From Spizellomyces punctatus DAOM BR117 (Eukaryota), in assembly GCA_000182565.2 (NCBI GenBank), contig KQ257458.1: a DNA stretch of 64,000 bases; one strand, given 5' to 3'. Under the pieces are notes generated by a model. The model did no database searches and was not told the origin of the DNA. It saw only the letters and a list, made by a program, of their open reading frames with translations. Of this stretch, positions 1-64,000 are shown one piece after another (within the stretch, counting starts at the first letter, position 1; every line of letters begins with the position of its first letter). A program made the translations under genes and the position numbers.

Positions 1-1980
1 TTGTGGGCTTTCGGTGATGGTCAATATATTAAATTGCGCCATTTCGAACACAGTTAAACATACCAATACTAACTGCTTCTTCTCAGGAAGGGTTGCTGTT
101 CCGCTATTCGATCTAGTCAGGAGCACGTATTTCGTTTAGTTTCTGTGTGGGCCCTTAAAGAGAGCCAGAAAATATTTCATATACCCATAAGTCCTATTTC
201 TGCTAGCCAACTCTCCACTGCTTCGTAGAAAATCATTAGATCTTAGTTCTGAAGCACTGGAGGTCTCTTCCGGTTCGGAAACACTTGATGCGTCTGAATT
301 AGTCGCAGAGTCATCTTTTGCATTCTCTTCGTCCTCTTCATCCGTATCCATTTTCTTGGATGCAATAGGAAATGGCCCGGATGATGCTGCCGAGTTTGCA
401 AGCCGGCTCTGAGCCACACGAAGAGATTAGGGACATCATCAAGCTCGTAGTAAAGGTAGCATGCCAAGTAAAACCTTGAGCTCGCGAATCAACGCCTTTT
501 GAGAAACTTTGACCTGCCCCTCGCTTCCAATGGGATCGGAGGACGATCTTGGACGTTTTGTTGACACTTGATCCACTGGTTTGACGATCTCGTCGGATTT
601 CGTCTCAGTTAGGGTTGCGCCGCGCTTTCGGGTCTTGCTCAGGAGCTTACTGAAAACATTTCGTTGAGACGGCTGTGGATTCTCGCCTTGGATCGAGGGC
701 ATTGGGACACTGAAGACAATTGAGACGGTTGAGAAGCTTTCTGACAGAGAGCAAATGGGATGGAGACTGCTACCTGTCGTTTCCTATTATATTTGACGTA
801 TTGGAATCCTCAGTATTGTCATCAAGAGGGTCCTGAAATAAATCGGGTGCCTCGCTCGACTTCAAAATAATTCGGGGCTGAGTCTTGGATTTGCCATCTC
901 CCGAAGTATCCTCTTGTTTCTTTATGCTCGCATTTTTAATGTCTTCTTTGAACAAAAGATCTTCATCGGTTTCCTCCTGTAATTTGAGATTGCGCGAATT
1001 AGTACCTTCACTGCCTCGCATCTCGAAGCAGAAAGGAAGGAAATGATCCCAAACACACCCACGTACCAGGCACCTACCGCCCCAAACACCTCCCCAAAAT
1101 GATCCAAAACGAACGCCAAAACCTTTGAAACCACCAAGCTTTCTGCAAAGTAGGAAGTCTGATCGGTCCCTCCTCCGTATGTTGTGGAACTTCCCGGTTT
1201 GTTTGGCTCCGATGGACACCGAAAGATATTCGGAGCAAAGACGACTGAGATGTTTGATGTGGTCATTTTGTTTTCGGAAGAGTAGAATGCTACGCGGAGG
1301 AGGTATAGTAGAAGGTACTTGAACGCGGAGCGGTTTTGTGGAGGGAGTGTTTGCAGCACCATTTGCATGTCTTCAGCGGACCCTAGGTGGTTCATGAGCT
1401 TGTTAACAACGTGTCCGCTAAGAATATCAGAGAAGGAAATCTACGTATAGGATCATCTTACCTGCAGCATCTTGTAGCTCTTGGAAATATCGCTCAGGCA
1501 CCAGAGCTTCGGGCAACTCTCGTATCCATTGTTTGAAAAGGGAGGCAACAGAGGGTATGTCCTGCTCGGGCACGTCATAAAAGTCCACGGCACCCGCTGA
1601 GACGAGTATCGTTGTTTAGGGGTCCGTGAATTTGCATGCCTAAGTTTGGCTCACTACTTACTCTTCTCTATACGCTCCCTCAGATCCTTGACAACCTTGG
1701 TAGATCCTGCAACCCTAAAGATCCCTTCTGTTCGTAGAGCTATAGATCACAAGAATAATCAGCACGCTTGCAGCCATTGTGCCTGGTTTGGGCATGAGAT
1801 TATAGAATATGCACCCTGCTCTGAGCTTAAGAATGTAACAAATTTTCGTAGCACTGTCGGAACTTTAACTTCTTCACCGTCCTTTGCTAGCGCCTGGTCT
1901 CGTGCAGTCAGTACCTCCAGAGGAGAAGCGAAAACAGCTGGCGCAGCAGCCGCTGAAAAACGACGCAGGAATTTTTTCAT
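1..1980 (-). CDS. RhoGAP-domain protein, multi-exon, 3' end runs off the window
   Basis: Spliced translation gives VPTVLRKFVTFL..ALRTEGIFRVAGS (arginine finger) and LPPQNRSAFKYLLLYLLRVAFYSSENKMTTSNISVVFAPNIFR, both typical RhoGAP motifs; low-complexity C-terminal exons follow. Confidence 0.88.
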
Positions 1981-2524
1981 CTCAATCGATGGTCTCGAAA
2001 GACGATGTCAGCTACACGGCCAGTCAACTACTCTGACGCGGTCTCCGTAGGCGGAGGTTGCTGACATAAGGTTATTTGCTTAGAAAGCAAGGCACGTGGA
2101 TCGACTCCAAGTCCATCAGTTGGAACGTACTTGCCAAACTCAAGAGGTTCAGCATTGACGGGTATTATTGGAGGAGAAATGCTGTAGATGGGAGAAATGC
2201 CATTGACATCAAAGAACAGACCATCAGCAAGATCCTGCGAAGGCGTGCTTCACATGGGGAATGCAAGTGCAATATGCATACATAGACCCACATGCAGCAG
2301 CAGGTTAGGTTGGCCCAATCACCAAAAGCTCTGCGATGGCCCTGAGAGCTTCATGCCAGTTTGCGACAAACTTCCACCAAAAGGCCAATTTTTTATAATG
2401 GCTCTTTTTAGCCATTTTTATTTTGTTACTCTTTTGTCTGTCAATGTCGACGCTAACCGTCAGTCAAGCACCGTGGGTATCTCGCGCGTCACAAATCTGA
2501 CTGCAATCCGTACTGGCAAAGGAG

Positions 2525-4938
2525 ATGCCTGATCCAAACTCGCATCACGTCCACTTCAGCTCGTCCCGCGGCGAGCCAGCAGAGAACCACCACTCTCCAC
2601 CAGCAAAGCTCAAAACACTTCTAGACGAATTTGTGGCTTCGCATCCTTATAAACCTCAAGATGACGACGTTCAGGAAGACACAGGCAGAGACCTACATAG
2701 ACTCCACCACGGCATACATGAAATCCTCAGTCCAACGGAAAAGTTTCTGGTCCTTTTGGCATCCGCCCTGTATGCATACGGGACCCCTACGCATTTCCTT
2801 GCCAGACATATGCAAGACGTAGGTACAAACAAAGTCAAAGGACAACGCAGAAACTCTGCATTCATCGCGACACTAGGTAGCGAAAGGCTTGGGCCACGAA
2901 GCTCAGTTTGTGGTGCTGCCAACGTACATGCTGGTAGCTTTTAGAAAACGGAATCAGCCAGGTATGTAAATGGTATACTCTGGGGTCTTGACGACCGATG
3001 ACAGCTCCATTTTTGATTGCAGCATCCTATCCTCTGTTCTTTTCAACCACTAGCGGATTGGATATGTACAAATTGCAATTGGTTGACGAACTTGCCCGTC
3101 GTGTTGCATCCTATGCTTCCCAAGAGCCGCCCTTTGGCAATGTGTCGGCACGTAGCCGTGGCACTATGGACGGTGTACTCGATCCAAATTTAACTTCGAT
3201 TGGAAGACAGAGAAGCGGACTAGCGCGAGCGATGACAATGGGCGCTCTATCTGAGACGTTGGAACGTCAAGGCAGGGGAAGATGGCTGCGACAGAGGAGT
3301 GGAAGCGATGGACGAACGCCACGAAGCAGGTCCCTTCAGAGTTCATTTGCCAGACATGCGCATGATGTGCCAGCACCGGCAAATGTCACTACATCTCCCA
3401 TGACCTCCTCTCCGATTGATGCTCAATCTAACGACGTGGAACAAGGGGGAGAGGAGTCCTCCCACCCGCATAGGGAAGAGTCCGATCTAAGGGAGCAAAT
3501 CTTGCATCTTGCGAGTTTTGGGCCTGGTAAGCAGATGTATCTGGCGTTATCTCCGGTATCGCGTGCAGTCTTTGAATTTCATCGAAATTAAGGCTTCTTT
3601 GCGGGACCGTTTGGGAGTCTGAAAGCGCGTCATTCTGGCCGCCACAAGGACTCCGAAGGAGAGACCAGCGATAGCGAGAGTGATGTATCTCGCCCACTTC
3701 TTTCCAGAAAAAACGACCAATCAGCGTCCTACCAATCAACTGAGGGAGGAGTAAATGGAGCGACTAAAGATAAACATACTCGCAGACCATCAAGCGCAGA
3801 TCTAGCCGATGCGTTCGAGTCCATCGCTGTCGAAGATGCAACGAAGAGGCTGAAGCAGATTGTGTCTTTACCTGATCTTTATCCGGAGGTGAGATATTTC
3901 GATCGACGTCTTTTCCCCGTGAATCCTCATTTGATTTCTTCTATAGTGGTTCCAATTCATACTTGCGGGTGTTTCCTCAGGGTGTGGAGCAGGTCTGTTT
4001 TTTGGTGGAGGATGGTACGATGTCGCTGCGGCAGGTGTTTTTGGAACAATTGTTGGGGGCCTCGGTGGTGTATTTGAAGGACGACGAACTCTTGACAAAG
4101 TTTATCATGTACGTCATCAGTGAGACCGCGGCTACTTGGGATGCGTTGGCTAACGGGCATCTCGCAGTTCATCGGGGCCGTCTTTGTCGCTTTCGCTTCG
4201 CGTAGTTTGATTCACTTTGGAGTCCCTCTCTGCTACTCGGCCACAACGATATCGTCCATCATGTACCTCCTGCAAGGACTCACAATTACCCTCGCCCTAG
4301 TAGAACTAGCTACCCGTCACATGATCAGCGGGACAACGAGGTTGGCCTACGGGCTCACCATGACAGGTTTGATCGGATATGGTCTAGATCTAGGATCAAC
4401 ACTTGCTACACGCGTGCTTCACATCCCGAAGGTACCTGAGGAAGGGTCAGGCACATGTGCTGATCCTGTTACGCCTCTATGGCAATTAGTCCTGTTTCTG
4501 CCGACAAGTCTGGCTCTCAGCATGAGTATTAATGCCCACTTGTTGCAACTGCCTTTCATGACATTTATCTCTGCCATTGGATATGCGGTGTACTACTTAG
4601 CCGATCAGCTGGTGGCCGTAAACCTCTCCTCGGCAATTGGAGCCTTTGCTGTGGGCGTTGCGTCGAATGTGTACGCGCGGTGGACTGGAATACCTGCGAT
4701 CGTGGGAGATCTTGGTGGATTAAACATGTTATTTCCGGGTGGGTTGGCTGTGAGGGGAATCACGAAGGTGATTGAGGGTGTCAACATTGCGGAAGGTCTG
4801 GGGCTGATTACCACCGTAATGATTGTGGGATTAAGCCTGGGAGTAGGTCTGTTTATGGCTGGGGTCGTGGCCCCCTTACCAGCAGCGGAGATAAACAGAC
4901 GGCGAGGACAGCTGAACATGGAGATTTTGCACTTCTGA
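2525..4938 (+). CDS. ThrE/DUF1212 (PRM10-like) multi-pass membrane exporter, multi-exon
   Basis: FLVLLASALYAYGTPTH, GLDMYKLQLVDEL, LLQGLTITLALVELATRHMISGTTRL and LFPGGLAVRG motifs; ~10 hydrophobic segments in the C-terminal half. Confidence 0.85.
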
Positions 4939-6285
4939 TAGATTGCTAATATGGTCGCGGATTTGCAACATTCAAATAGGCCAGGCTTTGCAACATGTAT
5001 AGTTAGGATAGAGTATAAAGCTTGTGGATACTTGAGTGCACCCTTCATGAATATCTGGAAATGCCCATGCAGGGTATTACTGTTCAAGCAAATCCCAACA
5101 GAACTTGACATTTCACCGGAATGATATCAATTGGACAAGGCGGGTGGCTTAGCTACGTGTCAGGCCTGCAGATCCAGTACTAGGATTTCTTTATCGCTCT
5201 GATTATTGCCAGTCTTCAGACACAACAAAAGAACACTAGTGTCGTATTCATTCCTTCTTCATTCTTGCCTGGATAAATGCCCTGTGCTTGTTCTATTCAT
5301 GCGTCTCCCCTCTGCGCGGTGCGGACACAGGATTCTGGATTAGCAAAATCCACCAGTATGTAACTCATCTTGCAAATTCCTAACGGCATATGCTTCTCCG
5401 AGAATCTGCTGATATGACGATAGTGCGACGTGGTGACCTTGCCATCAACTTGTTAACATATGTCCAGTGACTTGAAACGGAAACGTTGGCGAGAACTTGG
5501 GACAAATAAACGAACGATACGCCATTTTTCCTCAGCTTGAGATCGAATGTCTGTGAACAGCACGTCAAATGTTGACAGGTCTCGCTACCCCACTCACTAG
5601 GTTTGGCATCAGAGAGGTCAAGGCGGGTTCTAGGGTTATGTCATTAATGTCATTTGGCGTATACTCTTTCAGTCCGAGATTGTACACCATAGGATGTTGA
5701 CGTTGAAGCTGACGATAGCCCGTGGTTTAAACATATGGTGTACATCATATTAGCAAGGTACAGCAAGGTACATCTGAATCCAGCTTACAAAATGTAATTT
5801 CGGGATTTATCGATGCTGTCCACGCAAATGACCTATCACGCTGGTTGGAAGAATTAGGTGAGTGTCACCTATTATGACAGGCATTCGTCCCAGAGGATTT
5901 ATGGCTAGATGTACATCGATATTCACTAGTGGGGCAGGATGGGCCATAAGCAAATGTTGGTTTTGCCTTATTTAAATGAAAGATGCGCTACATGATTTTC
6001 ACATCGAGCGATTCCATATTCGCGGAAAGTTGTTATCCGGCCATATTTTCAGATATGTCCCAACCCGGGAACATAGTGGGTGGGCCAGAAAGACTGTCAG
6101 TCTGCAGATAGATGCAGCCACTGGATCGAATGAAATGAAATGCAAGATGCCTCCCTCGATTTAGACAAATGAACTATGGACAAAAGATGCTCCATCATGA
6201 GAAAACGGGTCCAATATACAATGAACAGATTGCAATTACTATCCCTCTGCGGCCATCTATGAGAGGAATATTCGCAGCTGCCACT

Positions 6286-6565
6286 NNNNNNNNNNNNNNN
6301 NNNNNNNNNNNNNNNNNNNNNNNNNNNNNNNNNNNNNNNNNNNNNNNNNNNNNNNNNNNNNNNNNNNNNNNNNNNNNNNNNNNNNNNNNNNNNNNNNNNN
6401 NNNNNNNNNNNNNNNNNNNNNNNNNNNNNNNNNNNNNNNNNNNNNNNNNNNNNNNNNNNNNNNNNNNNNNNNNNNNNNNNNNNNNNNNNNNNNNNNNNNN
6501 NNNNNNNNNNNNNNNNNNNNNNNNNNNNNNNNNNNNNNNNNNNNNNNNNNNNNNNNNNNNNNNNN
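6286..6565. other. Assembly gap (280 N)
   Basis: Run of N in the sequence. Confidence 1.
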
Positions 6566-6789
6566 GGAATCAAAGGGCTAGTAGGATTTCTCTCGTGGTG
6601 GTGGGCGCTAGTTACCCGGTTGACCAACTGTTATGTCCCACATGTGTAATTAGGCCTAGTGATAGTTTGTTACTTGTAAGGAGTTAGCTAGTTGGCTTTT
6701 CCGGGCTGGTTGTCGCCAGTCCAGTGGTTCAATCCACATTGGTGTATGGGTTGTGATATTAGTTCTTGCCAATACACTAAAAAGTCCAC

Positions 6790-9700
6790 ATGAAGTCGTT
6801 CATGTCCAAAGCGGGAGCGCTAGAAGCAATTCCTTCACCCAACTCGTCCTTCCCATGCCAGCAAGCGCTCTCCATACAGAATGTTGGCGGGGTGGTTGTT
6901 TCAAAAGCCTCTATGTTTGAGCAGGAACCTGGCAATGAGGAAAACTTTCCTTCCACGCGAGCAAGAGACCATGGCGAGATAAACCGTGCGCTTGAGAAAA
7001 CACACAAAGAGAAGCGGCACGACTATGGGGATGTTCCAGTGCTTCAGGCTGAGATAGAGGAGGAACTGAAGAATGCGAGACAGTTAGAGCATGACGGGTT
7101 CTACGGGAAGGCTCTGAAAACATGCCAAGGGCTTCTGGTGAAGGACCCCCAGTTGGGAGACTTGACTATGATTGAGAGAATACGGAACCTCGAGGTAGCT
7201 AAATAGAAGGAGTGCCCATATGTACACGTCAAACTGAATATTGCGACGGCCAACAGCGAAAGGTGGAATTAGTCAAAGAAAACAACGGATGGTATCCAAA
7301 CGCGAAGACGGGGTTCCATGAGCTACCAGGTATTCTACATAGTATTTATTTTGTCGCCTTTGTAGTCGCTACGTCAACTAATTGCCCTCGGGACATTTCT
7401 GCAGGCGGTTACAAGTTACCCTCGGCATTGTACGAACGCCTGTTTTCACATCAACGAGATGGTGTTAAATGGATGTGGAAGCTTTATGGGAACGAGCAGA
7501 TGGGTGGTACGTTCAAAGTAGTTGAAAGCGAATTTGGCTATATCTTGATTATTAAGAGGTATCCCAAAGGTATACTCGGTGACGACATGGGAATGGGGAA
7601 AACAATCCAGGTCATCTCGTTCCTAGTTGGATTATTTGCGTCAGGAATGGCTCGCCATATTTTGATCGCAATGTAAGTTTCATTTTGATCTTCTGGGATA
7701 CGTCTTCTCGTATTATGATACTTATCTCTGGTGGTTAGGCCCTTGGGACTCTAGAGACATGGAAAACGGAGTTCCGCAAATGGTCAGTGGAATTTCACAT
7801 TTCCCAATGGACATCATGCGCATGTTGGAAGCTCACATCTACCTTCGTTGGTTATCAATAGGTTTCCAACCATGCGAGGTAAGACAAAACGAGTCTGTTT
7901 CTGATATAAACATAATGTCAACATCTGATTGGATTACAAAGTGAAAGTATATCACGGATCACTGAGCACGATTGAGAAAGACTTGCGTGTTGTTTTAGAC
8001 AAGGGTGGAGTTCTCTTAACAACATATGGTAAACTGTAATCAGAAGTCAGATACCCTTGGTCTTGTCCTTCTCACTGTGTGATGCGTGCACCCTTAGATA
8101 AAATTCGTTTGAATTCCGGAAAGTTGTGTGGCGGGCCACAGCACGCATGGGACTATATTATCTTAGGTAAGGATATAGACTTGTTTATAACTGCAGCTCT
8201 CTAACAGATCGATATTTAAGATGAAGGGCACTACATCAAGAATCAAAGCTCACAGAAGGCTAAAGCCGTGCGTCAAATTCCCGCAAAGCACAGACTCTTG
8301 CTTTCTGGTAAGCTTCAGGAGGCACGTTTCCCTTCGAAGGGTTGTTTGCTGAACTAGTCCGTATGGTACATGCTACAAAGGGACCCCGATTCAGAATAAT
8401 ATGGAAGAGCTGTGTAAGCATTGAACTGGATGTCATTAATTCTTATGCTCGCATAGTTATTCGGAATTGTATCGGTACCTAAATAACAGGGTCCCTATTT
8501 GACTACGTTTGCAATGGAAACCTACTTTCGAGCAAGCGCAATTTTATGAAGCATTTTGGCAATCATATCAAAAAAGTACGTTGAATAGAAAATTCTATAT
8601 TTCATTCCGCTATAACATTTCGGTTGGACTTCTAGGGCGAAGCACGCGACGCAACCCCCGAGGAAAAGCAGGTGGCGAACCAAATTGCCGAAGCCCTTCG
8701 CAATCTTATTGCACCCTACTTCATCCGCCGCGAAAAGTCGCTGCTGCACCATCAAATCGCGCAACCGGAGAACACAGCCGTTGAAACGCCTGGATTGGCA
8801 CCCGATGTTAAAGTATTGGGAGAGAAAAAGGAATTAGCAGTCTGGGTGGCAATGACGGAGGTGCAGATCGCATTGTACCAGGCCTTCCTGACTAACCTTA
8901 ACATGTACGAGGTAATTGTTGATAAGGAGACACATTGTTATTCATTAATGATACTGAACATGAAACGGCACAGATTTTGAATCGCTCACGATCGCCACTT
9001 AGTGCTCTTGGAGTGCTGAAGAAGATCTGCGATCATCCCGCTTTGATGTCGCATTCTTTGCAAGACTGCGAAGCTTTGAACCTAGACGCAATGTAAAATA
9101 ATGGTTATCTTTTTGTATAAGGCCGCTTTTGTAATACTCTATCTTCATGATATCAGCGCGGCTCCCGAAAGCGACTTTCGAGAACTCTTGGCCCAAAGTG
9201 CCAAATTGCGCGTCACCGTTGAACTCGTGGAACATCTTCGACAAGAGGGACACCGTATGTTGCTAGTAGCTTCCAGTAGAAGAATGCTAGACATTGTGGA
9301 GAACTGCATCGCTGCTTTGGTTCGTGTTACCAAGCCTTTAAAATCCGATCAAAGATTCGGACTGAAAGGATCTTCATGACAGGGCATCACACATACGAGG
9401 ATTGATGGAACCATTACAGACCGCAAGGAGCGACAACGTCGGATTAATACCTTTAATAGAGATCCGAATTACAGTTGCTTTCTCCTTACGACACAGGTCG
9501 CTATTGGCATCACGTTGACTGGTGAGTATCGACCATTTCCGCGAGGGGGGGGGGGGGGCACAAGGCTCATAAATCCGTAAGCTAACGTCGCAATTGCGGT
9601 TCGAAAGGGGCGGATAGAGTTATCATGTGTGAGTGTTGTTCAGATACTACTCATGACACCACGGAACATCGTCCTTATGCTTATCATACTGCGTTCACTC

Positions 9701-11940
9701 AGATGATCCCTCTTGGAATCCCAAACGCGTACGTGATCGGTATATAATCATCTTGCTTCAAGCCGCTGCATTGACGGACTCTCACAACGATCACTAGGAT
9801 GCACAAGCTGTAGATCGGGCTTATCGTGTTGGCCAAGATAAGGATGTGATTGTTTATCGGATTTTGACGTGTGGAACGATGGAGGAGAAGGTCTATCGTA
9901 ATCAAGTGCGTACATTTGGCGTTGTGTGCTTGTATTGCGCGCCAACCATCTATGGCCCTAGGTGCGGAAGGACTATCTGGCAAAGATCGCGATGGAAAAG
10001 GGAAGCCAAACACGGTCTGTGGCTGCTAGGGACCTCCTCGGGCTTCTAATAGCGAGAGACTAACAACATCTCTTTTCATAGATATTTCACCCAATCAGAA
10101 CTGAAGGACTTGTTCACATTGGACGATCCAACGTTTTCGCAAACGCAGAGATATCTGTCTCGTCGACATCCAGTCGCCATGGGAGGCACTGACGAGTTTG
10201 AACATCACGTGGCACGGATCGAGCAGTTTGGTACATTGCGACTCTCCACGACGTAAGCAGACCACAAGTAACTCACTTGAACTCTGCAGATGCTGTCCGA
10301 GGTACCAGCCGACATGACCAATTATATACAATGAGCGAAGAACTGCAGGATGGGGAGCATCTTGGTGGCGCAAAACAAATGGTGCGGGACGATCGACGGC
10401 AGGCCATGCTGTCTTAGATGTACAAATCTTATGTTCTTTGCAGGTAGAGGAAGCCTTGAGGCAATTTGAAGATGAGCATGTTGTGTCAGACCGATATCCA
10501 AGCACCCCTGGCAGAGGTATGGATGCCAATGTGCCAGAGACGGGCAAGATTTGTTGATATCCCAGATGCTTTTTACCCACAGCGATACGGCTACGACCAA
10601 ATGTAAATAATGAAAGTGATATGGCGCTCGGTTCACGAACTTCGCCACGCGTACAAGGGAGAGGAAATCGGCAGTCTCCACAAAGAATACCGTTTGCTGA
10701 AGCCACCAATATGCGTATGGTGAAAGGCGATGGAGCCTGTGGGGATATGATCGAGAATGCACTTGATTCTCCTTCCCCGTTAACACGCAGGGGTCGGAGG
10801 CGCATACTGGAAGACGACGAAGATGAGGAGGGATCCAGCACCGGTGGTGCGGTCGAAGGAATCGACATGCTTTCGACACCTGAGCCAACGTCCCTGTCCC
10901 ACGAGACGCACTTTGATGGGGACTCGAAAGAGCTAGATGCACCGGGGACATCATTAGCAATGGGTCGCGACGAAGATGAGCAAGGCTGCAGCCTAGAGGA
11001 CGAACCTGCCGTCAGTGGCGTATTTCCAACAACTGATAGCGCCGTTGGTGGCCGTCTTGAGCAAGGTGGCCTTGCGGACATCGAAGTCACCGAATCACCT
11101 TCCCCGACTTTCCGGCGTATACGACGACGGCAAATCATTGTAGAAGAGGATGAGGAGGATGATACAGAGACGGGAAATCGGGGTGGTACAATGGATGCAG
11201 ATCTCATTGACAGTCTGCAGACCGCCATGGAAAACCTCGACATTCGTCAATCCCGTTCACACACAGATGAAGGCAACGCGTTTGAGCCAGCAGTTCATGT
11301 GCAAAGCTCAAGAAACGATGTTAAATTCGAAAAGGAGGACTTTGAAGCTAGTCATGGGCGCTTTTTTAGCGCAGTGGAGGACGAAAAGGATATGATATCT
11401 GAAGTGGCCGAAACATTGGCCTTTCAAAATGTCGAGGACGTTCATGGGGACGATGACAGGGTATTGTTAAATGACGGCGAATATGATGATAATATGGATT
11501 CCCAACTACATTCTGGGAGCTCGAACGTTAGCGCTGCCACGAATGCTGAAGAGGATTGGGGAACGAATGCGCCATCATGCGAGTCTTACACAGAAGTCCA
11601 AAATCCTATACCTCACAATTCAGATGGAAAAGCGATCAAATTCAGCGGTATGTAGCAAGGGTAGTATGGGAGTTGACAGTTCAGGAAACTCATATGTATT
11701 CCAGTTTGTCCAAATAGCCTGCATACCTCGTCGCTTTTCATCATTCGCAACTGTCGATGCCTACGTACTGACGACGAAATGGACGAATACGATGAACTCC
11801 TTTTCGCGTATCAACGACATATGAAAAAGCGCCAATATGATGAAGCGCTTCAGGCTATGAAGAATGCTTTGGAAATATGTGATGACGACGCTCGATGTTT
11901 CTGGGCAGTTTTAGTTTTGGGCTCGATGATATTTACTTAG
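6790..11940 (+). CDS. ERCC6L: SNF2-family DNA translocase, ERCC6L/PICH-like, many small exons
   Basis: GILGDDMGMGKT (motif I), ILDEGHYIKN (II), LLLSGTPIQNN (III), DPSWNP..DAQAVDRAYRVGQ (VI); ARDATPEEKQVANQIAEALRNLIAPYFIRREK; long acidic tail; TPR-like helices at both ends; stop TAG 11938-11940. Confidence 0.85.
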
Positions 11941-12097
11941 ACACTTAGCCTGTGACTTTTGGTTACCATGTAGAAATTTTCATTGAATGATAGATCATTC
12001 TCAACCACATCCACCTAACCCTCATCATAGATCGCTCCGCTACATTAAGCGAGAATCGCGACCATCCTCGTCATGCATGTGCTCAACCCACTTGGTA

Positions 12098-13020
12098 TCA
12101 TCCGTATTTTAAACCAGCACAAAATCCAACGATAAATGCACTAGCAAACGGTAGATCGGCTGTCAACCATCGCAGCACACTCTTGGACATCATGGTGACT
12201 CGGCTAGGCGGTACGTGGCCGTGCTCATCAGCACCCGCAACTTTGTTGAAGTACTTTTGACCTTTGGACCATTGAACAGTTATAAAACCCGCGTGGACAA
12301 GAAGCTACGGGCGAGTGGTTGGTATGATTTCAAACATGTTTCGCGAATGCCGTGAGCTTACCTGTAAGAGAACGAATCCAGCGCCAACCGCAAACGCCAC
12401 GAGCTTGCTAACCTTTTTGGTAAAGTATCCTGTACATATTCCCAATGCGCCCCCAAATGTCATGAGCTCAGGATTTGAGAACCACCTTGCTGGGGGAGAC
12501 GGAACTGTGTCATCCGCGTCCACTACTACTTCCTTTTGAGATGGATATGCTGAGAAAGGTTTTAATTCCTACTATGTCAGAAAATGTCGATGTCCGCATG
12601 GTGTGAGGTATACATACCCTTTGTTGGAGGAGATGGCGCTACCCAAACCGAAGCGGCAACGACTGCGCTGGTGCCTCCCAGAGCGGACAAAATCGCTGCC
12701 GTGAGAGATCTCGGTTTCTGACTCCGTCCTTCCTTTTGATCTTTGTGCGTTTCATGTCGCTGATTCTTCATTGGACATCGGGGCGCAACAAGGAGGTCAG
12801 GTGCAGAAAAGTGTATCGTTGCCCCTCTTCCGTGCAACGATCGTGAGCTTGAGAACATCAGCTGCGTCGTTGTCGCGCATGCTGCCCAGTGAGTTGACAA
12901 CGTTTTCTGCCCGCCGATTGCAGTTAGACGCTTCCCGGCTGACGCAACCAGATTGCTTGAAGTACACGTCCGTATCAAACTGCGGCCCATATGGGGAGCA
13001 GCAATGGGAAAAAGGTTCAT
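12098..13020 (-). CDS. FUN14: FUN14/FUNDC family mitochondrial outer-membrane protein, 3 exons
   Basis: FGGALGICTGYFTKKVSKLVAFAVGAGFVLLQ|LLVHAGFITVQW...DLPFASAFIVGFCAGLKYG*; start codon uncertain. Confidence 0.85.
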
Positions 13021-13641
13021 TTTGACAAAGCACCAGATAGATTTGCGTCCTTGCGTGAACGACTTCACTGTCGGCTCTGTCTATTTCAGGTGATGTTCCT
13101 GCTGGCGGAAACGCTCATTTGCTGCAACGTAAGAAAGACGAGAAATGGGCGAAGGTTGACTTGGCCGGTGACGTCATGATCTACCATTCTGGCGTCGAGT
13201 CGTTCCTCATCCTTTCACCTCTTCCACGGGCATATTGACCTGTCCTTTTATCTTCCCGCCGGTAATTGCCTCTTGGACGACATGAGCCCAGTACATGGCA
13301 CATCGGCCACATTACGCTGTCACGGTTTCAACGACGTGGTGGTCCCCAGGTGCGGAATGACAGCACGTCAACGGTCTGTTTGGAATCTGACTGACGAGGT
13401 AATAATTGTATTAAAGTCCGCAAAGCTCCCAAGGACCGCACTACTCTCATTGCCGATGCATTTTGTCTTGCCAGATTGAACATGCGTTCGTCCTCAGCGT
13501 CGCCCATGGTTGACACCACGTGATTGTAGCCACAAATATTGGTCCTCGGCTGGTACTGCTACAACCTGCATGACCTCAGCAATGTAATGTGAGTGGATTC
13601 CATCAGCGTTCCCCCATCGCCTTGATAGATCCTTTGAAAGG

Positions 13642-15393
13642 ATGAAGCTTCCGGCAAGTGCAAATCAAGGGTTCAAACAGGAGCCACCAGTACTGCAAAA
13701 CCAGTATGAAGATGACCCAGCCCTACAAGGGATCTTGTTTCATTATCTTCCGCATTCCGACTTTGAAGCTGTCACCGGTGATCTGAAGAATTTGGGTCAA
13801 CGTGCAATTACAGATATTCTGGCGCTCGGGGACAATGCTGAACAGCATCATCCCACTCTAACGCAGTATGATCATTGGTGCAGGCGGATAGATAAGTTAG
13901 AAACCTCAGAAGGATGGCGGGCTTTGAAAGGGGTTGCCGCGGAGGAAGGTTTGATTGCCATCGGATACGAGCGTAAGCTACGCCAGTTCAGCAGGGTTTA
14001 CCAGTTTGCAAAGTTGTACGTCGCTGGGCCCAGCATGGCAATGTATACTTGTCCCTTGGCCATGACAGACGGGGCCGCTCGATTGATAGAATTACATGGC
14101 ACACAGGATATGAAGGAAACAGCTTTCGCGCGCCTCACATCGCGCGACCCGGCAAAATTTTGGACCAGTGGACAGTGGATGACGGAAAGACCTGGCGGGT
14201 CGGATGTCGGGGGTACGGAAACAGAGGCAGTTAAATCCAGCGATGGCCGGGGTTGGCTTCTATCCGGTTTCAAGTGGTTTTCATCGGCCACCGATTCTGA
14301 TATGACTTTTCTACTCGCTCGTACACGAGACCAATCGACTGGTTCAGTAAAAGAAGGGTCGCGAGGGCTTTCTCTGTTCTACGCCAAGCTGCGCGACTCT
14401 GACGGTAACCTCAATGGAATCCGAGTGCATCGGCTCAAAAACAAATTCGGTACCAAGGCTCTCCCAACCGCAGAGCTGGAGCTAGATAATCTCCCAGGGT
14501 CCATGGTGGGGTCCGAGCATCGTGGTGTTGCCACCATTGCAGTGATACTCAACATCACTCGCATACACAGCGCGTTGTGCACGACCTCAAGCCTTCGCAG
14601 GTCGTACGCAATCGCGAAGAGCTACGCCGAGAAACGTGTAGTATTTGGAAAGTCGTTGTCAACTCAACCACTTCATCTTGCTACCTTGGCTGATATTGAC
14701 ATGACCTTGCGCGGCGCTATGCAGCTCTTTTTCTTTGCGGTACTACTCCTCGGAGAATCCGAATGCCATCCCGATGAGAGCCGTCGCGCCCTGTCCGGAA
14801 CACTGCTTCGCATTACAACACCTCTTTTGAAAATGTGGGTTTGTCACGAAGCGATGCCGGCTATAACAGAAGCCCTGGAAGCATGTGGTGGACAGGGCTA
14901 CATGGAAGAGACTGGAATTGCCCGTCAGCTTCGCGACGCCCAGGTGAACTCGATTTGGGAAGGAACAACAAATGTCCAAGCTCTAGACTTGTTAAGGATC
15001 GTGGGCCCAGTCTTTCCTGTGTACAGGAAGAAAGTGCTTGAACTTGTGAGCCACGAGTCGCTACTGAAACTGCCCGTGAGCGTGGTTAAGGATGCCTTGG
15101 ATTATGTTCAAAAGATAATCGTTGCCATGCAAAGTTGGGAAAGAGATCAACAGGAAGCAAAGGCCCGGTTGCTTGGATTTGCATTGGCGAGGATACTCAT
15201 TGGGGCCCTCCTTATCGATCATGGTGTTTATCTGCAAAGAGAGGGTCATGGTGATGCTGAGGCGAGCTTAGTATGCGCAAAACGCTGGTGCGCGAACGTC
15301 GGATTATTGGTAGGGCAATTGGATGCAGCACCACATTCGTCGAAGGAAGATTTGGTATTAGTATACGGAAAGAGTTCAAGGGCTATGCTTTAA
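13642..15393 (+). CDS. Acyl-CoA dehydrogenase, AidB/ACDH-11-like, intronless, 583 aa
   Basis: CPLAMTDGAA, WTSGQWMTERPGGSDV, GFKWFSSATD, RLKNKFGTKALPTAELEL, GGQGYMEE, RDAQVNSIWEGTTNV. Confidence 0.93.
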   Translation: MKLPASANQGFKQEPPVLQNQYEDDPALQGILFHYLPHSDFEAVTGDLKNLGQRAITDILALGDNAEQHHPTLTQYDHWCRRIDKLETSEGWRALKGVAAEEGLIAIGYERKLRQFSRVYQFAKLYVAGPSMAMYTCPLAMTDGAARLIELHGTQDMKETAFARLTSRDPAKFWTSGQWMTERPGGSDVGGTETEAVKSSDGRGWLLSGFKWFSSATDSDMTFLLARTRDQSTGSVKEGSRGLSLFYAKLRDSDGNLNGIRVHRLKNKFGTKALPTAELELDNLPGSMVGSEHRGVATIAVILNITRIHSALCTTSSLRRSYAIAKSYAEKRVVFGKSLSTQPLHLATLADIDMTLRGAMQLFFFAVLLLGESECHPDESRRALSGTLLRITTPLLKMWVCHEAMPAITEALEACGGQGYMEETGIARQLRDAQVNSIWEGTTNVQALDLLRIVGPVFPVYRKKVLELVSHESLLKLPVSVVKDALDYVQKIIVAMQSWERDQQEAKARLLGFALARILIGALLIDHGVYLQREGHGDAEASLVCAKRWCANVGLLVGQLDAAPHSSKEDLVLVYGKSSRAML

Positions 15394-16042
15394 TTCCACT
15401 GCGAGGGGATCGCTGGTCAATATCTAGAGAGGTTACTAGTACTTTGGAATAATTTCTAGACGTAGCAATGGCTGCCGGTACTTTTGGATAGCGCTTGTGA
15501 CATCTGTCAAGCAAATGCTGGATCAGATCTCCTTCACAAATCCCAGCCCTGTTGGTGGATGGTTACCTAACATATGTCGACAATAACGATGGTCTTTTTT
15601 GGTTGGGGGCAGGTCGTTTCTCCTACCCTCGCGCTAAGTTCATCCAAACATATGCATGTGCAATTGCTGTGGATCTGGAATTTTGTCAAACAGTCCATCG
15701 GAGGAACAAGCAGATGCCAAGGATACCGGGATGGCTGATGCTATGATGTCGCTTACCAGTCATGAGTTTCTCCCAACAGGTAAAGAACGGGGCCTTGAGA
15801 TCCATTAGAAAGGAGATCAGAGAGGTGAGGTGGATGAGATCACTCACTCGGATCAGGCCTGTTGTCGTCGACAGTGGGGAACTATTTGAAGACGATCAAC
15901 GAGCTTTTGTAAACACAGATCAAACGTTTCGTCGATTCACCAAAGTTTGTTACGCCACTCTAATGGAGCTCTAGTATTGCAAACAAAAACAGACGATGTA
16001 CATGCATACATAAATTAAACAACAGCGAAAGAAACCACAATC

Positions 16043-16892
16043 TCAGGCGACATTCATCTTTGGTTTCGCAGCTCCGGCTTTCTTGGGACGAAGCCACTCT
16101 TTTGGGAATTCGAGATTCGCACGACGAGGTTTGACGTGTCGCAGATCCAATGGTACATCTGTGAAAGCATCTTTCTCATCCTACGCAAAATAGGCTTCAT
16201 GAGCACCAAACGACGAGATTCGCAGCATATACAGCGGCGTCCTACCTTTGCCTCATTCACCATTCCATTCAACAACTTCACCAACCCAATCCTATTCATC
16301 TCGCGATCCACCTCTGCGTTCCCAGTAGCAGCTACCTCACTTGTCTCCGCAGACACTGTAACCACATCGCTGTAAGGATCGTACTTGTCTCCAGCCAAAA
16401 GGAGAAATTTGTGACGTTGGGCAGGGGTCAACGGAAGTGTACCAACTTTGACCTGAACGGTGACTTTGGTAGAGTAGGGTGGTGGCTGTGTGAAGTCATA
16501 TGTGTAGCTGTCGTAATAAGTTGTTACAATGTGGGATGTTGGTGGTGGTGTGAACGGTCGGTGTTTTCCTATGCAACCATATTTAGAGCTTGCCACCAAC
16601 ACATCAATATTCCGACAATTCAGCACCACAAACCTTTAAGCATTTCGACATCATTCTTCATCTTCAACAATAGATCCTTGGTCCACTTCGCAGTTTCTAC
16701 AAAGTCAAGTTCGTAGCGGTGCAATCCATCCGCGGCGGTATCCCCACTGAGTGCTACAAAATCATTTTCGTCACGACGCTCGGCACCCGTTTGTTTCTTG
16801 CGTGCATAACTGGCAAACGTTGTGGTAAAGTTCCGGCTAGGTGCACGGACGGCTTTGAGGGCCGGGAGAAGCTTCCTGTATGGGCGCATCAT
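16043..16892 (-). CDS. RSM24: Mitochondrial small-subunit ribosomal protein mS35 (Rsm24), 3 exons
   Basis: Presequence-like N-terminus; KVTVQVKVGTLPLTPAQRHKFLLLAGDKYDP; DAFTDVPLDLRHVKP..LEFPKEW. Confidence 0.88.
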
Positions 16893-17108
16893 TGGGAGTG
16901 ACAGCTTGTCCAAAGATCCAACGTTGATTTCAGCGACCACCTATACCCGTTGCCATAGAAATTGGCAATTTTACCTCTTTTAGTTCTAATGGAACAGCGA
17001 GATTAATCACAACCTAGCAGGAACGGTGCATTGATCGTAAATGGCAAATGTATTATAATAAAAATGTGATAAAAATACTGCAGTCTCCATAATTTATATT
17101 ATACATGA

Positions 17109-19769
17109 CTACATAAAATCAGCGGCCACCGCTCGTCGGGGGCTCTTGCGGTCTGGAGTCGGGGTGTTTTTTGAAGCACTACGCGCTGATTTGGGAGTCT
17201 TTTTCTTGCTCTGTGAGGATGTAGGGGTCTTCTGAGCTCCTTGTTTAGTCGATGGTTTACCCTGCGGAGTTATCGGATCTGGTGATTTCGTGGAGCTCTT
17301 CTCTGAGATTGCAGGGTCTTTGGCGGATGTTGTGTTGGATTGTTGCAGCAGCGTTGTCAGGAGCACTGAAAGCTGGGACGATTTTGCGGCTTTTGGGCTT
17401 TTCTTTGATGTCTTTCCTGGAGTTTCCTTAGACTCTGTCACAGTCCCATCCCGTTTTGGCGTCCCCTTAGGCGTTCCTTCCTCTACAGTTTCGTTCGCTT
17501 GAACGTCTTCGTGGGCCTTTTCCGTCCACACGGCCGATTTCAGCAAACTTTCGAGCTTCTTGGCCACTGGTGTAGCAAGCGCAGGTTTCAACACAGGCGG
17601 CGCGCTAGTTTCTGTCTTGCGAGAGGGGGTGCCTTCCTCCGCCACGGGCTCTTTTATGTCGAAACCTAAAGGATATATAAGTAAATAAAAGCGTTCTCGT
17701 GCTCTATACGCGACTACTCACTTTTGACCATGTTTTTCTCCATGACAAATTTTACAGATTTCCTGGGATCGGAGCTGGCAGTTGCTATGAGCAGTGTCTG
17801 TTTGGATCATAGTTTAAACATTCGAGCATTTGACGGTCGCCGCAACATCGCCTGCAACCAACCTTTTGGGTTTGTTTCGCAGGGACTGTCATCGCATTCT
17901 TTCCCGTCTTCTTTTGTTTCGATTGCGGTGTAACTTGGAAATCCATTAACTGTCAATATTCTAAAATGGTTCACAGCTGCTACATTGCTATTGCTTACCT
18001 GGACTCAGCTTTGGATCTATACTGTCTGTTACGGTTCCGGGCAGTGGAAGTGCACCGGTTGCGTCCTGGGTCTTCTTGGCTATAAAACACCAATGAGTCG
18101 ACGACCGACGCCACGCATGACATACAGGATCGACATACTTTTGGCCTTGGGTATCTTCGTGACCTTAACCTCCACCTTATACTGTTCAATTCCGTCCATC
18201 CCCTCGCCCGTTACGTCCACCCTCGCATCTGATGATTCTCCGTGCATATTTTCTTTGACATCCATCACCTGTGCCGTTTCATCTGCAGTCTCTGTCTTGC
18301 CCTTCTTTCCCTTCTTCTTTTTCTTCCTCGGGGAAGCATCCTCTTCGCTAGTGTCAACTGGCGCTGCTTTCCGCTTTGACCCCACGAGATCGTCATGTGC
18401 TCTTTCCTCACTCTTGGGTTCAGACTGGGCCTGGCCTTTGCCATTCACCTTCAAAGTAGCCGGACCAGCATCGATCAAATGGTCCGGCTTGCTTTTTGTT
18501 CCTTTGATGGCGCCTTTGGAGGTTTTCAACAGGCTCTCATCCACATCAATCTTCACAACTTTTGCATACGCTTTAAATAAGTGTTGCACTTTTGGTCGGT
18601 TTTTCACGAGGACATCGGAGCCTATTGCGATATCGAATATTCGCCGTCCAATTCGCTCGCAGTCAAACGGGAGAGAGGGGACGTCGTGATCCATCGCGCT
18701 GTCATCTGTTCAGAAGGCGAGTTTGATCCGTGTCCTCAGTCTATAAGTAGAGCAATGTTAAAACACTTACCTTTCGAAGTTTGATCGAGAATGTGCTCAA
18801 AAATATTTTCTCGGACCTTAGCGAAGACAACATCGTTTGCTGATTTGGATATGATATCAAAAAAGGGATCCAGTAGCTGAAAAACGGCGTCCGCAGTCGC
18901 CTAGGTCGAGTACATACGTCAGGCAACATCTGCGGCAAAGAATTTCTCTGTTATTTCTTACCTTTCCTCCAACTGCTCTCTGAAGTTCCTCCAGGTACAC
19001 TTCCGCGGTGTGGTACCTCAAAGAGTCTGGAGTTTTCAGATCGTTGAGCCTGGAGAACGCATTGATGAGATTACAAGAGCAATTCCTTCGGCCACACGAT
19101 ATCTGTCAAACATACTTCAAAGGTCCATTCTTCAAGATCTGCAGGTACTCCCCAACCACATCGGCATCCCACCCTTTGCTCTCCAAATACTTGAACCCGT
19201 AGAAATGGAATTTTCTCAACAACATATAGTACTTGTCCAATCTGTTCAATCACAATGAGCAACTCCCCATGTTCATTGATAAGAACAAGTTTTGCACCTC
19301 AGCCTGTCGATCCCATGCCAATCCGCAACGATTATAGTCCAAAACGCTCGAATATACCGCAAAACCGTGGACTGAGGTAAGTGGAGTGCTAGGCTAGCGA
19401 GCTTATCCGCCAGGTGCTGTTGAATGAGAGGCTTATCGGACATCCAGAAACCTTGCAGATACAAAGGTTATTCAATGCAACATGGTGAGCAAACAATTGA
19501 CCTGACTCAACTGTAGAAAAGTCCTTTCCAAAGTTTCAAGAGATCAAGATCCTTAATTTCTTCATTGTTTACCAGCCATTTCGTGAGACCTCTGACTGCC
19601 CGGTCGCGGATGCTCTTATCTGCAAGTGTATTGGAATTGAAAGCGCGAGACATTAAAACAGAGGCGAGAACAAAAAAAAAACAAAAAGATCGCAATATGC
19701 ATTCAGCTGCGAACCTGTATGCGCAAGTTGCCTGCCAAACCCGCTCTGCATTCCTGAACCGTCCGTCAT
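17109..19769 (-). CDS. RRP1: Nucleolar rRNA-processing protein Rrp1/Nop52, multi-exon
   Basis: FGRQLAHT|DKSIRDRAVRGLTKWL..LLKLWKGLFY..FWMSDKPLIQQHLA..WHGIDRLR; Lys-rich low-complexity C-terminus. Confidence 0.92.
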
Positions 19770-20089
19770 AATGTCCAGTATTCGGTACGGATGTCGTCAG
19801 AATATGGGCAGAATATCGGCAAGCAAATCAAAAAACATCCTTTGAGATAGCCAAAAAATCCCAACTTGTACGCATAACGTAACTGTGCCACCACTCAGCA
19901 AAAACAGTTAAAACGAATCGCTCAAACGATATTTTTTCTTCGATGCAGCTATACGATTAGCTTTTAACAATTTCTCGTATTTGAAAGTACAATAATAACA
20001 TCTAACGTAAGGTTCTATCTTACCACCTTATTCCAAACATCCATCAAATGGTTGTTCACACCAGAATGCCTCTATCATCATTCTACATC

Positions 20090-21331
20090 TCATTGTCTTG
20101 ACTTTGCAGCCGCCGACAAAGCAGCAATCTTGCGGTCAACCACCATCTTACGCCCTTTCCGATGATCCTCATAGTCTCTCCCAACCCGAGACTGAGGTCC
20201 AATGTCCTTGGACAGTATAAACCGGACCAGCACCATTACCCACGACGTGTGATAGGCTAAAGTGTTGTAGAATTCGGGTGCAACATCCCGGACTTTCCGT
20301 AGATTACTCCATGGTACCTAAAACGACGCGTAGGCGGTCAGATTACAGAACACGTTATTGTCACAATAAAGGAGAAACAGCAAGCATACCTTGGTAAAAT
20401 CATGATGTTCGTTATGATATCCAATGTTCATGAATAGGTAATTCAAGCTTCCATAGTAGGAGTAAGTCTCTTGTCCATCGTCAAAAGTGAAGTGCTCTTG
20501 AATAAAGTGAGCCGCGGCAGGGTGAATGCCGTAGCCAAACCATAAGGATAGGAACAGATACAAGAAACCCCTTGGTCCACAGTAGATCCAGACAAGGGCA
20601 TCCGTCGTGATAGTGAACACCCAGTTATACAGTTCCCATCTAGATGGCCGCTTTTGCATTGCTGCCCCTCTCACTACGTACATCATCGGGTAAAAGAAGA
20701 GAAAGACGAACTTCAAGAGCGGATTGCCTCTGATCAGTTTCACTTCCCAATCAAGGGGAAGGTCCGGATCATGGCCAATGACGCCTTGGTAGGCGTGGTG
20801 CTCCAGGTGATACCGGCGGAAGGAGGCATAGATGGGGAACGGGATGCCAATGTTGGCCACGAGCCCTACCGCACGATTGATAGCCATTCCTTCCCCACAC
20901 AGACCATGGGTTGCTTCATGAATGATTACACCATAGACCTGTGTCAAGGACCCACCAACAATATACGTGCACGCAAGCATTCCCCACAAGGAGTCGGTCG
21001 CCACGCGCCCGAAATAGTACGCAAGGGCCACTTGGATGGAAGCGGTCAGCAAGGCAATCCACTTTGTAAGCGGTTCGTAGCCATATAGTGTTTTTATTTC
21101 GGGGTGGCTCTCCAGAATGGCAAGCTTTCGCTTAATATGCGGTTCGTCAAGGTCATCCTTGGCAATGTCGTCGTCCTTTCCTGGAATAGACCGGAGCCAG
21201 TCTCCCAGATAAAGAGGATGCCGACGGTCCAGCTGCTCTGTGCTTTCGTCTTTGGCACCTGCACCAGCTCTAGACCGAAGGTTCTCGGCCGCAGAGGCGG
21301 CTGATCTGAGCGCTGGTGTTGTGGAACACAT
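20090..21331 (-). CDS. DES1: Sphingolipid delta-4 desaturase, 2 exons
   Basis: EPHIKRKLAILESHPEIKTLYG N-terminal motif; His boxes HEATH, HLEHH, HNEHH; HFIQEH; QETYSYYG. Confidence 0.95.
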
Positions 21332-22225
21332 TGCCAAGCTTACTTGAGCTATACCGAAACGTGTTTGAATAACCTGCTACGTGCAAGAGCGTCCCAAGAG
21401 TTCTATAGGCATACCTTGGAGCAAAGTTGGCGGATCAGTGCCAAGAACGAGGAGTGTTCTGTGGGGATGGGAGGGGCTGAAAAACGAAAACGCTAAACGG
21501 CCAAGTGATTTTCACCCTTTTAAATACGCGCGGCCAACTTTAAGCCCCGCCCGCCAAGCCGAAAATGGTTACATTGGATCTGCAAGTCAAATTGACTTGA
21601 AATGACACATTTCTTCAGCGCTTTTGGGCATTTGCTCGCTGGGAATCCTCGAGGATTTGGACACCACATCTTTCGTCTACTTGAGTGAAGATGAACGCTT
21701 TTTGGTCGCGCAAGTGCCGAATGTGTTGCACATCCCCAATGGAGGGGAACTGCCGCCTAGAAGGCATTTTCCCCTAAAGGGCAACCCCGTTCAACGGGGG
21801 CTTCTGGCATTAGACAGGTCAAGCTTGACGGGCTCCATCTAGCACTGATCGCTCCCCGTAGCTGATTCCCCTCGAACTATGCTTTCGATTTTCGATTTCT
21901 GCTTGTTCCTTGATGATGAGCGATCCAAAGTTCAGGAAATGGATCGTGACAGGTTGCCACCACTTGAAAACCTCCTATTCCGGCATTTACCCGGTAGATG
22001 ACCTGACAGCCCTCTTTCAGAATGCTCTGAATGAGATGGACATGCCATTCAACAAGCGTGCAAATCCCTATTCAACCTGCTCTTCCTTCGCCATCGACCC
22101 TCAGAATGTTGCAAATTCCATTGTTTACATAAGCAGAACCAGTGCTTAGTAACCGAATAACCTTATCCACAGATCATAGATCCCAGGTAACTGCCGTGGG
22201 GAAACTTGAACTTTTTGTTGAGGAA

Positions 22226-24547
22226 ATGTCGCGAAGGACCAGTATAACGTGTGAGCACCTGGCACCCCCATGTCTGTGTTCGCACAACACAACCTCACAT
22301 GAAGGTGACCATGACCAAACACCGGGCAAAACGGGCGAGTCGCGAACCTCGTGGGCTTCGATGAGCAGCAATGGCTCCACAGCATCCTCTTCTGACCGAC
22401 ACCAAAAGATGCCTTCGAATACCTTTTACAAACGGACATTGCCCTCCACATGCACACCCTTCAACTCTGCAAAAGGTCGCTCTCTGTTTACCGGAGCGTT
22501 GACGGAAGGATACATGGAGACATACTTTGCTCTATCATTGCAATATTTAACCCAGTCAGAGCCAGCATATTGTGGACTTTCTTCTCTTTGTATGGTGCTG
22601 AACGCTCTTGAAATTGATCCCGGACGGCAGTGGAAAGGCGTTTGGAGATGGTATGATGAGAGCATGCTCGACTGTTGTAGACCTCTGGAAGACGTCATGA
22701 AGAACGGAATTACGTTGCCAGAGTTCGTATGCCTAGCACGATGCAATGGACTAAAGGCGCACCTGAGAAGGGCAGACAAAATGTGAGATAAATATTCAAA
22801 GACCCAGGGTTTACATGTAGCGCGGGAAGGTTGACTGACTGCTACGCTACCGCACGTCTTCCTCAGCACGAAAGAGCAATTTCTGGCCGATTTAAAGCAA
22901 ACGTCTCGCGAGCCAAAAGAATTCTTGGTCGTATCGTACGATCGCGGAACTCTACAGCAGACTGGAACGGGGCATTTTAGCCCGGTGGGTGGGTATAACG
23001 AGTCAGAAGACATGGTCTTGATATTGGATGTCGCGCGCTTCAAGGTTTGTCGTACTGTTGCAAACATCTCGGTAATGTGTAAATTGTACTCAAAGCTGCG
23101 ATCCATCGCATATTTTTCAGTATCCAGCATACTGGGTGCCGTTCGATCTGCTCTGGTATGGGGTTGCAGTTGATCTGTCGTAGTCCTCAGAATGACTAGA
23201 CGGAAAACCATTTTTCACACCAGGCAATCACTGCAACCGTGCGACACAACAACTGGGAAGCCAAGGTACACGCCAACGTAGTGCCTATCCAGCATCTACC
23301 AACAAGGCGGACTAAATTTCACTATTGAAAACAGGGGCTATGTCATCCTCAAACGAGGAAAGCGTAGCTACGTGCAATCCGCCCTCAGTCAGCTGGCCGT
23401 GAACCGCGAGTCTTGGCCTCGTTTGTCCAACATCCTATTCCAAGAACTCCCCAAGCGGTTTGCCACGTCACCACCCGAGAGCCCTGCTCAGTTCATTTCC
23501 GTTGTTGTGGACGCCATTCCCGATGAGTATGATTCTGTGGTGGAAAATCGCATGCCGCTATTTGTGGCTCCTTTTGCTGCAGATGATCAGGTGTTAACAG
23601 CAACCGCAGATGGAACGAGCGTGGGACAATGTGACCCACACCAGGTCGGCTGTGAAAACGTCCAGGCTACTCTGGATGCATACGTAGCCGGGCTCGATGA
23701 TTTGTTGCACAAGCTTGCGGAAACCGATCTGTATCGGTTTGTGGCGGACTCAATTGCGTCCAAGCGCAAGATGCGAAATAGAGAACAAATTATGGCTATG
23801 GCGGCAGCTGCCAGCGCCAAAGCAGCTGCCGCTCTTGCCGCTCAGAATGGTGAACCAACGGACGCAACTACCGAACCCACCTCATCCACACCACCGATCC
23901 TTAAACCTCTCTTCATCGAGCGTACTTCCGCCATGTCTTCTGCCCGTATCTCTTCCCCACCAATGTCTCCTCGTTACGCTGTCATCAATGCTACGCAATC
24001 CTGTGTGTCCAGCCCTCGACTTAGCGGAATTTTCACCCCTGAGCGAGCAACATCGTCATCCTCACTGTCACTATCCCTTGCTAATCTGCATCCGCCTAAC
24101 CATCCAGTAAACGACTTCACTGCTTTCTTGACCATGTTTTTGTTTGCCCTGTTTTCTTACAAGCCTTTCCATGAAAATTTGAGGGACGTGGACGCGGATG
24201 GGGATTATGGTTTATTAGAGCTACAGCATCAGGATCCACCGTCGCAGGAGGGAACCCGGAATGGAAAAGCAAGTGGAGAGTTTATGCCAAACGGCCGGAG
24301 GATGTCTATGGCTGAACGAGTTCGAGGTGTCGTCAACTTGGATGTGGCAGGAATTCAGGATGTGAATTTGCGAATGGAGGTTGCTTTTTTGCGGGACCAA
24401 ATTGCTGCTTTGACAGAATTGCAGAGTCAGGATGCAAGTCGGGTTGCCGGTGTACCTACACCATCATCGGCGTCATCTTCTCTTTCGGTTGACGCAAGTG
24501 TACCATTGTTGACAGATGCCAATGCAAGCAATGTTAATAGTTCATGA
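22226..24547 (+). CDS. PCS1: Phytochelatin synthase (glutathione gamma-glutamylcysteinyltransferase), multi-exon
   Basis: [10 protein letters not shown] (catalytic Cys), [29 protein letters not shown] (His), LDVARFK|YPAYW (Asp), TTGKPR|GY. Confidence 0.95.
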
Positions 24548-24718
24548 CGAACTAGAGAAGCGAGGTGCATGAAACCAAAGCTGTTACAGTAGCCCATGGC
24601 TAGAACATTCTGTATTCAGTATTTGCTCTAGTGCTGAAACGGCCCTTATCACCTACTATACACCATCTCTAGATATTTTATACAAAAAAGATACAGATTA
24701 TCGCTAATATGTATCGCA

Positions 24719-26225
24719 TTAAACTTTGGCGGCAAAACTTCTCAACAAAGCATCCTCTCCCCCGCTAAAAATGTACTCTCCCACCCAATCTACTCCAAAA
24801 ACCTTTTGCTCTTTAGTTTTGTCCCCGCCCGCTAACGTGTACATTGGCGTCGTACTCCGTATATCCCATACTTTTATAGTCGAGTCATATGACCCGCTGA
24901 CAAAGGTGTAAGAGTTTGTTGACGACCATCGGACGGAGGAGACCCAGTTGGTGTGAGAAGAGAGGTGGAGTTTAACCGTCTGGCCTTCTGTTTTATGCGC
25001 AAGATCACCAAAGGATAAGCCATCGACTATGGCAAAGAAATGGCCTGAACAAACACAACAAGCACGTACCCTGAGCTCTCAAATCCCACAATCGAAGAAC
25101 TCCATCCGAATGCCCCGTAACAATCAACCCATTCTCACCAGAGTAATCCATGCCTAAAACGACTTTTTCGCAATTTCTGGTAACTGTGTTTGTACTTTGC
25201 TCTACATCCCATGCACGCACGGTGTGGTCCCATCCGCCTGTGACCAACATGGCCGAGTTTGTCGGTGCAAAAGTAACGCAAGAAATGGGACCCACGTGGC
25301 CGGTGAGACGCTTTTGAGCACGCTGTTAGGGCATCTGGGTTAGCTTGTATAAGAAATCAAGAAGGACCAAATTCATACATACCTTGAGTGGAATGACAGA
25401 TGAATCGGCACCTTGGTCTGATTTGAGTTTTCTTCGCTTCCGCGATTCGCCACCATTATCGTCCTCTGCTTCCTCAACATCGTTCGGATCCGTATTCCAG
25501 AGCAAGACACATCCATCCCATGATACAGTCGCCAATTCCTTTCCATCCGGACTGCACGCCACCCCCTCCACACTTCCAGTATGCCCCACACATTCATACA
25601 GTATTCTCGACTTGTTTCCTTCAGCATCGTACTCCCAACCAAACACTTTAGCATCCTGCCCCCCCGTAACAAATCGATATCGCTCCGCAATAGAAGACTC
25701 AGGAATCCATGATACAGACTTAATCGGGCCCGAATGCCCCTTCAAAACTGCCTTACAAACTCCTGACCGATCCCACACCCTACCCAAGGTATCAAAGCAA
25801 CCCGTCAATACTAGCCCAGAACTATGTCCGCGGACGCTGGAAATCCATTCATCGTGCTCAAATGCTGCCGCTGGGGAGGGTGGTAGTGTTGCTTCCACAT
25901 ATTCCAGTTCGACAATGTTTTCAGTTGAGAGGCCGTGATTGTCCAAGTATGTTTTAAGACTCGTTTGAAGGAATTTTCCGTCGATCAGAAAATTGAAGGG
26001 AATAGGCTTAAGTGTGGTCTCGTCGGACTCGGTGTCTGTTGCCGTTCGTCCGAGAAGATGGTTAATAATTTCGGAGAGACCGTAGCGTCTCAGACGAGCA
26101 GGAACAAGGATTGCTGTATCGGTAACGGCATGCTGTTGTTGGCGGGTGCGGAACCGTACTTGGACTTGAATATCTCCCACCTTGTTTGTTGAGGTGGCTG
26201 GTGATGGGGGTTGTTCAGTAGTCAT
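24719..26225 (-). CDS. YTM1: Ribosome biogenesis protein Ytm1/WDR12 (NLE/UBL + WD40), 3 exons
   Basis: VPARLRRYGLSEIINHLL, IPFNFLIDGKFLQTSL, ENIVELEYVEA, HDEWISSV, then WD40 repeats. Confidence 0.95.
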
Positions 26226-26376
26226 GCTGGTGGTTCTGTGCAAACTGGAGTGTGATCTCGGAAAGGCAGCAAGATCAACCAACATCGCCAAAAACAAATT
26301 CAAGTTTGATGAGATAATGTGGCGTAAAGAAAACCACGTGATACATGTTGTTCCAGTGTCAATGTAGTCTGCGTAT

Positions 26377-28215
26377 CTATCTATCTACTAAGGACAATAT
26401 CCATCGATCCCACAATGTCTCAAACTTCACCATAGCCTCTGCTTTCTCCTGCTGTCCCATGCCAGCATAGGTAATTCCATTGGAAGCAAGCTTCTTCAGG
26501 GAAGCAAGATCCAATGACTCAAATGCCATGTAGACTGACGTGAGGGAAAGGAAGTTAAGGTGAGGGAGAGGAATTTAAGGTGAGTAGTATATGCTGAGAA
26601 CATACCAGGACCCACTCACTCACCTTGATAGTAGTCGTAAGAAACACCTTCATATCCAAAAACCCCAGGATCATCCGATGCCAATGACACCTGTACTCCC
26701 TTCAGTAACAAATCAATCATCGGATGGCCACGGAGATCTCCAATATAGCCAAGGAGTTGGTTGGAAATCGGGGCAACCTCCACCGCAATGTCGCTGTTGA
26801 TGAACTTCTCAATTAGTCCCGGATGGTGGGAAAGCGAGAAGGCATGTCCAACGCGCTTGGTGTTGAGGAGATAGGCATCGTAGAGATTTGTATCTGGGGG
26901 AACTCCAGAGCGCGTCGTTTCGCCGGCATGGAAGATGAAGGGAAGACTGGTGGACTGCTCTGATGCGCTTGCTTGAGCTTTTCGCAGGGTATCGACCAGT
27001 GGTCTGAGTGCGGATGTCTATAAAGGAGGTTAATTAGTTGAGAGCATAATCCGCTCATCCACGAAATCTACGAATTCCAACCTCTTCGTGCCCGACGAGA
27101 TCATATCCAATGATCTGATCGCCATGAGTTTTTCGCAATTCAATAGCGTGCATCAGTGAATTTTCAATATCAACTGTCGGGTTAAATCGCAGGTCTTGGT
27201 AAATGAATCTCAAGTCTTGGAAATGCGGATGGTCCTTTCTGAACTTGTCTACAATGTCCCGAACACTGTCCAGCACGCTCGAGAAGTTGCGGCGTGTTCC
27301 ATCTAGATGATAGGTCTCCCATCTTGAAGAACGGAGTTCAATGTAAGTGAGCCCATCATTGTGATATTGTTCTAGTAGCCGAGTGATATATGCCTCAAAC
27401 ATCGGTTGATATTGGATCAGCGACCCCAATGTGTCAAAAACGAGGTCAAATTTAGCCCACGCTTTTTCCTCGGTGGGGTACTCACTAGCATGTATTTCCG
27501 CTGATTAGAGAGATGGTGGAAGAACAGAGTCGCGAAAACTCACTTTGAGATAACGCTATTTTGGTGTTCGACGAATGCATCAAATGCAGAGGGTCCACCT
27601 GGGAAGGAGCTACGAGCATGTTGACAAGAAGCCCATTCATCACGGGGTAATTGTGTGGACGAGAAATTGAAAAGAGGTAATTGGATACTTGCATTACCCC
27701 TTTCGTCAAAGGTGGGGTAAACTCTGTTCACAAATCTGGGAGCGAGCGACGATCATTAGTTTTCGACCTCAGACATTTAAAAGGCTATCTGATACTCACT
27801 TTAAATAGCAGTTTCCGATATCCTCAGCTGCTGTTTTCACTATCCACTTGATGTCCAGCATGGCTTCCAAATGCCCGTGCAAAAAACCGCCCTTTGGCAT
27901 AGACCTGATGACTTTGAATAATTCTGTGCTGTCTATCACAGGCTTGGCGAGTGAGAAGTGTAAGGCAGGGGGAAATTGACTTTGAGCTTTCAATGCCGTG
28001 GTCTCTTTTTCGCGAAGAGCATGAAGGTAAGCATTCGCCTTCTTATCCATGTCTGATAGGACAATGTCATTATCAAAACGATTTGCGGAATCATAAAGGA
28101 CCAGTTGGTTTCGTTGCACTGTGTAGGTGGGATCGGGTGATCTTGCAATAGGGGCCGCTATGACAGGCGCAATTAGGAAAGTGAAATACGCTAGAATTCT
28201 GTATATTGGTGCCAT
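26377..28215 (-). CDS. ADA2: Secreted adenosine deaminase 2 / ADGF (CECR1-like), multi-exon
   Basis: Signal-peptide-like MAPIYRILAYFTFLIAPVIAA; MPKGGFLHGH, YIELR, GYDLVGHEE, FHAGET, KRVGHA, EVAPISNQLLG, SDDP. Confidence 0.92.
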
Positions 28216-29126
28216 ATTGACATATAGATTATAGGTGGGGAAATCAGCAGAGTCCTCCAATCCCCATTGGGGGGGGATGTGGAGAAGCACACTGCAAAGG
28301 AGAAGCGATGATGAGCTCATGCCCATGGCTTGCATGGCTTTGCAAAGCCTCGATTTCACACGTGGCAAATATCGCGCGCCCTCCGAAGCGAACGGACGAC
28401 GAAAGGGCAGTGCAGAGCAGAGCTGGAAAGCGATAAACATACTTGCTACTGGAGTGAATCAAGCAGCCTTAAGCCGATATTTTATGGATCTTGGCTGAGG
28501 TGATTACTGCGGTCGTTCCATTTGCATAAATTCTATGAGATGCTTCCGTTGGCAAAGAAAGTATAATAATAGTGACTTTGTGGGCCGTAGCGACTATAAG
28601 CCAAGATTGGCGGAGCAGGCGGTGAGGAGGAAGCGGAAGCGAACGCAAATCCAACCTTTTATGCGTCAGAAACTGCACCCTTTGATAATGAGATCCGACT
28701 GGAATTTATGCAACAAAAGCTTCAAGGACATTCGAAATTATGTACTCTACAGTCAGCAATATCTGCTCTGTGTACGTTTCGAGCATCCCAATTACGGATC
28801 ATGAGTGAAAATAAACGAAAAAACAAAAACAAAATGTCCAGAACTTGACGTCTGCAAGCAAACTTCTTTACTTGCTGTGCCACGCAATGTCCGACAGACG
28901 TCCGAAATCCCTCCTTCCCCTGGTGGATTGCTTCGGTTAGCAAATACGTTTTATCAAAACAATCGGCGATTTCGATCTCGGCCTCGTACCTCCACATTGT
29001 TTGATTCTTGATAGAATAGCTACCGACTGCTGCACAAGGTCTTCTGACCCGTATCTTTCTTCGCTGCCCTCAATTTAGAACATCAAAAGTTTTCGTTTTC
29101 CCCGTTGACTAGTGTTGGCCAAGCCC

Positions 29127-31471
29127 ATGTCAACATCCAAACCTGATTCATCAGAGTCTTCAGCAACACCAACGAACAAAGGATGGAATTTGGATGCGCC
29201 ATCCTATGTTCCTGACAACTCGGCGCTCGCGCAGACACCGGCGACGGACCCCAGACGGGGCCATCATGGTGGCGGCCAAAGTGGTCGTGGCCGAGGGAGA
29301 GGTCAGCGAGGACGAGGGAATTTTCGCGGCAGGTCCGCATATAAGGGTGGGTCAGGCTATGGATATGAATATCCGTGGCAACCAAGGGTATACTATGGGG
29401 AAGAGGGATATGTGCATTATGGGAGCCCAGACGCAAGAAGATATCATACTGATGCCGTTTTGCTTGCCGGAGGAGACCCTGGATATGGTGGCGACGGGGG
29501 AGTAGGTGCGCTGTCTGACCTTTTGTAATTTTATTGCCTCACCAAAGCTCGCTAATCAATCATACAGGCTACACAGAAGGGTATTCGTACATCAACCCAG
29601 GTCCGGACAACGTAAGTCTACCGTCATACCAGAGCCAAGATTTTGCAGATCGGTCGCTGTCGTCCGATACAGAGCGCGACAATGAAACGGATAAAGCAGA
29701 ATCTTTGGCAGATTCAGTCATAACGTCCTCCACGTATACCGATGCGACATCGAGCTCCTTTGTTGAATCGCTCATCACCCAATCCTCTCGAGGAAGTGGG
29801 TACAGGAATCTGAATCAGCAGCATCGTCTAGGCGGACAGGCCTCCTTGAGACAGCAAGCTTCGATGAACTCTGAGGAACGAAGATTGGAGCAGCGGCAAA
29901 AGCAGATAGACTATGGCAAGAATACGGTAGGATATAAGCGATATATTGCGATGGTGCCAAAGTGAGTGACAAGATTGGTCCGGCTACCTAATTACACCAA
30001 TATTTGTGCTCATCAGTTTTGTCACAAGGCACAAGCGTAAGAGAGGGGATCCGGAGACGCCAAAGAAACACGCCAAATGCAGCAAGAGATGTTGGGATGG
30101 TTTGATAAGACATTGGCGGAGAAAGCTGCATGAATGGGACCCACCAGAAATGAAGGAACAGGGGCTATCGGATCTTGAGTTCTCGGATATTATCAAGGAA
30201 TCTGTCCGGACAACCACTGATCAGCTAGAGGAGAACTTGAAGCACCCAACGGAACTAGCTGACTGGACTTTTCCTCCCGTGACGAAGGAACCTTTGCGTG
30301 TGAAACCCACTCCGCTAGGCGAAAGTCTGAAACAGCCGCAAGCGGCCAGGTACAGATCGACACGTTTATAGAATTGCGTCTAGGATTTGACATCCCATTG
30401 CATGATGAAATAGGAACCTAGGCTTCGGGTCCACACCACCTCCAACAGAGCCTCTTCGGCCACTTTGGGACCAGTTTTCGATAGATGAGCTGGATCAAAA
30501 GTTTGCATCTAAATTAAGACCTTGGGAGACGTTCGAGGGCTTCGGTCCAAGTCCAACCCGCCGGACAACAAAGCGCGGAGATGATCCTTTATCGTGGGCG
30601 GAATTTTCCATTGACGAATTGGACGAGAAGTTTGGTCATAAGTTGCGCATATCCGAAGCAATTGATTTAACATACAGGTGAGGAGTTACGGTTCTTGTTT
30701 TATGGACGATGATGCTAACCGAACTGGAATCACCAAGTCCATTAAATAACTCGACGAGCTCACCTTTCACCCCTTCCCCTCGATCTAAGCTCGCTCCGAT
30801 TGGGTATGTTCAAAAGTGGATATCAGTTTAGACATATAAGGCAGCGCGGTAATTTTATCCTCGCCCTAGTCGACCGACCCCGGTGAAGAGATTGAACCCT
30901 ATGGCAGCTAGTTTTGATGTGCTTGGCGCGTCACCGATCAGCAGGTACATTGTTGAGATTATTTTGCCCAATTCATTAAGCCGCGTCGAGCTTTATCTCT
31001 TACTTTTTTGATGGATTCCGGCTTACAGCGATACCCATCATACCGGGGACTCGTCGGTAACACCTAGAACACATAGATCCAACAGTATCGGGTGCGTTCT
31101 TTTTTGGGGTCTCTACATTTGATTCGGCATTACCGACGCCTCACATTTCTACCAGTTTCTCATATTCGGATCCCCGGCGATTGCACAACCACCAAATGGA
31201 GGGCTCTGCAAGCCCTCTAAGTCTGTACGAGGAAGAAGATTCTGTTATGGTCATATACGATCCAGCCGCGTCATCATCGGTTCCCTCCTTGACGTCATCT
31301 ACGCTACCCTCCCGGGCGGCAAGTCCTTCCAGGACTGCGATGGGAAGAGAAGCAACACCGCAGTCGCTTTGGGGGAATGGGAGTCCTAACAAGGGGTCTC
31401 CAGGAATTGGGCGAGTGGGCGCAGGAGTAGGAGAGGTGGGTGGCGGGACTCTCTTAGATGGCGTCTGGTAA
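29127..31471 (+). CDS. SLBP: Histone RNA stem-loop binding protein (SLBP-domain protein), ~8 exons
   Basis: RRLEQRQKQIDYGKNTVGYKRYIAMVPK|HKRKRGDPETPKKHAKCSKRCWDGLIRHWRRKLHEWDPP matches the SLBP RNA-binding domain; downstream exon joins checked through the LNPMAASF exon stay in frame; last exon ends TAA 31471. Confidence 0.9.
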
Positions 31472-31909
31472 GAAAAAATGGCCGAATCTTTGGTTGGCTT
31501 GTTTTCAGCTGTTGCCAAAAGTCGGAGGTGCTTGGCGCCTCTTGTGTGTATTTAACCTCTGTGCCCACAGCATGACAATTGAAATAAAAGTTCTGTCGTG
31601 TCTAACTCGTCATGGAGACATTAGTACTAAGGCCAGAAGTTTCCAATGAATTCGCCACCACATTGTCATTGTTTTAGGATTACTATGTTGTGCTATTTCA
31701 AGAAAGTATTATATATACAGTTAAGACCGACACCATTCTCAGCCGTCTCCACCAAAGATCGTCTGTCAGAGATCTTCTTTGTCCAGCAGACCTCAGGACG
31801 AACTAGTGTTCAACCATCGCTCAAATCAAGATCCGCCAGCCTCTTTTTTATCTCATCAAGGTTTCTAACGGAGCCCTCTGCGGTACCACTACAACACCAC
31901 CAATAAGCT

Positions 31910-32244
31910 TCAGCGAGCTTCGAATTGTACCACTGGAAGAAAAAAAAAACGAAATCTCAGTCAGAATCCGCTTGTGATCCAATTTCGACTGACTCAGACT
32001 TGGTTTACTTACTTCTCTTTGTGCGCTTCTTGTACATGATTCGGTATCCGCATTCTTTACAGCGAATGGGTTCTCGGGGTTTTATGGTGTTGTCTTTCCC
32101 GCATTCTGGGGTGTCCGTTGGGTGAGCCAACAAAATGGGGAGCCCCAATTGCTACTGCAGATATGGCTACTCACCACCGCATGTGTAGGTAACCTCGACT
32201 CGTGGGGGCTCGAGTCCTCTTTGGAAGCCTTGCTGTCCGTCCAT
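31910..32244 (-). CDS. RPB12: RNA polymerases I/II/III shared subunit Rpb12 (RPABC4), 3 exons; absent from the ORF track
   Basis: [61 protein letters not shown]. Confidence 0.97.
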
Positions 32245-32316
32245 CGTTCTGGACTGTCTCCTCCGAAGCTTGGTCTTTTGGAATTTGTAGACTGAAAGTG
32301 GTTCATAATCTAGCCT

Positions 32317-32330
32317 GTTGTCATGGCAAC
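32317..32330. promoter_or_regulatory. X-box (RFX)-like palindrome GTTGTCATGGCAAC in the RPB12/RRP45 bidirectional promoter
   Basis: 13/14 match to GTTGCCATGGCAAC, centred between divergent start codons at 32244 and 32397. Confidence 0.5.
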
Positions 32331-32396
32331 AACTGACACCTGGGAGCGACTTGCGATGGGTATTGAAGTGATCTAGGTTAAGAGGAACTTGACAAA

Positions 32397-33583
32397 ATGG
32401 TCAAAGACACACAGCCAAGTAACAACGAAAGGAACTTTATACTGCAAGCTCTAGATCAAGGATTACGGATAGATGGGCGGGGACCACATGATGTGAGAAA
32501 AATCTCGATTTCATTAGGACCCCAGTTTGGGCATTCTGAAGTTCGTTTGGGAAAGACACGGTGAGATATGATGTGTCTGCGAACCTGTTCAAGAGACTAG
32601 GACCTTGATGCTCATTTGGAGTGGTTTATTTGAGACCTCAGAGTGACTGCAAATGTTTCGTGTGAGATTGTGCGACCACGTCCAAGTAACCCGACAGAGG
32701 GACTGGTCCAGTTCACCACCGACTTTTCACCCATGGCTTCTCCCGCGTTTGAGGAGGGAAGGTACGAATTGAGAAGTGGAGGGATTAGCGTCGTGGTGTG
32801 TAAAATGTACGCTGACTTGGGGTTGTCAGTCTATCAGAAGAAGACGTTCTTGTGAGCCGACTGTTGGAGAAGGCGCTGAAGCAGAGTCGAGCCATTGATA
32901 CCGAAGGACTTTGCATTGTTGCGGGGGAGAAAGTGTGGCAGTTGAGGGTGGATCTCCGCGTCTTGGATCACGAGGGAAACATTATCGATTGTGCTTGTGT
33001 TGCAGCCATTGCAGCACTGCAGCATTTCAAACGACCGGATGTCACGGTTATCGGCGATGACGTTACCATTGTGAGTTGCCAACCGATGTATTTGCCTATC
33101 ATTGTTATCTGACTGAACTTGCCTGGGCCTTCACGTAGCATACAATTGAAGAACGAAGTGGCATTCCTCTGAGTGTGCATCACATACCGATATGTGTTAC
33201 CTTTGCATTTTTTGCCAATGGGTACGGATCGATTGATTATTCGCCCAGAAGGGGTAATACTTACCATGTTATCCCACAGAGAACGACAGGTAGCGGATCC
33301 CTCATTGCTCGAGGAACAGGTTCGGGAAGGCGACATGACTTTTGTTATAAACAAACATCGCGAGATTTGCACTTTGTCAAAAGCCGGGGGAATACCAATT
33401 ACTGTAGAGCAGGTCTTGCACTGTGCTAATATTGCTACGGCGAAATCAGAGGAAATAACAGCGTTGATTCAGGAGGCTTTGGCGAGGGTGAGTTAACCAC
33501 ATATGCCAGTGAACACATGTAATAATACTTACCATACCATGTTTCCCGGTTATCAGCACAACGAAAGCATTGAAAGCGTATAA
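32397..33583 (+). CDS. RRP45: Exosome core subunit Rrp45/EXOSC9, multi-exon
   Basis: MVKDTQPSNNERNFILQALDQGLRIDGR, FSPMASPAFEEGR, SRAIDTEGLCIVAGEKVWQLRVDLRVLDHEGNIID, HFKRPDVTV, PLSVHHIPICVTF. Confidence 0.96.
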
Positions 33584-33830
33584 TAAATTTACAAATAATG
33601 TGCAAACAGAGGCTGTTGGAATACACTCCTCTAATGTAATTATCGCAATAGGCGAGCCGCTTTGTACATTTCCTTTGCATATTTCTTGTTATACAGAATA
33701 TCGTAAACAAATGAACTTTGCTGTGCCTCTGTAATTTAGCCTTTTAGAGATGCCAGTACGGACGCTTCAAACGCGATCAACAAACTTGGGCTGCACACAA
33801 TCTTCCAGGTTATTAGCGGGGGCTGCAGGC

Positions 33831-36800
33831 ATGACGGTTGAAAATGAGGAAAGGAGGTCAAAGCTCTCCAAGACGGATTCAGACCTTAGCGACAAGCCAC
33901 TACGCACTCCTGGCTCGGGAGGCGGGTTCTCTACTGCAACGCCGATTTCTTTTGACCGCTCCACATTCTCTGGAGCCACGTTTTCCCCCGAGGACTTCTT
34001 GGCAGACCGACGTCACATTGCCCTAGATCAGCTCAAAACCGAGCTCCAGCAAGCTTTGAGGGACCTGAAGGCGGAGCTGGTGGAACTCATAAACCTCGAC
34101 TATGCCGACTTTATAAACTTGTCGACCAAACTGGTGGGCGTCGATAAGATCATAGCTGACATTAGCCAGCCATTGGAGAAGATAAATACGGAGGTGCAGG
34201 TGTGTACGAAAGCTTGGATACAGTGGTGTGCTCGCTTGGTAATCATGTCTCCAAGTCCGTGTATGATGCCCTCTCCACAGTTATAAATGAGCTCGAGACG
34301 GAACTCGATAAACGTGCGTCCATTCGGGAGAAGAAGGTACGTCCCATATTACGAAATCGTGTCAACCGACATCATGCATGAACCCGTTGCTTCAAGTAGG
34401 GGTATCTCCAACTTTTTGTCAGTATACATGATTCTATTGGAAAATTGGACGCCTTGCTTAATGTGGCGGAGGGAAACAAATATGTCAGTGACTTTGAAGG
34501 GGACAACGGGTAAGTATGCTGTTTCCAGAATGAGCGAGTCTTTGCTTGTCAACTAACTCATTGATAGGTCAACGGAAAAATCCTTTGGGGACGGAAAGCT
34601 CATAGAAAGGGTTGCCAACGAATACACCCAACTGCGGTATTTAATTTCTCGAGCCGATAACAAGCCATTCGTTCAGCAAATACAAAAGGTACATACTAAT
34701 ATTAGTCAGTGGGGCATGAGTTCAGTTATTCCCTTGGTGGAGCAGTGTGTTGACCTATGCCTGTGCGTCCATGACAGCGAATTACGCGGATAAAAGATAC
34801 CCTGACTTCGAGTTTATCACGTTCTTTGACAACATCTTACTCTGCCGTCATGAAAAATGGGGAGAATCCTTCGACCCACGCCGCCCTTTCTCAAATTCTT
34901 CGTACGTACGTCACGATTGACAAAGTTGACGAAGCCCAGAACATCTTCAAGGAGACTGTTATGCGACCATTTTTGGACAAGGTGCTACCAATCCCTCATG
35001 ACCTTTCTACTCTCTTTGCGCTTACATCGCCTGCCGTGGCCTCTTTCAGAATATTTCACGCCAGGCTCTTGGGGTGGATTCAATTGCCACATCTCCGGTG
35101 ACGGACAAGAATCCCCTGCAAGACATGTACAGTAAAATTCTCGAATTTACTCGCAAAGATTGTGCCAAAGTCCTTGAAGTGACCACCAGGGCCTTCCACG
35201 GAACCAATGGAAACTTGTTGATACATGGAATCTGGGCACCAGTGATAACCACGATACTTAAGAACATCAGCTTCATCTTTAATCCCGGCATTCCTGAAGT
35301 CTTTCACAGGGTGAGATGCAAAGCAAGCATCTTTGCGCATAATCTTGGACCCTGACACCTTGTTCAGAACTACGCTACAACCATGCGATTTGTAACCGAA
35401 TTCGAGTGCTTGTGCAAAACAAGAAAGTCACTGTCGATCCTGAGGTCTCACCAATCGACTGGGGAATTCATGCGGCGTTGGCAGTTACCCGTATACTTTC
35501 AGATCAGGTGAAATAAGAAGATGGCAAATCAAGCAGGAGGCATCACTCATTGGTCTTATGTACATTGTATGCAGATTTAGAGAAATCGCAACGGACTTTG
35601 AAGAAACTGCTCTGGCAAGCTATAATTATGATGGCAACTTCACGGCCAATGACGGTATATTTGGGACCAACTATTTTCAGCAGCGTCTTTCTAACATATT
35701 TACTCATCGTGCACAGGACTAATTTTACCTCCAAGTACGGCACTTATTGTATGTATGCAATTATGCTGGGACGACTCGGTTTATCTCTGTGGGCTATCTC
35801 ATCGCTTCTGGAAGCTGACGCTGCAGGTACTTGGGCATGGTGCAAATGGTGCAACGTCTGTAGTACGAAAGACTTATTCGCTTTAACAGTTGCTAGCGCG
35901 ATATACATTGTGGGTTCGTCAAGCTCTGCAGCCAGATATTGATGTTTCGGCAATCTCATCCGACAGTCAAGATGCGGAGCAAAAGGTATATCTACGTACA
36001 TTATACAGCCTTCTCCTGCGGCAATTAGTGAATGTGATTTTTTGATCCTAGGGCTCGTCTCCGCCAACAACGGTGCGCACGGGTAGTTCATCGGGCAAGG
36101 GAGGTCCGACAAGTACTGATGCCAGCAGCGATGCGGCACTCCGAAAATTCTTGTACTTCTACAATGATATTAGAGGTATAGAAGATCAGGTAAATCATGC
36201 CGTCTTGAGCTTGCGTGAACCCTCTCTTAACCATACTCTGCAGGTTCATAAATTTTTTGACGACAGTATCAAATCGAAACTACCGGCCGCAGTCAGAGAC
36301 GACAGTATTCTCCGAGGTATGAAACCTTATCTTTGGTAGATAGTTTGGAAAACGATAATAACATGAGCGCACAGAGTCTCTTGATGCGTCCTTGTCGCCT
36401 CTAAAGGCGATTTTACCACAATTGAGCCAGCGCGTATGTAAAGTGCTGATACGCCGGTGTTCCGATCCACTGCGCAACAACATACATAGCATAACTCCGC
36501 AGTACCGCATGACAAACAAGGAGGTAACTGTCCGCTGTGTAATCTGGCAGAATTTGCATTCAGCGATGCTGATATTACGCCCACCTCAATAGCCTCCATC
36601 CCGACCGTCTCATTTCATTACGACCATATTTAAGCCATTATCATCCTTCTTTGATGATCACCGTCATCTTCTCAAGGCAACAACGATACCAGAATGGACA
36701 AGTTTTGTGATGGATGATGTTACGGGAAAGTGCGTGAGATCGCGAATTTCGACTTTCATATGGACCAAAACTTATCAATAAATCATCACGATCTATAGAT

Positions 36801-37192
36801 ACGCAAAGACCATGGGTGACGTTCTCTCCCACGTCAAAGGATTTGAGGAGTATAATCGAAAGAAGAATCTGAAGAAATCCAGTGCTTTGCCTGGGACCCT
36901 GGGAGGAGAGGAAGGAATGAGTGATGACGACAAGATTCGTTTGCAAATGTATCTGGACGTGGATCAATACGAAAAGCAGGTTTGTCGCTCATTACGGGGT
37001 TCAACGCGTCTGTACAATTGCTCATGTAACGCTGGATGCATTAGTTGATAGCGTTGGGCATTAACCCGCGAGAGCTGTCATCCTTTCGAGAGCTTTCCGA
37101 CCTGGTTGCCCCTTATAAAAATGTAAGCCATTTCTTTTTTGACGCCGTCAAGCGACGCTAATCCTCTGTAGTTGGTTGGGTCGAGAAGATGA
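33831..37192 (+). CDS. COG2: Conserved oligomeric Golgi complex subunit 2, multi-exon
   Basis: FSPEDFL..LDQLKTEL..LKAELVELINLDYADFINLSTKLVGVD; IFNPGIPEVFH; RWQLPVYFQIR; YRMTNKE; MSDDDKIRLQMYLDV. Confidence 0.94.
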
Positions 37193-37507
37193 CGAAAGTT
37201 GGTGCAATAATGGTGCCTTTCTGGATCAGATCAATTTCGATGGTCCAATGGCGACACACCGGAATAGAAGCCGCAGATCTCAACAAAAGGCGTATATCGT
37301 TACTTGTGAAATAGATGAGGCTATCATCGTTACTTCCGAGCCATCTCTTCCAATAAAAAGTAACATAATGGTACAGGAATACTAGAGCTTCCCAGAACTG
37401 TTCATGTGTGAAGACTGTTATGCCGAGAATCCAATCGTCCTATACATATTTCCCATCTCTACTAGTCTCCGTTGGATATTCCCTTTGTTTATTAAGATGC
37501 TCTCTCC

Positions 37508-38199
37508 TTATTTCTTGGGGGCAGGGGTGTCCTTTTCTACTTGAGAGATGGCAAAGTTCAAGTACCTCTCGGCATCGAAGCGGTAGGAGTCAGAGTCGAT
37601 TGTGGGAACTAGGGATGATTGGAGGGATCGCAGTTAGTTTCAGTCTCGTGGTAATCTACCCCTGTGTGCACAGGGCTATGTGTCCGGTTCTCCTTGCACC
37701 CTTCCACTGAATGCTGCTTTCTTCTCTCGCGGTTCGAGCCCCCGGTGAATTTTTCCCACCCTCTTCAGTTCTCAGCCCCACCTCACACAAAGCACAACGC
37801 ATGCCATTGAAATCTCTACACACTCCTCCGTATCATTCCTGCACTGCAAAACTATGAAAACACTTACTTCCAGCCTTCTTGGCCAATACAGCCTGTTCCT
37901 TGTTGACCTGAGCTTCGTACGCAATCTTAGCCTCCTCAATCAATTCCTCGTGGTGCTTTCGGGAAGCCTCCTCCTTGCGCTGCTGCACGAAGCGGGTCAA
38001 GGACGCCTTGTGCGTGAATCCGTAGAAAACGCCAACGCCCAAAGCTCCCAAGCGAAGCAACTACATCAGAAGGAACAAAATCATGAGTTTTGAGGCATAG
38101 AAATAAGCCCCAACGCTGGGCGCGGTTCTGAGTGTAATTTGGGTCAAGCAAAAGTTCAATACGTACGTTCGCTGAGTTGATGTTGACAATGCTGGCCAT
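37508..38199 (-). CDS. TIM11: Mitochondrial ATP synthase subunit e (Tim11/Atp21), 3 exons
   Basis: MASIVNINSAN|LLRLGALGVGVFYGFTHKASL..HHEELIEEAKIAY..|IPTIDSDSYRFDAERYLNF; GxxxG transmembrane segment. Confidence 0.88.
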
Positions 38200-38306
38200 T
38201 GGTAGAGTCGTAATGAGTGGATGGAGGGAACCGTGTAAATTCGGGTTGATTGATGGGCGGTTCAACCAGTCCAACTCCCCTGTTGCCATTGGCAGCGGAA
38301 TGAAAA

Positions 38307-38314
38307 TCACGTGA
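38307..38314. promoter_or_regulatory. E-box TCACGTGA (bHLH/Cbf1-type) upstream of ATP synthase e
   Basis: Perfect palindrome ~110 nt upstream of the ATG; the same core recurs in other promoters. Confidence 0.45.
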
Positions 38315-38491
38315 CATACAAATCGAGTAAGCGATCGGAGAGCTGCCAACGATCTCACTGTTATAGGAATGATGTTTTTGGTTCATAAAAGGTCTCTAAG
38401 TTATTTAATTACATAGCCCACATTCCTCACAATAAAACAATGCAAAGGTCATATTTCTCCAATAGGGCGTAACGCAATAATAGGCGCAAAG

Positions 38492-41400
38492 TCAGAACAT
38501 GTCTGCAAAGATATTCAGAACGGTTTCAACTTCCTTTTTAGCCCGTTCTGACAACTCGCTCGTATCGGGTCTATATGGAACCAATTAACTATGAAAAAGA
38601 TGCGAGAACCAAAGAGCGCTCACCTCGGTAGTTGTGACATAGAGACAGCCGCTACGCCGAGAGACGGTGCAACCGATTGGGACACAGAACCACTTTCAAC
38701 CTGCTGCTCTACTTGGCCAGACTGTTGTGTCTTGGGAAGGGGTTCGGCAAAATCTTCCACTCTGAGACTAGTAATCCAAGAGCTCAAACTTTCTCGAGCC
38801 TCAGAGAATACTTTCGCGTGATTCCGGTTCTTTTGATGCTCAGTTGACCTATTTGTAGAGGCTGGACGTCCCAGTACGGTGCGACTGTTGGCATTGTCAA
38901 GTTGCTCGAGATCATGTCGAGTAACATCAAATATCGAGTTGCCGAAAACCTTTGCAGCGCTTGATGAGCTTTGGCCATCCTCCAATGCCTTAGACAACGA
39001 GTGGTGGGCTACAAATTGGTCCTGTTTGTGGCTTTCACGTAGGTCATCACCCATAAGATCGCTATCGAAACCTCTCTGGCCAGCACTGGGAGAACTCGAC
39101 ACATCCTCATCTCCGAATCCAAGGTCCGGGGATGCCGAAAGTGGGCCCTCTCCAACACTTTTCGACAATCTGGCTGGTATAGTGCTACTTTGTGTTATCC
39201 GACTATGCTGTTTGTTCAACGGACCTAGTTGCGTACGCATGTCGCCGCTTCGCGGTAAAGCTGGTTTGAAAGAATACTCGGCCAGAAGACGGCGGGATTT
39301 GGAATCTACTTGGGATGATTGCAATGAATCACTTTTGCAGCTTACTTGACCGCTTGCCGGTACCATTGCCTTGCTTGCCTTTCCACTTTGGCTGACAACT
39401 ACCGGCAAAAGGTCAATGTTCCAGCTGCATCTTGAAGTATAACTAAGATGTTTTAAGGGAACGTACCGAAACCTTCATCCTCACTAGAATCAACAACATT
39501 AGATCGTTTGACCAACTTCCGTCTCTTTGATGGTGTCTGACTGATATTATCTAAATCATGATCATCTTCTTCTCGGAAGAGCGCCGTGCCCTTCCCAGAT
39601 GTGGCTCCACTCCTCATAGCGTTTTCTACTGGGCTGCCATCAACATAATAATCTTCCTCCAACTCATCATCGGCCACAAGCCAGCCATCAAACTCGCCTT
39701 CAATCTCGGACTCATTTGATTGGGAAACACTTGTTTCGTCATCATCTGCCTCAATATCCAGAAACATCATGCCCGTAGTTGTACTGCCCCTTGGCAGCTT
39801 CGGCTTCATGACATCCTGGTTGATGACGGAAGCGCTCACAGCTTTCTGCTCTTTATTGTGCCATGGTTTACTCGTTTGCGGAGCCTGGGATTTAAAGACA
39901 TCCTTTGATCTCGGCAGCGGCACGTCCTCGTCCGATTCGTTCAACGAATCATAATTCTTCTGAGATGGGAGTCCGACGATCGGTCGATGTCTGCGCAACT
40001 GGTGTCCATAGTCTTTATTAGTATCGATGTCAATCTGTATCTCTTGCGGGGACCGTGGACTTTTGTGGTTGGGACCCTCTGCTGACTGCATCTTACGCTT
40101 TTTTGCCGTCTTCGCTGGTACACCAATTTTGCAGCATTTATGCGTGCAACTATAGGCGTGGAGCGTTACGCATGTAGATCAAGTATCAACTAGTGTGTGC
40201 ACTCACCTCTGTTTATTCTTGCATTTGTGAGCACATGGCACGTTCCCCAGGGGCAGGTTTGAATCTTGTGTCTTCTGTCTATATTGGGTATTAGGGCTTT
40301 TCCTGCTAGGGGACGGTGAGTCTGGCTCAAATACAAGAGAACCGTCGCGGCGACGAACGACGCCGCTGTCATAATTAGTTGTGTGTTTTCGAGCGGCGTC
40401 TCCTGCTGTGTTGGCTCCAGACGACGTTTCTTGCCTCAATGGGGATGGAAGCGGTGGAATATTGCTCTCATCGAAATCTGCGAGTAAGAAGAACTATGCT
40501 CAGCAAGCATATAATAATCATCAATTGAACCTGATGCCACACACCAAAGTCGTCGTCGTCCAGAATATGGTCATACAAACTTTCTTGGGTACGGAACCCA
40601 GTGGACTTGGAGCTGGGCCCGGATGCTGCTGCCGCTGCTGCAATGTTGGTGCTTTCAGTCAACGCAACAGCCTCCGATCCATCACGAGATAACCGGGAGT
40701 TGTTGTCGTCACTCCCTATAGGACGACTTAACGGGCGTGTTTGAGGGTAAGCAGAATTCTGCTGCTTCAGGCGATCTACACCGGCTTGCGACTGACGCAG
40801 ATTACGAAAGTGGATTGGCTTCACGTCAGGTGTTATCTCCTCATTCAGATCCAAACCGACTAAGTGAAGGATTAGATGTTTCCGGTAGTCGGTTCACACA
40901 TGGACCCCATTTGTTTACCAATATCTTCACTAAGAAGGGAACAAATAATCCGCTGGTTGGGGCTAGTTAGCTGGACCTTAACACGAAATGACTGGCCCTC
41001 TTGCAGCTTTTTTATCCTAATGAATATGTTAGCAGTCTACAAGATTTTAAAGCAGTAAGATCGCTTGCATGGTTGACTCACGTAAAGCGGCGATAGTCAA
41101 TAAACATATCATCGGAAGTTCCGGCAATAAAGGTCGCGGAAGATTGCCCACGTTTCCCATATGTTCGGACATTGGCACCATTTGTAAGGCCAGCGTTGAC
41201 GTAGAGCTCGACCTCGGTCGGTCGTGACAGGTCTTTGAACTACGATTGGGATGGCATTTAGATACCCACAGTGATCCGTCGCGCAACGATCTGATGACCT
41301 ACTTGCGAGATCTCTAATTTAAAGCGAGGGAAGGTAGCTGCCGACTCAAGAACCTGTACCAGAAAATACTTCTTCAAGTACCAGAAGCAAATGATAAAAA

Positions 41401-44400
41401 CATCGCCATATACCTTGTTACCGAATGGCGGGTTGCGGTTTACAGTCTACCAAACCTTCGTCATGAGTATCTTATAACCCTGTAGTACCTCAATAACAAT
41501 TCGGCTTACAAATTCCAGATGCCGAGGGTCGGTCTTCTCCAGCTTCTCGAATGTTGATATTCCGGCATTTGCAAGCATTCTTGCCAGTGACGGGCCAATG
41601 TTCTCGATTTGTTTGAGCATCAAGGGAGAATTCTCCCAAGTTTTGGCCGCCAGGCATCGGGTTCTGGGAGAGGATTATAAGAAGCAGAAAGGTTGAAACG
41701 GTGTGAGAACTTACAAATCAATGGCATTTCGAAGGGATACGAGATCCCGCTTCACTTGGCAAATCTCAACTATAACTGGAAGAAAAGGTCATAAGGGTTG
41801 GCGTTGACAAGGGTTCGACTTTCTTACATCGGGCAATCCTGCACGCCGTTTGCATTATTCCGCTGGTTTCTAGAGTAAGAGATTGTGCCGTCTTCTGTTC
41901 CGTAAACGGAATCGAGCCGAGTGCGCACTGGGACCAAACGGTTGGAAGGGGCGATGTTACCCAGTCATGGACGAACATACTTGAATAAGAATATTCACTT
42001 TGTGCTCGACATTGACCACTTTCCCCTTTATGGGGAATCTATAAAGCTCTGCATTGGCGGACCACCCAGTACAATAACGACTTGTCGATATAATACGCCT
42101 TACCGCATAGAAGGGTTTTTATTTAAAGCATTTAGGTGCCCTTTATCAGAGTGAAACCGCAAGTTGGAAAACTCTTCGGCTTTACAGAGAGTCTCTAACT
42201 GAACCACAACGCTTTTTTAATCATAAAATGGTGACGGTTTGTATGTATGCAAAATGCATACCACGTTTCTAAGTGTTGCTTTCGGTTTCATCTGTAAGGC
42301 GGTAACAGCAGTTTGGTACTTTATATAGAATTTAGCCATCGCTCTTCCATAATCTGCCAAAGGAGCATCTCAATGTCATTCTGGAATCAAGCTCAATCTG
42401 GTCAACGACTTACCAGTTGAATCAAGTCGCTTTTGATCTTCCGCCATTACCACAAGCTCGTGGCTATTCAGTAGCTGCAGATCGCGCACACAGATACCTG
42501 GATTGATTGCGTTACTACACAAGCAAATTAGACTAGTAGGTGCAATAACCGTACTCTCTAGTCTCCGTTCCGCAGAAAGCTTTCCTTCGACGGCAGAGCA
42601 GTTCTTGAGCTTATAATGAGCGGGATTATTACGCATCCTCACTGACATCAGAATTTAGTGCGACAGTCAACTGTTCAAAATCGAGAGGATATGAGTACCA
42701 TAAAGAAAGGATGATTGAAGCCTTTCACAATGATAAATATGAGCGAACAGCATATAAAGTGAAGCGGGAAGACAGGGCTATCACCATTCGATAGCAAGAT
42801 CTACGCTTTTGATTGCTCCCAGGACAACTTCCGAATTCAGGTGCTCAATGAGATTTTCATGAAGGCTAGCCACGGAGCAAGCGATATGTACTCGGTCAAC
42901 TTGGTCATTACCGAAGCTATTTGGCTTCCTACCTGCTCTCAATGATTTGCCTTCCGGTCACCATATCCTCATACTTCTTCCTGTCCTCCACTGTCGTCAT
43001 GATCACGGCAACACCGCTATCGTCAAACTAAACCACTATGGTCAAGTCTGTATGGCATTGCAAAAGCTGACGCGAACACACCTGCGGTCTACCGGCTCGA
43101 CCCAACATTTGCATGATATCCAATTCGCTATACTCAGTGTACTGATTACCCACGTATTGCTTCGTTCCCTTTATTATCACAAGATGGGCGGGCAAGTTGA
43201 CTCCAACGGCCAAGGTAGAGGTCGCACCTGCAATGTGATCAGGAAATAGGTAAAACTGTCCAGAGCTCCCATCAGGTTACTTACAGACAACTGATATGGC
43301 ACCCTTCAAGAACGACGATTCTATTAGATGACGGTCACCGTAGTTTAAGCCTGTTACAAAAGCATGAGGTGGAAACAGATAATGTAGCATTGTCTCGATT
43401 TTCCCTGACCTCCGTGATGAAAAGCAACGCCGTGCACCACGAGCTCTAAGATTGTGTGAGACATGGTCAAATCGGCCACAGTTCTGGGCTCCAGGGGGCA
43501 TAAAACTCACCAGCTAGTTTTTTATCTGACAACTTGGCTTTAATTTCTTTCAAGCGTTCTGAAATTTGTCTGGTCTTTACAAAGGGATGCATGGGCCCGT
43601 AATTTCCCGTCGCATGCATTAATTCGCTACAATGCTTTACAAGTCTGTCGGTGGCATTGATGACCGATTTGCGAGTAGCACAAAACTATTTCACATGGTT
43701 AGCCAGGAGTAAATCGAGAGAAGGGATGCTGGTATACTTTCAAACTTGATAACACATGTAGACACATACCACAAGAGTAGGCTTGTTATGGGAGTATCGT
43801 CCGATGACTTCTATAAGTCTAAAAGGTGGTCTAAGTAACGAAACAGCATACTGGGAACGGAAGATCATACTTGTAATCCAAGCTGTTCTCGAATGAAAAG
43901 TAGTTGTTATTGTTCGAATAATAACCAAACACCTCCTTTTGAAGCTGCACGGGTCGAAACTCTTCTCCAAAGACCCTACCGACCAAGGAATGATTGAGCG
44001 TCAGCGGACAGAAGGGAGTGAAAACTAGTCATACCGAACTTCAGCTGGGGAATGGTCGGGGTGCTTTAGCCACGCGGCAATATCTTGAATATTGGGTACT
44101 GTGGCAGAGAGAGCGAGAAGCCTCAGCCTGCTGGCGAAATGTGGTCTGTTCTTGCTGTCACGTTGGAGCTCCAGGTTAACAGTCTTCATTCGACTGACGA
44201 CGACTTCAAGGGTGGCACCCCTTCCGGGTTCGTTCAGACAATGACACTCATCAATCTAGCCACTGGAGTATCAGCAAAAGCTGGATTCAGCTACACGAAC
44301 GCAACAAGCAGTGTATCACACCATGATCAAGCGAAGTAATCCCATCAAGCTCTTATAGTCACGCCTAAGAGAACAGTCTTTAAGTTCAACGGATTTACAG

Positions 44401-46378
44401 AGGACTTTCGGCTAGAATGCAGTCTCAAACCATCGTCTCGTCATTGAGTCCCATTTCTCCGGGGTCGTAACACTGGAACAAACTAATTGGATACCACAAG
44501 TTCCGAGGTCGGCAGTGATTAAAGATCTTACATGATATTACTTCGTTGTATCTCATATGTTCGCAGATTGTCTGTATCTCCCGTAAGCTCGTTACCTATG
44601 CGAGAACAGTTCTTATAATTCATATCATCGTGCCCGCGAATTGCCATTCGCACATACAGCTAATTCCTAAGGTGCGAAATTTCTGCTGCCAGTCTTTTGT
44701 CCTTTCATTACATAGAGCCTGGACAGGGACTCGAAACTTTAGCAAACTATGTTCTAGCTGCATATATAGTTAATCCAACCATACCTTTGTTGGTGCCATA
44801 TACACAACTTTAGCATTATCGCCGTCAGGTTGCGAGAGCTGATGTAAAATAGCTGTAAGGTTCGCGAGTTAGTGACCGCATGCATAGGACACTCGATGCA
44901 GATCATCTCACCTAATTCCATAATACAGGTTTTGCCCGAACCAGTAGGAGCTAGCGCACTCGGAACTGTCAGAGGAGAAAAGGTACAGGGCTGTGCTGCG
45001 AAGCTTACCACTAACGACGAGATTTCTGTCCGATCTAAAAGCCTAAGATATTACGTTCACGTTAGCATTGTGTCAATACGGGCTTCTTTATTCATTATCC
45101 CACCAATTCAAAACAATGGGACTGAACAGCGTTAAAATATGGAAACGGAAACAAACTTCGAAATTTGTCCGCTGTGGAAAGAGGGATTTAATGACATCCC
45201 GTAACTCTTAGAGTTTCTAGTCAAAACCTACGCATGTCAGCCACAGGCTTTAGCGGGATCCCCGAAGCCACCGGCCCGGCAGCTCTATAATTATACGCAA
45301 GGGTACGAGCCGGATCTGACCTGCCGAAGGAAGGTGATCCACCTGCTTGAGCGAGTTGCTGTGCATTTCGCCGCGTGGGAGTATCTACAAAGTTCATTTG
45401 ATATTGGGAATGGAGAGAGCTCCGTTGCTCTTGTGCGTGCTGCGATGTCCCTTTTTGGTACGTTGGTGAGAGGTTCGGCCTTTCAGCGTTGAAGGAACGA
45501 GTCGCTGGTCCCCCTTTCCCGGGTAGGATGAGACCACTAGGGTGTTGGGTATCAAAGTCCTAGAACCATTTTAGTGGTTGCAGCGATGCCAGCACTCCAA
45601 TGTCCATCATGCTTACAGAAGCTATAGTTCCAAAATCGTCATACATTTCTAAGCGCTCGGTACCCATTTCACCTCCCATGGTAGGTTCCTGGTCTAAATT
45701 CATAAAACTAGCTGATAAAGGAAAGAGTTATAATAAAAAAACATTTTGAACTGGTCAGCAGGCTGTAGAACAGACCAGCGTCTAGAGAGATGTCAAGGTC
45801 CATGTCCCCAGTGAAATTGCCTTGCCGGGGATAGGCTGCATTGCGGTCGTACGAGTTTTGTCTCTCCGTAGCACCATGCCAGTAACTCTGACCTGGGCCG
45901 CTGCGCACAGAATATTCATACCTGGTCATGAACGTGTGCAAATTATCAATGATACAAACCCTTGCAAACCTCCCGTCGGATCAAGGGCGATACCGTCCCC
46001 GAGACCACCACGGGGTTTCCCATAGCTATCAAAATCTTGGCTCACTGATCGTCCACCTTCATGTCCAAACAAAGATTTGAATCTCTTCAATTCACTACCC
46101 CGCGGTGCTAGGGGCGAAGAGGAATCACCGATAGAAGACGCCGGCGTGGGAAAGGACCCGCTTCCTGAGTTACGCCATAGGCTTGTAGCCAGGAACGGAT
46201 TTTCAGCAGTATCTTGAATTGGCTCACTATGCTGCAGCCTAGATTTTGTTCCGCGCTCTTGTGCAGGGGTTCGATAGACATTTTGCATTGGAGTGCTTGA
46301 TGGCCACTGTGCCCTGGCGATGGATTTTCTGTCTCCTTCATTCTCCTTGGACGATGACGAACCTTTGAGTGGCCACAT
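38492..46378 (-). CDS. HFM1: Meiotic Ski2-like DNA helicase Mer3/HFM1, many exons
   Basis: [67 protein letters not shown], Sec63 region, zinc finger [16 protein letters not shown]; start codon uncertain (46378 or upstream). Confidence 0.9.
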
Positions 46379-46726
46379 GTTAATTTAATGTTTAATCCAT
46401 GCGTTGGTGAAGGGCTCGTCGGGTTAAAGATATCTGCGTAAGAAGGACCCTGGGAAAACTCAAGGACGACGATCGACATTGTTCAGCTAATCTCATTCTG
46501 CCTTATTTGGACAAATGAGATTAACACGTATAACGTAATCGGCGGAGACTGCGAAGATCGCGCAAGGCTGGTTACTGGAAACCAAACTTTTTTATTGAGT
46601 ATTTCACGCACTTTACGTACAACATCGTAGGTTACAATACATTGCCATTTACATAGCATCCAATTACTTCACTAGTTTCACCCCACGCTAGTTTCATACC
46701 AAAGTACAAATCCCTCTAAGAGAAAA

Positions 46727-47414
46727 TCACCATCCGGCAACGAAAATTACAGTAAGCAAAACAAGCACAAGGGTCACCTCAAGGTGCGGAGGAGCCTTGG
46801 AGCCAGCATCATTGGAGTTTGCACCAGCTACATTGCTGGTAGGTTCAGGAGTGAGAGTTGGCTGTTCGGTAACCGTGGCTGACGGCTCAAGAACTGCTGT
46901 CGGAAGCACCGTCAAAGGAATTGGCTTGTACGGGAGAGACTGTGTGCTGAGAGACACAGCAAAGTCTTGGCGAAGCATTTCTACAGCATTCAATATAGCG
47001 GTGACATTGGAGCTGCTTACAGGCAGCACGTTGACCAAATTCTGATATTCATTTCATTAGGAAACAAATCTGGCAAACCCAAGGGCGTGTGGGGGTACTT
47101 ACGTGAATAGCTTCGTCTAATTTGAGAGGATTGATGTACAATTGGCCTTCGAGCAATCCAACCAAGGTGGTATAGGGGCCATGTGCCTTTCTCTTCCCGG
47201 CAAAGCGGGACGAGTTCCACGCTGCCTTGAGAGCATTAAGGTCGTCCTCGAAAGGAGGGTGTTGGATGCGAGGTTCTCGTCCTGGGGCTGGGGTAGGGCT
47301 AACAGTTGTCGACAGATGATGGGTCAAATGATGAGATGTGTGTTGCCCTGAAGGACTTTCGAGTTGGGCCATGCACGGGATAACGAGAAGGAGGAGAGCA
47401 ATAATGAACCGCAT
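46727..47414 (-). CDS. Orphan secreted, probably GPI-anchored cell-surface protein, 2 exons
   Basis: Signal peptide MRFIIALLLLVIPCMA; in-frame GT-AG intron ~47044-47102; Ser/Thr/Pro stalk; small-residue stretch NSNDAGS followed by hydrophobic tail VTLVLVLLTVIFVAGW*. Confidence 0.75.
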
Positions 47415-48148
47415 GTTGAGATTTCAGATGCTTGCAAACGGTTAGAGTAGGAGGTCCTGGTAGTTCCGACAAATACTATTGCGCGGGAAGACAGAGGGGG
47501 GGCATCCTATCTTCCCTTTTTATGCACCTAGGCTTGGCGCCTACGCGCGTAAAACTGTTGCTGATGTAAAGGCTTGTTTGCGTAAATCGCGCGTTAAGCG
47601 CTGATGAAAGCACAACGAATTTCCAACAAACACGGTGGAATGCATCATCATCCCTGAAATCTGCGTGTAGCTTAGGTTAGCATAATAAGCCGTTTCCTGC
47701 CGACTGTATTACCACACCTGGTTGATGCAGATGCTGGCTCTACATGCAAAGTACCAGTGCTCACTTGTGCCGGGGAGTTTGGCAGAGGCAAACACCAAGC
47801 AAGAGTTGGAAAGAGGACAGCATTGGGACCGAAAGCCATCCAAATAGTTATGAAGGCAAAAATGTAAAATACCTTCCTAAGTTGTACAAGAATGTTATGG
47901 TTAACTCTAAATTCCAACCCCGATCACAACCCCGACCGCCATCCTAGCCTAACCCTAACGAACCCGTGATCAATGCGACAATGAATTGCTGGTCGTATAT
48001 GTACAATGGGCTTCTTTTTATGATGGCAGTTGTTCAATCATGCAATTTGGTAACGCCGTATCATACGATCATACAACCTTCGATAGATATATTATTCCAC
48101 GCAGATAACAATCATTACCCATCCCAAGCCAAAATCATCGAGATTCGA

Positions 48149-50021
48149 TCACACCAACGCTTCCGCAACACTTTTCACTCGGCGGAACTCGTCCATAATA
48201 AGAACCGGGGCGGTTCCACCTTGCGCTTTTGTCCTCAGACTATTTAATTGCTATTGGCAGAAGTGCTAATAAATATCGATTCACAAAAGCACGCCAAAAG
48301 CAGGCCAGTAGATATTAGGGACACTTACATCCGTGGCGTCTTTTAACTTTTGACATTTCATGAAATCGGCGTTGGCGATGGAGCGTGCCAGCTCTTGTTC
48401 GAGTCTCGGCACCATGTCATCAACATAGCGTGTTACATCCGCAGTCTGCCCAACAGAGCCTTCACGGCTCCTTGAGGGTGGAGGCGGCGGGGCAGCACTG
48501 AACCTCCTAGCTGGGGGAGGTGGAGGCGGACGCTTACCAAGACCCGGGCTCGACACACCGACGCTTCCCCCGAACCCATTGGAAGTAGAATCTTGGGAAG
48601 CACCAGAGGGAAAGTGCCGAGGTGGCGGCAAATCTGTACGGAAGGTCCAACGCCCATCGGTCTCATACTGTGGACCTGAACTTGTCGTACTGGCCCTACG
48701 GTCCAAGCTTGAGATACTACTAGCTGAAAATGAGGGCTTTATGGGACCATTACGTGCTGCGGCAAAGCCCGAAGCTCCTAAGGTATTTGACGACCGAAGG
48801 CCACCTGACGGAGGTGGCGGTATTGGGCGATTTCCAGGTGCTGGTGGAGCAGGCGGTCTTTCAAACATGTCCTTCACATTGGTACGAGACGGCGGCGGTG
48901 GAGGCGGGGCCCTCGTCGATCCCCCGCCAGGGGGAGGTGGAGGAGCAGGTCTCCCGGGGGCCGCATTGGTTTTGGGAAATGTACTGACCCTAGACGCAGG
49001 TGCAAGTGGTTGAGGCGTTGGCGTAGCGGCACTGCGATTCGGCACCGGAGGTGGAGGGGTTCGTCCTGGCACCGGAGGTGGAACAGCCCGCGGCATAGGT
49101 GGCGAAGTTGGTTCAGACGATCGCGGAGGTGCTGGAGGTGGGGCGGCTGATCGGGCAGGGGCTGGCGGAGGAGTTGCTCTTGCCGGTGCAGGCGGCGGTG
49201 TGCCGCGCGCCGCAGGAGCTGGAGGTCTGCCGAATGCTCCAGGTAGTGTAGGGGAAGAAGGTCCAGATTTTGGCTTGGGTGGTATTGGTCTAGGTTCGGG
49301 AGCGGAATCTACCGGGAAACATCATCAGATGACGTCGATAACCAACATAACAGTCTTCCTCAATATACCTGCGCTTCCAGGTTTCAATCCGGTTGATCTC
49401 AGCTTTGGCATTCCTCCTGCAAATAAACCACCAAGTCCTGCTGGACCTCCCATAGGAGCTCCACCACCACCGCCACCACTGCCAGATCCTGCACCAGCGC
49501 CTGGTGGTCGGGGCATTGGCGGAGATCTGCCTCCTCCTGCTCCCGGACCTGGTTTCGGAGCTAGAATGAGACCAAATTATTAGCGTTGTGGCTTTCAGGA
49601 AACGACTTTGAAAGAACTAAAGTCTCAAGGAGTATGTATACGCAAAGATGGGCAAGCGTATCTTCGAATTGCCAGTACGTGATAGTACGCAATAATTGAC
49701 AGCGAGTGAGCTGTACGTCGGTGACCAAGGGCTGGCATTTGTAATTATTCCCCCCTTCCTAAAGCTGAACGACGCCTGATAATCCCTAGAGATTCTCCCA
49801 GCCGTCCTGTTTCCCACCGTGCTCAACAGTGGTTTTCCATAACTTGCGAGGTTCACATACATACCATCCAAAAGAGGACCACTGCGGTCATTGGTTTGCA
49901 CTTTTTTCAGTTTGGCTCCTTTCTGGATAGACTTTAAGAGTGCAGTGTTTGCTGGCGGAGCTGAAGTCGCAACGGGTGGGGGAGGTGGACCTGGCGGAGG
50001 AGGTGGAGGAGGGGCTGGCAT
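48149..50021 (-). CDS. VRP1: Verprolin/WIP-family actin regulator, 4 exons
   Basis: MPAPPPPPPPGPPPP; WH2 ALLKSIQKGAKLKKVQTNDRSGP; second WH2-like GLGGLFAGGMPKLRST; poly-Pro; WASP-binding-like GRWTFRTDLPPP. Confidence 0.92.
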
Positions 50022-50343
50022 AGTGTGGCAAGTACTAAGGATATCTGTCTGGGAATGTGCACAATATTATTGCTGACGATAGCGTATCCACTGCACGGAC
50101 GTTTCTTGAATGAGCGCTTCAGGAGGAGAGTGCGATGAGAATGGCGTGAAAAGATTGGGGCAAGCTTGGCGAACCCAAACGTCAGCCTTGTTGTGAATAT
50201 TCAATGCATGTCACGTGAATGCTTAGCATCTTCAGTTGCTTTCCCTTCCTTTGCGAGTTTGAGAAATCGGTCCGCTACTCACGACATCGGCCAGGTTCTC
50301 GTTCATTTTTTCGAAGGGAGGTCGAATAGGTGAGCATCTCTTT

Positions 50344-50363
50344 CATCCATCCATCCATCCATC
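50344..50363. repeat. (CATC)5 microsatellite in the RPL32 leader intron
   Basis: catccatccatccatccatc. Confidence 0.9.
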
Positions 50364-50778
50364 ATGCATTGTTGCGGTTTGGGGTGTTTGGCAGTGTCGA
50401 CGGGAAGGGGAAGCGCATGGATTGATCCTGGTGACAGGAGACGAGAGACATGGGTAGAGGAAGTGGAATGGCACATTTGGAAATGGAGAACCCATGCTCG
50501 ACTGGTTGTACTGCCCGATGTGTACAGACAAGAGACATGCCGGGAAGACGTGTGACAGGCCTACTGATAAACTGGCTGAGGACATGGCGTCAGTCGATCT
50601 GCAGAATGCAATTTGGCGGGGCGGCAAAGATTTGGTGGTGTCTAGAGTGGCCATTGCGAGGAGACTACACTGAATTGATGGACAGAGGGACAATGGGACA
50701 GAGGCTACTGCTGATGGACTAGCATAACGGTGCGGAACAATCACTGATTGGATTCTTCCGCATTTTCAGTAGGTCAAA

Positions 50779-51338
50779 ATGGTTGCCCCTTTGGTCAAGC
50801 GCCCCATCATCAAGAAGCGCACAAAGAAGTTCAAGCGCCATCAATCTGACCGTTACAAGAAGATTGACGTACGTTCTTGTCGAAGCCAACCACTTCAATG
50901 TGATTGGAATCTAACCAGCGATTTGGATGCATATGATAGGAATCATGGAGGAAGCCCAAGGGTATTGATAACCGTGTGCGTAGGAGGTTCAAGGGCCAGA
51001 TTCCCATGCCCAAGATTGGATATGGTTCCAACTCCAAGACCCGCCATCTCCTCCCCAACGGCTTCAAGAAGTTCCTTGTCAACAACGTGAACGACCTTGA
51101 GCTCCTCCTCATGCACAACCGTGTCTACGCAGCTGAGATTGCCCACAACGTCTCTGCAAAGAAGCGGGTTGCTATCGTCGAGCGCGCCGCTCAGTTGAAC
51201 GTAAAGGTCACCAACGCCGCTGGTCGTCTGCGCACTGCTGTAAGTACCATAAACCTTTCACTTGGCGGCAATGCGTTAGATTTCTGATGGATGTTCTGTT
51301 TGCGATTCCTTTCTTGTCATAAATAGGAGAACGAATAA
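50779..51338 (+). CDS. RPL32: 60S ribosomal protein eL32, 3 coding exons plus a probable 5'UTR intron
   Basis: [17 protein letters not shown]..|[40 protein letters not shown]. Confidence 0.98.
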
Positions 51339-51896
51339 ATGTCTCGCAATGTGTAATATATGCTTTTCTTTTTACTACTTATTTGCGGTCTGATGATTTT
51401 TGTGCTGAGTGGGGGTTTTCCCGTGTCCTCTATGGCGGGCAAAACGGTGTATGGGTTTTCAATTGGTGCTATTACGTTCCATTCTTAAGAGTTCAAATGG
51501 ACACCAACTTATGCATCGGGCGCACAAAGAGATTTACGTTTGCATTGCTTTCATCGGTGATTATCGTCTGTGTTAGTGCGCGCACATCTGATACTTGGCC
51601 GACTGTGAATATCAGTCTCTCTGTGGACGATCCAACTCATGGCTTGGAGAGTAGATGACAAGGGTATCCAACTACATTATTGGTACACAGTGTGCTAGAG
51701 GATAGCGCACTTTGGCGCATAACGCAGTGGATTCGAGTTTATATTCAAACCCAATGTCTTAGGGCCATGATGCTGTCAAATCTACTTCTGTAAAGCCGCT
51801 CCCACTACTAATTATTCAAGTTAAACACCCAAAAAATAACTCCCTGCCCATAAAGATGTTCCTGAGATGTCTCTGCTGCGGATACAATGGACTATA

Positions 51897-52232
51897 CTAC
51901 TGTTCAGCTGCCCGAAGCTTTGCCCAAAGCACGTCCAAAACTATCACATCAACAGCACACACAATCATAACAACCGCCGACCACAGCCTCCAACGCCTGT
52001 ATCTCTGGCGTGCTTGTTCAAGCTGATAATCGGTTACATGGATTGAAGTGGGTGGAGGGGGAGGTGGAGCGCGAGAGGGTGGTGGCGGGATGGAAGCGGG
52101 TGCATTATCTGGGGCCTTTCCTTTCCCTTTTGTGCTGCTTGGTGCGGAGTATTGCGGGTCTGGCTCAGTATTGGTTGAGATGGTAGTGTGACGGGGTTGG
52201 AAGAGACGTAGGATGGGACGGGGAAGTCTCAT
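51897..52232 (-). CDS. Small hypothetical single-pass membrane protein (111 aa), possibly mitochondrial
   Basis: Arg-rich presequence-like N-terminus, Pro-rich linker, C-terminal hydrophobic segment; no family recognised. Confidence 0.5.
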   Translation of the reverse strand: MRLPRPILRLFQPRHTTISTNTEPDPQYSAPSSTKGKGKAPDNAPASIPPPPSRAPPPPPPTSIHVTDYQLEQARQRYRRWRLWSAVVMIVCAVDVIVLDVLWAKLRAAEQ

Positions 52233-55200
52233 GTGTTATAGATCTCAACAAAGAAAGCCCAAATGAAGATGTTTCTGATCAATCACTAATGGTTGTTGCA
52301 AAAGTTGATGGGCCCGCCTGGAGTGCAGCAATATCTGTCGAGGCATAACATCTACTCATCTTACAAATAGATACCAAAGGCTTGGCAGTGACAATGGATG
52401 TGCTACCATCGTTCTATGAGAAGAATCAGTCGTCAAAGGCATAATGGCATTTTTGTAATGGTTGAGTTTTCTTTCATTTTGGTTAATCTGTCGGAATGTA
52501 GTTACATAATCACATTTGACTCGATCAGGTTGATCAACTTTGTCGTGAGATCGTTGCGCAAGTTATCTCGAATCTATACGAGCATTCGAGAGCTGTGGAC
52601 ATCTACTAGGCAAGAAGCTTGTTCCTGCTCGGTGTGTGCTTTTGACTTGCGCTTCACATAATTAACGTGCGTGAAAGATCAGGAAAATAGCTGTTTTATC
52701 AGCGGGGAAGACGCAGCCAGGGATAGCTTGGCGTGTATCAATGTCCGCCAGCATAGGTATAGGCAGAAGCCGAAAACGTATCCGCCAGCCGTTAGGTAAT
52801 GCAGACTAACGTTCTGCTGCCGGGAAGCCAAGGTGTTGCCAGTGGGCTGAATATCCCGTAGACATCGATTGTCCTTAGCTTCACCTCCAACATACCCTGT
52901 TTGCACTGCACGCTCACATGGCCAACCTCGTTGTAGTTTGTTGGTAGCAAACTCTTCAGGTCCTTGGTCTAATTGCAACCTTGCCTGTCGATATAAACAA
53001 TGGATGTCCTAAGGAAGATTTGAATCAAAGCCGTCTTGGCTGCAGACTCCCACTGTTGGTTTGCCTGACAGAACTTTTTCATAACTTTTGTCTTCGCATG
53101 CTTTTTTCAGACCAATTTGTTGGGACGGACACCAGCAGGCGTCTGTCGACACAATTTCCTGCTGGCCAGTTTTCCAAAACAGCTTTCATGCATTGTGACC
53201 TCCTGGGAGTGGAAAGCCCATTTCCACTCACAATCGGAGATAATCTTCTTCAGAATCCGAAGAGGACGTGAATTTGTTCAGAGCGAAGGAGTAAGTTGCC
53301 TATGCCACGCGGCAGAGTGGGTAAGACGTCAAAAAGGCGCAGGAAGATATCTTTCTTCCTGCACGAAACAGGCAATAGAGTTTGTATCGAAACGTACGTA
53401 GTGCGGCTGGGCAAATGTCCCACGGAGCATGGTGTGCGAGCGCAACGAGCGACCTCGTTCAAACCGTTTGCTGCTTTCCTGTGCATCTTCATTCTTAGCT
53501 TCACTACAGCAGCCACCACAAATGGGTTGATTCATATCGCAATGGACAATGTGTACCTGATCTGCACGCATGAAATTTTCGTATGTATAGAAGATTACGG
53601 GACATGTTTTCAAATAGTTCACAAGCACAAAATGAACTTGGAGATAGCTCAATTCTCAGCTCCACCGTTGAGAAACGCATTATGATGAAGGCGATCTGGA
53701 AAGTACACTGAAAACCAGCGCCACCTCGAACGACCAAAATTGCAAGCACAAAGGTTCACGCAGCAAGCTCATCCCTTATCGATCCCTCGAGATTTCATCC
53801 GGCTCTTCCATGCGTCCGACATACGCACATTGCTCAAAGAGCACCACTTGCCACGCCTAACAACCAACCAATTCAGCAGTCCTTTTAGTCACACTCGTAT
53901 CCAACCCACCAATAACAAGCAAAGCAGGACAATGCAAATCACCAACAGCCAGGTTTGCTCGGCTTTTGGGCCAAATGATTGGAATCATTTCGCGAACTTT
54001 AGCCCCACATGACCGCTTCGGCCGGCTGGTTGTCCGACTCCATCCGCCCATTTTCCCCAATATAGATCACTATACTTAAAGGAACATATAGCATGATAGG
54101 TACAATTATGCGTCGCCATGGCGGAAGGATTCGATATTCGAAAGCGGAATGTTCCGTTCAAGTGTTCTATGGCAGTAATCTATTATGGTATAAAGCACAC
54201 GACCCAACAGACTCCGGCTTTTAGCCGCGGCTCTTGTGGTTCAAAAAAATCACGGCTTACCCCATTGCCATCACTTGCCCGAGGCTACAAAAAGCAGCAC
54301 CCTCCCTTCCCAAACCAATAACGACCAACAACGGTTCTCACTTGATGCCCAGACTGTACGAGTACGTCAATTATCGAACCGGTCAAGTATGGTCCCGAGA
54401 CATATCATATCTCTCTTTTTTCTTGATTCTGCTGGTCATGTTGTCGCTTCACGTGCTGGTGTCAATGTGGATGTGGGGTCTCCTGTAATCGACGATCAGA
54501 CGAGCACAATAATTGGCCCGCAGACAACCGAACCCTTGATCTACCAAACCACCGTGGTCGTCGTGGGATGATGGGCATGATGTTGGATTTGCCATCATGG
54601 GTGTTGAATGGCTATATGGACATTCCGGGGGAACCTATTGGGAATGCCTGCTTCACGGGATACACCCCGCTCTGTGGATCTTCTTTTTGCGTTGCCCTGT
54701 TGGAAGGCTTTGACGTTTGCCATCAAGACGATCAGTGCGGCGGTTACAGCCTTTTTGGATGAGCATTTCAGTACGGCCGGGCAATGGCGATAGCCCATCC
54801 ACTGAAGGTGTTTTATAAACTCACAAAAATAGGTTGTAACGAAATTTAACAGTAGCATAGTAGTCTGTACCTAATAAAATTGCCATATTTACGTATTGGA
54901 AGAGAATGTCGCGAGTGATGAAGGAAAGTATCGTTAGGAGTTGAACGGAGGACCAGAACTTTTCAAGCAATGCAGGGCAACTGCCCGTCGAAAGTCTGGG
55001 CATCTTCGTGTGTTTTCTTCCGTTTTGGACAATAGCACATCCTTGAGCCTGATCTTTGCACCAAGAGCGTCAAGAATACTGTGCTCATATCAGAATTGGA
55101 TCAGCGGTCACTGATTGTCATCAGTTCTTAAGACATATAGTAATTCCCATACAGGCTTCGTCCTACTTGCGTCCGCCTTACTGAGGGACTAGGTCATAGG

Positions 55201-55523
55201 TACTGCCGTATCACCCAAGTCACTAGATAGAGTTACCTCCCACTGCAGCACTTCAGCTCTTGCCCAGTGGATGGTTTACATGCGGCATACACTTTGAATG
55301 TAACGGCTTTAAGACCGGTTTCTAGGCAGGTCTTTAGCAAGTCTCAAGCGTATCGGAAATCCACCTCCATGGCGAGACAGCACATCACGTGCATTCACAG
55401 GGTCTCTTGGTTTATGTGAAGTGTGGGGGGGGGGGGGGGGGGGTTCCCGCATAGCACAACTTCAAAAGCATGTGGCAAGTTGCCAGTCTTTAAACTGCTT
55501 TCAAAACAGCCTGGCAAACACAC

Positions 55524-56429
55524 ATGGCCACCATACTTACACCACCAGACGCTTTTGGCATCGTGGAACGAGGGGTATACCGCTCAAGTACGCTTCACCC
55601 CACAAACTTTTCATATATTCGGACGCTGGGTCTTCGAAGTGTGGTGGTTTTGACGCCCGATGTGCCTTCAAAGGGCGTACAGGCTTTTTATGAGGACTGT
55701 GGGACGCGGCTGGTGAGGCGCCAGATAAAAGTCCTTGACTTGATAACGAGTCTTACGCGGTGCATGCATAGATCCACCTCGGTCTGCAAACTTGGCGCCC
55801 AAACCTAGGTTGGAGACCTGTTAGCGAGGAACTGATCAAGGAAGGACTCGAACTCGTGCTTAATGTAAACAATCATCCCGTCATGGTTATGTGCACGTAT
55901 GTAAGTCCTCTGTTGAGTCCATCAATGAAACTCCTTGCTGGAGTGCTAATAAATGATTTGTTATAGATCGGGCATACATGATACAGGAACCTTCATAGGT
56001 TGCTTGCGCAAATTGCAAGGATGGAACTTCAACTCGATCATCGTTGAGGTTAGTCACGCGCAATGTCATACACCAATTCAGAGACGTAATATATCAGGGC
56101 TTGCAGTATCGCAGCTATGCTGGGAGTAAAGCTCGATACGTAAACGAACAATTCATTGAATTGTTTGATATGGATTTGGTGACTCTGCCAAGAGATCTAC
56201 CGTCTTGGTTTCTCTATCAACAAAAGTTACTGGTATGTCAATGATGAACACAGGTGATTTATCTCGAAATGATCAACTAAATGCGCCCGTGCTCTGTATA
56301 CAGCAGGAGGAAGAAGAAGAATTCGAGAGGAAGAAAGCCGGGAGGCAGACGCCAATATCCCGCTCACCAATACTTGCGCAAGCGTTGATCTCCTCTCCCA
56401 CTTCAAACACAATTGAAACGAATGCTTGA
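55524..56429 (+). CDS. OCA4: Siw14/OCA-family tyrosine-phosphatase-like protein, OCA4-like and probably inactive, multi-exon
   Basis: LTPPDAFGIVERGVYRS, HPVMVMCT|SGIHDTGTFIGCLRKLQGWNFNSIIVE|YRSYAGSKARYVNEQFIELFD. Confidence 0.85.
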
Positions 56430-56547
56430 AAAATCAAATATCAGATTTGTACATAAAGTTTGGCAATCCTGCCTGTCCTACTGTAAAAGAATACACAATA
56501 AACTCATATATGAAGAGGTATCACCACCAGCCCTTCCAGTCAAAGAC

Positions 56548-58204
56548 CTAATTTCTTTCTTCGCGCTGCGACCATGACCGTAGCGACGAGGTATCCGCCC
56601 CAAACCCGCCGACGTCCCGAATCATGTTGCGGTCACTCCATGGAGGAACTCGGTTATTTAGACCATTCTCCTTGTGCCATTGTCGTGTCGGTGTTGTTGA
56701 CGAAGACATGTTCCCGTCAAATGAGGTACTCAATTCATCAAGTAGGGTGAATCGCGAAAGAAGATAACGCGAATCGGCGTCGAGGTCCATTTGCGTTGAC
56801 GAATCCGAAGAATCGCTCACGCCTGCACAATCAAAATCCAGGTCCATCTCAAGCGCGGGATCCAACACATCGAGATCACTTATATCCACCATATTGTCAG
56901 ACCACCAAGAAAGAGTGCTCAAATCTGCAGTCTGGATGCCCTTGTCCTGTCCGCTGACTTTGCCCGACGCCAGTGAAAATGACGTGATGTCCATGCCCAT
57001 TACTTCTTTTTGCTTCTTACTGGCATTCCCGTCCGCATCCGCAACGGAGCACTCGTACGACGGCAACGGCTCGTCAATGGGGCCATGAGAACCGAATATC
57101 TCCTTGTAGTCCTCCGTCAGCGGTCTATCTTCAGTTTGTCCAGCACTACACACGCTCCAGCTCAATAGAGGAGACGGCGGTGCAGAGTCATCATACCGTA
57201 CAGCCTCGGAATCTGCGTATGACAATAAAGTGTCAGGATTTGAATCTGAATTTTCCAGCTCCCACTGTGTGGCAGCGACAGACTCCTTCGTGTTCACGTC
57301 CAAGTAGGGTGGAAGGGGTTCGTTGGTCTCGCCAGGTCCCAGCATGGGTCTGTATGGAGGAGCATGGGTATCGGTGTTTGAGGGGGGAATAGGGAGCGCA
57401 GCAAGGGCGATAGTTGACGATCCTGCGGCTGATGGGCGACAGTTAAGGGCGTATCCGAGGATGCTATGAGGGGTATCTGACAGACGTGAGGGAAGGTTTG
57501 AAGATTTTTGGTCACGGTACGGTGGCAGCGGCTCCGCTTCCTCTGGCATCGCTGCTAGTCCTGAAAGGTAGTCCTTCATAAACAATTCGTCCTTCTCGTC
57601 CACCGACGTCAAAGGAGGGTCAACGTCTGCATCAGTAAAGTCACAGGAATCGTCGGCACCGGACGCTTCGGAATGAGAATCACACGTATTTGATGAGGAA
57701 TTGGCGACGTCAGTCTCGACCTTGAAGGCGTCACCGGGCTGCCCTTCATCAATCCTCAACAGCAATTCGACAAATTCCCCGTGAGTAACATTGCCATCAC
57801 ATACTAGCTGGCTTTTTTTATCCCTGAACTTTTGTCTCAGTTCAGTTGAGAGCCACACGGTCCAGCCAGAGCCACGCGGTGCTAACCGTCGAGCTTGGTC
57901 AACAAATGACGGTGGAATAGAGCAACCATGCGCTGGAGATGGGAGGAGGTCAAGAAGGTGGGAAAGGTAAGAGTCGTACGGCTCTTGAAAGCGAGCACGG
58001 TGTTCCTAGAAAAAAAAACGTCAACATGCAGCTGTGCGGCAGGTGCGAAGTTGTTACGCTTACTGTTGGCAATTTGAGACTATGTCTTGTTCCTTTTCTG
58101 GAGTCTTCATACCGTTTATCCCACGCTTCCTTGCGCATGTCCTTGCGCCGAAGACCTTGTGGGCGGGTGGATGACGAAGACCTGACGTTGAAATTCACTT
58201 CCAT
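56548..58204 (-). CDS. Hypothetical protein, 2 exons; putative DNA-binding N-terminus, acidic PY-motif C-terminus
   Basis: Exon 1 MEVNFNVR..HSLKLPT joins in frame through a GTAAGC..TTCTAG intron to a long open exon EHRARFQ..WSQREERN*. Confidence 0.75.
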
Positions 58205-58608
58205 CGTTGAGGAAATCTGCTGCCGCTAATGTTGATAAGTTTTGGAGAGTTTGTAATAGTTGGTGGGCAGTGGTGACCTCGATATTTCCGCCATGTTTTG
58301 GTGGCACAGTCATAAACTTGCAGTTTTACGGACCTGATACTTTGCAACTTCCTGTAATGGACTTTGATTGCCCTTCCGTCAAGCTACCGGCTCAAAACAG
58401 CAATGTGTGAGCGACCTCAAAATATTTATAAAACACACATTGATTGAGATGGCAGAAGCAGCCGGAAAGTTAAAGCCTATGCCTTCCTGGCTGCGGTTTG
58501 AAGTTCGTGGTCGCAGATTATGTAAGCTTGACGCGGCCACTGGAAATAACTGATCTCAACTAGTAGCCATTAGTCGCCCACCTTCTCCAGTAGATATCTC
58601 GTTTCAAG

Positions 58609-61031
58609 ATGGTAATTCACAAGCATCCACACGTTATGTTTTGCCTATCTACAAGATAACCAATTGGCGGGGTAGATGTTATCACGAGTTAAACCCGCCG
58701 TCAGTACGGGACCGGGGGGGACAGCAGGCGGCATCGTAAACATTGACAAGAAAAAGAAAGCGCCAAAACTGGAAGATTTTGTTGAGAGTAGAGACTTCAC
58801 AGGAGCGATTACCCTTTTGGAGGTAGGATTGCAACTATCGTGGTTAATTGCAGCGAATGTGGAGCCAAACCATCTTCTGCGGAACAGTTCAACGCAGCGG
58901 CTGGAAAACAAGATCAAGATACGTTGGCATGGCTTGGATATGCCGCGTTTCATTTGAGTGATTATAAAAAGGCCATGGAGGTGGGTTCTCTCGATCTTTA
59001 AACTGTATCGATCAGTGCGGCCGTCTCTGACATGGATCAACGCCTTGGAAGGAAGACGTACCAAGCAATGTTGCAAGACCCGAAATGTGATCCTTTGGTG
59101 CATCTTTATCTCGGATGTTGCTATTTCTTCTTGGGAATGTATAGGGAGGCAGACGAGGAGGCTCAGAAAGGTGAGGTGAATGAAAAGGTCAATGACCATG
59201 ACGGTGTGCTAACTGGAGGATGCTGCAGGACCTACCTGCAAATTACAGAACAGACTTCTTTTTCACCTATCCCACAAATTTAATGACGAGAAACGCTTGA
59301 TGGGGTACCATCAGAATCTTCAGGATGTGATTGAGGATCAGGTAAATGCAATCTACCTGGAACTCGAACGCGCACTTGATGAACCTCAACTCCCGACAGC
59401 TGAGCTTGGCGTCTATCCATTACCTTCGAAGCCACTACCAAGAAGCGATAGATATTTACAAGCGGATACTGGTTGAGCATCGGTAACGGTTGATGTTTCT
59501 CTTCGGCCGATCCAGTGCAGTGGTCAAACTTAACCGCCATCTCATAATTTCAGAGAATATCTGGCCATAAACGTCTACATTGCCATGTGCTACTACAAGC
59601 TTGACTACTACGACGTCTCGCAGGAAGTCCTATCTGTCTACCTGCAACAGTATCCGGACAGCGTGGTTGCCATCAACCTCAAAGCGTGCAATCATTTCCG
59701 ACTGTACAATGGAAAGGCCGCAGAACAAGAATTCAAAGCAATGACCGAGAAAATGTCACCCCATTTCCACTTTGCAGAGGATCTGATAAAGCATAATTTG
59801 GTACTAAGGGAATGCGCTGGTGATTTGAATGATAGGCAACATCTGACTAGAGTCATGATAGGTTGTCTTTCGAAATGGTGAAGGTGCCCTGCAGGTTTTT
59901 CCACCTCTTCTGGACGTTATTCCCGAAGCTAGATTGAATCTCGTAATATACCACTTGCGAAATAACGACATCATCGCCGCTTTCAATCTAATGAAGGATG
60001 TCGAGCCATCCACACCCCAGGTACCTGTCGTCTAGATCGGAATATTGTAACGTTGCTTATCCACCAGGATAGGAATACATCCTGAAAGGGATCGTCAATG
60101 CGGCACTCGGCCAAGAACAAGAATCTCGAGAGCATCTCAAAATTGCACAGCAATACTTTCAACTGGTGGGAGGATCGGCGAGCGAGTGTGACACAATACC
60201 CGGGAGGCAGTGCATGGCTTCTTGCTTCTTTTTGCTGAAGCAGTTTGAGGATGTTTTGATATATTTGAATTCCATCAAGGTATTTGTTCACGGTAGTTTT
60301 CATTGTAACTGCATTCTGTAGTAACACTGAAAGGATAGGGATACTTTTACAATGACGATACCTTTAATTACAACTATGCACAAGCCAAAGTGGCAACTGG
60401 AGCGTACGAGGAAGCTGAAGAGATACTGTTGACAATACAAAATGAGAAGTGCAAAAATGACTATGCATATTTGAGCCATTTAGCGCGATGCTGTGAGTGG
60501 ACAGTTCGATTGGACGCAACAGGGTATAGATAATGTATCTAACGTTGTTCTTACCATACAGATGTCATGAACAAGAAACCTCGACTTGCCTGGGAACTAT
60601 ACCTCAAAATGGAGACTTCAAGTGAATCCTTCAGTCTACTTCAACTCATAGCCAACGATTGCTACAAGGTAATAGTCTTTACATTGCCTACTTTCAACCT
60701 CTTTCATCTCCTTACCCGATTGCACCAAAGATGACCCAATATTACTACTCAGCGAAAGCATTCGACGTATTAGAACGCCTCGACCCCAACCCGGAATATT
60801 GGGATGGAAAACGAGGCGCTTGCATAGGCGTATTCAAGCAAGTAGTGCAAGGGGAAGAACCAAAAGAGTTGCTACGGGATGTAGTTACAATGTTGAGAAA
60901 TACGGCCAATCCGCAGGTGGAATATATCATTAGGATTGTCAAGAAGGTACGCTTTCCGATTGTCCTTGTCGATGATTTTGTTTGCTGACACGTCGCCGTA
61001 GTATGCAAAAGATAATCGGATACCATTGTGA
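58609..61031 (+). CDS. IFT56: Intraflagellar transport protein 56 (TTC26/DYF-13), many exons
   Basis: [102 protein letters not shown]. Confidence 0.96.
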
Positions 61032-61474
61032 GCTGTGCAAGTTAGTACAATAGTGGAAAGTTGCATGTCCGTTCTTTGTATACACAATTTGGGTGTAACT
61101 GTTCAGTGTCGTGGCATTGTAAAAACGCAGACATCAAGCTATAACTTCTCTAGCAGTTAGCGTCCTTCTTACACATCCTCCTTACACAGAGTTTGGACTG
61201 CTAGTGTATTGTATCATCGAAATCATGCAACAGCGAATAGATGGAATGATGGAAGGTGGACAGGAAGAAATCACACTCTTCAAATGCACTACCAGACACG
61301 TCTGTGGCTTGGCACTTGTGGCTTTGGCCAGCATGAATGGGACTCTCCACAAACCAGCTCGACTATTGGAGATCAGGCAGCGATTGCATTCTCCTTCTAA
61401 CAAAACCCCTTTGACCGTACCAACAAAGCCTAATATCAAGATTGAGCAACCAGTGAACGGGAATCCATTTCAAA

Positions 61475-62856
61475 ATGACGTCCACCTATGAAGACATTTT
61501 CGGAGGGTCTGAGAGTGAGCTCGATGAGCTGGAGGACGTTCTATCCGATGACGAGGAGCGACAAGCGTCGGCGAACGAAAGTGCCGATGAATACGAATCC
61601 CCTGTAAAACTCCCATCCTTTAAAAAGAAAGACAGTGCACAAGTTGAACTTCCCGAAGAGTTGAAACGACGAGCACCCAAAAAACGGAAAACACCATCCA
61701 AACGGGGCCGTGGAACTGTGGAAAGACAGCCACATGATTCGGAAGAAGAGGCACCGCGAGAGCGTTCGCTGAGTCCGGATGCTTTGAAGCGATTAGAAGC
61801 GTCAATGGATGTTGAGGAAGCATTGAAGAAGACGAGGACCAAACGACCAAAGCAAGATTTACCTGATGAGGCGGAAATGGATGAGCGGATGGTCAAATTG
61901 CTCACAGACATGAAGAGAGCGGCACAACAGGACGGAGAGTTGAATAAAAGTAATCACCCTGCTATCGAAAAGCTGAAAATGCTGCCAAGAGTCATGAACC
62001 TGCTGCAAAGGGAGCAGTTGTATGAGCAATTTTTGGAGAACAACGTTTTGGAGGGCATGAAACTCTGGTACGTGGGATTGGAGGCTACTGGTCGTTATCT
62101 GAGAAACGAGTCATGCTCAACCACTGGTTCGCAGGCTGGAACCATTACCCGACGCCTCACTACCGAGTCTTGACATTCAAAGAAACATTTTCGAAACTTT
62201 GACCAGAGTATGTCGAATATGTAGTCATCGCGCCGACTTGGGATCTATGGCCTAAACAATTTCCATGATGCTGGTCATTGATAGATGCCAATTAGAACAT
62301 CGCATCTCCGTGACAGCCTGATCGGTCGCATTGTAAATTTCTATTCAAAATGCGAACGGGTTCCGCCAGAAATAAAGAAGACTGCCGCACAGCTAGTTGG
62401 TAGGTGGAATGTATAGTTACGATGGCATGTGCCCCTTGCTCAACTCAATCGTCCTTAATAGACAAATGGATGCGCCCCATCCTGCACCGCAGCGCCAGCT
62501 ACCGTGACCACAAAATTGTGGTAGCATCAGTCGACCCTACCGAGCGACCCATTAAGAGATCGGCGCGACCCTCTATTGCCAAGCCAGGCGGCAAGGATGA
62601 GGATAGCTCAATGCGCGCCCGGATCCCACAACGGGTCGCACCCGCCTTTACTGTCATGCCAGCGTCGAATGTTGTTGTGTCAGGGTTATCCTCAGAAAGC
62701 AGAAATAAACAGGTGGGTAGCCTTAATGCAATTTAGACACAATAGTATCCGTTCAGATACTCACGTGGTTTGCAGATGTTGCAAAACGACAAATATAGGC
62801 GTATGCAACAGCGAATGAAATTGATGAAGAGTGCGGGAAAAGTCAAAGGGCGATGA
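61475..62856 (+). CDS. IWS1: Transcription factor Iws1/Spn1 (TFIIS N-terminal domain), multi-exon
   Basis: Acidic N-terminus; PAIEKLKMLPRV; FLENNVLEGMKLW|LEPLPDASLPSLDIQ; LRDSLIGRIVNFY; KWMRPI. Confidence 0.93.
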
Positions 62857-63807
62857 TACTATTTGATAAACTTTGTCCATCGTTGTGGCGTCTTTGCACC
62901 TTTGTGCGTTTGGGGGTTACGAGTAGAAGCTTGATAACTACCTTGCGTTGTTTCCCTATTTAATTAAAAAACGTGGGTGTGCAATCTTCTAGAGTGCTGT
63001 CACGTGAACATGAAGTAATCGTCGGAGTTTGGAATGCACACCGTCTAGGAACCCCATGGGACCTGTGACAGGTTGTGTAGTATTTTCAAACGTATCTTGA
63101 TTACTTCTGCGAATCTTTTGCAGTGCGGCAAGTGGGTTCAGATCACTTCAAGGATATTTCTCCGCAATCAAGAAGATCTGGACCTTATTTTGCAAGTTCC
63201 ACAGTCCTGTTGCTCTTGGCGGTAAGCCGTTGCCGTACAATCGACTTGGTACGATCAAACCCCACAGTATCCCCATAGTCTCCCGAAGTTTATGTGGCTG
63301 AAAAATCCTCCGAATCGGCGAGCCATGTCATGCGATGTCATGTAGCTCCGGTTACTATTTTCACTTGCACCCTCGTTCGTATCCTTCTATCTAAACTGGC
63401 GCTCAAAATAGTAACTTCCGGATATGTGTTGTACGCAGGTCATGGATGTTTACCAAGCAAATAATGCGTTATTCGGAGGAAGAAACAATCCAAGGAAAGG
63501 CGGATCTGGTGTTAAAAGTTGGAACCTGGATACGGCCGAGGACCAATACTTATTTTTAGAATCCAAACAACTTCCAACTTGGCCAATTTTTGGTAATTTC
63601 GGCATATGGTTAGATATCGGCAATATTGCAGTTCTTGAGGGAGCCTGGGTCATATCTCCTCGTGTGTTGACGAGAGCTCCCAAATAAGTTCCAAGTTGAA
63701 CAAAAACAAGCGACATACCCCCGCATTATTCCCCGCATTATTCCCCATTTATATTCTGGTTGGTCGGCACGCTGCTTGCAAATCTTCGAAGGGAAACACA
63801 CGAAAAC

Positions 63808-64000
63808 ATGGGCTACAGAAAGACCAAAAAGCTAAAGGCTAATCCTGCCCACCTGTTCTTGCAAGCTCCATCAATGCACGGGCAAGGCGGGAGCGTGGAT
63901 GATGATCCAGCTCGTAGTATTGATTCACCGCTGGATGCAACGATTGTGGAAACCGAATACCCTACAGAGGAGGAGCGGGCTTTTGAACATGGGCACGGCC
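63808..64000 (+). CDS. Possible 5' end of an unidentified gene (open frame to the window edge)
   Basis: ATG at 63808, in frame with ATG at 63874, stays open to 64000 (..MHGQGGSVDDDPARSIDSPLD..); no family recognised. Confidence 0.35.
   Translation, partial: MGYRKTKKLKANPAHLFLQAPSMHGQGGSVDDDPARSIDSPLDATIVETEYPTEEERAFEHGHG

Follow-up and report, generated by a model that had tools for sequence, protein, structure and literature searches.

Does a chytrid fungus possess an SLBP (stem-loop-binding protein) like that of animals, and does the protein act there on histone mRNAs? The question is raised by a locus within a 64,000-nucleotide stretch (the window) of the genome of Spizellomyces punctatus DAOM BR117, contig KQ257458.1. 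The textbook view had long been that SLBP is absent from fungi and that fungal histone mRNAs are polyadenylated only. A reading of the DNA made from its letters alone (the sequence-only reading) had placed a spliced SLBP domain at 29873-30146, in what it took to be a fungus-like genome. The genome is indeed fungal, outside Dikarya, that of a chytrid; the residues quoted are present on the + strand, and mapping with Pfam puts the domain at 29873-30143, in almost exact agreement. The chytrid SLBP is thus real, but it is already known, from its name in UniRef and from a preprint of October 2026 (bioRxiv 10.64898/2026.10.14.759114; hereafter the preprint) that reports SLBP orthologs in Chytridiomycota, Blastocladiomycota and Rozella. 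Our literature search on fungal SLBP found no other paper treating the subject.

An eight-exon gene and its RNA-binding domain

Tblastn of P0001, a near-identical protein, against the window delineates an SLBP gene of eight exons at 29127-31471 on the + strand, running from start to stop codon (Table 1). Its seven introns are each bounded by GT..AG and are 60-84 nt long, and the joined exons form an open frame of 625 amino acids that matches at 100% P0165, the S. punctatus DAOM BR117 protein SPPG_05550, to which UniRef gives the name histone RNA hairpin-binding domain protein. The product is disordered for the most part. Sense RNA reads (run X8, + side) cover the 3' end of the gene to a depth of 63.1 in 31422-31535 and 14.7 in 31536-31649, and to 0 further on; of two other runs, X1 placed a single 151-nt contig and X9 none. 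The gene is intact, transcribed and conserved across chytrids. Among the reads mapped to the window no read joints fall within the gene, so the splice sites are without confirmation from reads; the junctions are supported by agreement with the database gene model and by colinearity with SLBPs of solved structure.

That colinearity is seen where the domain is divided. Exon 2 ends at 29961 with ...YIAMVP and two bases of a Lys codon, and exon 3, from 30029, reads HKRKRGDPETPKK...HEWDPP; the two halves match adjoining stretches of Drosophila SLBP (4tux_A), and the splice is therefore colinear with a solved SLBP. P0001, which in tblastn matches the window product across the whole RNA-binding domain, aligns with the Pfam model PF15247 (SLBP_RNA_bind) over profile positions 2-70 of 70, at 109.5 bits and E 8e-32, a value that excludes a match by chance; the envelope, residues 229-296, gives the Pfam-mapped range in the window. 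Comparison with the Pfam model had been put forward in the sequence-only reading as a check, and the check bears out the domain, since either exon half passes the cut-off of 27 bits by itself (Table 1). A sequence search of the PDB matched the SLBPs of fly (4tux, E 1.8e-22) and of human (4l8r_C, E 4e-20). Judged by its sequence, the domain is a true SLBP RNA-binding domain, complete and interrupted by one intron, and the gene would be a genuine fungal ortholog of metazoan SLBP.

The domain is also predicted to fold like the solved SLBP RNA-binding domain. The AlphaFold2 model has a pLDDT of 97-98 across approximately residues 221-300, and its top PDB match in Foldseek is 4qoz_C (TM by target 0.89, rmsd 0.7 A, 53% identity over 68 columns), followed by 4tuw, 4l8r and 4tux, the top six chains all being SLBP; because the AlphaFold2 training set included these PDB entries, the match in fold counts for less than it would seem to.

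Table 1. Features of the S. punctatus SLBP gene, in window coordinates; residue numbers are those of the 625-aa product unless 4tux_A is named.
Feature	Position	Strand	Basis and details
Exons 1-4	29127-29505, 29568-29961, 30029-30349, 30414-30677	+	tblastn of P0001
Exons 5-8	30738-30803, 30870-30944, 31029-31091, 31156-31471	+	tblastn of P0001
PAM2-like motif WNLDAPSYVP, N-terminal	29184..29213	+	residues 20-29; alignment A1
Arg-Gly-rich stretch	29253..29336	+	residues 43-70, read from translation
Conserved block with SLITQSSR at its end	29714..29797	+	residues 176-203, about 30 residues ahead of the domain
RNA-binding domain, first part (end of exon 2)	29873..29961	+	PF15247, 44.5 bits, profile 2-31; 4tux_A residues 10-37
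Intron 2, inside the RNA-binding domain	29962..30028	+	67 nt, GTGAGT..AAG
RNA-binding domain, second part (start of exon 3)	30029..30143	+	residues 258-296; PF15247, 61 bits, profile 26-70; 4tux_A residues 39-82
TPKK, counterpart of TPNK (T268-K271)	30057..30068	+	opposite TPNK in the human and fly proteins
R278 codon	30087..30089	+	aligned to the second Arg of human SRRSW (4l8r_C); K-R opposite R-R
Twin C-terminal motif, copy 1 (W..FSIDELDxKF..KLR, then ETFEGFG)	30457..30555	+	residues 380-412; alignment A1
Twin C-terminal motif, copy 2	30583..30660	+	residues 422-447; alignment A1
3' UTR, approximate	31472..31649	+	sense read coverage stops by 31649

Conserved residues and the role of the protein

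Two sites with reported roles in human SLBP can be followed into the chytrid protein. Alignment to the human and fly proteins upholds the earlier observation that the Thr-Pro of TPNK is kept, as TPKK, and T268 is invariant in all 113 aligned family members. R278 lies opposite the second Arg of human SRRSW, which would be Arg181 if human numbering runs ten residues on from Thr171. All 13 chytrid sequences compared have R278, and, like 23 further positions of the domain, it is at least 90% conserved among the 113; SPPG_05550 has the consensus residue at all of these positions. In human SLBP, Thr171 is reported to be a phospho-switch within TPNK, and Arg181 the sole base-specific contact to the stem-loop (PMC10388802), this counterpart of R278 reading the guanine in the stem's second base pair.

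The chytrid protein thus has in common with human (4L8R, 4QOZ) and Drosophila (4TUW, 4TUX, 4TV0) SLBP a domain of about 70 residues, 51-56% identical over the aligned model, as well as the Thr-Pro motif and the Arg181 counterpart. It differs from them in its length of 625 aa, in having TPKK in place of TPNK, and in the addition of an N-terminal peptide resembling PAM2, of the SLxTQSSR block and of a C-terminal pair of helices; fungi in general, as the preprint describes them, differ also in being without the SLIP1-binding motif and without co-occurring U7 snRNP partners.

Taken as a whole, these data are best explained by a genuine chytrid SLBP that acts on hairpin-bearing histone mRNAs, an explanation to which we assign a probability of about 0.7. 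On some histone mRNAs at least, the protein would bind a histone-type 3' hairpin, at the 5' side of the hairpin, while nuclei replicate in the growing sporangium. The expression analysis in the preprint took the coding sequence of S. punctatus SLBP, and reports it to be enriched in multinucleate growth stages alongside core histones.

What the protein does once bound is a separate matter. The sequence-only reading had interpreted the gene as a sign of animal-like control of histone mRNAs; of this, the true SLBP RNA-binding domain is supported and the animal-like control is not, the preprint describing a remodelled pathway. According to that source, stem-loops are found at some chytrid histone loci only, fungal candidates resemble the metazoan hairpin poorly (a mean of 5.8 of 16 positions), and chytrid histone transcripts carry poly(A) tails; LSM10 and LSM11, which are U7-specific, never occur together in one fungal genome; and the SLIP1-binding motif is absent from the N-terminal 150 residues searched in all non-metazoan SLBPs, fungal ones included. 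Patchy stem-loops, poly(A) tails and lack of U7 machinery, as given there, indicate that control in chytrids is not animal-like, and since the metazoan partners are, on the preprint's evidence, apparently missing from fungi, chytrid SLBP probably does not direct U7-dependent cleavage. The Spizellomyces protein is itself one of the early-diverging fungal SLBPs with which the preprint deals, and its conserved domain and absent SLIP1 motif agree with the description given there. Its C-terminal region had no PDB match to an SLBP peptide. More likely it would act on histone mRNAs that bear the hairpin and often a poly(A) tail as well, controlling how stable they are or how they are translated. A precedent for SLBP action on histone mRNAs with poly(A) comes from Drosophila, whose maternal histone mRNAs are reported to undergo SLBP-dependent polyadenylation (PMC11997800); that case differs in belonging to an animal germline in which the U7 machinery is present, and has no direct tie to the chytrid protein.

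The window itself holds no histone genes, and a six-frame regular-expression search of it for histone, MLLE and RNP1 motifs gave nothing. Rfam produced no matches in the window at gathering scores and four weak ones at E <= 5, Histone3 (RF00032) not among them.

The patchiness and poor conservation of chytrid stem-loops and the poly(A) tails of the histone transcripts, together with the lack of U7 partners and of the SLIP1-binding motif reported for fungi in the preprint, are also what would be expected if the SLBP fold had been kept but re-purposed, to bind non-histone hairpins or to serve as a general mRNP adaptor, leaving histone mRNAs to ordinary polyadenylation alone. The biological role could have shifted, because about nine tenths of this 625-aa protein lies outside the domain, in large lineage-specific regions with motifs of their own. 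We nevertheless judge such re-purposing unlikely, though with enough in its favour to be kept in view: the hairpin-specificity residue R278 and the Thr-Pro switch are conserved across the 113 family members, and the preprint reports both that the gene is expressed together with core histones at the replicating stage and that some chytrid histone loci have stem-loops.

The similarity of the domain to those of insect and human SLBP could alternatively mean that the gene is foreign to the fungus, whether as a contaminant in the assembly or as a recent acquisition from an animal. This is very improbable, given the setting and the relatives of the gene. It is surrounded by ordinary housekeeping genes, and its own seven short introns resemble those of its neighbours, the next gene having one of 80 nt. 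The SLBP family numbers 2573 cluster representatives at E <= 0.001, and orthologs occur in 13 named chytrid genera as well as in Entophlyctis, Piromyces and Gonapodya; full-length relatives are limited to related chytrids (six representatives at E <= 1e-30), and domain-level orthologs span several chytrid orders. Chance similarity or a dead pseudogene, for which nothing was found, is refuted by the strength of the match to the family model, a 625-codon frame open over eight exons, the conservation of the locus among genera and the detection of sense transcripts.

Conserved peptides outside the domain

If the protein is a chytrid SLBP acting on hairpin-bearing histone mRNAs, control might be exerted through lineage-specific linear motifs, namely the PAM2-like peptide of the N-terminal region and the paired helices of the C-terminal part. 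A third conserved element, the block that precedes the domain, includes positions that are invariant or nearly so across 13 chytrid sequences (D164, S194, T197 and Q198), and of the 78 stored proteins in which an RBD-core pattern was matched, 21 have its SLxTQSSR motif.

The PAM2-like motif is present in all seven close full-length relatives and in none of six other chytrid SLBPs (alignment A1). It has the likeness of known PAM2 peptides (those of Paip2, eRF3 and ataxin-2, and the PAM2w of LARP4/LARP4B) in being short, N-terminal and in a disordered region, and in its residues at positions 3 (hydrophobic), 4 (Asn), 7 (Ala), 10 (aromatic) and 12 (Pro). It differs from them in having Leu at position 5 instead of Pro or Val, and in that, of the seven full-length P0001-type relatives, P0003 alone has Phe at position 10, the others having Tyr; in the published consensus (PMC2854688, PMC7356810) Phe at position 10 is termed invariant, with Trp taking its place in PAM2w. 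The published pattern applied strictly, hydrophobic-x-(P/V)-x-A-x-x-F-x-P, finds no P0001-type relative, and only P0095 and P0131 among 167 stored proteins. When the pattern is relaxed to allow also L or I at position 5, and F, Y or W at position 10, it recovers the N-terminal motif in eight of eight proteins (P0001-P0004, P0007-P0009 and P0165) and also matches P0046, giving in total 13 matches in 12 of the 167 proteins, against 1.3 expected from shuffles. The Pfam PAM2 family gave no match at E <= 10 to four full-length proteins or seven N-terminal segments, in searches where HMMER's filters drop most weak matches; the N-terminal 41 aa matched no PDB sequence at E <= 10; and residues 1-45 of P0165, used as the query of a word-indexed search, recovered P0001 alone among four candidates.

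The first copy of the twin motif is predicted to form a helix at residues 382-398 (pLDDT about 71-73), and the second to form short helices at 426-428 and 431-437 (pLDDT about 70 in the 431-440 block). The motif matched no Pfam family, and in the PDB search only two sequences at chance level (E 0.28 and 1.4); the ESM Atlas returned no usable feature match, and structure rows all with TM <0.35. We considered the FDF and (E/D)TFG peptides defined as binding DDX6 (PMC8514580), as in EDC3, LSM14/CAR-1 and Pat1, and rejected this identity: the chytrid motif reads FSIDELDxKF and ETFEGFG, not FDF and ETFG, the Pfam scan gave no FDF family, and none of EDC3, LSM14 and Pat1 came up in the PDB sequence search.

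The main text of the preprint contains no mention of PAM2, PABP, MLLE or Pab1, and its SLIP1 search was confined to the N-terminal 150 residues; the motifs outside the domain are on these grounds undescribed in that source, and the PAM2-like peptide and twin C-terminal helices of the close relatives seem to be new. Their sequences suggest a putative link to poly(A)-binding protein. More specifically, in Spizellomyces and its close relatives SLBP may have given up the animal SLIP1 route and connect directly with the poly(A) tail instead, with WNLDAPSYVP docking on the MLLE domain of PABP and the twin helices recruiting a further partner, a proposal that we make tentatively and rate as rather doubtful. 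If it were true, histone mRNA with a poly(A) tail in addition to its stem-loop would be read by a single SLBP-PABP unit, and the 'intermediate' stem-loop-plus-poly(A) state put forward for early fungi in the preprint would gain a molecular mechanism.

Implications for fungal histone mRNAs

To what is already known of chytrid SLBP, the gene model makes one useful addition, the intron that splits the domain. S. punctatus has been reported to be genetically transformable (PMC7213984), and the function of a fungal SLBP is therefore open to direct test; the conserved peptides outside the domain would provide mutable handles on how a stem-loop is read without U7 and SLIP1. An early-diverging fungus, on this evidence, appears to retain the RNA-recognition half of the animal histone-mRNA system.

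The SLBP gene and its transcription

The 625-residue protein P0001 of Spizellomyces sp. 'palustris', obtained by homolog search and 100% identical over exon 3, yielded by tblastn against the window an eight-exon model, whose exons, once joined, can be read without interruption through 625 codons; its seven introns, of 60-84 nt, all have GT..AG ends. Residue for residue, the window product is P0165 (SPPG_05550, XP_016607336.1) of Spizellomyces punctatus DAOM BR117, which UniRef names 'Histone RNA hairpin-binding protein RNA-binding domain-containing protein'; 24 of its 625 residues differ from those of P0001. The gene sits among ordinary genes: those nearby are tabulated, and further away lie genes for an acyl-CoA dehydrogenase, a sphingolipid desaturase, an NLE/WD40 protein and a ThrE-type protein.

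Features of the SLBP gene, its product and its neighbours
Feature	Position	Strand	Detail and basis
Adenosine deaminase-like ORF	27796-28458	-	SLBP neighbour
SLBP exons	29127-29505, 29568-29961, 30029-30349, 30414-30677, 30738-30803, 30870-30944, 31029-31091, 31156-31471	+	tblastn, joined by coordinates
Conserved block ending SLITQSSR	29714-29797	+	about 30 residues before the domain
Exon 2 end	29961	+	...QRQKQIDYGKNTVGYKRYIAMVP then 2 bases of a Lys codon; sequence read
Intron 2	29962-30028	+	67 nt, GTGAGT..AAG; sequence read
Exon 3 start	30029	+	HKRKRGDPETPKKHAKCSKRCWDGLIRHWRRKLHEWDPP; sequence read
RPABC4 zinc ribbon	32005-32151	-	SLBP neighbour
Exosome RNase PH subunit	32816-33496	+	SLBP neighbour
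WNLDAPSYVP	residues 20-29		PAM2-like; alignment A1
Arg-Gly-rich stretch	residues 43-70		
W..FSIDELDxKF..KLR, two copies	C-terminal		ETFEGFG after first copy; alignment A1

Transcription was followed in X8, a 3'-biased raw RNA-seq run whose species label matches that of the DNA data; about 6 in 100 of the run was read. Depth of reads with the first mate on the plus strand climbs from 3.5 (31194-31307) through 16.2 to 63.1 (31422-31535), the bin that contains the SLBP stop codon, then drops to 14.7 (31536-31649) and to 0 beyond. On the opposite side, reads of the convergent neighbour carry loose T runs before 31669 and 31672; these are its poly(A) tail, and therefore the first mate in X8 has RNA sense and the SLBP coverage is sense. 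No read joint lies within the SLBP gene in the X8 reads examined, so its introns are unconfirmed by reads.

The convergent neighbour (31669-32151, -) is highly expressed and encodes the zinc ribbon RNA polymerase subunit RPABC4 (PF03604, 55.9 bits). Going by the reads, it is polyadenylated at about 31669-31672 and has an 80-nt intron at 31933-32012, and SLBP coverage stops within some 20-70 nt of its 3' end. At 28839 (+), some 290 nt upstream of the SLBP start codon, 17 RNA molecules terminate; this is probably the 3' end of the gene upstream. A few reads with the first mate on the minus side (depth about 2) cover 29940-30053, in the intron and domain region, and could be antisense transcription or library noise.

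The RNA-binding domain

The residues that a sequence-only reading had recognised as an SLBP domain at 29873-30146 (+) are present as quoted, far beyond chance, and the Pfam SLBP model (PF15247, SLBP_RNA_bind; cut-off 27 bits), the check proposed there, recognises each exon half alone: 44.5 bits for exon 2 (profile positions 2-31) and 61 bits for exon 3 (positions 26-70). P0001 scores 109.5 bits (E 8e-32, positions 2-70 of 70) over residues 229-296, which correspond to 29873-30143; it is identical to the window product across the whole domain. The splice is colinear with a solved SLBP, since the two halves align with neighbouring stretches, residues 10-37 and 39-82, of the Drosophila chain 4tux_A.

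The best PDB sequence matches were fly SLBP (4tux, E 1.8e-22) and human SLBP (4l8r_C, E 4e-20). TPKK aligns under TPNK in these alignments, bearing out the Thr-Pro picked out by eye, and SKRCW under SRRSW of human SLBP. The counterparts of human Thr171 and Arg181 are T268 and R278, the aligned Arg being, as we take it from a count of ten residues from Thr171, human residue 181. Both are invariant in the 13 chytrid sequences of alignment A1; among 113 diverse family members T268 is again invariant, and R278 and 23 further domain positions are at least 90% conserved, the consensus residue always being that of this protein. Phosphorylation of Thr171 in human SLBP raises RNA affinity, and Arg181 is its sole residue in base-specific contact with the hairpin, according to the available part of PMC10388802.

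In an AlphaFold2 model built on the 113-member alignment, residues from about 221 to 300 reach pLDDT 97-98. The model's top Foldseek PDB match is 4qoz_C (TM by target 0.89, rmsd 0.7 A, 68 columns, 53% identity), followed by 4tuw, 4l8r and 4tux; the fold match mostly repeats the sequence match, because AlphaFold2 was trained on these entries. The protein belongs to the SLBP family by every feature examined.

Conserved elements outside the domain

Beyond the domain the model is disordered except for a short helix at 310-315 and short helices in the C-terminal stretches 382-398 and 426-437 (pLDDT about 70). Alignment A1 reveals four conserved linear elements there. The first, WNLDAPSYVP, is on alignment a conserved linear motif, present in 7/7 close full-length relatives and 0/6 other chytrid SLBPs. 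It resembles PAM2, the peptide bound by poly(A)-binding protein through its MLLE domain, whose published pattern, hydrophobic-x-(P/V)-x-A-x-x-F-x-P, is said to have invariant Ala7 and Phe10 (PMC2854688); position 10 is Trp in LARP4 and LARP4B (PMC7356810). The chytrid peptide fits at positions 3, 7 and 12, but has Leu at position 5 and Tyr at position 10 (Phe in P0003 only). With a relaxed pattern there were 13 matches, spread over 12 of the 167 proteins stored, where shuffles predict 1.3; they include all eight P0001-type proteins (P0001-P0004, P0007-P0009, P0165) and the environmental SLBP P0046 (LDVNASAYVP). Since the strict pattern matched no P0001-type protein, and Pfam scans of full-length proteins and N-terminal segments returned no PAM2 family, we offer PAM2 identity only as a hypothesis.

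The SLITQSSR block occurs in 21 of the 78 stored proteins matching a domain-core pattern, those whose source names were read all being chytrids. In the form SLxTQSSR it is found in chytrid SLBPs of several orders (P0005, P0006, P0010-P0014, P0030, P0034 and others) and was seen in none of the stored animal sequences; possibly it is a phosphorylation or partner site. The twin C-terminal motifs, with no relative in Pfam, PDB or ESM Atlas, are in nine stored proteins: seven of the eight P0001-type proteins, P0046 and its cluster mate P0168, P0009 being left out of the count because its truncated domain failed the pattern.

P0046 and P0168 (environmental, 426 aa) are more distant SLBPs organised in the three parts seen in the Spizellomyces protein—N-terminal LDVNASAYVP, RNA-binding domain, C-terminal WDEKF and FSGFG—so this set of motifs predates the close Spizellomyces relatives.

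Distribution and histone stem-loops

At E <= 0.001 an exhaustive HMMER search returned 2573 cluster representatives, a number that falls to 1333 at E <= 1e-10 and to 6 at E <= 1e-30. Only close relatives are similar over the full length, namely Geranomyces, Thoreauomyces, Powellomyces, Fimicolochytrium and Gaertneriomyces, placed by NCBI taxonomy in Spizellomycetales, and Phlyctochytrium arcticum, placed in Chytridiales. Domain-level orthologs occur in Batrachochytrium, Cladochytrium, Hyaloraphidium, Nowakowskiella, Polyrhizophydium, Rhizophlyctis, Entophlyctis, Piromyces and Gonapodya; other strong matches are from glaucophytes, amoebozoans and insects. Despite its Chytridiales filing, the P. 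arcticum protein (P0002) has an SLBP domain identical to that of Spizellomyces and all the lineage-specific motifs. P0022 (965 aa) combines, in precomputed Pfam, a DEAD-box helicase (PF00270) with the SLBP domain, perhaps through fusion or through merging of gene models.

Neither histone genes nor a Histone3 Rfam match were found in the 64-kb window; a weak SNORD41 (C/D-box snoRNA) match at 55062-55130 (-) is sub-threshold (27.9 bits, E 0.34; gathering score 41).

The central finding was known before, both through the annotation that this very protein carries in databases and through a preprint by Zhao, Bond and Ni Leathlobhair (2026-10-16; bioRxiv 10.64898/2026.10.14.759114), the only paper directly on the subject that a full-text search turned up. 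As far as its available text goes, Dikarya lack SLBP, whereas Chytridiomycota and other early-diverging fungi have it; stem-loops are patchily distributed in chytrids, at varying positions; stem-loops, poly(A) signals and poly(A) tails occur mixed at histone transcript ends; no fungal genome was found to have LSM10 and LSM11 together; the first 150 residues of fungal SLBPs hold no SLIP1-binding motif; and S. punctatus SLBP is enriched with core histones in multinucleate stages. Its main text makes no mention of PAM2, PABP, MLLE or Pab1. The absence of an SLBP ortholog from a Cryptococcus genome (Cryptococcus preprint) fits loss in Dikarya. What seems to be new is confined to the conserved elements beyond the domain, the PAM2-like peptide foremost.

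The host, called fungus-like in the sequence-only reading, is a chytrid (Chytridiomycota, Spizellomycetales), a true fungus outside Dikarya. The animal-like stem-loop control proposed in that reading is unsupported as worded, the survey, in the part available, pointing to a remodelled, U7-less pathway with both poly(A) and stem-loops. The protein likely binds histone hairpins in this fungus, and to the whole explanation, an SLBP ortholog that binds histone hairpins, we give a probability of roughly 0.7.

Follow-up and report, generated by a model that had tools for sequence, protein, structure and literature searches.

Structure and identity of the SLBP gene

The stretch of DNA that was analysed (the window) comprises 64,000 nucleotides of contig KQ257458.1 from Spizellomyces punctatus DAOM BR117. 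Positions 29127-31471 on its plus strand hold the gene for SLBP, which consists of eight exons and encodes a protein of 625 amino acids in its spliced translation; all of the features discussed below lie on the same strand. The exons are located at 29127-29505 (exon 1), 29568-29961 (exon 2), 30029-30349 (exon 3), 30414-30677 (exon 4), 30738-30803 (exon 5), 30870-30944 (exon 6), 31029-31091 (exon 7) and 31156-31471 (exon 8), the last of which ends in the TAA stop codon at 31469-31471, and all of the introns that separate them are of the GT-AG type. A reading made from the sequence only had named the gene SLBP, and this identity is confirmed by matches to the Pfam family PF15247 (SLBP_RNA_bind) in exons 2 and 3. 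The spliced translation is identical to the orthologue from Spizellomyces sp. 'palustris' (P0001) at 601 of the 625 residues without an internal gap, and the Powellomyces orthologue (P0008) is colinear with the gene model (BLASTP E 7e-100). The C-terminal exons had also been assigned to this gene by the sequence-only reading, correctly so, as the model is colinear with independently annotated orthologues up to their common ...LLD[GS]VW end.

The transcript's 3' end was examined in RNA run X8, a 3'-biased run of which approximately 6% was read. Reads on one strand cover 31184-31638 at a depth of up to 67, with nothing in the same direction further on, and this one-strand depth places the 3' UTR of the SLBP mRNA at 31472-31638, with an AATAAA sequence inside it at 31583-31588. 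No splice joints over the SLBP introns were found in this 3'-biased 6% sample and therefore none of the introns is confirmed by reads. Additionally, the RNA contigs of runs X2 and X3 show no splicing and agree with the window at every letter, and run X1 touches only positions 31577-31700.

The RNA-binding domain and its surroundings

The SLBP RNA-binding domain occupies residues 229-296 (29873-30143) and is split by the intron at 29962-30028. The peptide of exon 2 matches positions 2-30 of the PF15247 profile (E 4.4e-11, 43.1 bits) and that of exon 3 matches positions 32-70 (E 2.2e-14, 53.7 bits), so that both exceed the curated cut-off of 27 bits; the uninterrupted orthologue P0001 scores 109.5 bits (E 8e-32). 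An alignment of six chytrid SLBPs has the following residues invariant: R231-R232, Q235-D241, G243-T246, D265, P266, T268, P269 and K271. The segment K274-E298 is mostly invariant as well. Within this domain lies a T-P-x-K element, which we take to be the site that is phosphorylated in animals. In the AF2 model, the helices at residues 221-293 are the sole confidently folded part of SLBP, and pLDDT is below 50 across residues 7-221. Family membership suggests that the domain would recognise the stem-loop at the 3' end of histone mRNAs.

A histone gene is absent from the window, and a search of the window with Rfam, which includes the histone stem-loop, gave no matches. Pfam detected no PABP, MLLE or histone domains in 84 of the 100 window ORFs of at least 110 amino acids, the remaining 16 having been left out of the scan either as overlapping the SLBP gene (eight) or as nested in longer listed ORFs (eight). 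Because the window contains neither a histone gene nor a stem-loop, the RNA side of the model presented below is taken from the literature.

An N-terminal PAM2-like motif

The rules by which PAM2 peptides bind MLLE domains have been worked out in other systems. According to one study (PMC7356810), the consensus is LNxxAxEFxP, in which Asn4 stabilises a beta-turn, Ala7 must be small and position 10 is Phe or Trp, and the Leu pocket of MLLE accepts Leu but also Phe in the case of eRF3. For the complex of the fungal Pab1 MLLE, a second study (PMC11572963) describes Leu3, Phe10 and Pro12 as each being required.

The sequence WNLDAPSYVP is found at residues 20-29 (W20-P29) of SLBP, encoded at 29184-29213, and will be referred to as motif 1. 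It is present in all six of the full-length SLBPs of the Spizellomyces group, which represent six genera, with the consensus [WF]-N-[LV]-[DN]-A-P-x-[YF]-[VT]-P, in which the N, the A, the P that follows it and the final P do not vary. In PAM2 numbering, this means that Asn4, the small residue Ala7 and Pro12 are all found in six of six orthologues. Position 3, which in PAM2 is Leu and rarely Phe, is instead Trp in five orthologues and Phe in one, and position 10 is aromatic in every case (Tyr in five, Phe in one), yet the consensus there is Phe or Trp. The two pocket positions thus vary only from one aromatic residue to another (W/F and Y/F), and the five key positions are kept at PAM2 spacing in the six genera. 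Residues 17-30 form a conserved island, with a pairwise identity of 0.68 compared to 0.27 in the surrounding N-terminus, and this island lies within the predicted disorder of residues 7-221.

The motif exceeds chance. The pattern [LFWMIV]N..A..[FYW].P matched 7 of 151 representatives of the SLBP family, compared to a mean of 0.105 (maximum 2) in 200 shuffles, and six of these seven matches are the six full-length orthologues of the Spizellomyces group, in which the motif lies close to the N-terminus (residues 20-57). A stricter PAM2 pattern, as in ELM, fits one of the six (P0002, FNVNAPTYVP). Among the named chytrid SLBPs examined, motif 1 is confined to the Spizellomyces group: it was not found in the SLBPs of Batrachochytrium dendrobatidis, B. 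salamandrivorans, Polyrhizophydium, Entophlyctis, Piromyces, two Gonapodya and Rhizophlyctis, among which are several short models. When the first 45 residues of exon 1 were used to search proteins, P0001 alone passed out of ten candidates, and no PDB chain matched a profile of the motif 1 region at E <=10.

It had been claimed from the sequence that both this motif and a second one at the C-terminus resemble PAM2. The resemblance holds for the key positions of motif 1, but the Pfam PAM2 model (PF07145) sees neither motif: at E <=10 it gave no matches in the six whole orthologues, in the exon 1 and exon 6 peptides of the window, or in six orthologue segments of 33-35 amino acids around motif 1, the model being short, the HMMER filters discarding weak matches and the search having been run without a known PAM2 as a positive control. 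The blindness of this model to motif 1 is one reason to consider that the motif might be a short linear peptide that functions in binding a partner without an MLLE domain, such as a transport receptor or a factor in 3'-end processing or decay, its likeness to PAM2 being coincidental. The Trp at position 3 and the Pro-x at positions 8-9 also depart from LNxxAxEFxP. Additionally, the SLBPs of other chytrid orders (Rhizophydiales, Gonapodya) bear quite different conserved peptides and therefore lineage-specific SLBP motifs without a known partner are common in the family. A coincidence would, however, have to account for five key PAM2 positions at the exact spacing in six genera and for pocket positions that change only between aromatics, in a protein that binds mRNA 3' ends and is thus of the type that usually carries PAM2. 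We consider such a partner unlikely, although worth keeping in mind, and a variant PAM2 motif is the likeliest identity of motif 1.

A chytrid PABP with which motif 1 could be paired was also sought. The query was an alignment of 12 of 119 metagenome loci with an MLLE signature (a degenerate pattern), chosen because they looked fungal or were complete, and none of the 120 matches listed, of 6414 at E <=1e-10 among 8000 candidates scored, comes from a chytrid.

A second PAM2-like motif at the C-terminus

The C-terminal motif, LNPMAASFDV, is encoded at 30892-30921 (residues 483-492, L483-V492) and is preceded by KR; it is found in the window and in P0001. The LNPMAASF part contains the classical LNPxAxxF core, with L3, N4, P5, A7 and F10. 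It lacks Pro12, since the residues that follow the Phe are D-V in the window and D-G in P0001. In shuffles of P0001, the classical LN..A..F core arose in 0.22% of 20000 trials and two looser PAM2-like matches together arose in 0.015%. The region is predicted to be mostly disordered (pLDDT mostly below 50 in the AF2 model).

The sequence-only reading had proposed to check whether the motifs are conserved islands in disordered sequence. This proved true for the N-terminal motif (six of six orthologues) and failed for the C-terminal one, which aligns with sequence that does not match it in P0002, P0007 and P0008, that is, in all three of the other genera with models that reach it, and which does not stand out as a conserved island in the alignment of orthologues. 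It is therefore either young or accidental, and its conservation between the window and P0001 carries no weight because it is shown by two very close genomes only.

These observations bear on whether both motifs are working PAM2 sites in Spizellomyces, which would allow one SLBP to hold two PABPs or to grip one of them more tightly, the C-terminal site being a recent gain. The classical residues of LNPMAASF, the low frequency of such matches in the shuffles and the retention of the motif within disordered sequence in the window and P0001 are consistent with two sites. We nevertheless regard this as doubtful, given the lack of conservation in P0002, P0007 and P0008, the missing Pro12, the absence of a Pfam match and the restriction of the motif to two very close genomes. 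LNPMAASF is best described as a candidate genus-specific second PAM2 of doubtful function.

The RG/RGG tract and other conserved peptides

An RG/RGG-rich tract had been reported to follow the first motif and is indeed present at 29283-29333 (residues 53-69), where the sequence reads GRGRGRGQRGRGNFRGR; this tract and both PAM2-like motifs are located exactly at the positions first given for them. Each of the six orthologues has 4-12 RG/GR dipeptides within the 110 residues after motif 1, so the position of the tract is conserved and its sequence is not.

Three further elements are found downstream of the RNA-binding domain. Two of these are copies of a twin motif, and both are conserved islands. 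Copy A (LWDQFSIDELDQKFASKLRPWETFEGFG...) is encoded at 30463-30564 (residues 382-415), with its island at residues 385-415 in six orthologues and a predicted short helix at 388-396. Copy B (AEFSIDELDEKFGHKLRISEAIDL) is encoded at 30598-30669 (residues 427-450), with its island at residues 430-450 and a predicted short helix at 431-437. The twin motifs, W-x-x-F-S-I-D-E-L-D, were considered as SLIP1-binding peptides, and this was rejected on account of their spacing, which differs by one: the acidic residues and the hydrophobic ones lie one place further from the Trp. An atlas search with the twin-motif region gave no usable match. The third element, SPFTPSPRSKL, is encoded at 30760-30792 (residues 461-471), contains TP and SP sites and is shared with P0001, P0002, P0007 and P0008.

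Conserved peptides of other kinds were observed in two other chytrid groups. The SLBPs of the Rhizophydiales have a peptide of their own, WNPH[SA]Y.RFNRAAGQTR, and those of Gonapodya have an N-terminal one, RRRPFTL.EAAG.

A proposed link between SLBP and poly(A)-binding protein

A recent preprint (October 2026, 10.64898/2026.10.14.759114), which used public RNA-seq data from Spizellomyces punctatus, reports in its available sections that chytrid histone transcripts have stem-loops together with poly(A) tails and that early fungi retain SLBP and stem-loops, often alongside poly(A) tails. The same sections state that the SLIP1 motif is absent from fungal SLBPs and that SLIP1 occurs in animals only; they make no mention of PAM2, PABP or MLLE and propose no protein link. 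Bridging of SLBP and PABP on histone mRNAs via motif 1 is therefore plausible and, as far as those sections go, unpublished, and we judge from the motif that it may equally well take place or not. It had been suggested from the sequence that this SLBP represents an intermediate state between animal and fungal histone mRNA control, and this idea fits both the stem-loop and poly(A) histone mRNAs and the fungal SLBPs without a SLIP1 motif that the preprint describes.

We infer all of the binding steps in the mechanism that follows. Motif 1 would sit in the groove in which MLLE, the C-terminal domain of cytoplasmic PABP, receives its peptides. There, the turn would be formed by Asn4, Ala7 would point to the surface, both hydrophobic pockets would be occupied by the aromatic residues at positions 10 and 3, and the exit of the peptide would be held in place by Pro12. 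The RG/RGG tract would contribute unspecific contacts to RNA or to other factors. Where a histone mRNA bears an A-tail in addition to its stem-loop, SLBP and PABP would join in one 3'-end particle, and PABP would connect the stem-loop to eIF4G, which is the job of SLIP1 in animals. Our tentative proposal, then, is that a Trp-type PAM2 on the SLBP of the Spizellomyces group may bind PABP to give a hybrid particle of stem-loop, SLBP, PABP and A-tail that replaces SLBP-SLIP1, and that a second, classical PAM2 may have been added in Spizellomyces.

Animal SLBP is degraded under cell-cycle control, and motif 1 would serve SLBP turnover or transport, not a link to poly(A), if it were a true MLLE ligand whose partner is not PABP but, for instance, a HECT ligase of the UBR5 type or a transporter of the Rrm4 type. 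UBR5 and Ustilago Rrm4 do contain MLLE domains, such domains discriminate between PAM2-type peptides, and Tyr is a key residue in FxY, the core of the Rrm4-specific PAM2L (PMC11572963), but motif 1 has no FxY core and its spacing is that of PAM2, which makes such a ligand very improbable.

A PAM2-type peptide on SLBP could explain how chytrids handle histone mRNAs with both a stem-loop and poly(A), and it would offer a concrete link that is testable by mutation; Spizellomyces punctatus is a chytrid of laboratory use and is genetically tractable. If PABP is the partner of motif 1, physical coupling of the stem-loop system to the poly(A) system would be possible and the two would not be just alternatives, and the Spizellomyces group would represent, in a living form, a mechanistic stage between control of histone mRNAs by the stem-loop only and by poly(A) only.

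Comparison with known systems

LARP4, LARP4B, ataxin-2 and Ustilago Upa1 are RNA-binding proteins that carry PAM2 or PAM2w; in each of them a PAM2-type peptide likewise lies in disordered sequence close to one end of the protein, and the pockets of MLLE tolerate variant aromatics (PMC7356810 and PMC11572963). These proteins act on ordinary polyadenylated mRNAs and none of them is an SLBP. The chytrid SLBP differs from them in its variant residues, position 3 being Trp or Phe and position 10 being Tyr, and PF07145 does not see this variant.

In Leishmania, the PAM2 of eIF4E4 and PABP1 provide an example of a lineage-specific use of PAM2 that rewires the connection between the 5' and 3' ends of mRNA (PMC6379680). 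That PAM2 is carried by a cap-binding protein, unlike the chytrid one, which is carried by a protein that binds a 3' stem-loop. In Trypanosoma brucei, an SLBP homologue from outside of animals, SLBP2, makes a direct contact to the translation machinery that is independent of SLIP1. Its partner, EIF4E2, is a homologue of the cap-binding protein, and a link to PAM2 or PABP is not described in the available account of that system.

A further functional parallel is that to SLBP-SLIP1 (MIF4GD) in animals, where SLBP likewise combines a folded RNA-binding domain with a disordered region and where a short conserved peptide in the disorder recruits the protein that links the histone mRNA 3' end to translation initiation (PMC3763545), as we propose for the chytrid protein. 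The animal SLIP1-binding peptide is described in that study as a helix with a Trp followed by Gly/Ala at +1, Val at +4, Asp/Glu at +5 and Glu at +8. The chytrid peptide, in contrast, has the spacing of PAM2, and its proposed partner is PABP itself.

Structure of the SLBP gene and its product

The SLBP gene model derived from the sequence consists of eight exons on the plus strand (29127-29505, 29568-29961, 30029-30349, 30414-30677, 30738-30803, 30870-30944, 31029-31091 and 31156-31471) separated throughout by GT-AG introns. The product is 625 amino acids long, and 601 of the 625 residues are identical, with no internal gaps, to P0001, a Spizellomyces sp. 'palustris' hypothetical protein; by this identity the window derives from a chytrid very closely related to that one. 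The SLBP RNA-binding domain, PF15247, is interrupted by intron 2; the match to exon 2 covers profile positions 2-30 (E 4.4e-11) and that to exon 3 covers positions 32-70 (E 2.2e-14). In an AlphaFold2 model of P0001 built from six sequences, the RNA-binding domain (helices at residues 221-293) is the only folded part, and the pLDDT is below 50 at residues 7-221 and over most of the C-terminal half. The identity and structure of the gene, together with the conservation and disorder of the N-terminal motif discussed below, form the established part of this analysis.

Pfam matches to long ORFs elsewhere in the window are to ordinary housekeeping genes. On the plus strand these are ThrE (4096-4935), SNF2 (7203-7673), acyl-CoA dehydrogenase (13588-15390), phytochelatin synthase (22133-23170), COG2 (33735-34283) and ribosomal protein L32e (50940-51284); on the minus strand they are RhoGAP (about 925-1440), MRP-S28 (16057-16635), a sphingolipid desaturase (20321-21376), an NLE/WD40 protein (24722-26384), adenosine deaminase (26619-28458) and a WH2 protein (49620-50066).

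The C-terminal exons

The sequence-only reading had left room for doubt as to whether the C-terminal exons lie in the SLBP mRNA. The sole RNA run usable here, X8, has a 3' bias, and the sample read amounts to about 6% of the run. Its coverage extends over 31184-31638 on one strand at a depth of up to 67 and ends there, downstream of an AATAAA at 31583-31588. No splice joints were found over the SLBP gene in this 3'-biased sample, so the linkage of exon to exon rests on homology. The SLBP of the window is colinear with P0001 end to end, and the alignment of P0001 with the Powellomyces hirtus orthologue P0008 (BLASTP E 7e-100) runs from residue 17 of P0001 to its C-terminal residue, taking in a common acidic patch, an ...SxWGNxSP... 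element and a terminal LLD[GS]VW. By this colinearity the exons belong to the gene. The tail shared with Powellomyces is encoded at 31214-31468 (+) and reads as an acidic patch, PLS[LI]YEE.., followed by ..PQS[LI]WGN.SP.. and LLD[GS]VW at the end. Two other models, P0003 and P0004, end before this tail, perhaps through truncated annotation.

A convergent neighbour on the minus strand shows loose read ends with T-runs at 31666 and 31669 in X8. We infer that these mark its poly(A) site and, from the same ends, that the X8 reads are sense to the RNA. The 3' ends of the two genes almost meet (31583-31700), with the SLBP reads ending by about 31638.

Conservation of motif 1

Spliced translation placed all three of the features reported earlier exactly where they had been located. 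Motif 1, WNLDAPSYVP, spans residues 20-29 (29184-29213, +). When 1.84 billion representatives were searched with a profile, 3596 proteins of the SLBP family reached E <=0.001; the best 151 of these were analysed. The pattern [LFWMIV]N..A..[FYW].P is present in 7 of the 151, compared with a mean of 0.105 proteins and a maximum of 2 in 200 shuffles. Six of the seven are every full-length close orthologue of the window SLBP, from Spizellomyces, Gaertneriomyces, Fimicolochytrium, Thoreauomyces, Powellomyces and Phlyctochytrium arcticum. In all six the motif lies within residues 20-57, with no variation at the N, the A, the P and the last P; five orthologues have W at position 3 and one has F, and at position 10 there are five with Y and one with F.

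The six orthologues share five conserved islands: residues 17-30 (motif 1), 193-201, the RNA-binding domain (two overlapping runs in the conservation scan), 385-415 and 430-450. Pair identity averages 0.68 in motif 1 and 0.27 across the remainder of the first 200 residues. Motif 1 is a conserved island in disordered sequence, a point on which the sequence-only reading had suggested that both motifs be checked; the C-terminal motif 2 is not an island.

According to NCBI taxonomy, Gaertneriomyces, Fimicolochytrium, Thoreauomyces and Powellomyces belong to the Spizellomycetales and P. arcticum to the Chytridiales. The P. arcticum SLBP (P0002) is nonetheless the nearest to that of Spizellomyces among five compared (51% identity), and it differs from P0001 by one residue across the RNA-binding domain despite its placement. 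Motif 1 was not seen in the other named chytrid SLBPs examined, those of B. dendrobatidis, B. salamandrivorans, Polyrhizophydium, Entophlyctis, Piromyces, two Gonapodya and Rhizophlyctis. These absences are only partly informative because several of the models are short; by our own pattern, only 81 of the best 151 of 3596 proteins have at least 60 residues ahead of the RNA-binding domain. On the sequences compared, the PAM2-like finding is confined to one chytrid group. The seventh match, P0113, an unnamed SLBP-family protein of 465 amino acids from outside the Spizellomyces group, carries LNGQAAAFSP at residue 162 and may be an independent PAM2-like case.

Relation of motif 1 to PAM2

A stricter PAM2 pattern, which we take to be that of the ELM resource, matched only the Phlyctochytrium version among the best 151 of 3596 proteins, compared with a shuffle mean of 0.55. 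PF07145, the Pfam model of PAM2, gave no match at E <=10 to whole proteins, exon peptides or segments of 33-35 amino acids, as a model run without a positive control, and a PDB profile search with the motif 1 region gave none either. Because this evidence goes against membership, we call motif 1 PAM2-like rather than a proven PAM2. PMC7356810 gives the consensus as LNxxAxEFxP, in which Asn4 stabilises a turn, Ala at position 7 is an obligatory small residue, Phe or Trp at position 10 fills one hydrophobic pocket and Leu at position 3 occupies a second, where eRF3 has Phe. In the crystal structure of a fungal Pab1 MLLE-PAM2 complex, Leu, Phe and Pro12 are each described as needed (PMC11572963). 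Motif 1 retains Asn4, Ala7, an aromatic residue at position 10 and Pro12 at exact PAM2 spacing, and at the two pocket positions, 3 and 10, only aromatic-to-aromatic changes occur among the orthologues. It is best described as a putative PAM2-like variant with Trp at position 3. That it is unrelated to PAM2 and merely resembles it would fit the silent profiles, and the retained positions make this somewhat unlikely.

Motif 2 and the RG/RGG tract

Motif 2, LNPMAASFDV (residues 483-492; 30892-30921, +), has a core, LNPMAASF, of classical PAM2 form. Shuffling P0001 20000 times produced such a core in 0.22% of cases and two matches of the looser form in 0.015%. The motif lacks Pro12 and lies outside the conserved islands. 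It is common only to the window SLBP and the near-identical P0001 and aligns with unrelated residues in P0002, P0007 and P0008, which represent the three other genera whose models extend that far. Motif 2 was perhaps gained recently or arose by accident, and a working second site in Spizellomyces, for which its classical core would speak, is improbable.

The RG/RGG tract, GRGRGRGQRGRGNFRGR, covers residues 53-69 (29283-29333, +). All six orthologues have an Arg/Gly-rich stretch after motif 1, with 4-12 RG/GR dipeptides over the next 110 residues; its kind and place are kept and its sequence is not.

A possible SLBP-PABP bridge

A preprint of October 2026 (10.64898/2026.10.14.759114) reports that fungi of early-diverging lineages have kept SLBP and stem-loops, that chytrid histone transcripts end in a mixture of stem-loops, poly(A) signals and poly(A) tails, that fungal SLBPs show no SLIP1 motif, that canonical SLIP1 is found in animals only and that S. 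punctatus SLBP, like the histone genes, is enriched in multinucleate growth stages. In the proposed mechanism, the SLBP domain would bind the histone stem-loop while residues 20-29 dock in the MLLE domain of PABP on the A-tail of the same mRNA; on a tail-less mRNA, motif 1 could bring PABP to it. The docking would stabilise a joint 3'-end particle, which might reach eIF4G via PABP in place of the missing SLIP1 route, and the RGG tract could add weak contacts to RNA or factors. We give this mechanism as a whole an even chance. The bridging interpretation of the sequence-only reading is partly supported by the conservation of motif 1 and its PAM2 positions, but it loses motif 2, which is unconserved, and PF07145 is silent. 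Docking of motif 1 on an MLLE domain in a protein other than PABP is very improbable.

SLBP and PAM2 are each known. In the accessible portions of the literature searched, neither their combination nor the Trp-type variant was found, and no report of PAM2 in any SLBP was met among papers on SLBP with PAM2 or MLLE, including PMC12827272 and PMC13130582. The main text of 10.64898/2026.10.14.759114 contains no occurrence of PAM2, PABP or MLLE. The motif 1 hypothesis is a good one, cheap to test, and it bears on a question which that preprint leaves open.

Other conserved peptides and comparison with known systems

The PABP of Coemansia javaensis (P0177) carries a tandem pair of MLLE domains at the C-terminus, and several mollusc and dinoflagellate proteins score far above a single domain among the matches listed in the MLLE search. 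Rhizophydiales SLBPs from Batrachochytrium and Polyrhizophydium (P0009, P0011, P0012) carry a distinct conserved peptide ahead of the domain, WNPH[SA]Y.RFNRAAGQTR, which starts W-N-x-x-A/S like motif 1 and does not keep the PAM2 spacing. Two monoblepharid SLBPs from Gonapodya (P0022, P0041) share an N-terminal M.SRRRPFTL.EAAG and a C-terminal NPFDS, more short motifs that are specific to a lineage and accompany the same SLBP domain.

Within the Spizellomyces protein, the element SPFTPSPRSKL (30760-30792, +), with TP and SP sites, is conserved in P0001, P0002, P0007 and P0008 and could be a proline-directed phosphorylation cluster; it is reminiscent of animal SLBP, which is under cell-cycle control. 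A twin motif, W-x-x-F-S-[IL]-[DE]-E-L-D-[QE]-K-F-[AG]-x-[KR]-[LM]-R, is encoded at 30463-30564 and 30598-30669 (+). Outside the RNA-binding domain it ranks with the best-conserved stretches of the six orthologues, and a short helix is predicted for each copy. The twin motif bears a loose likeness to the SLIP1-binding helix of animal SLBP, although its spacing is off by one.
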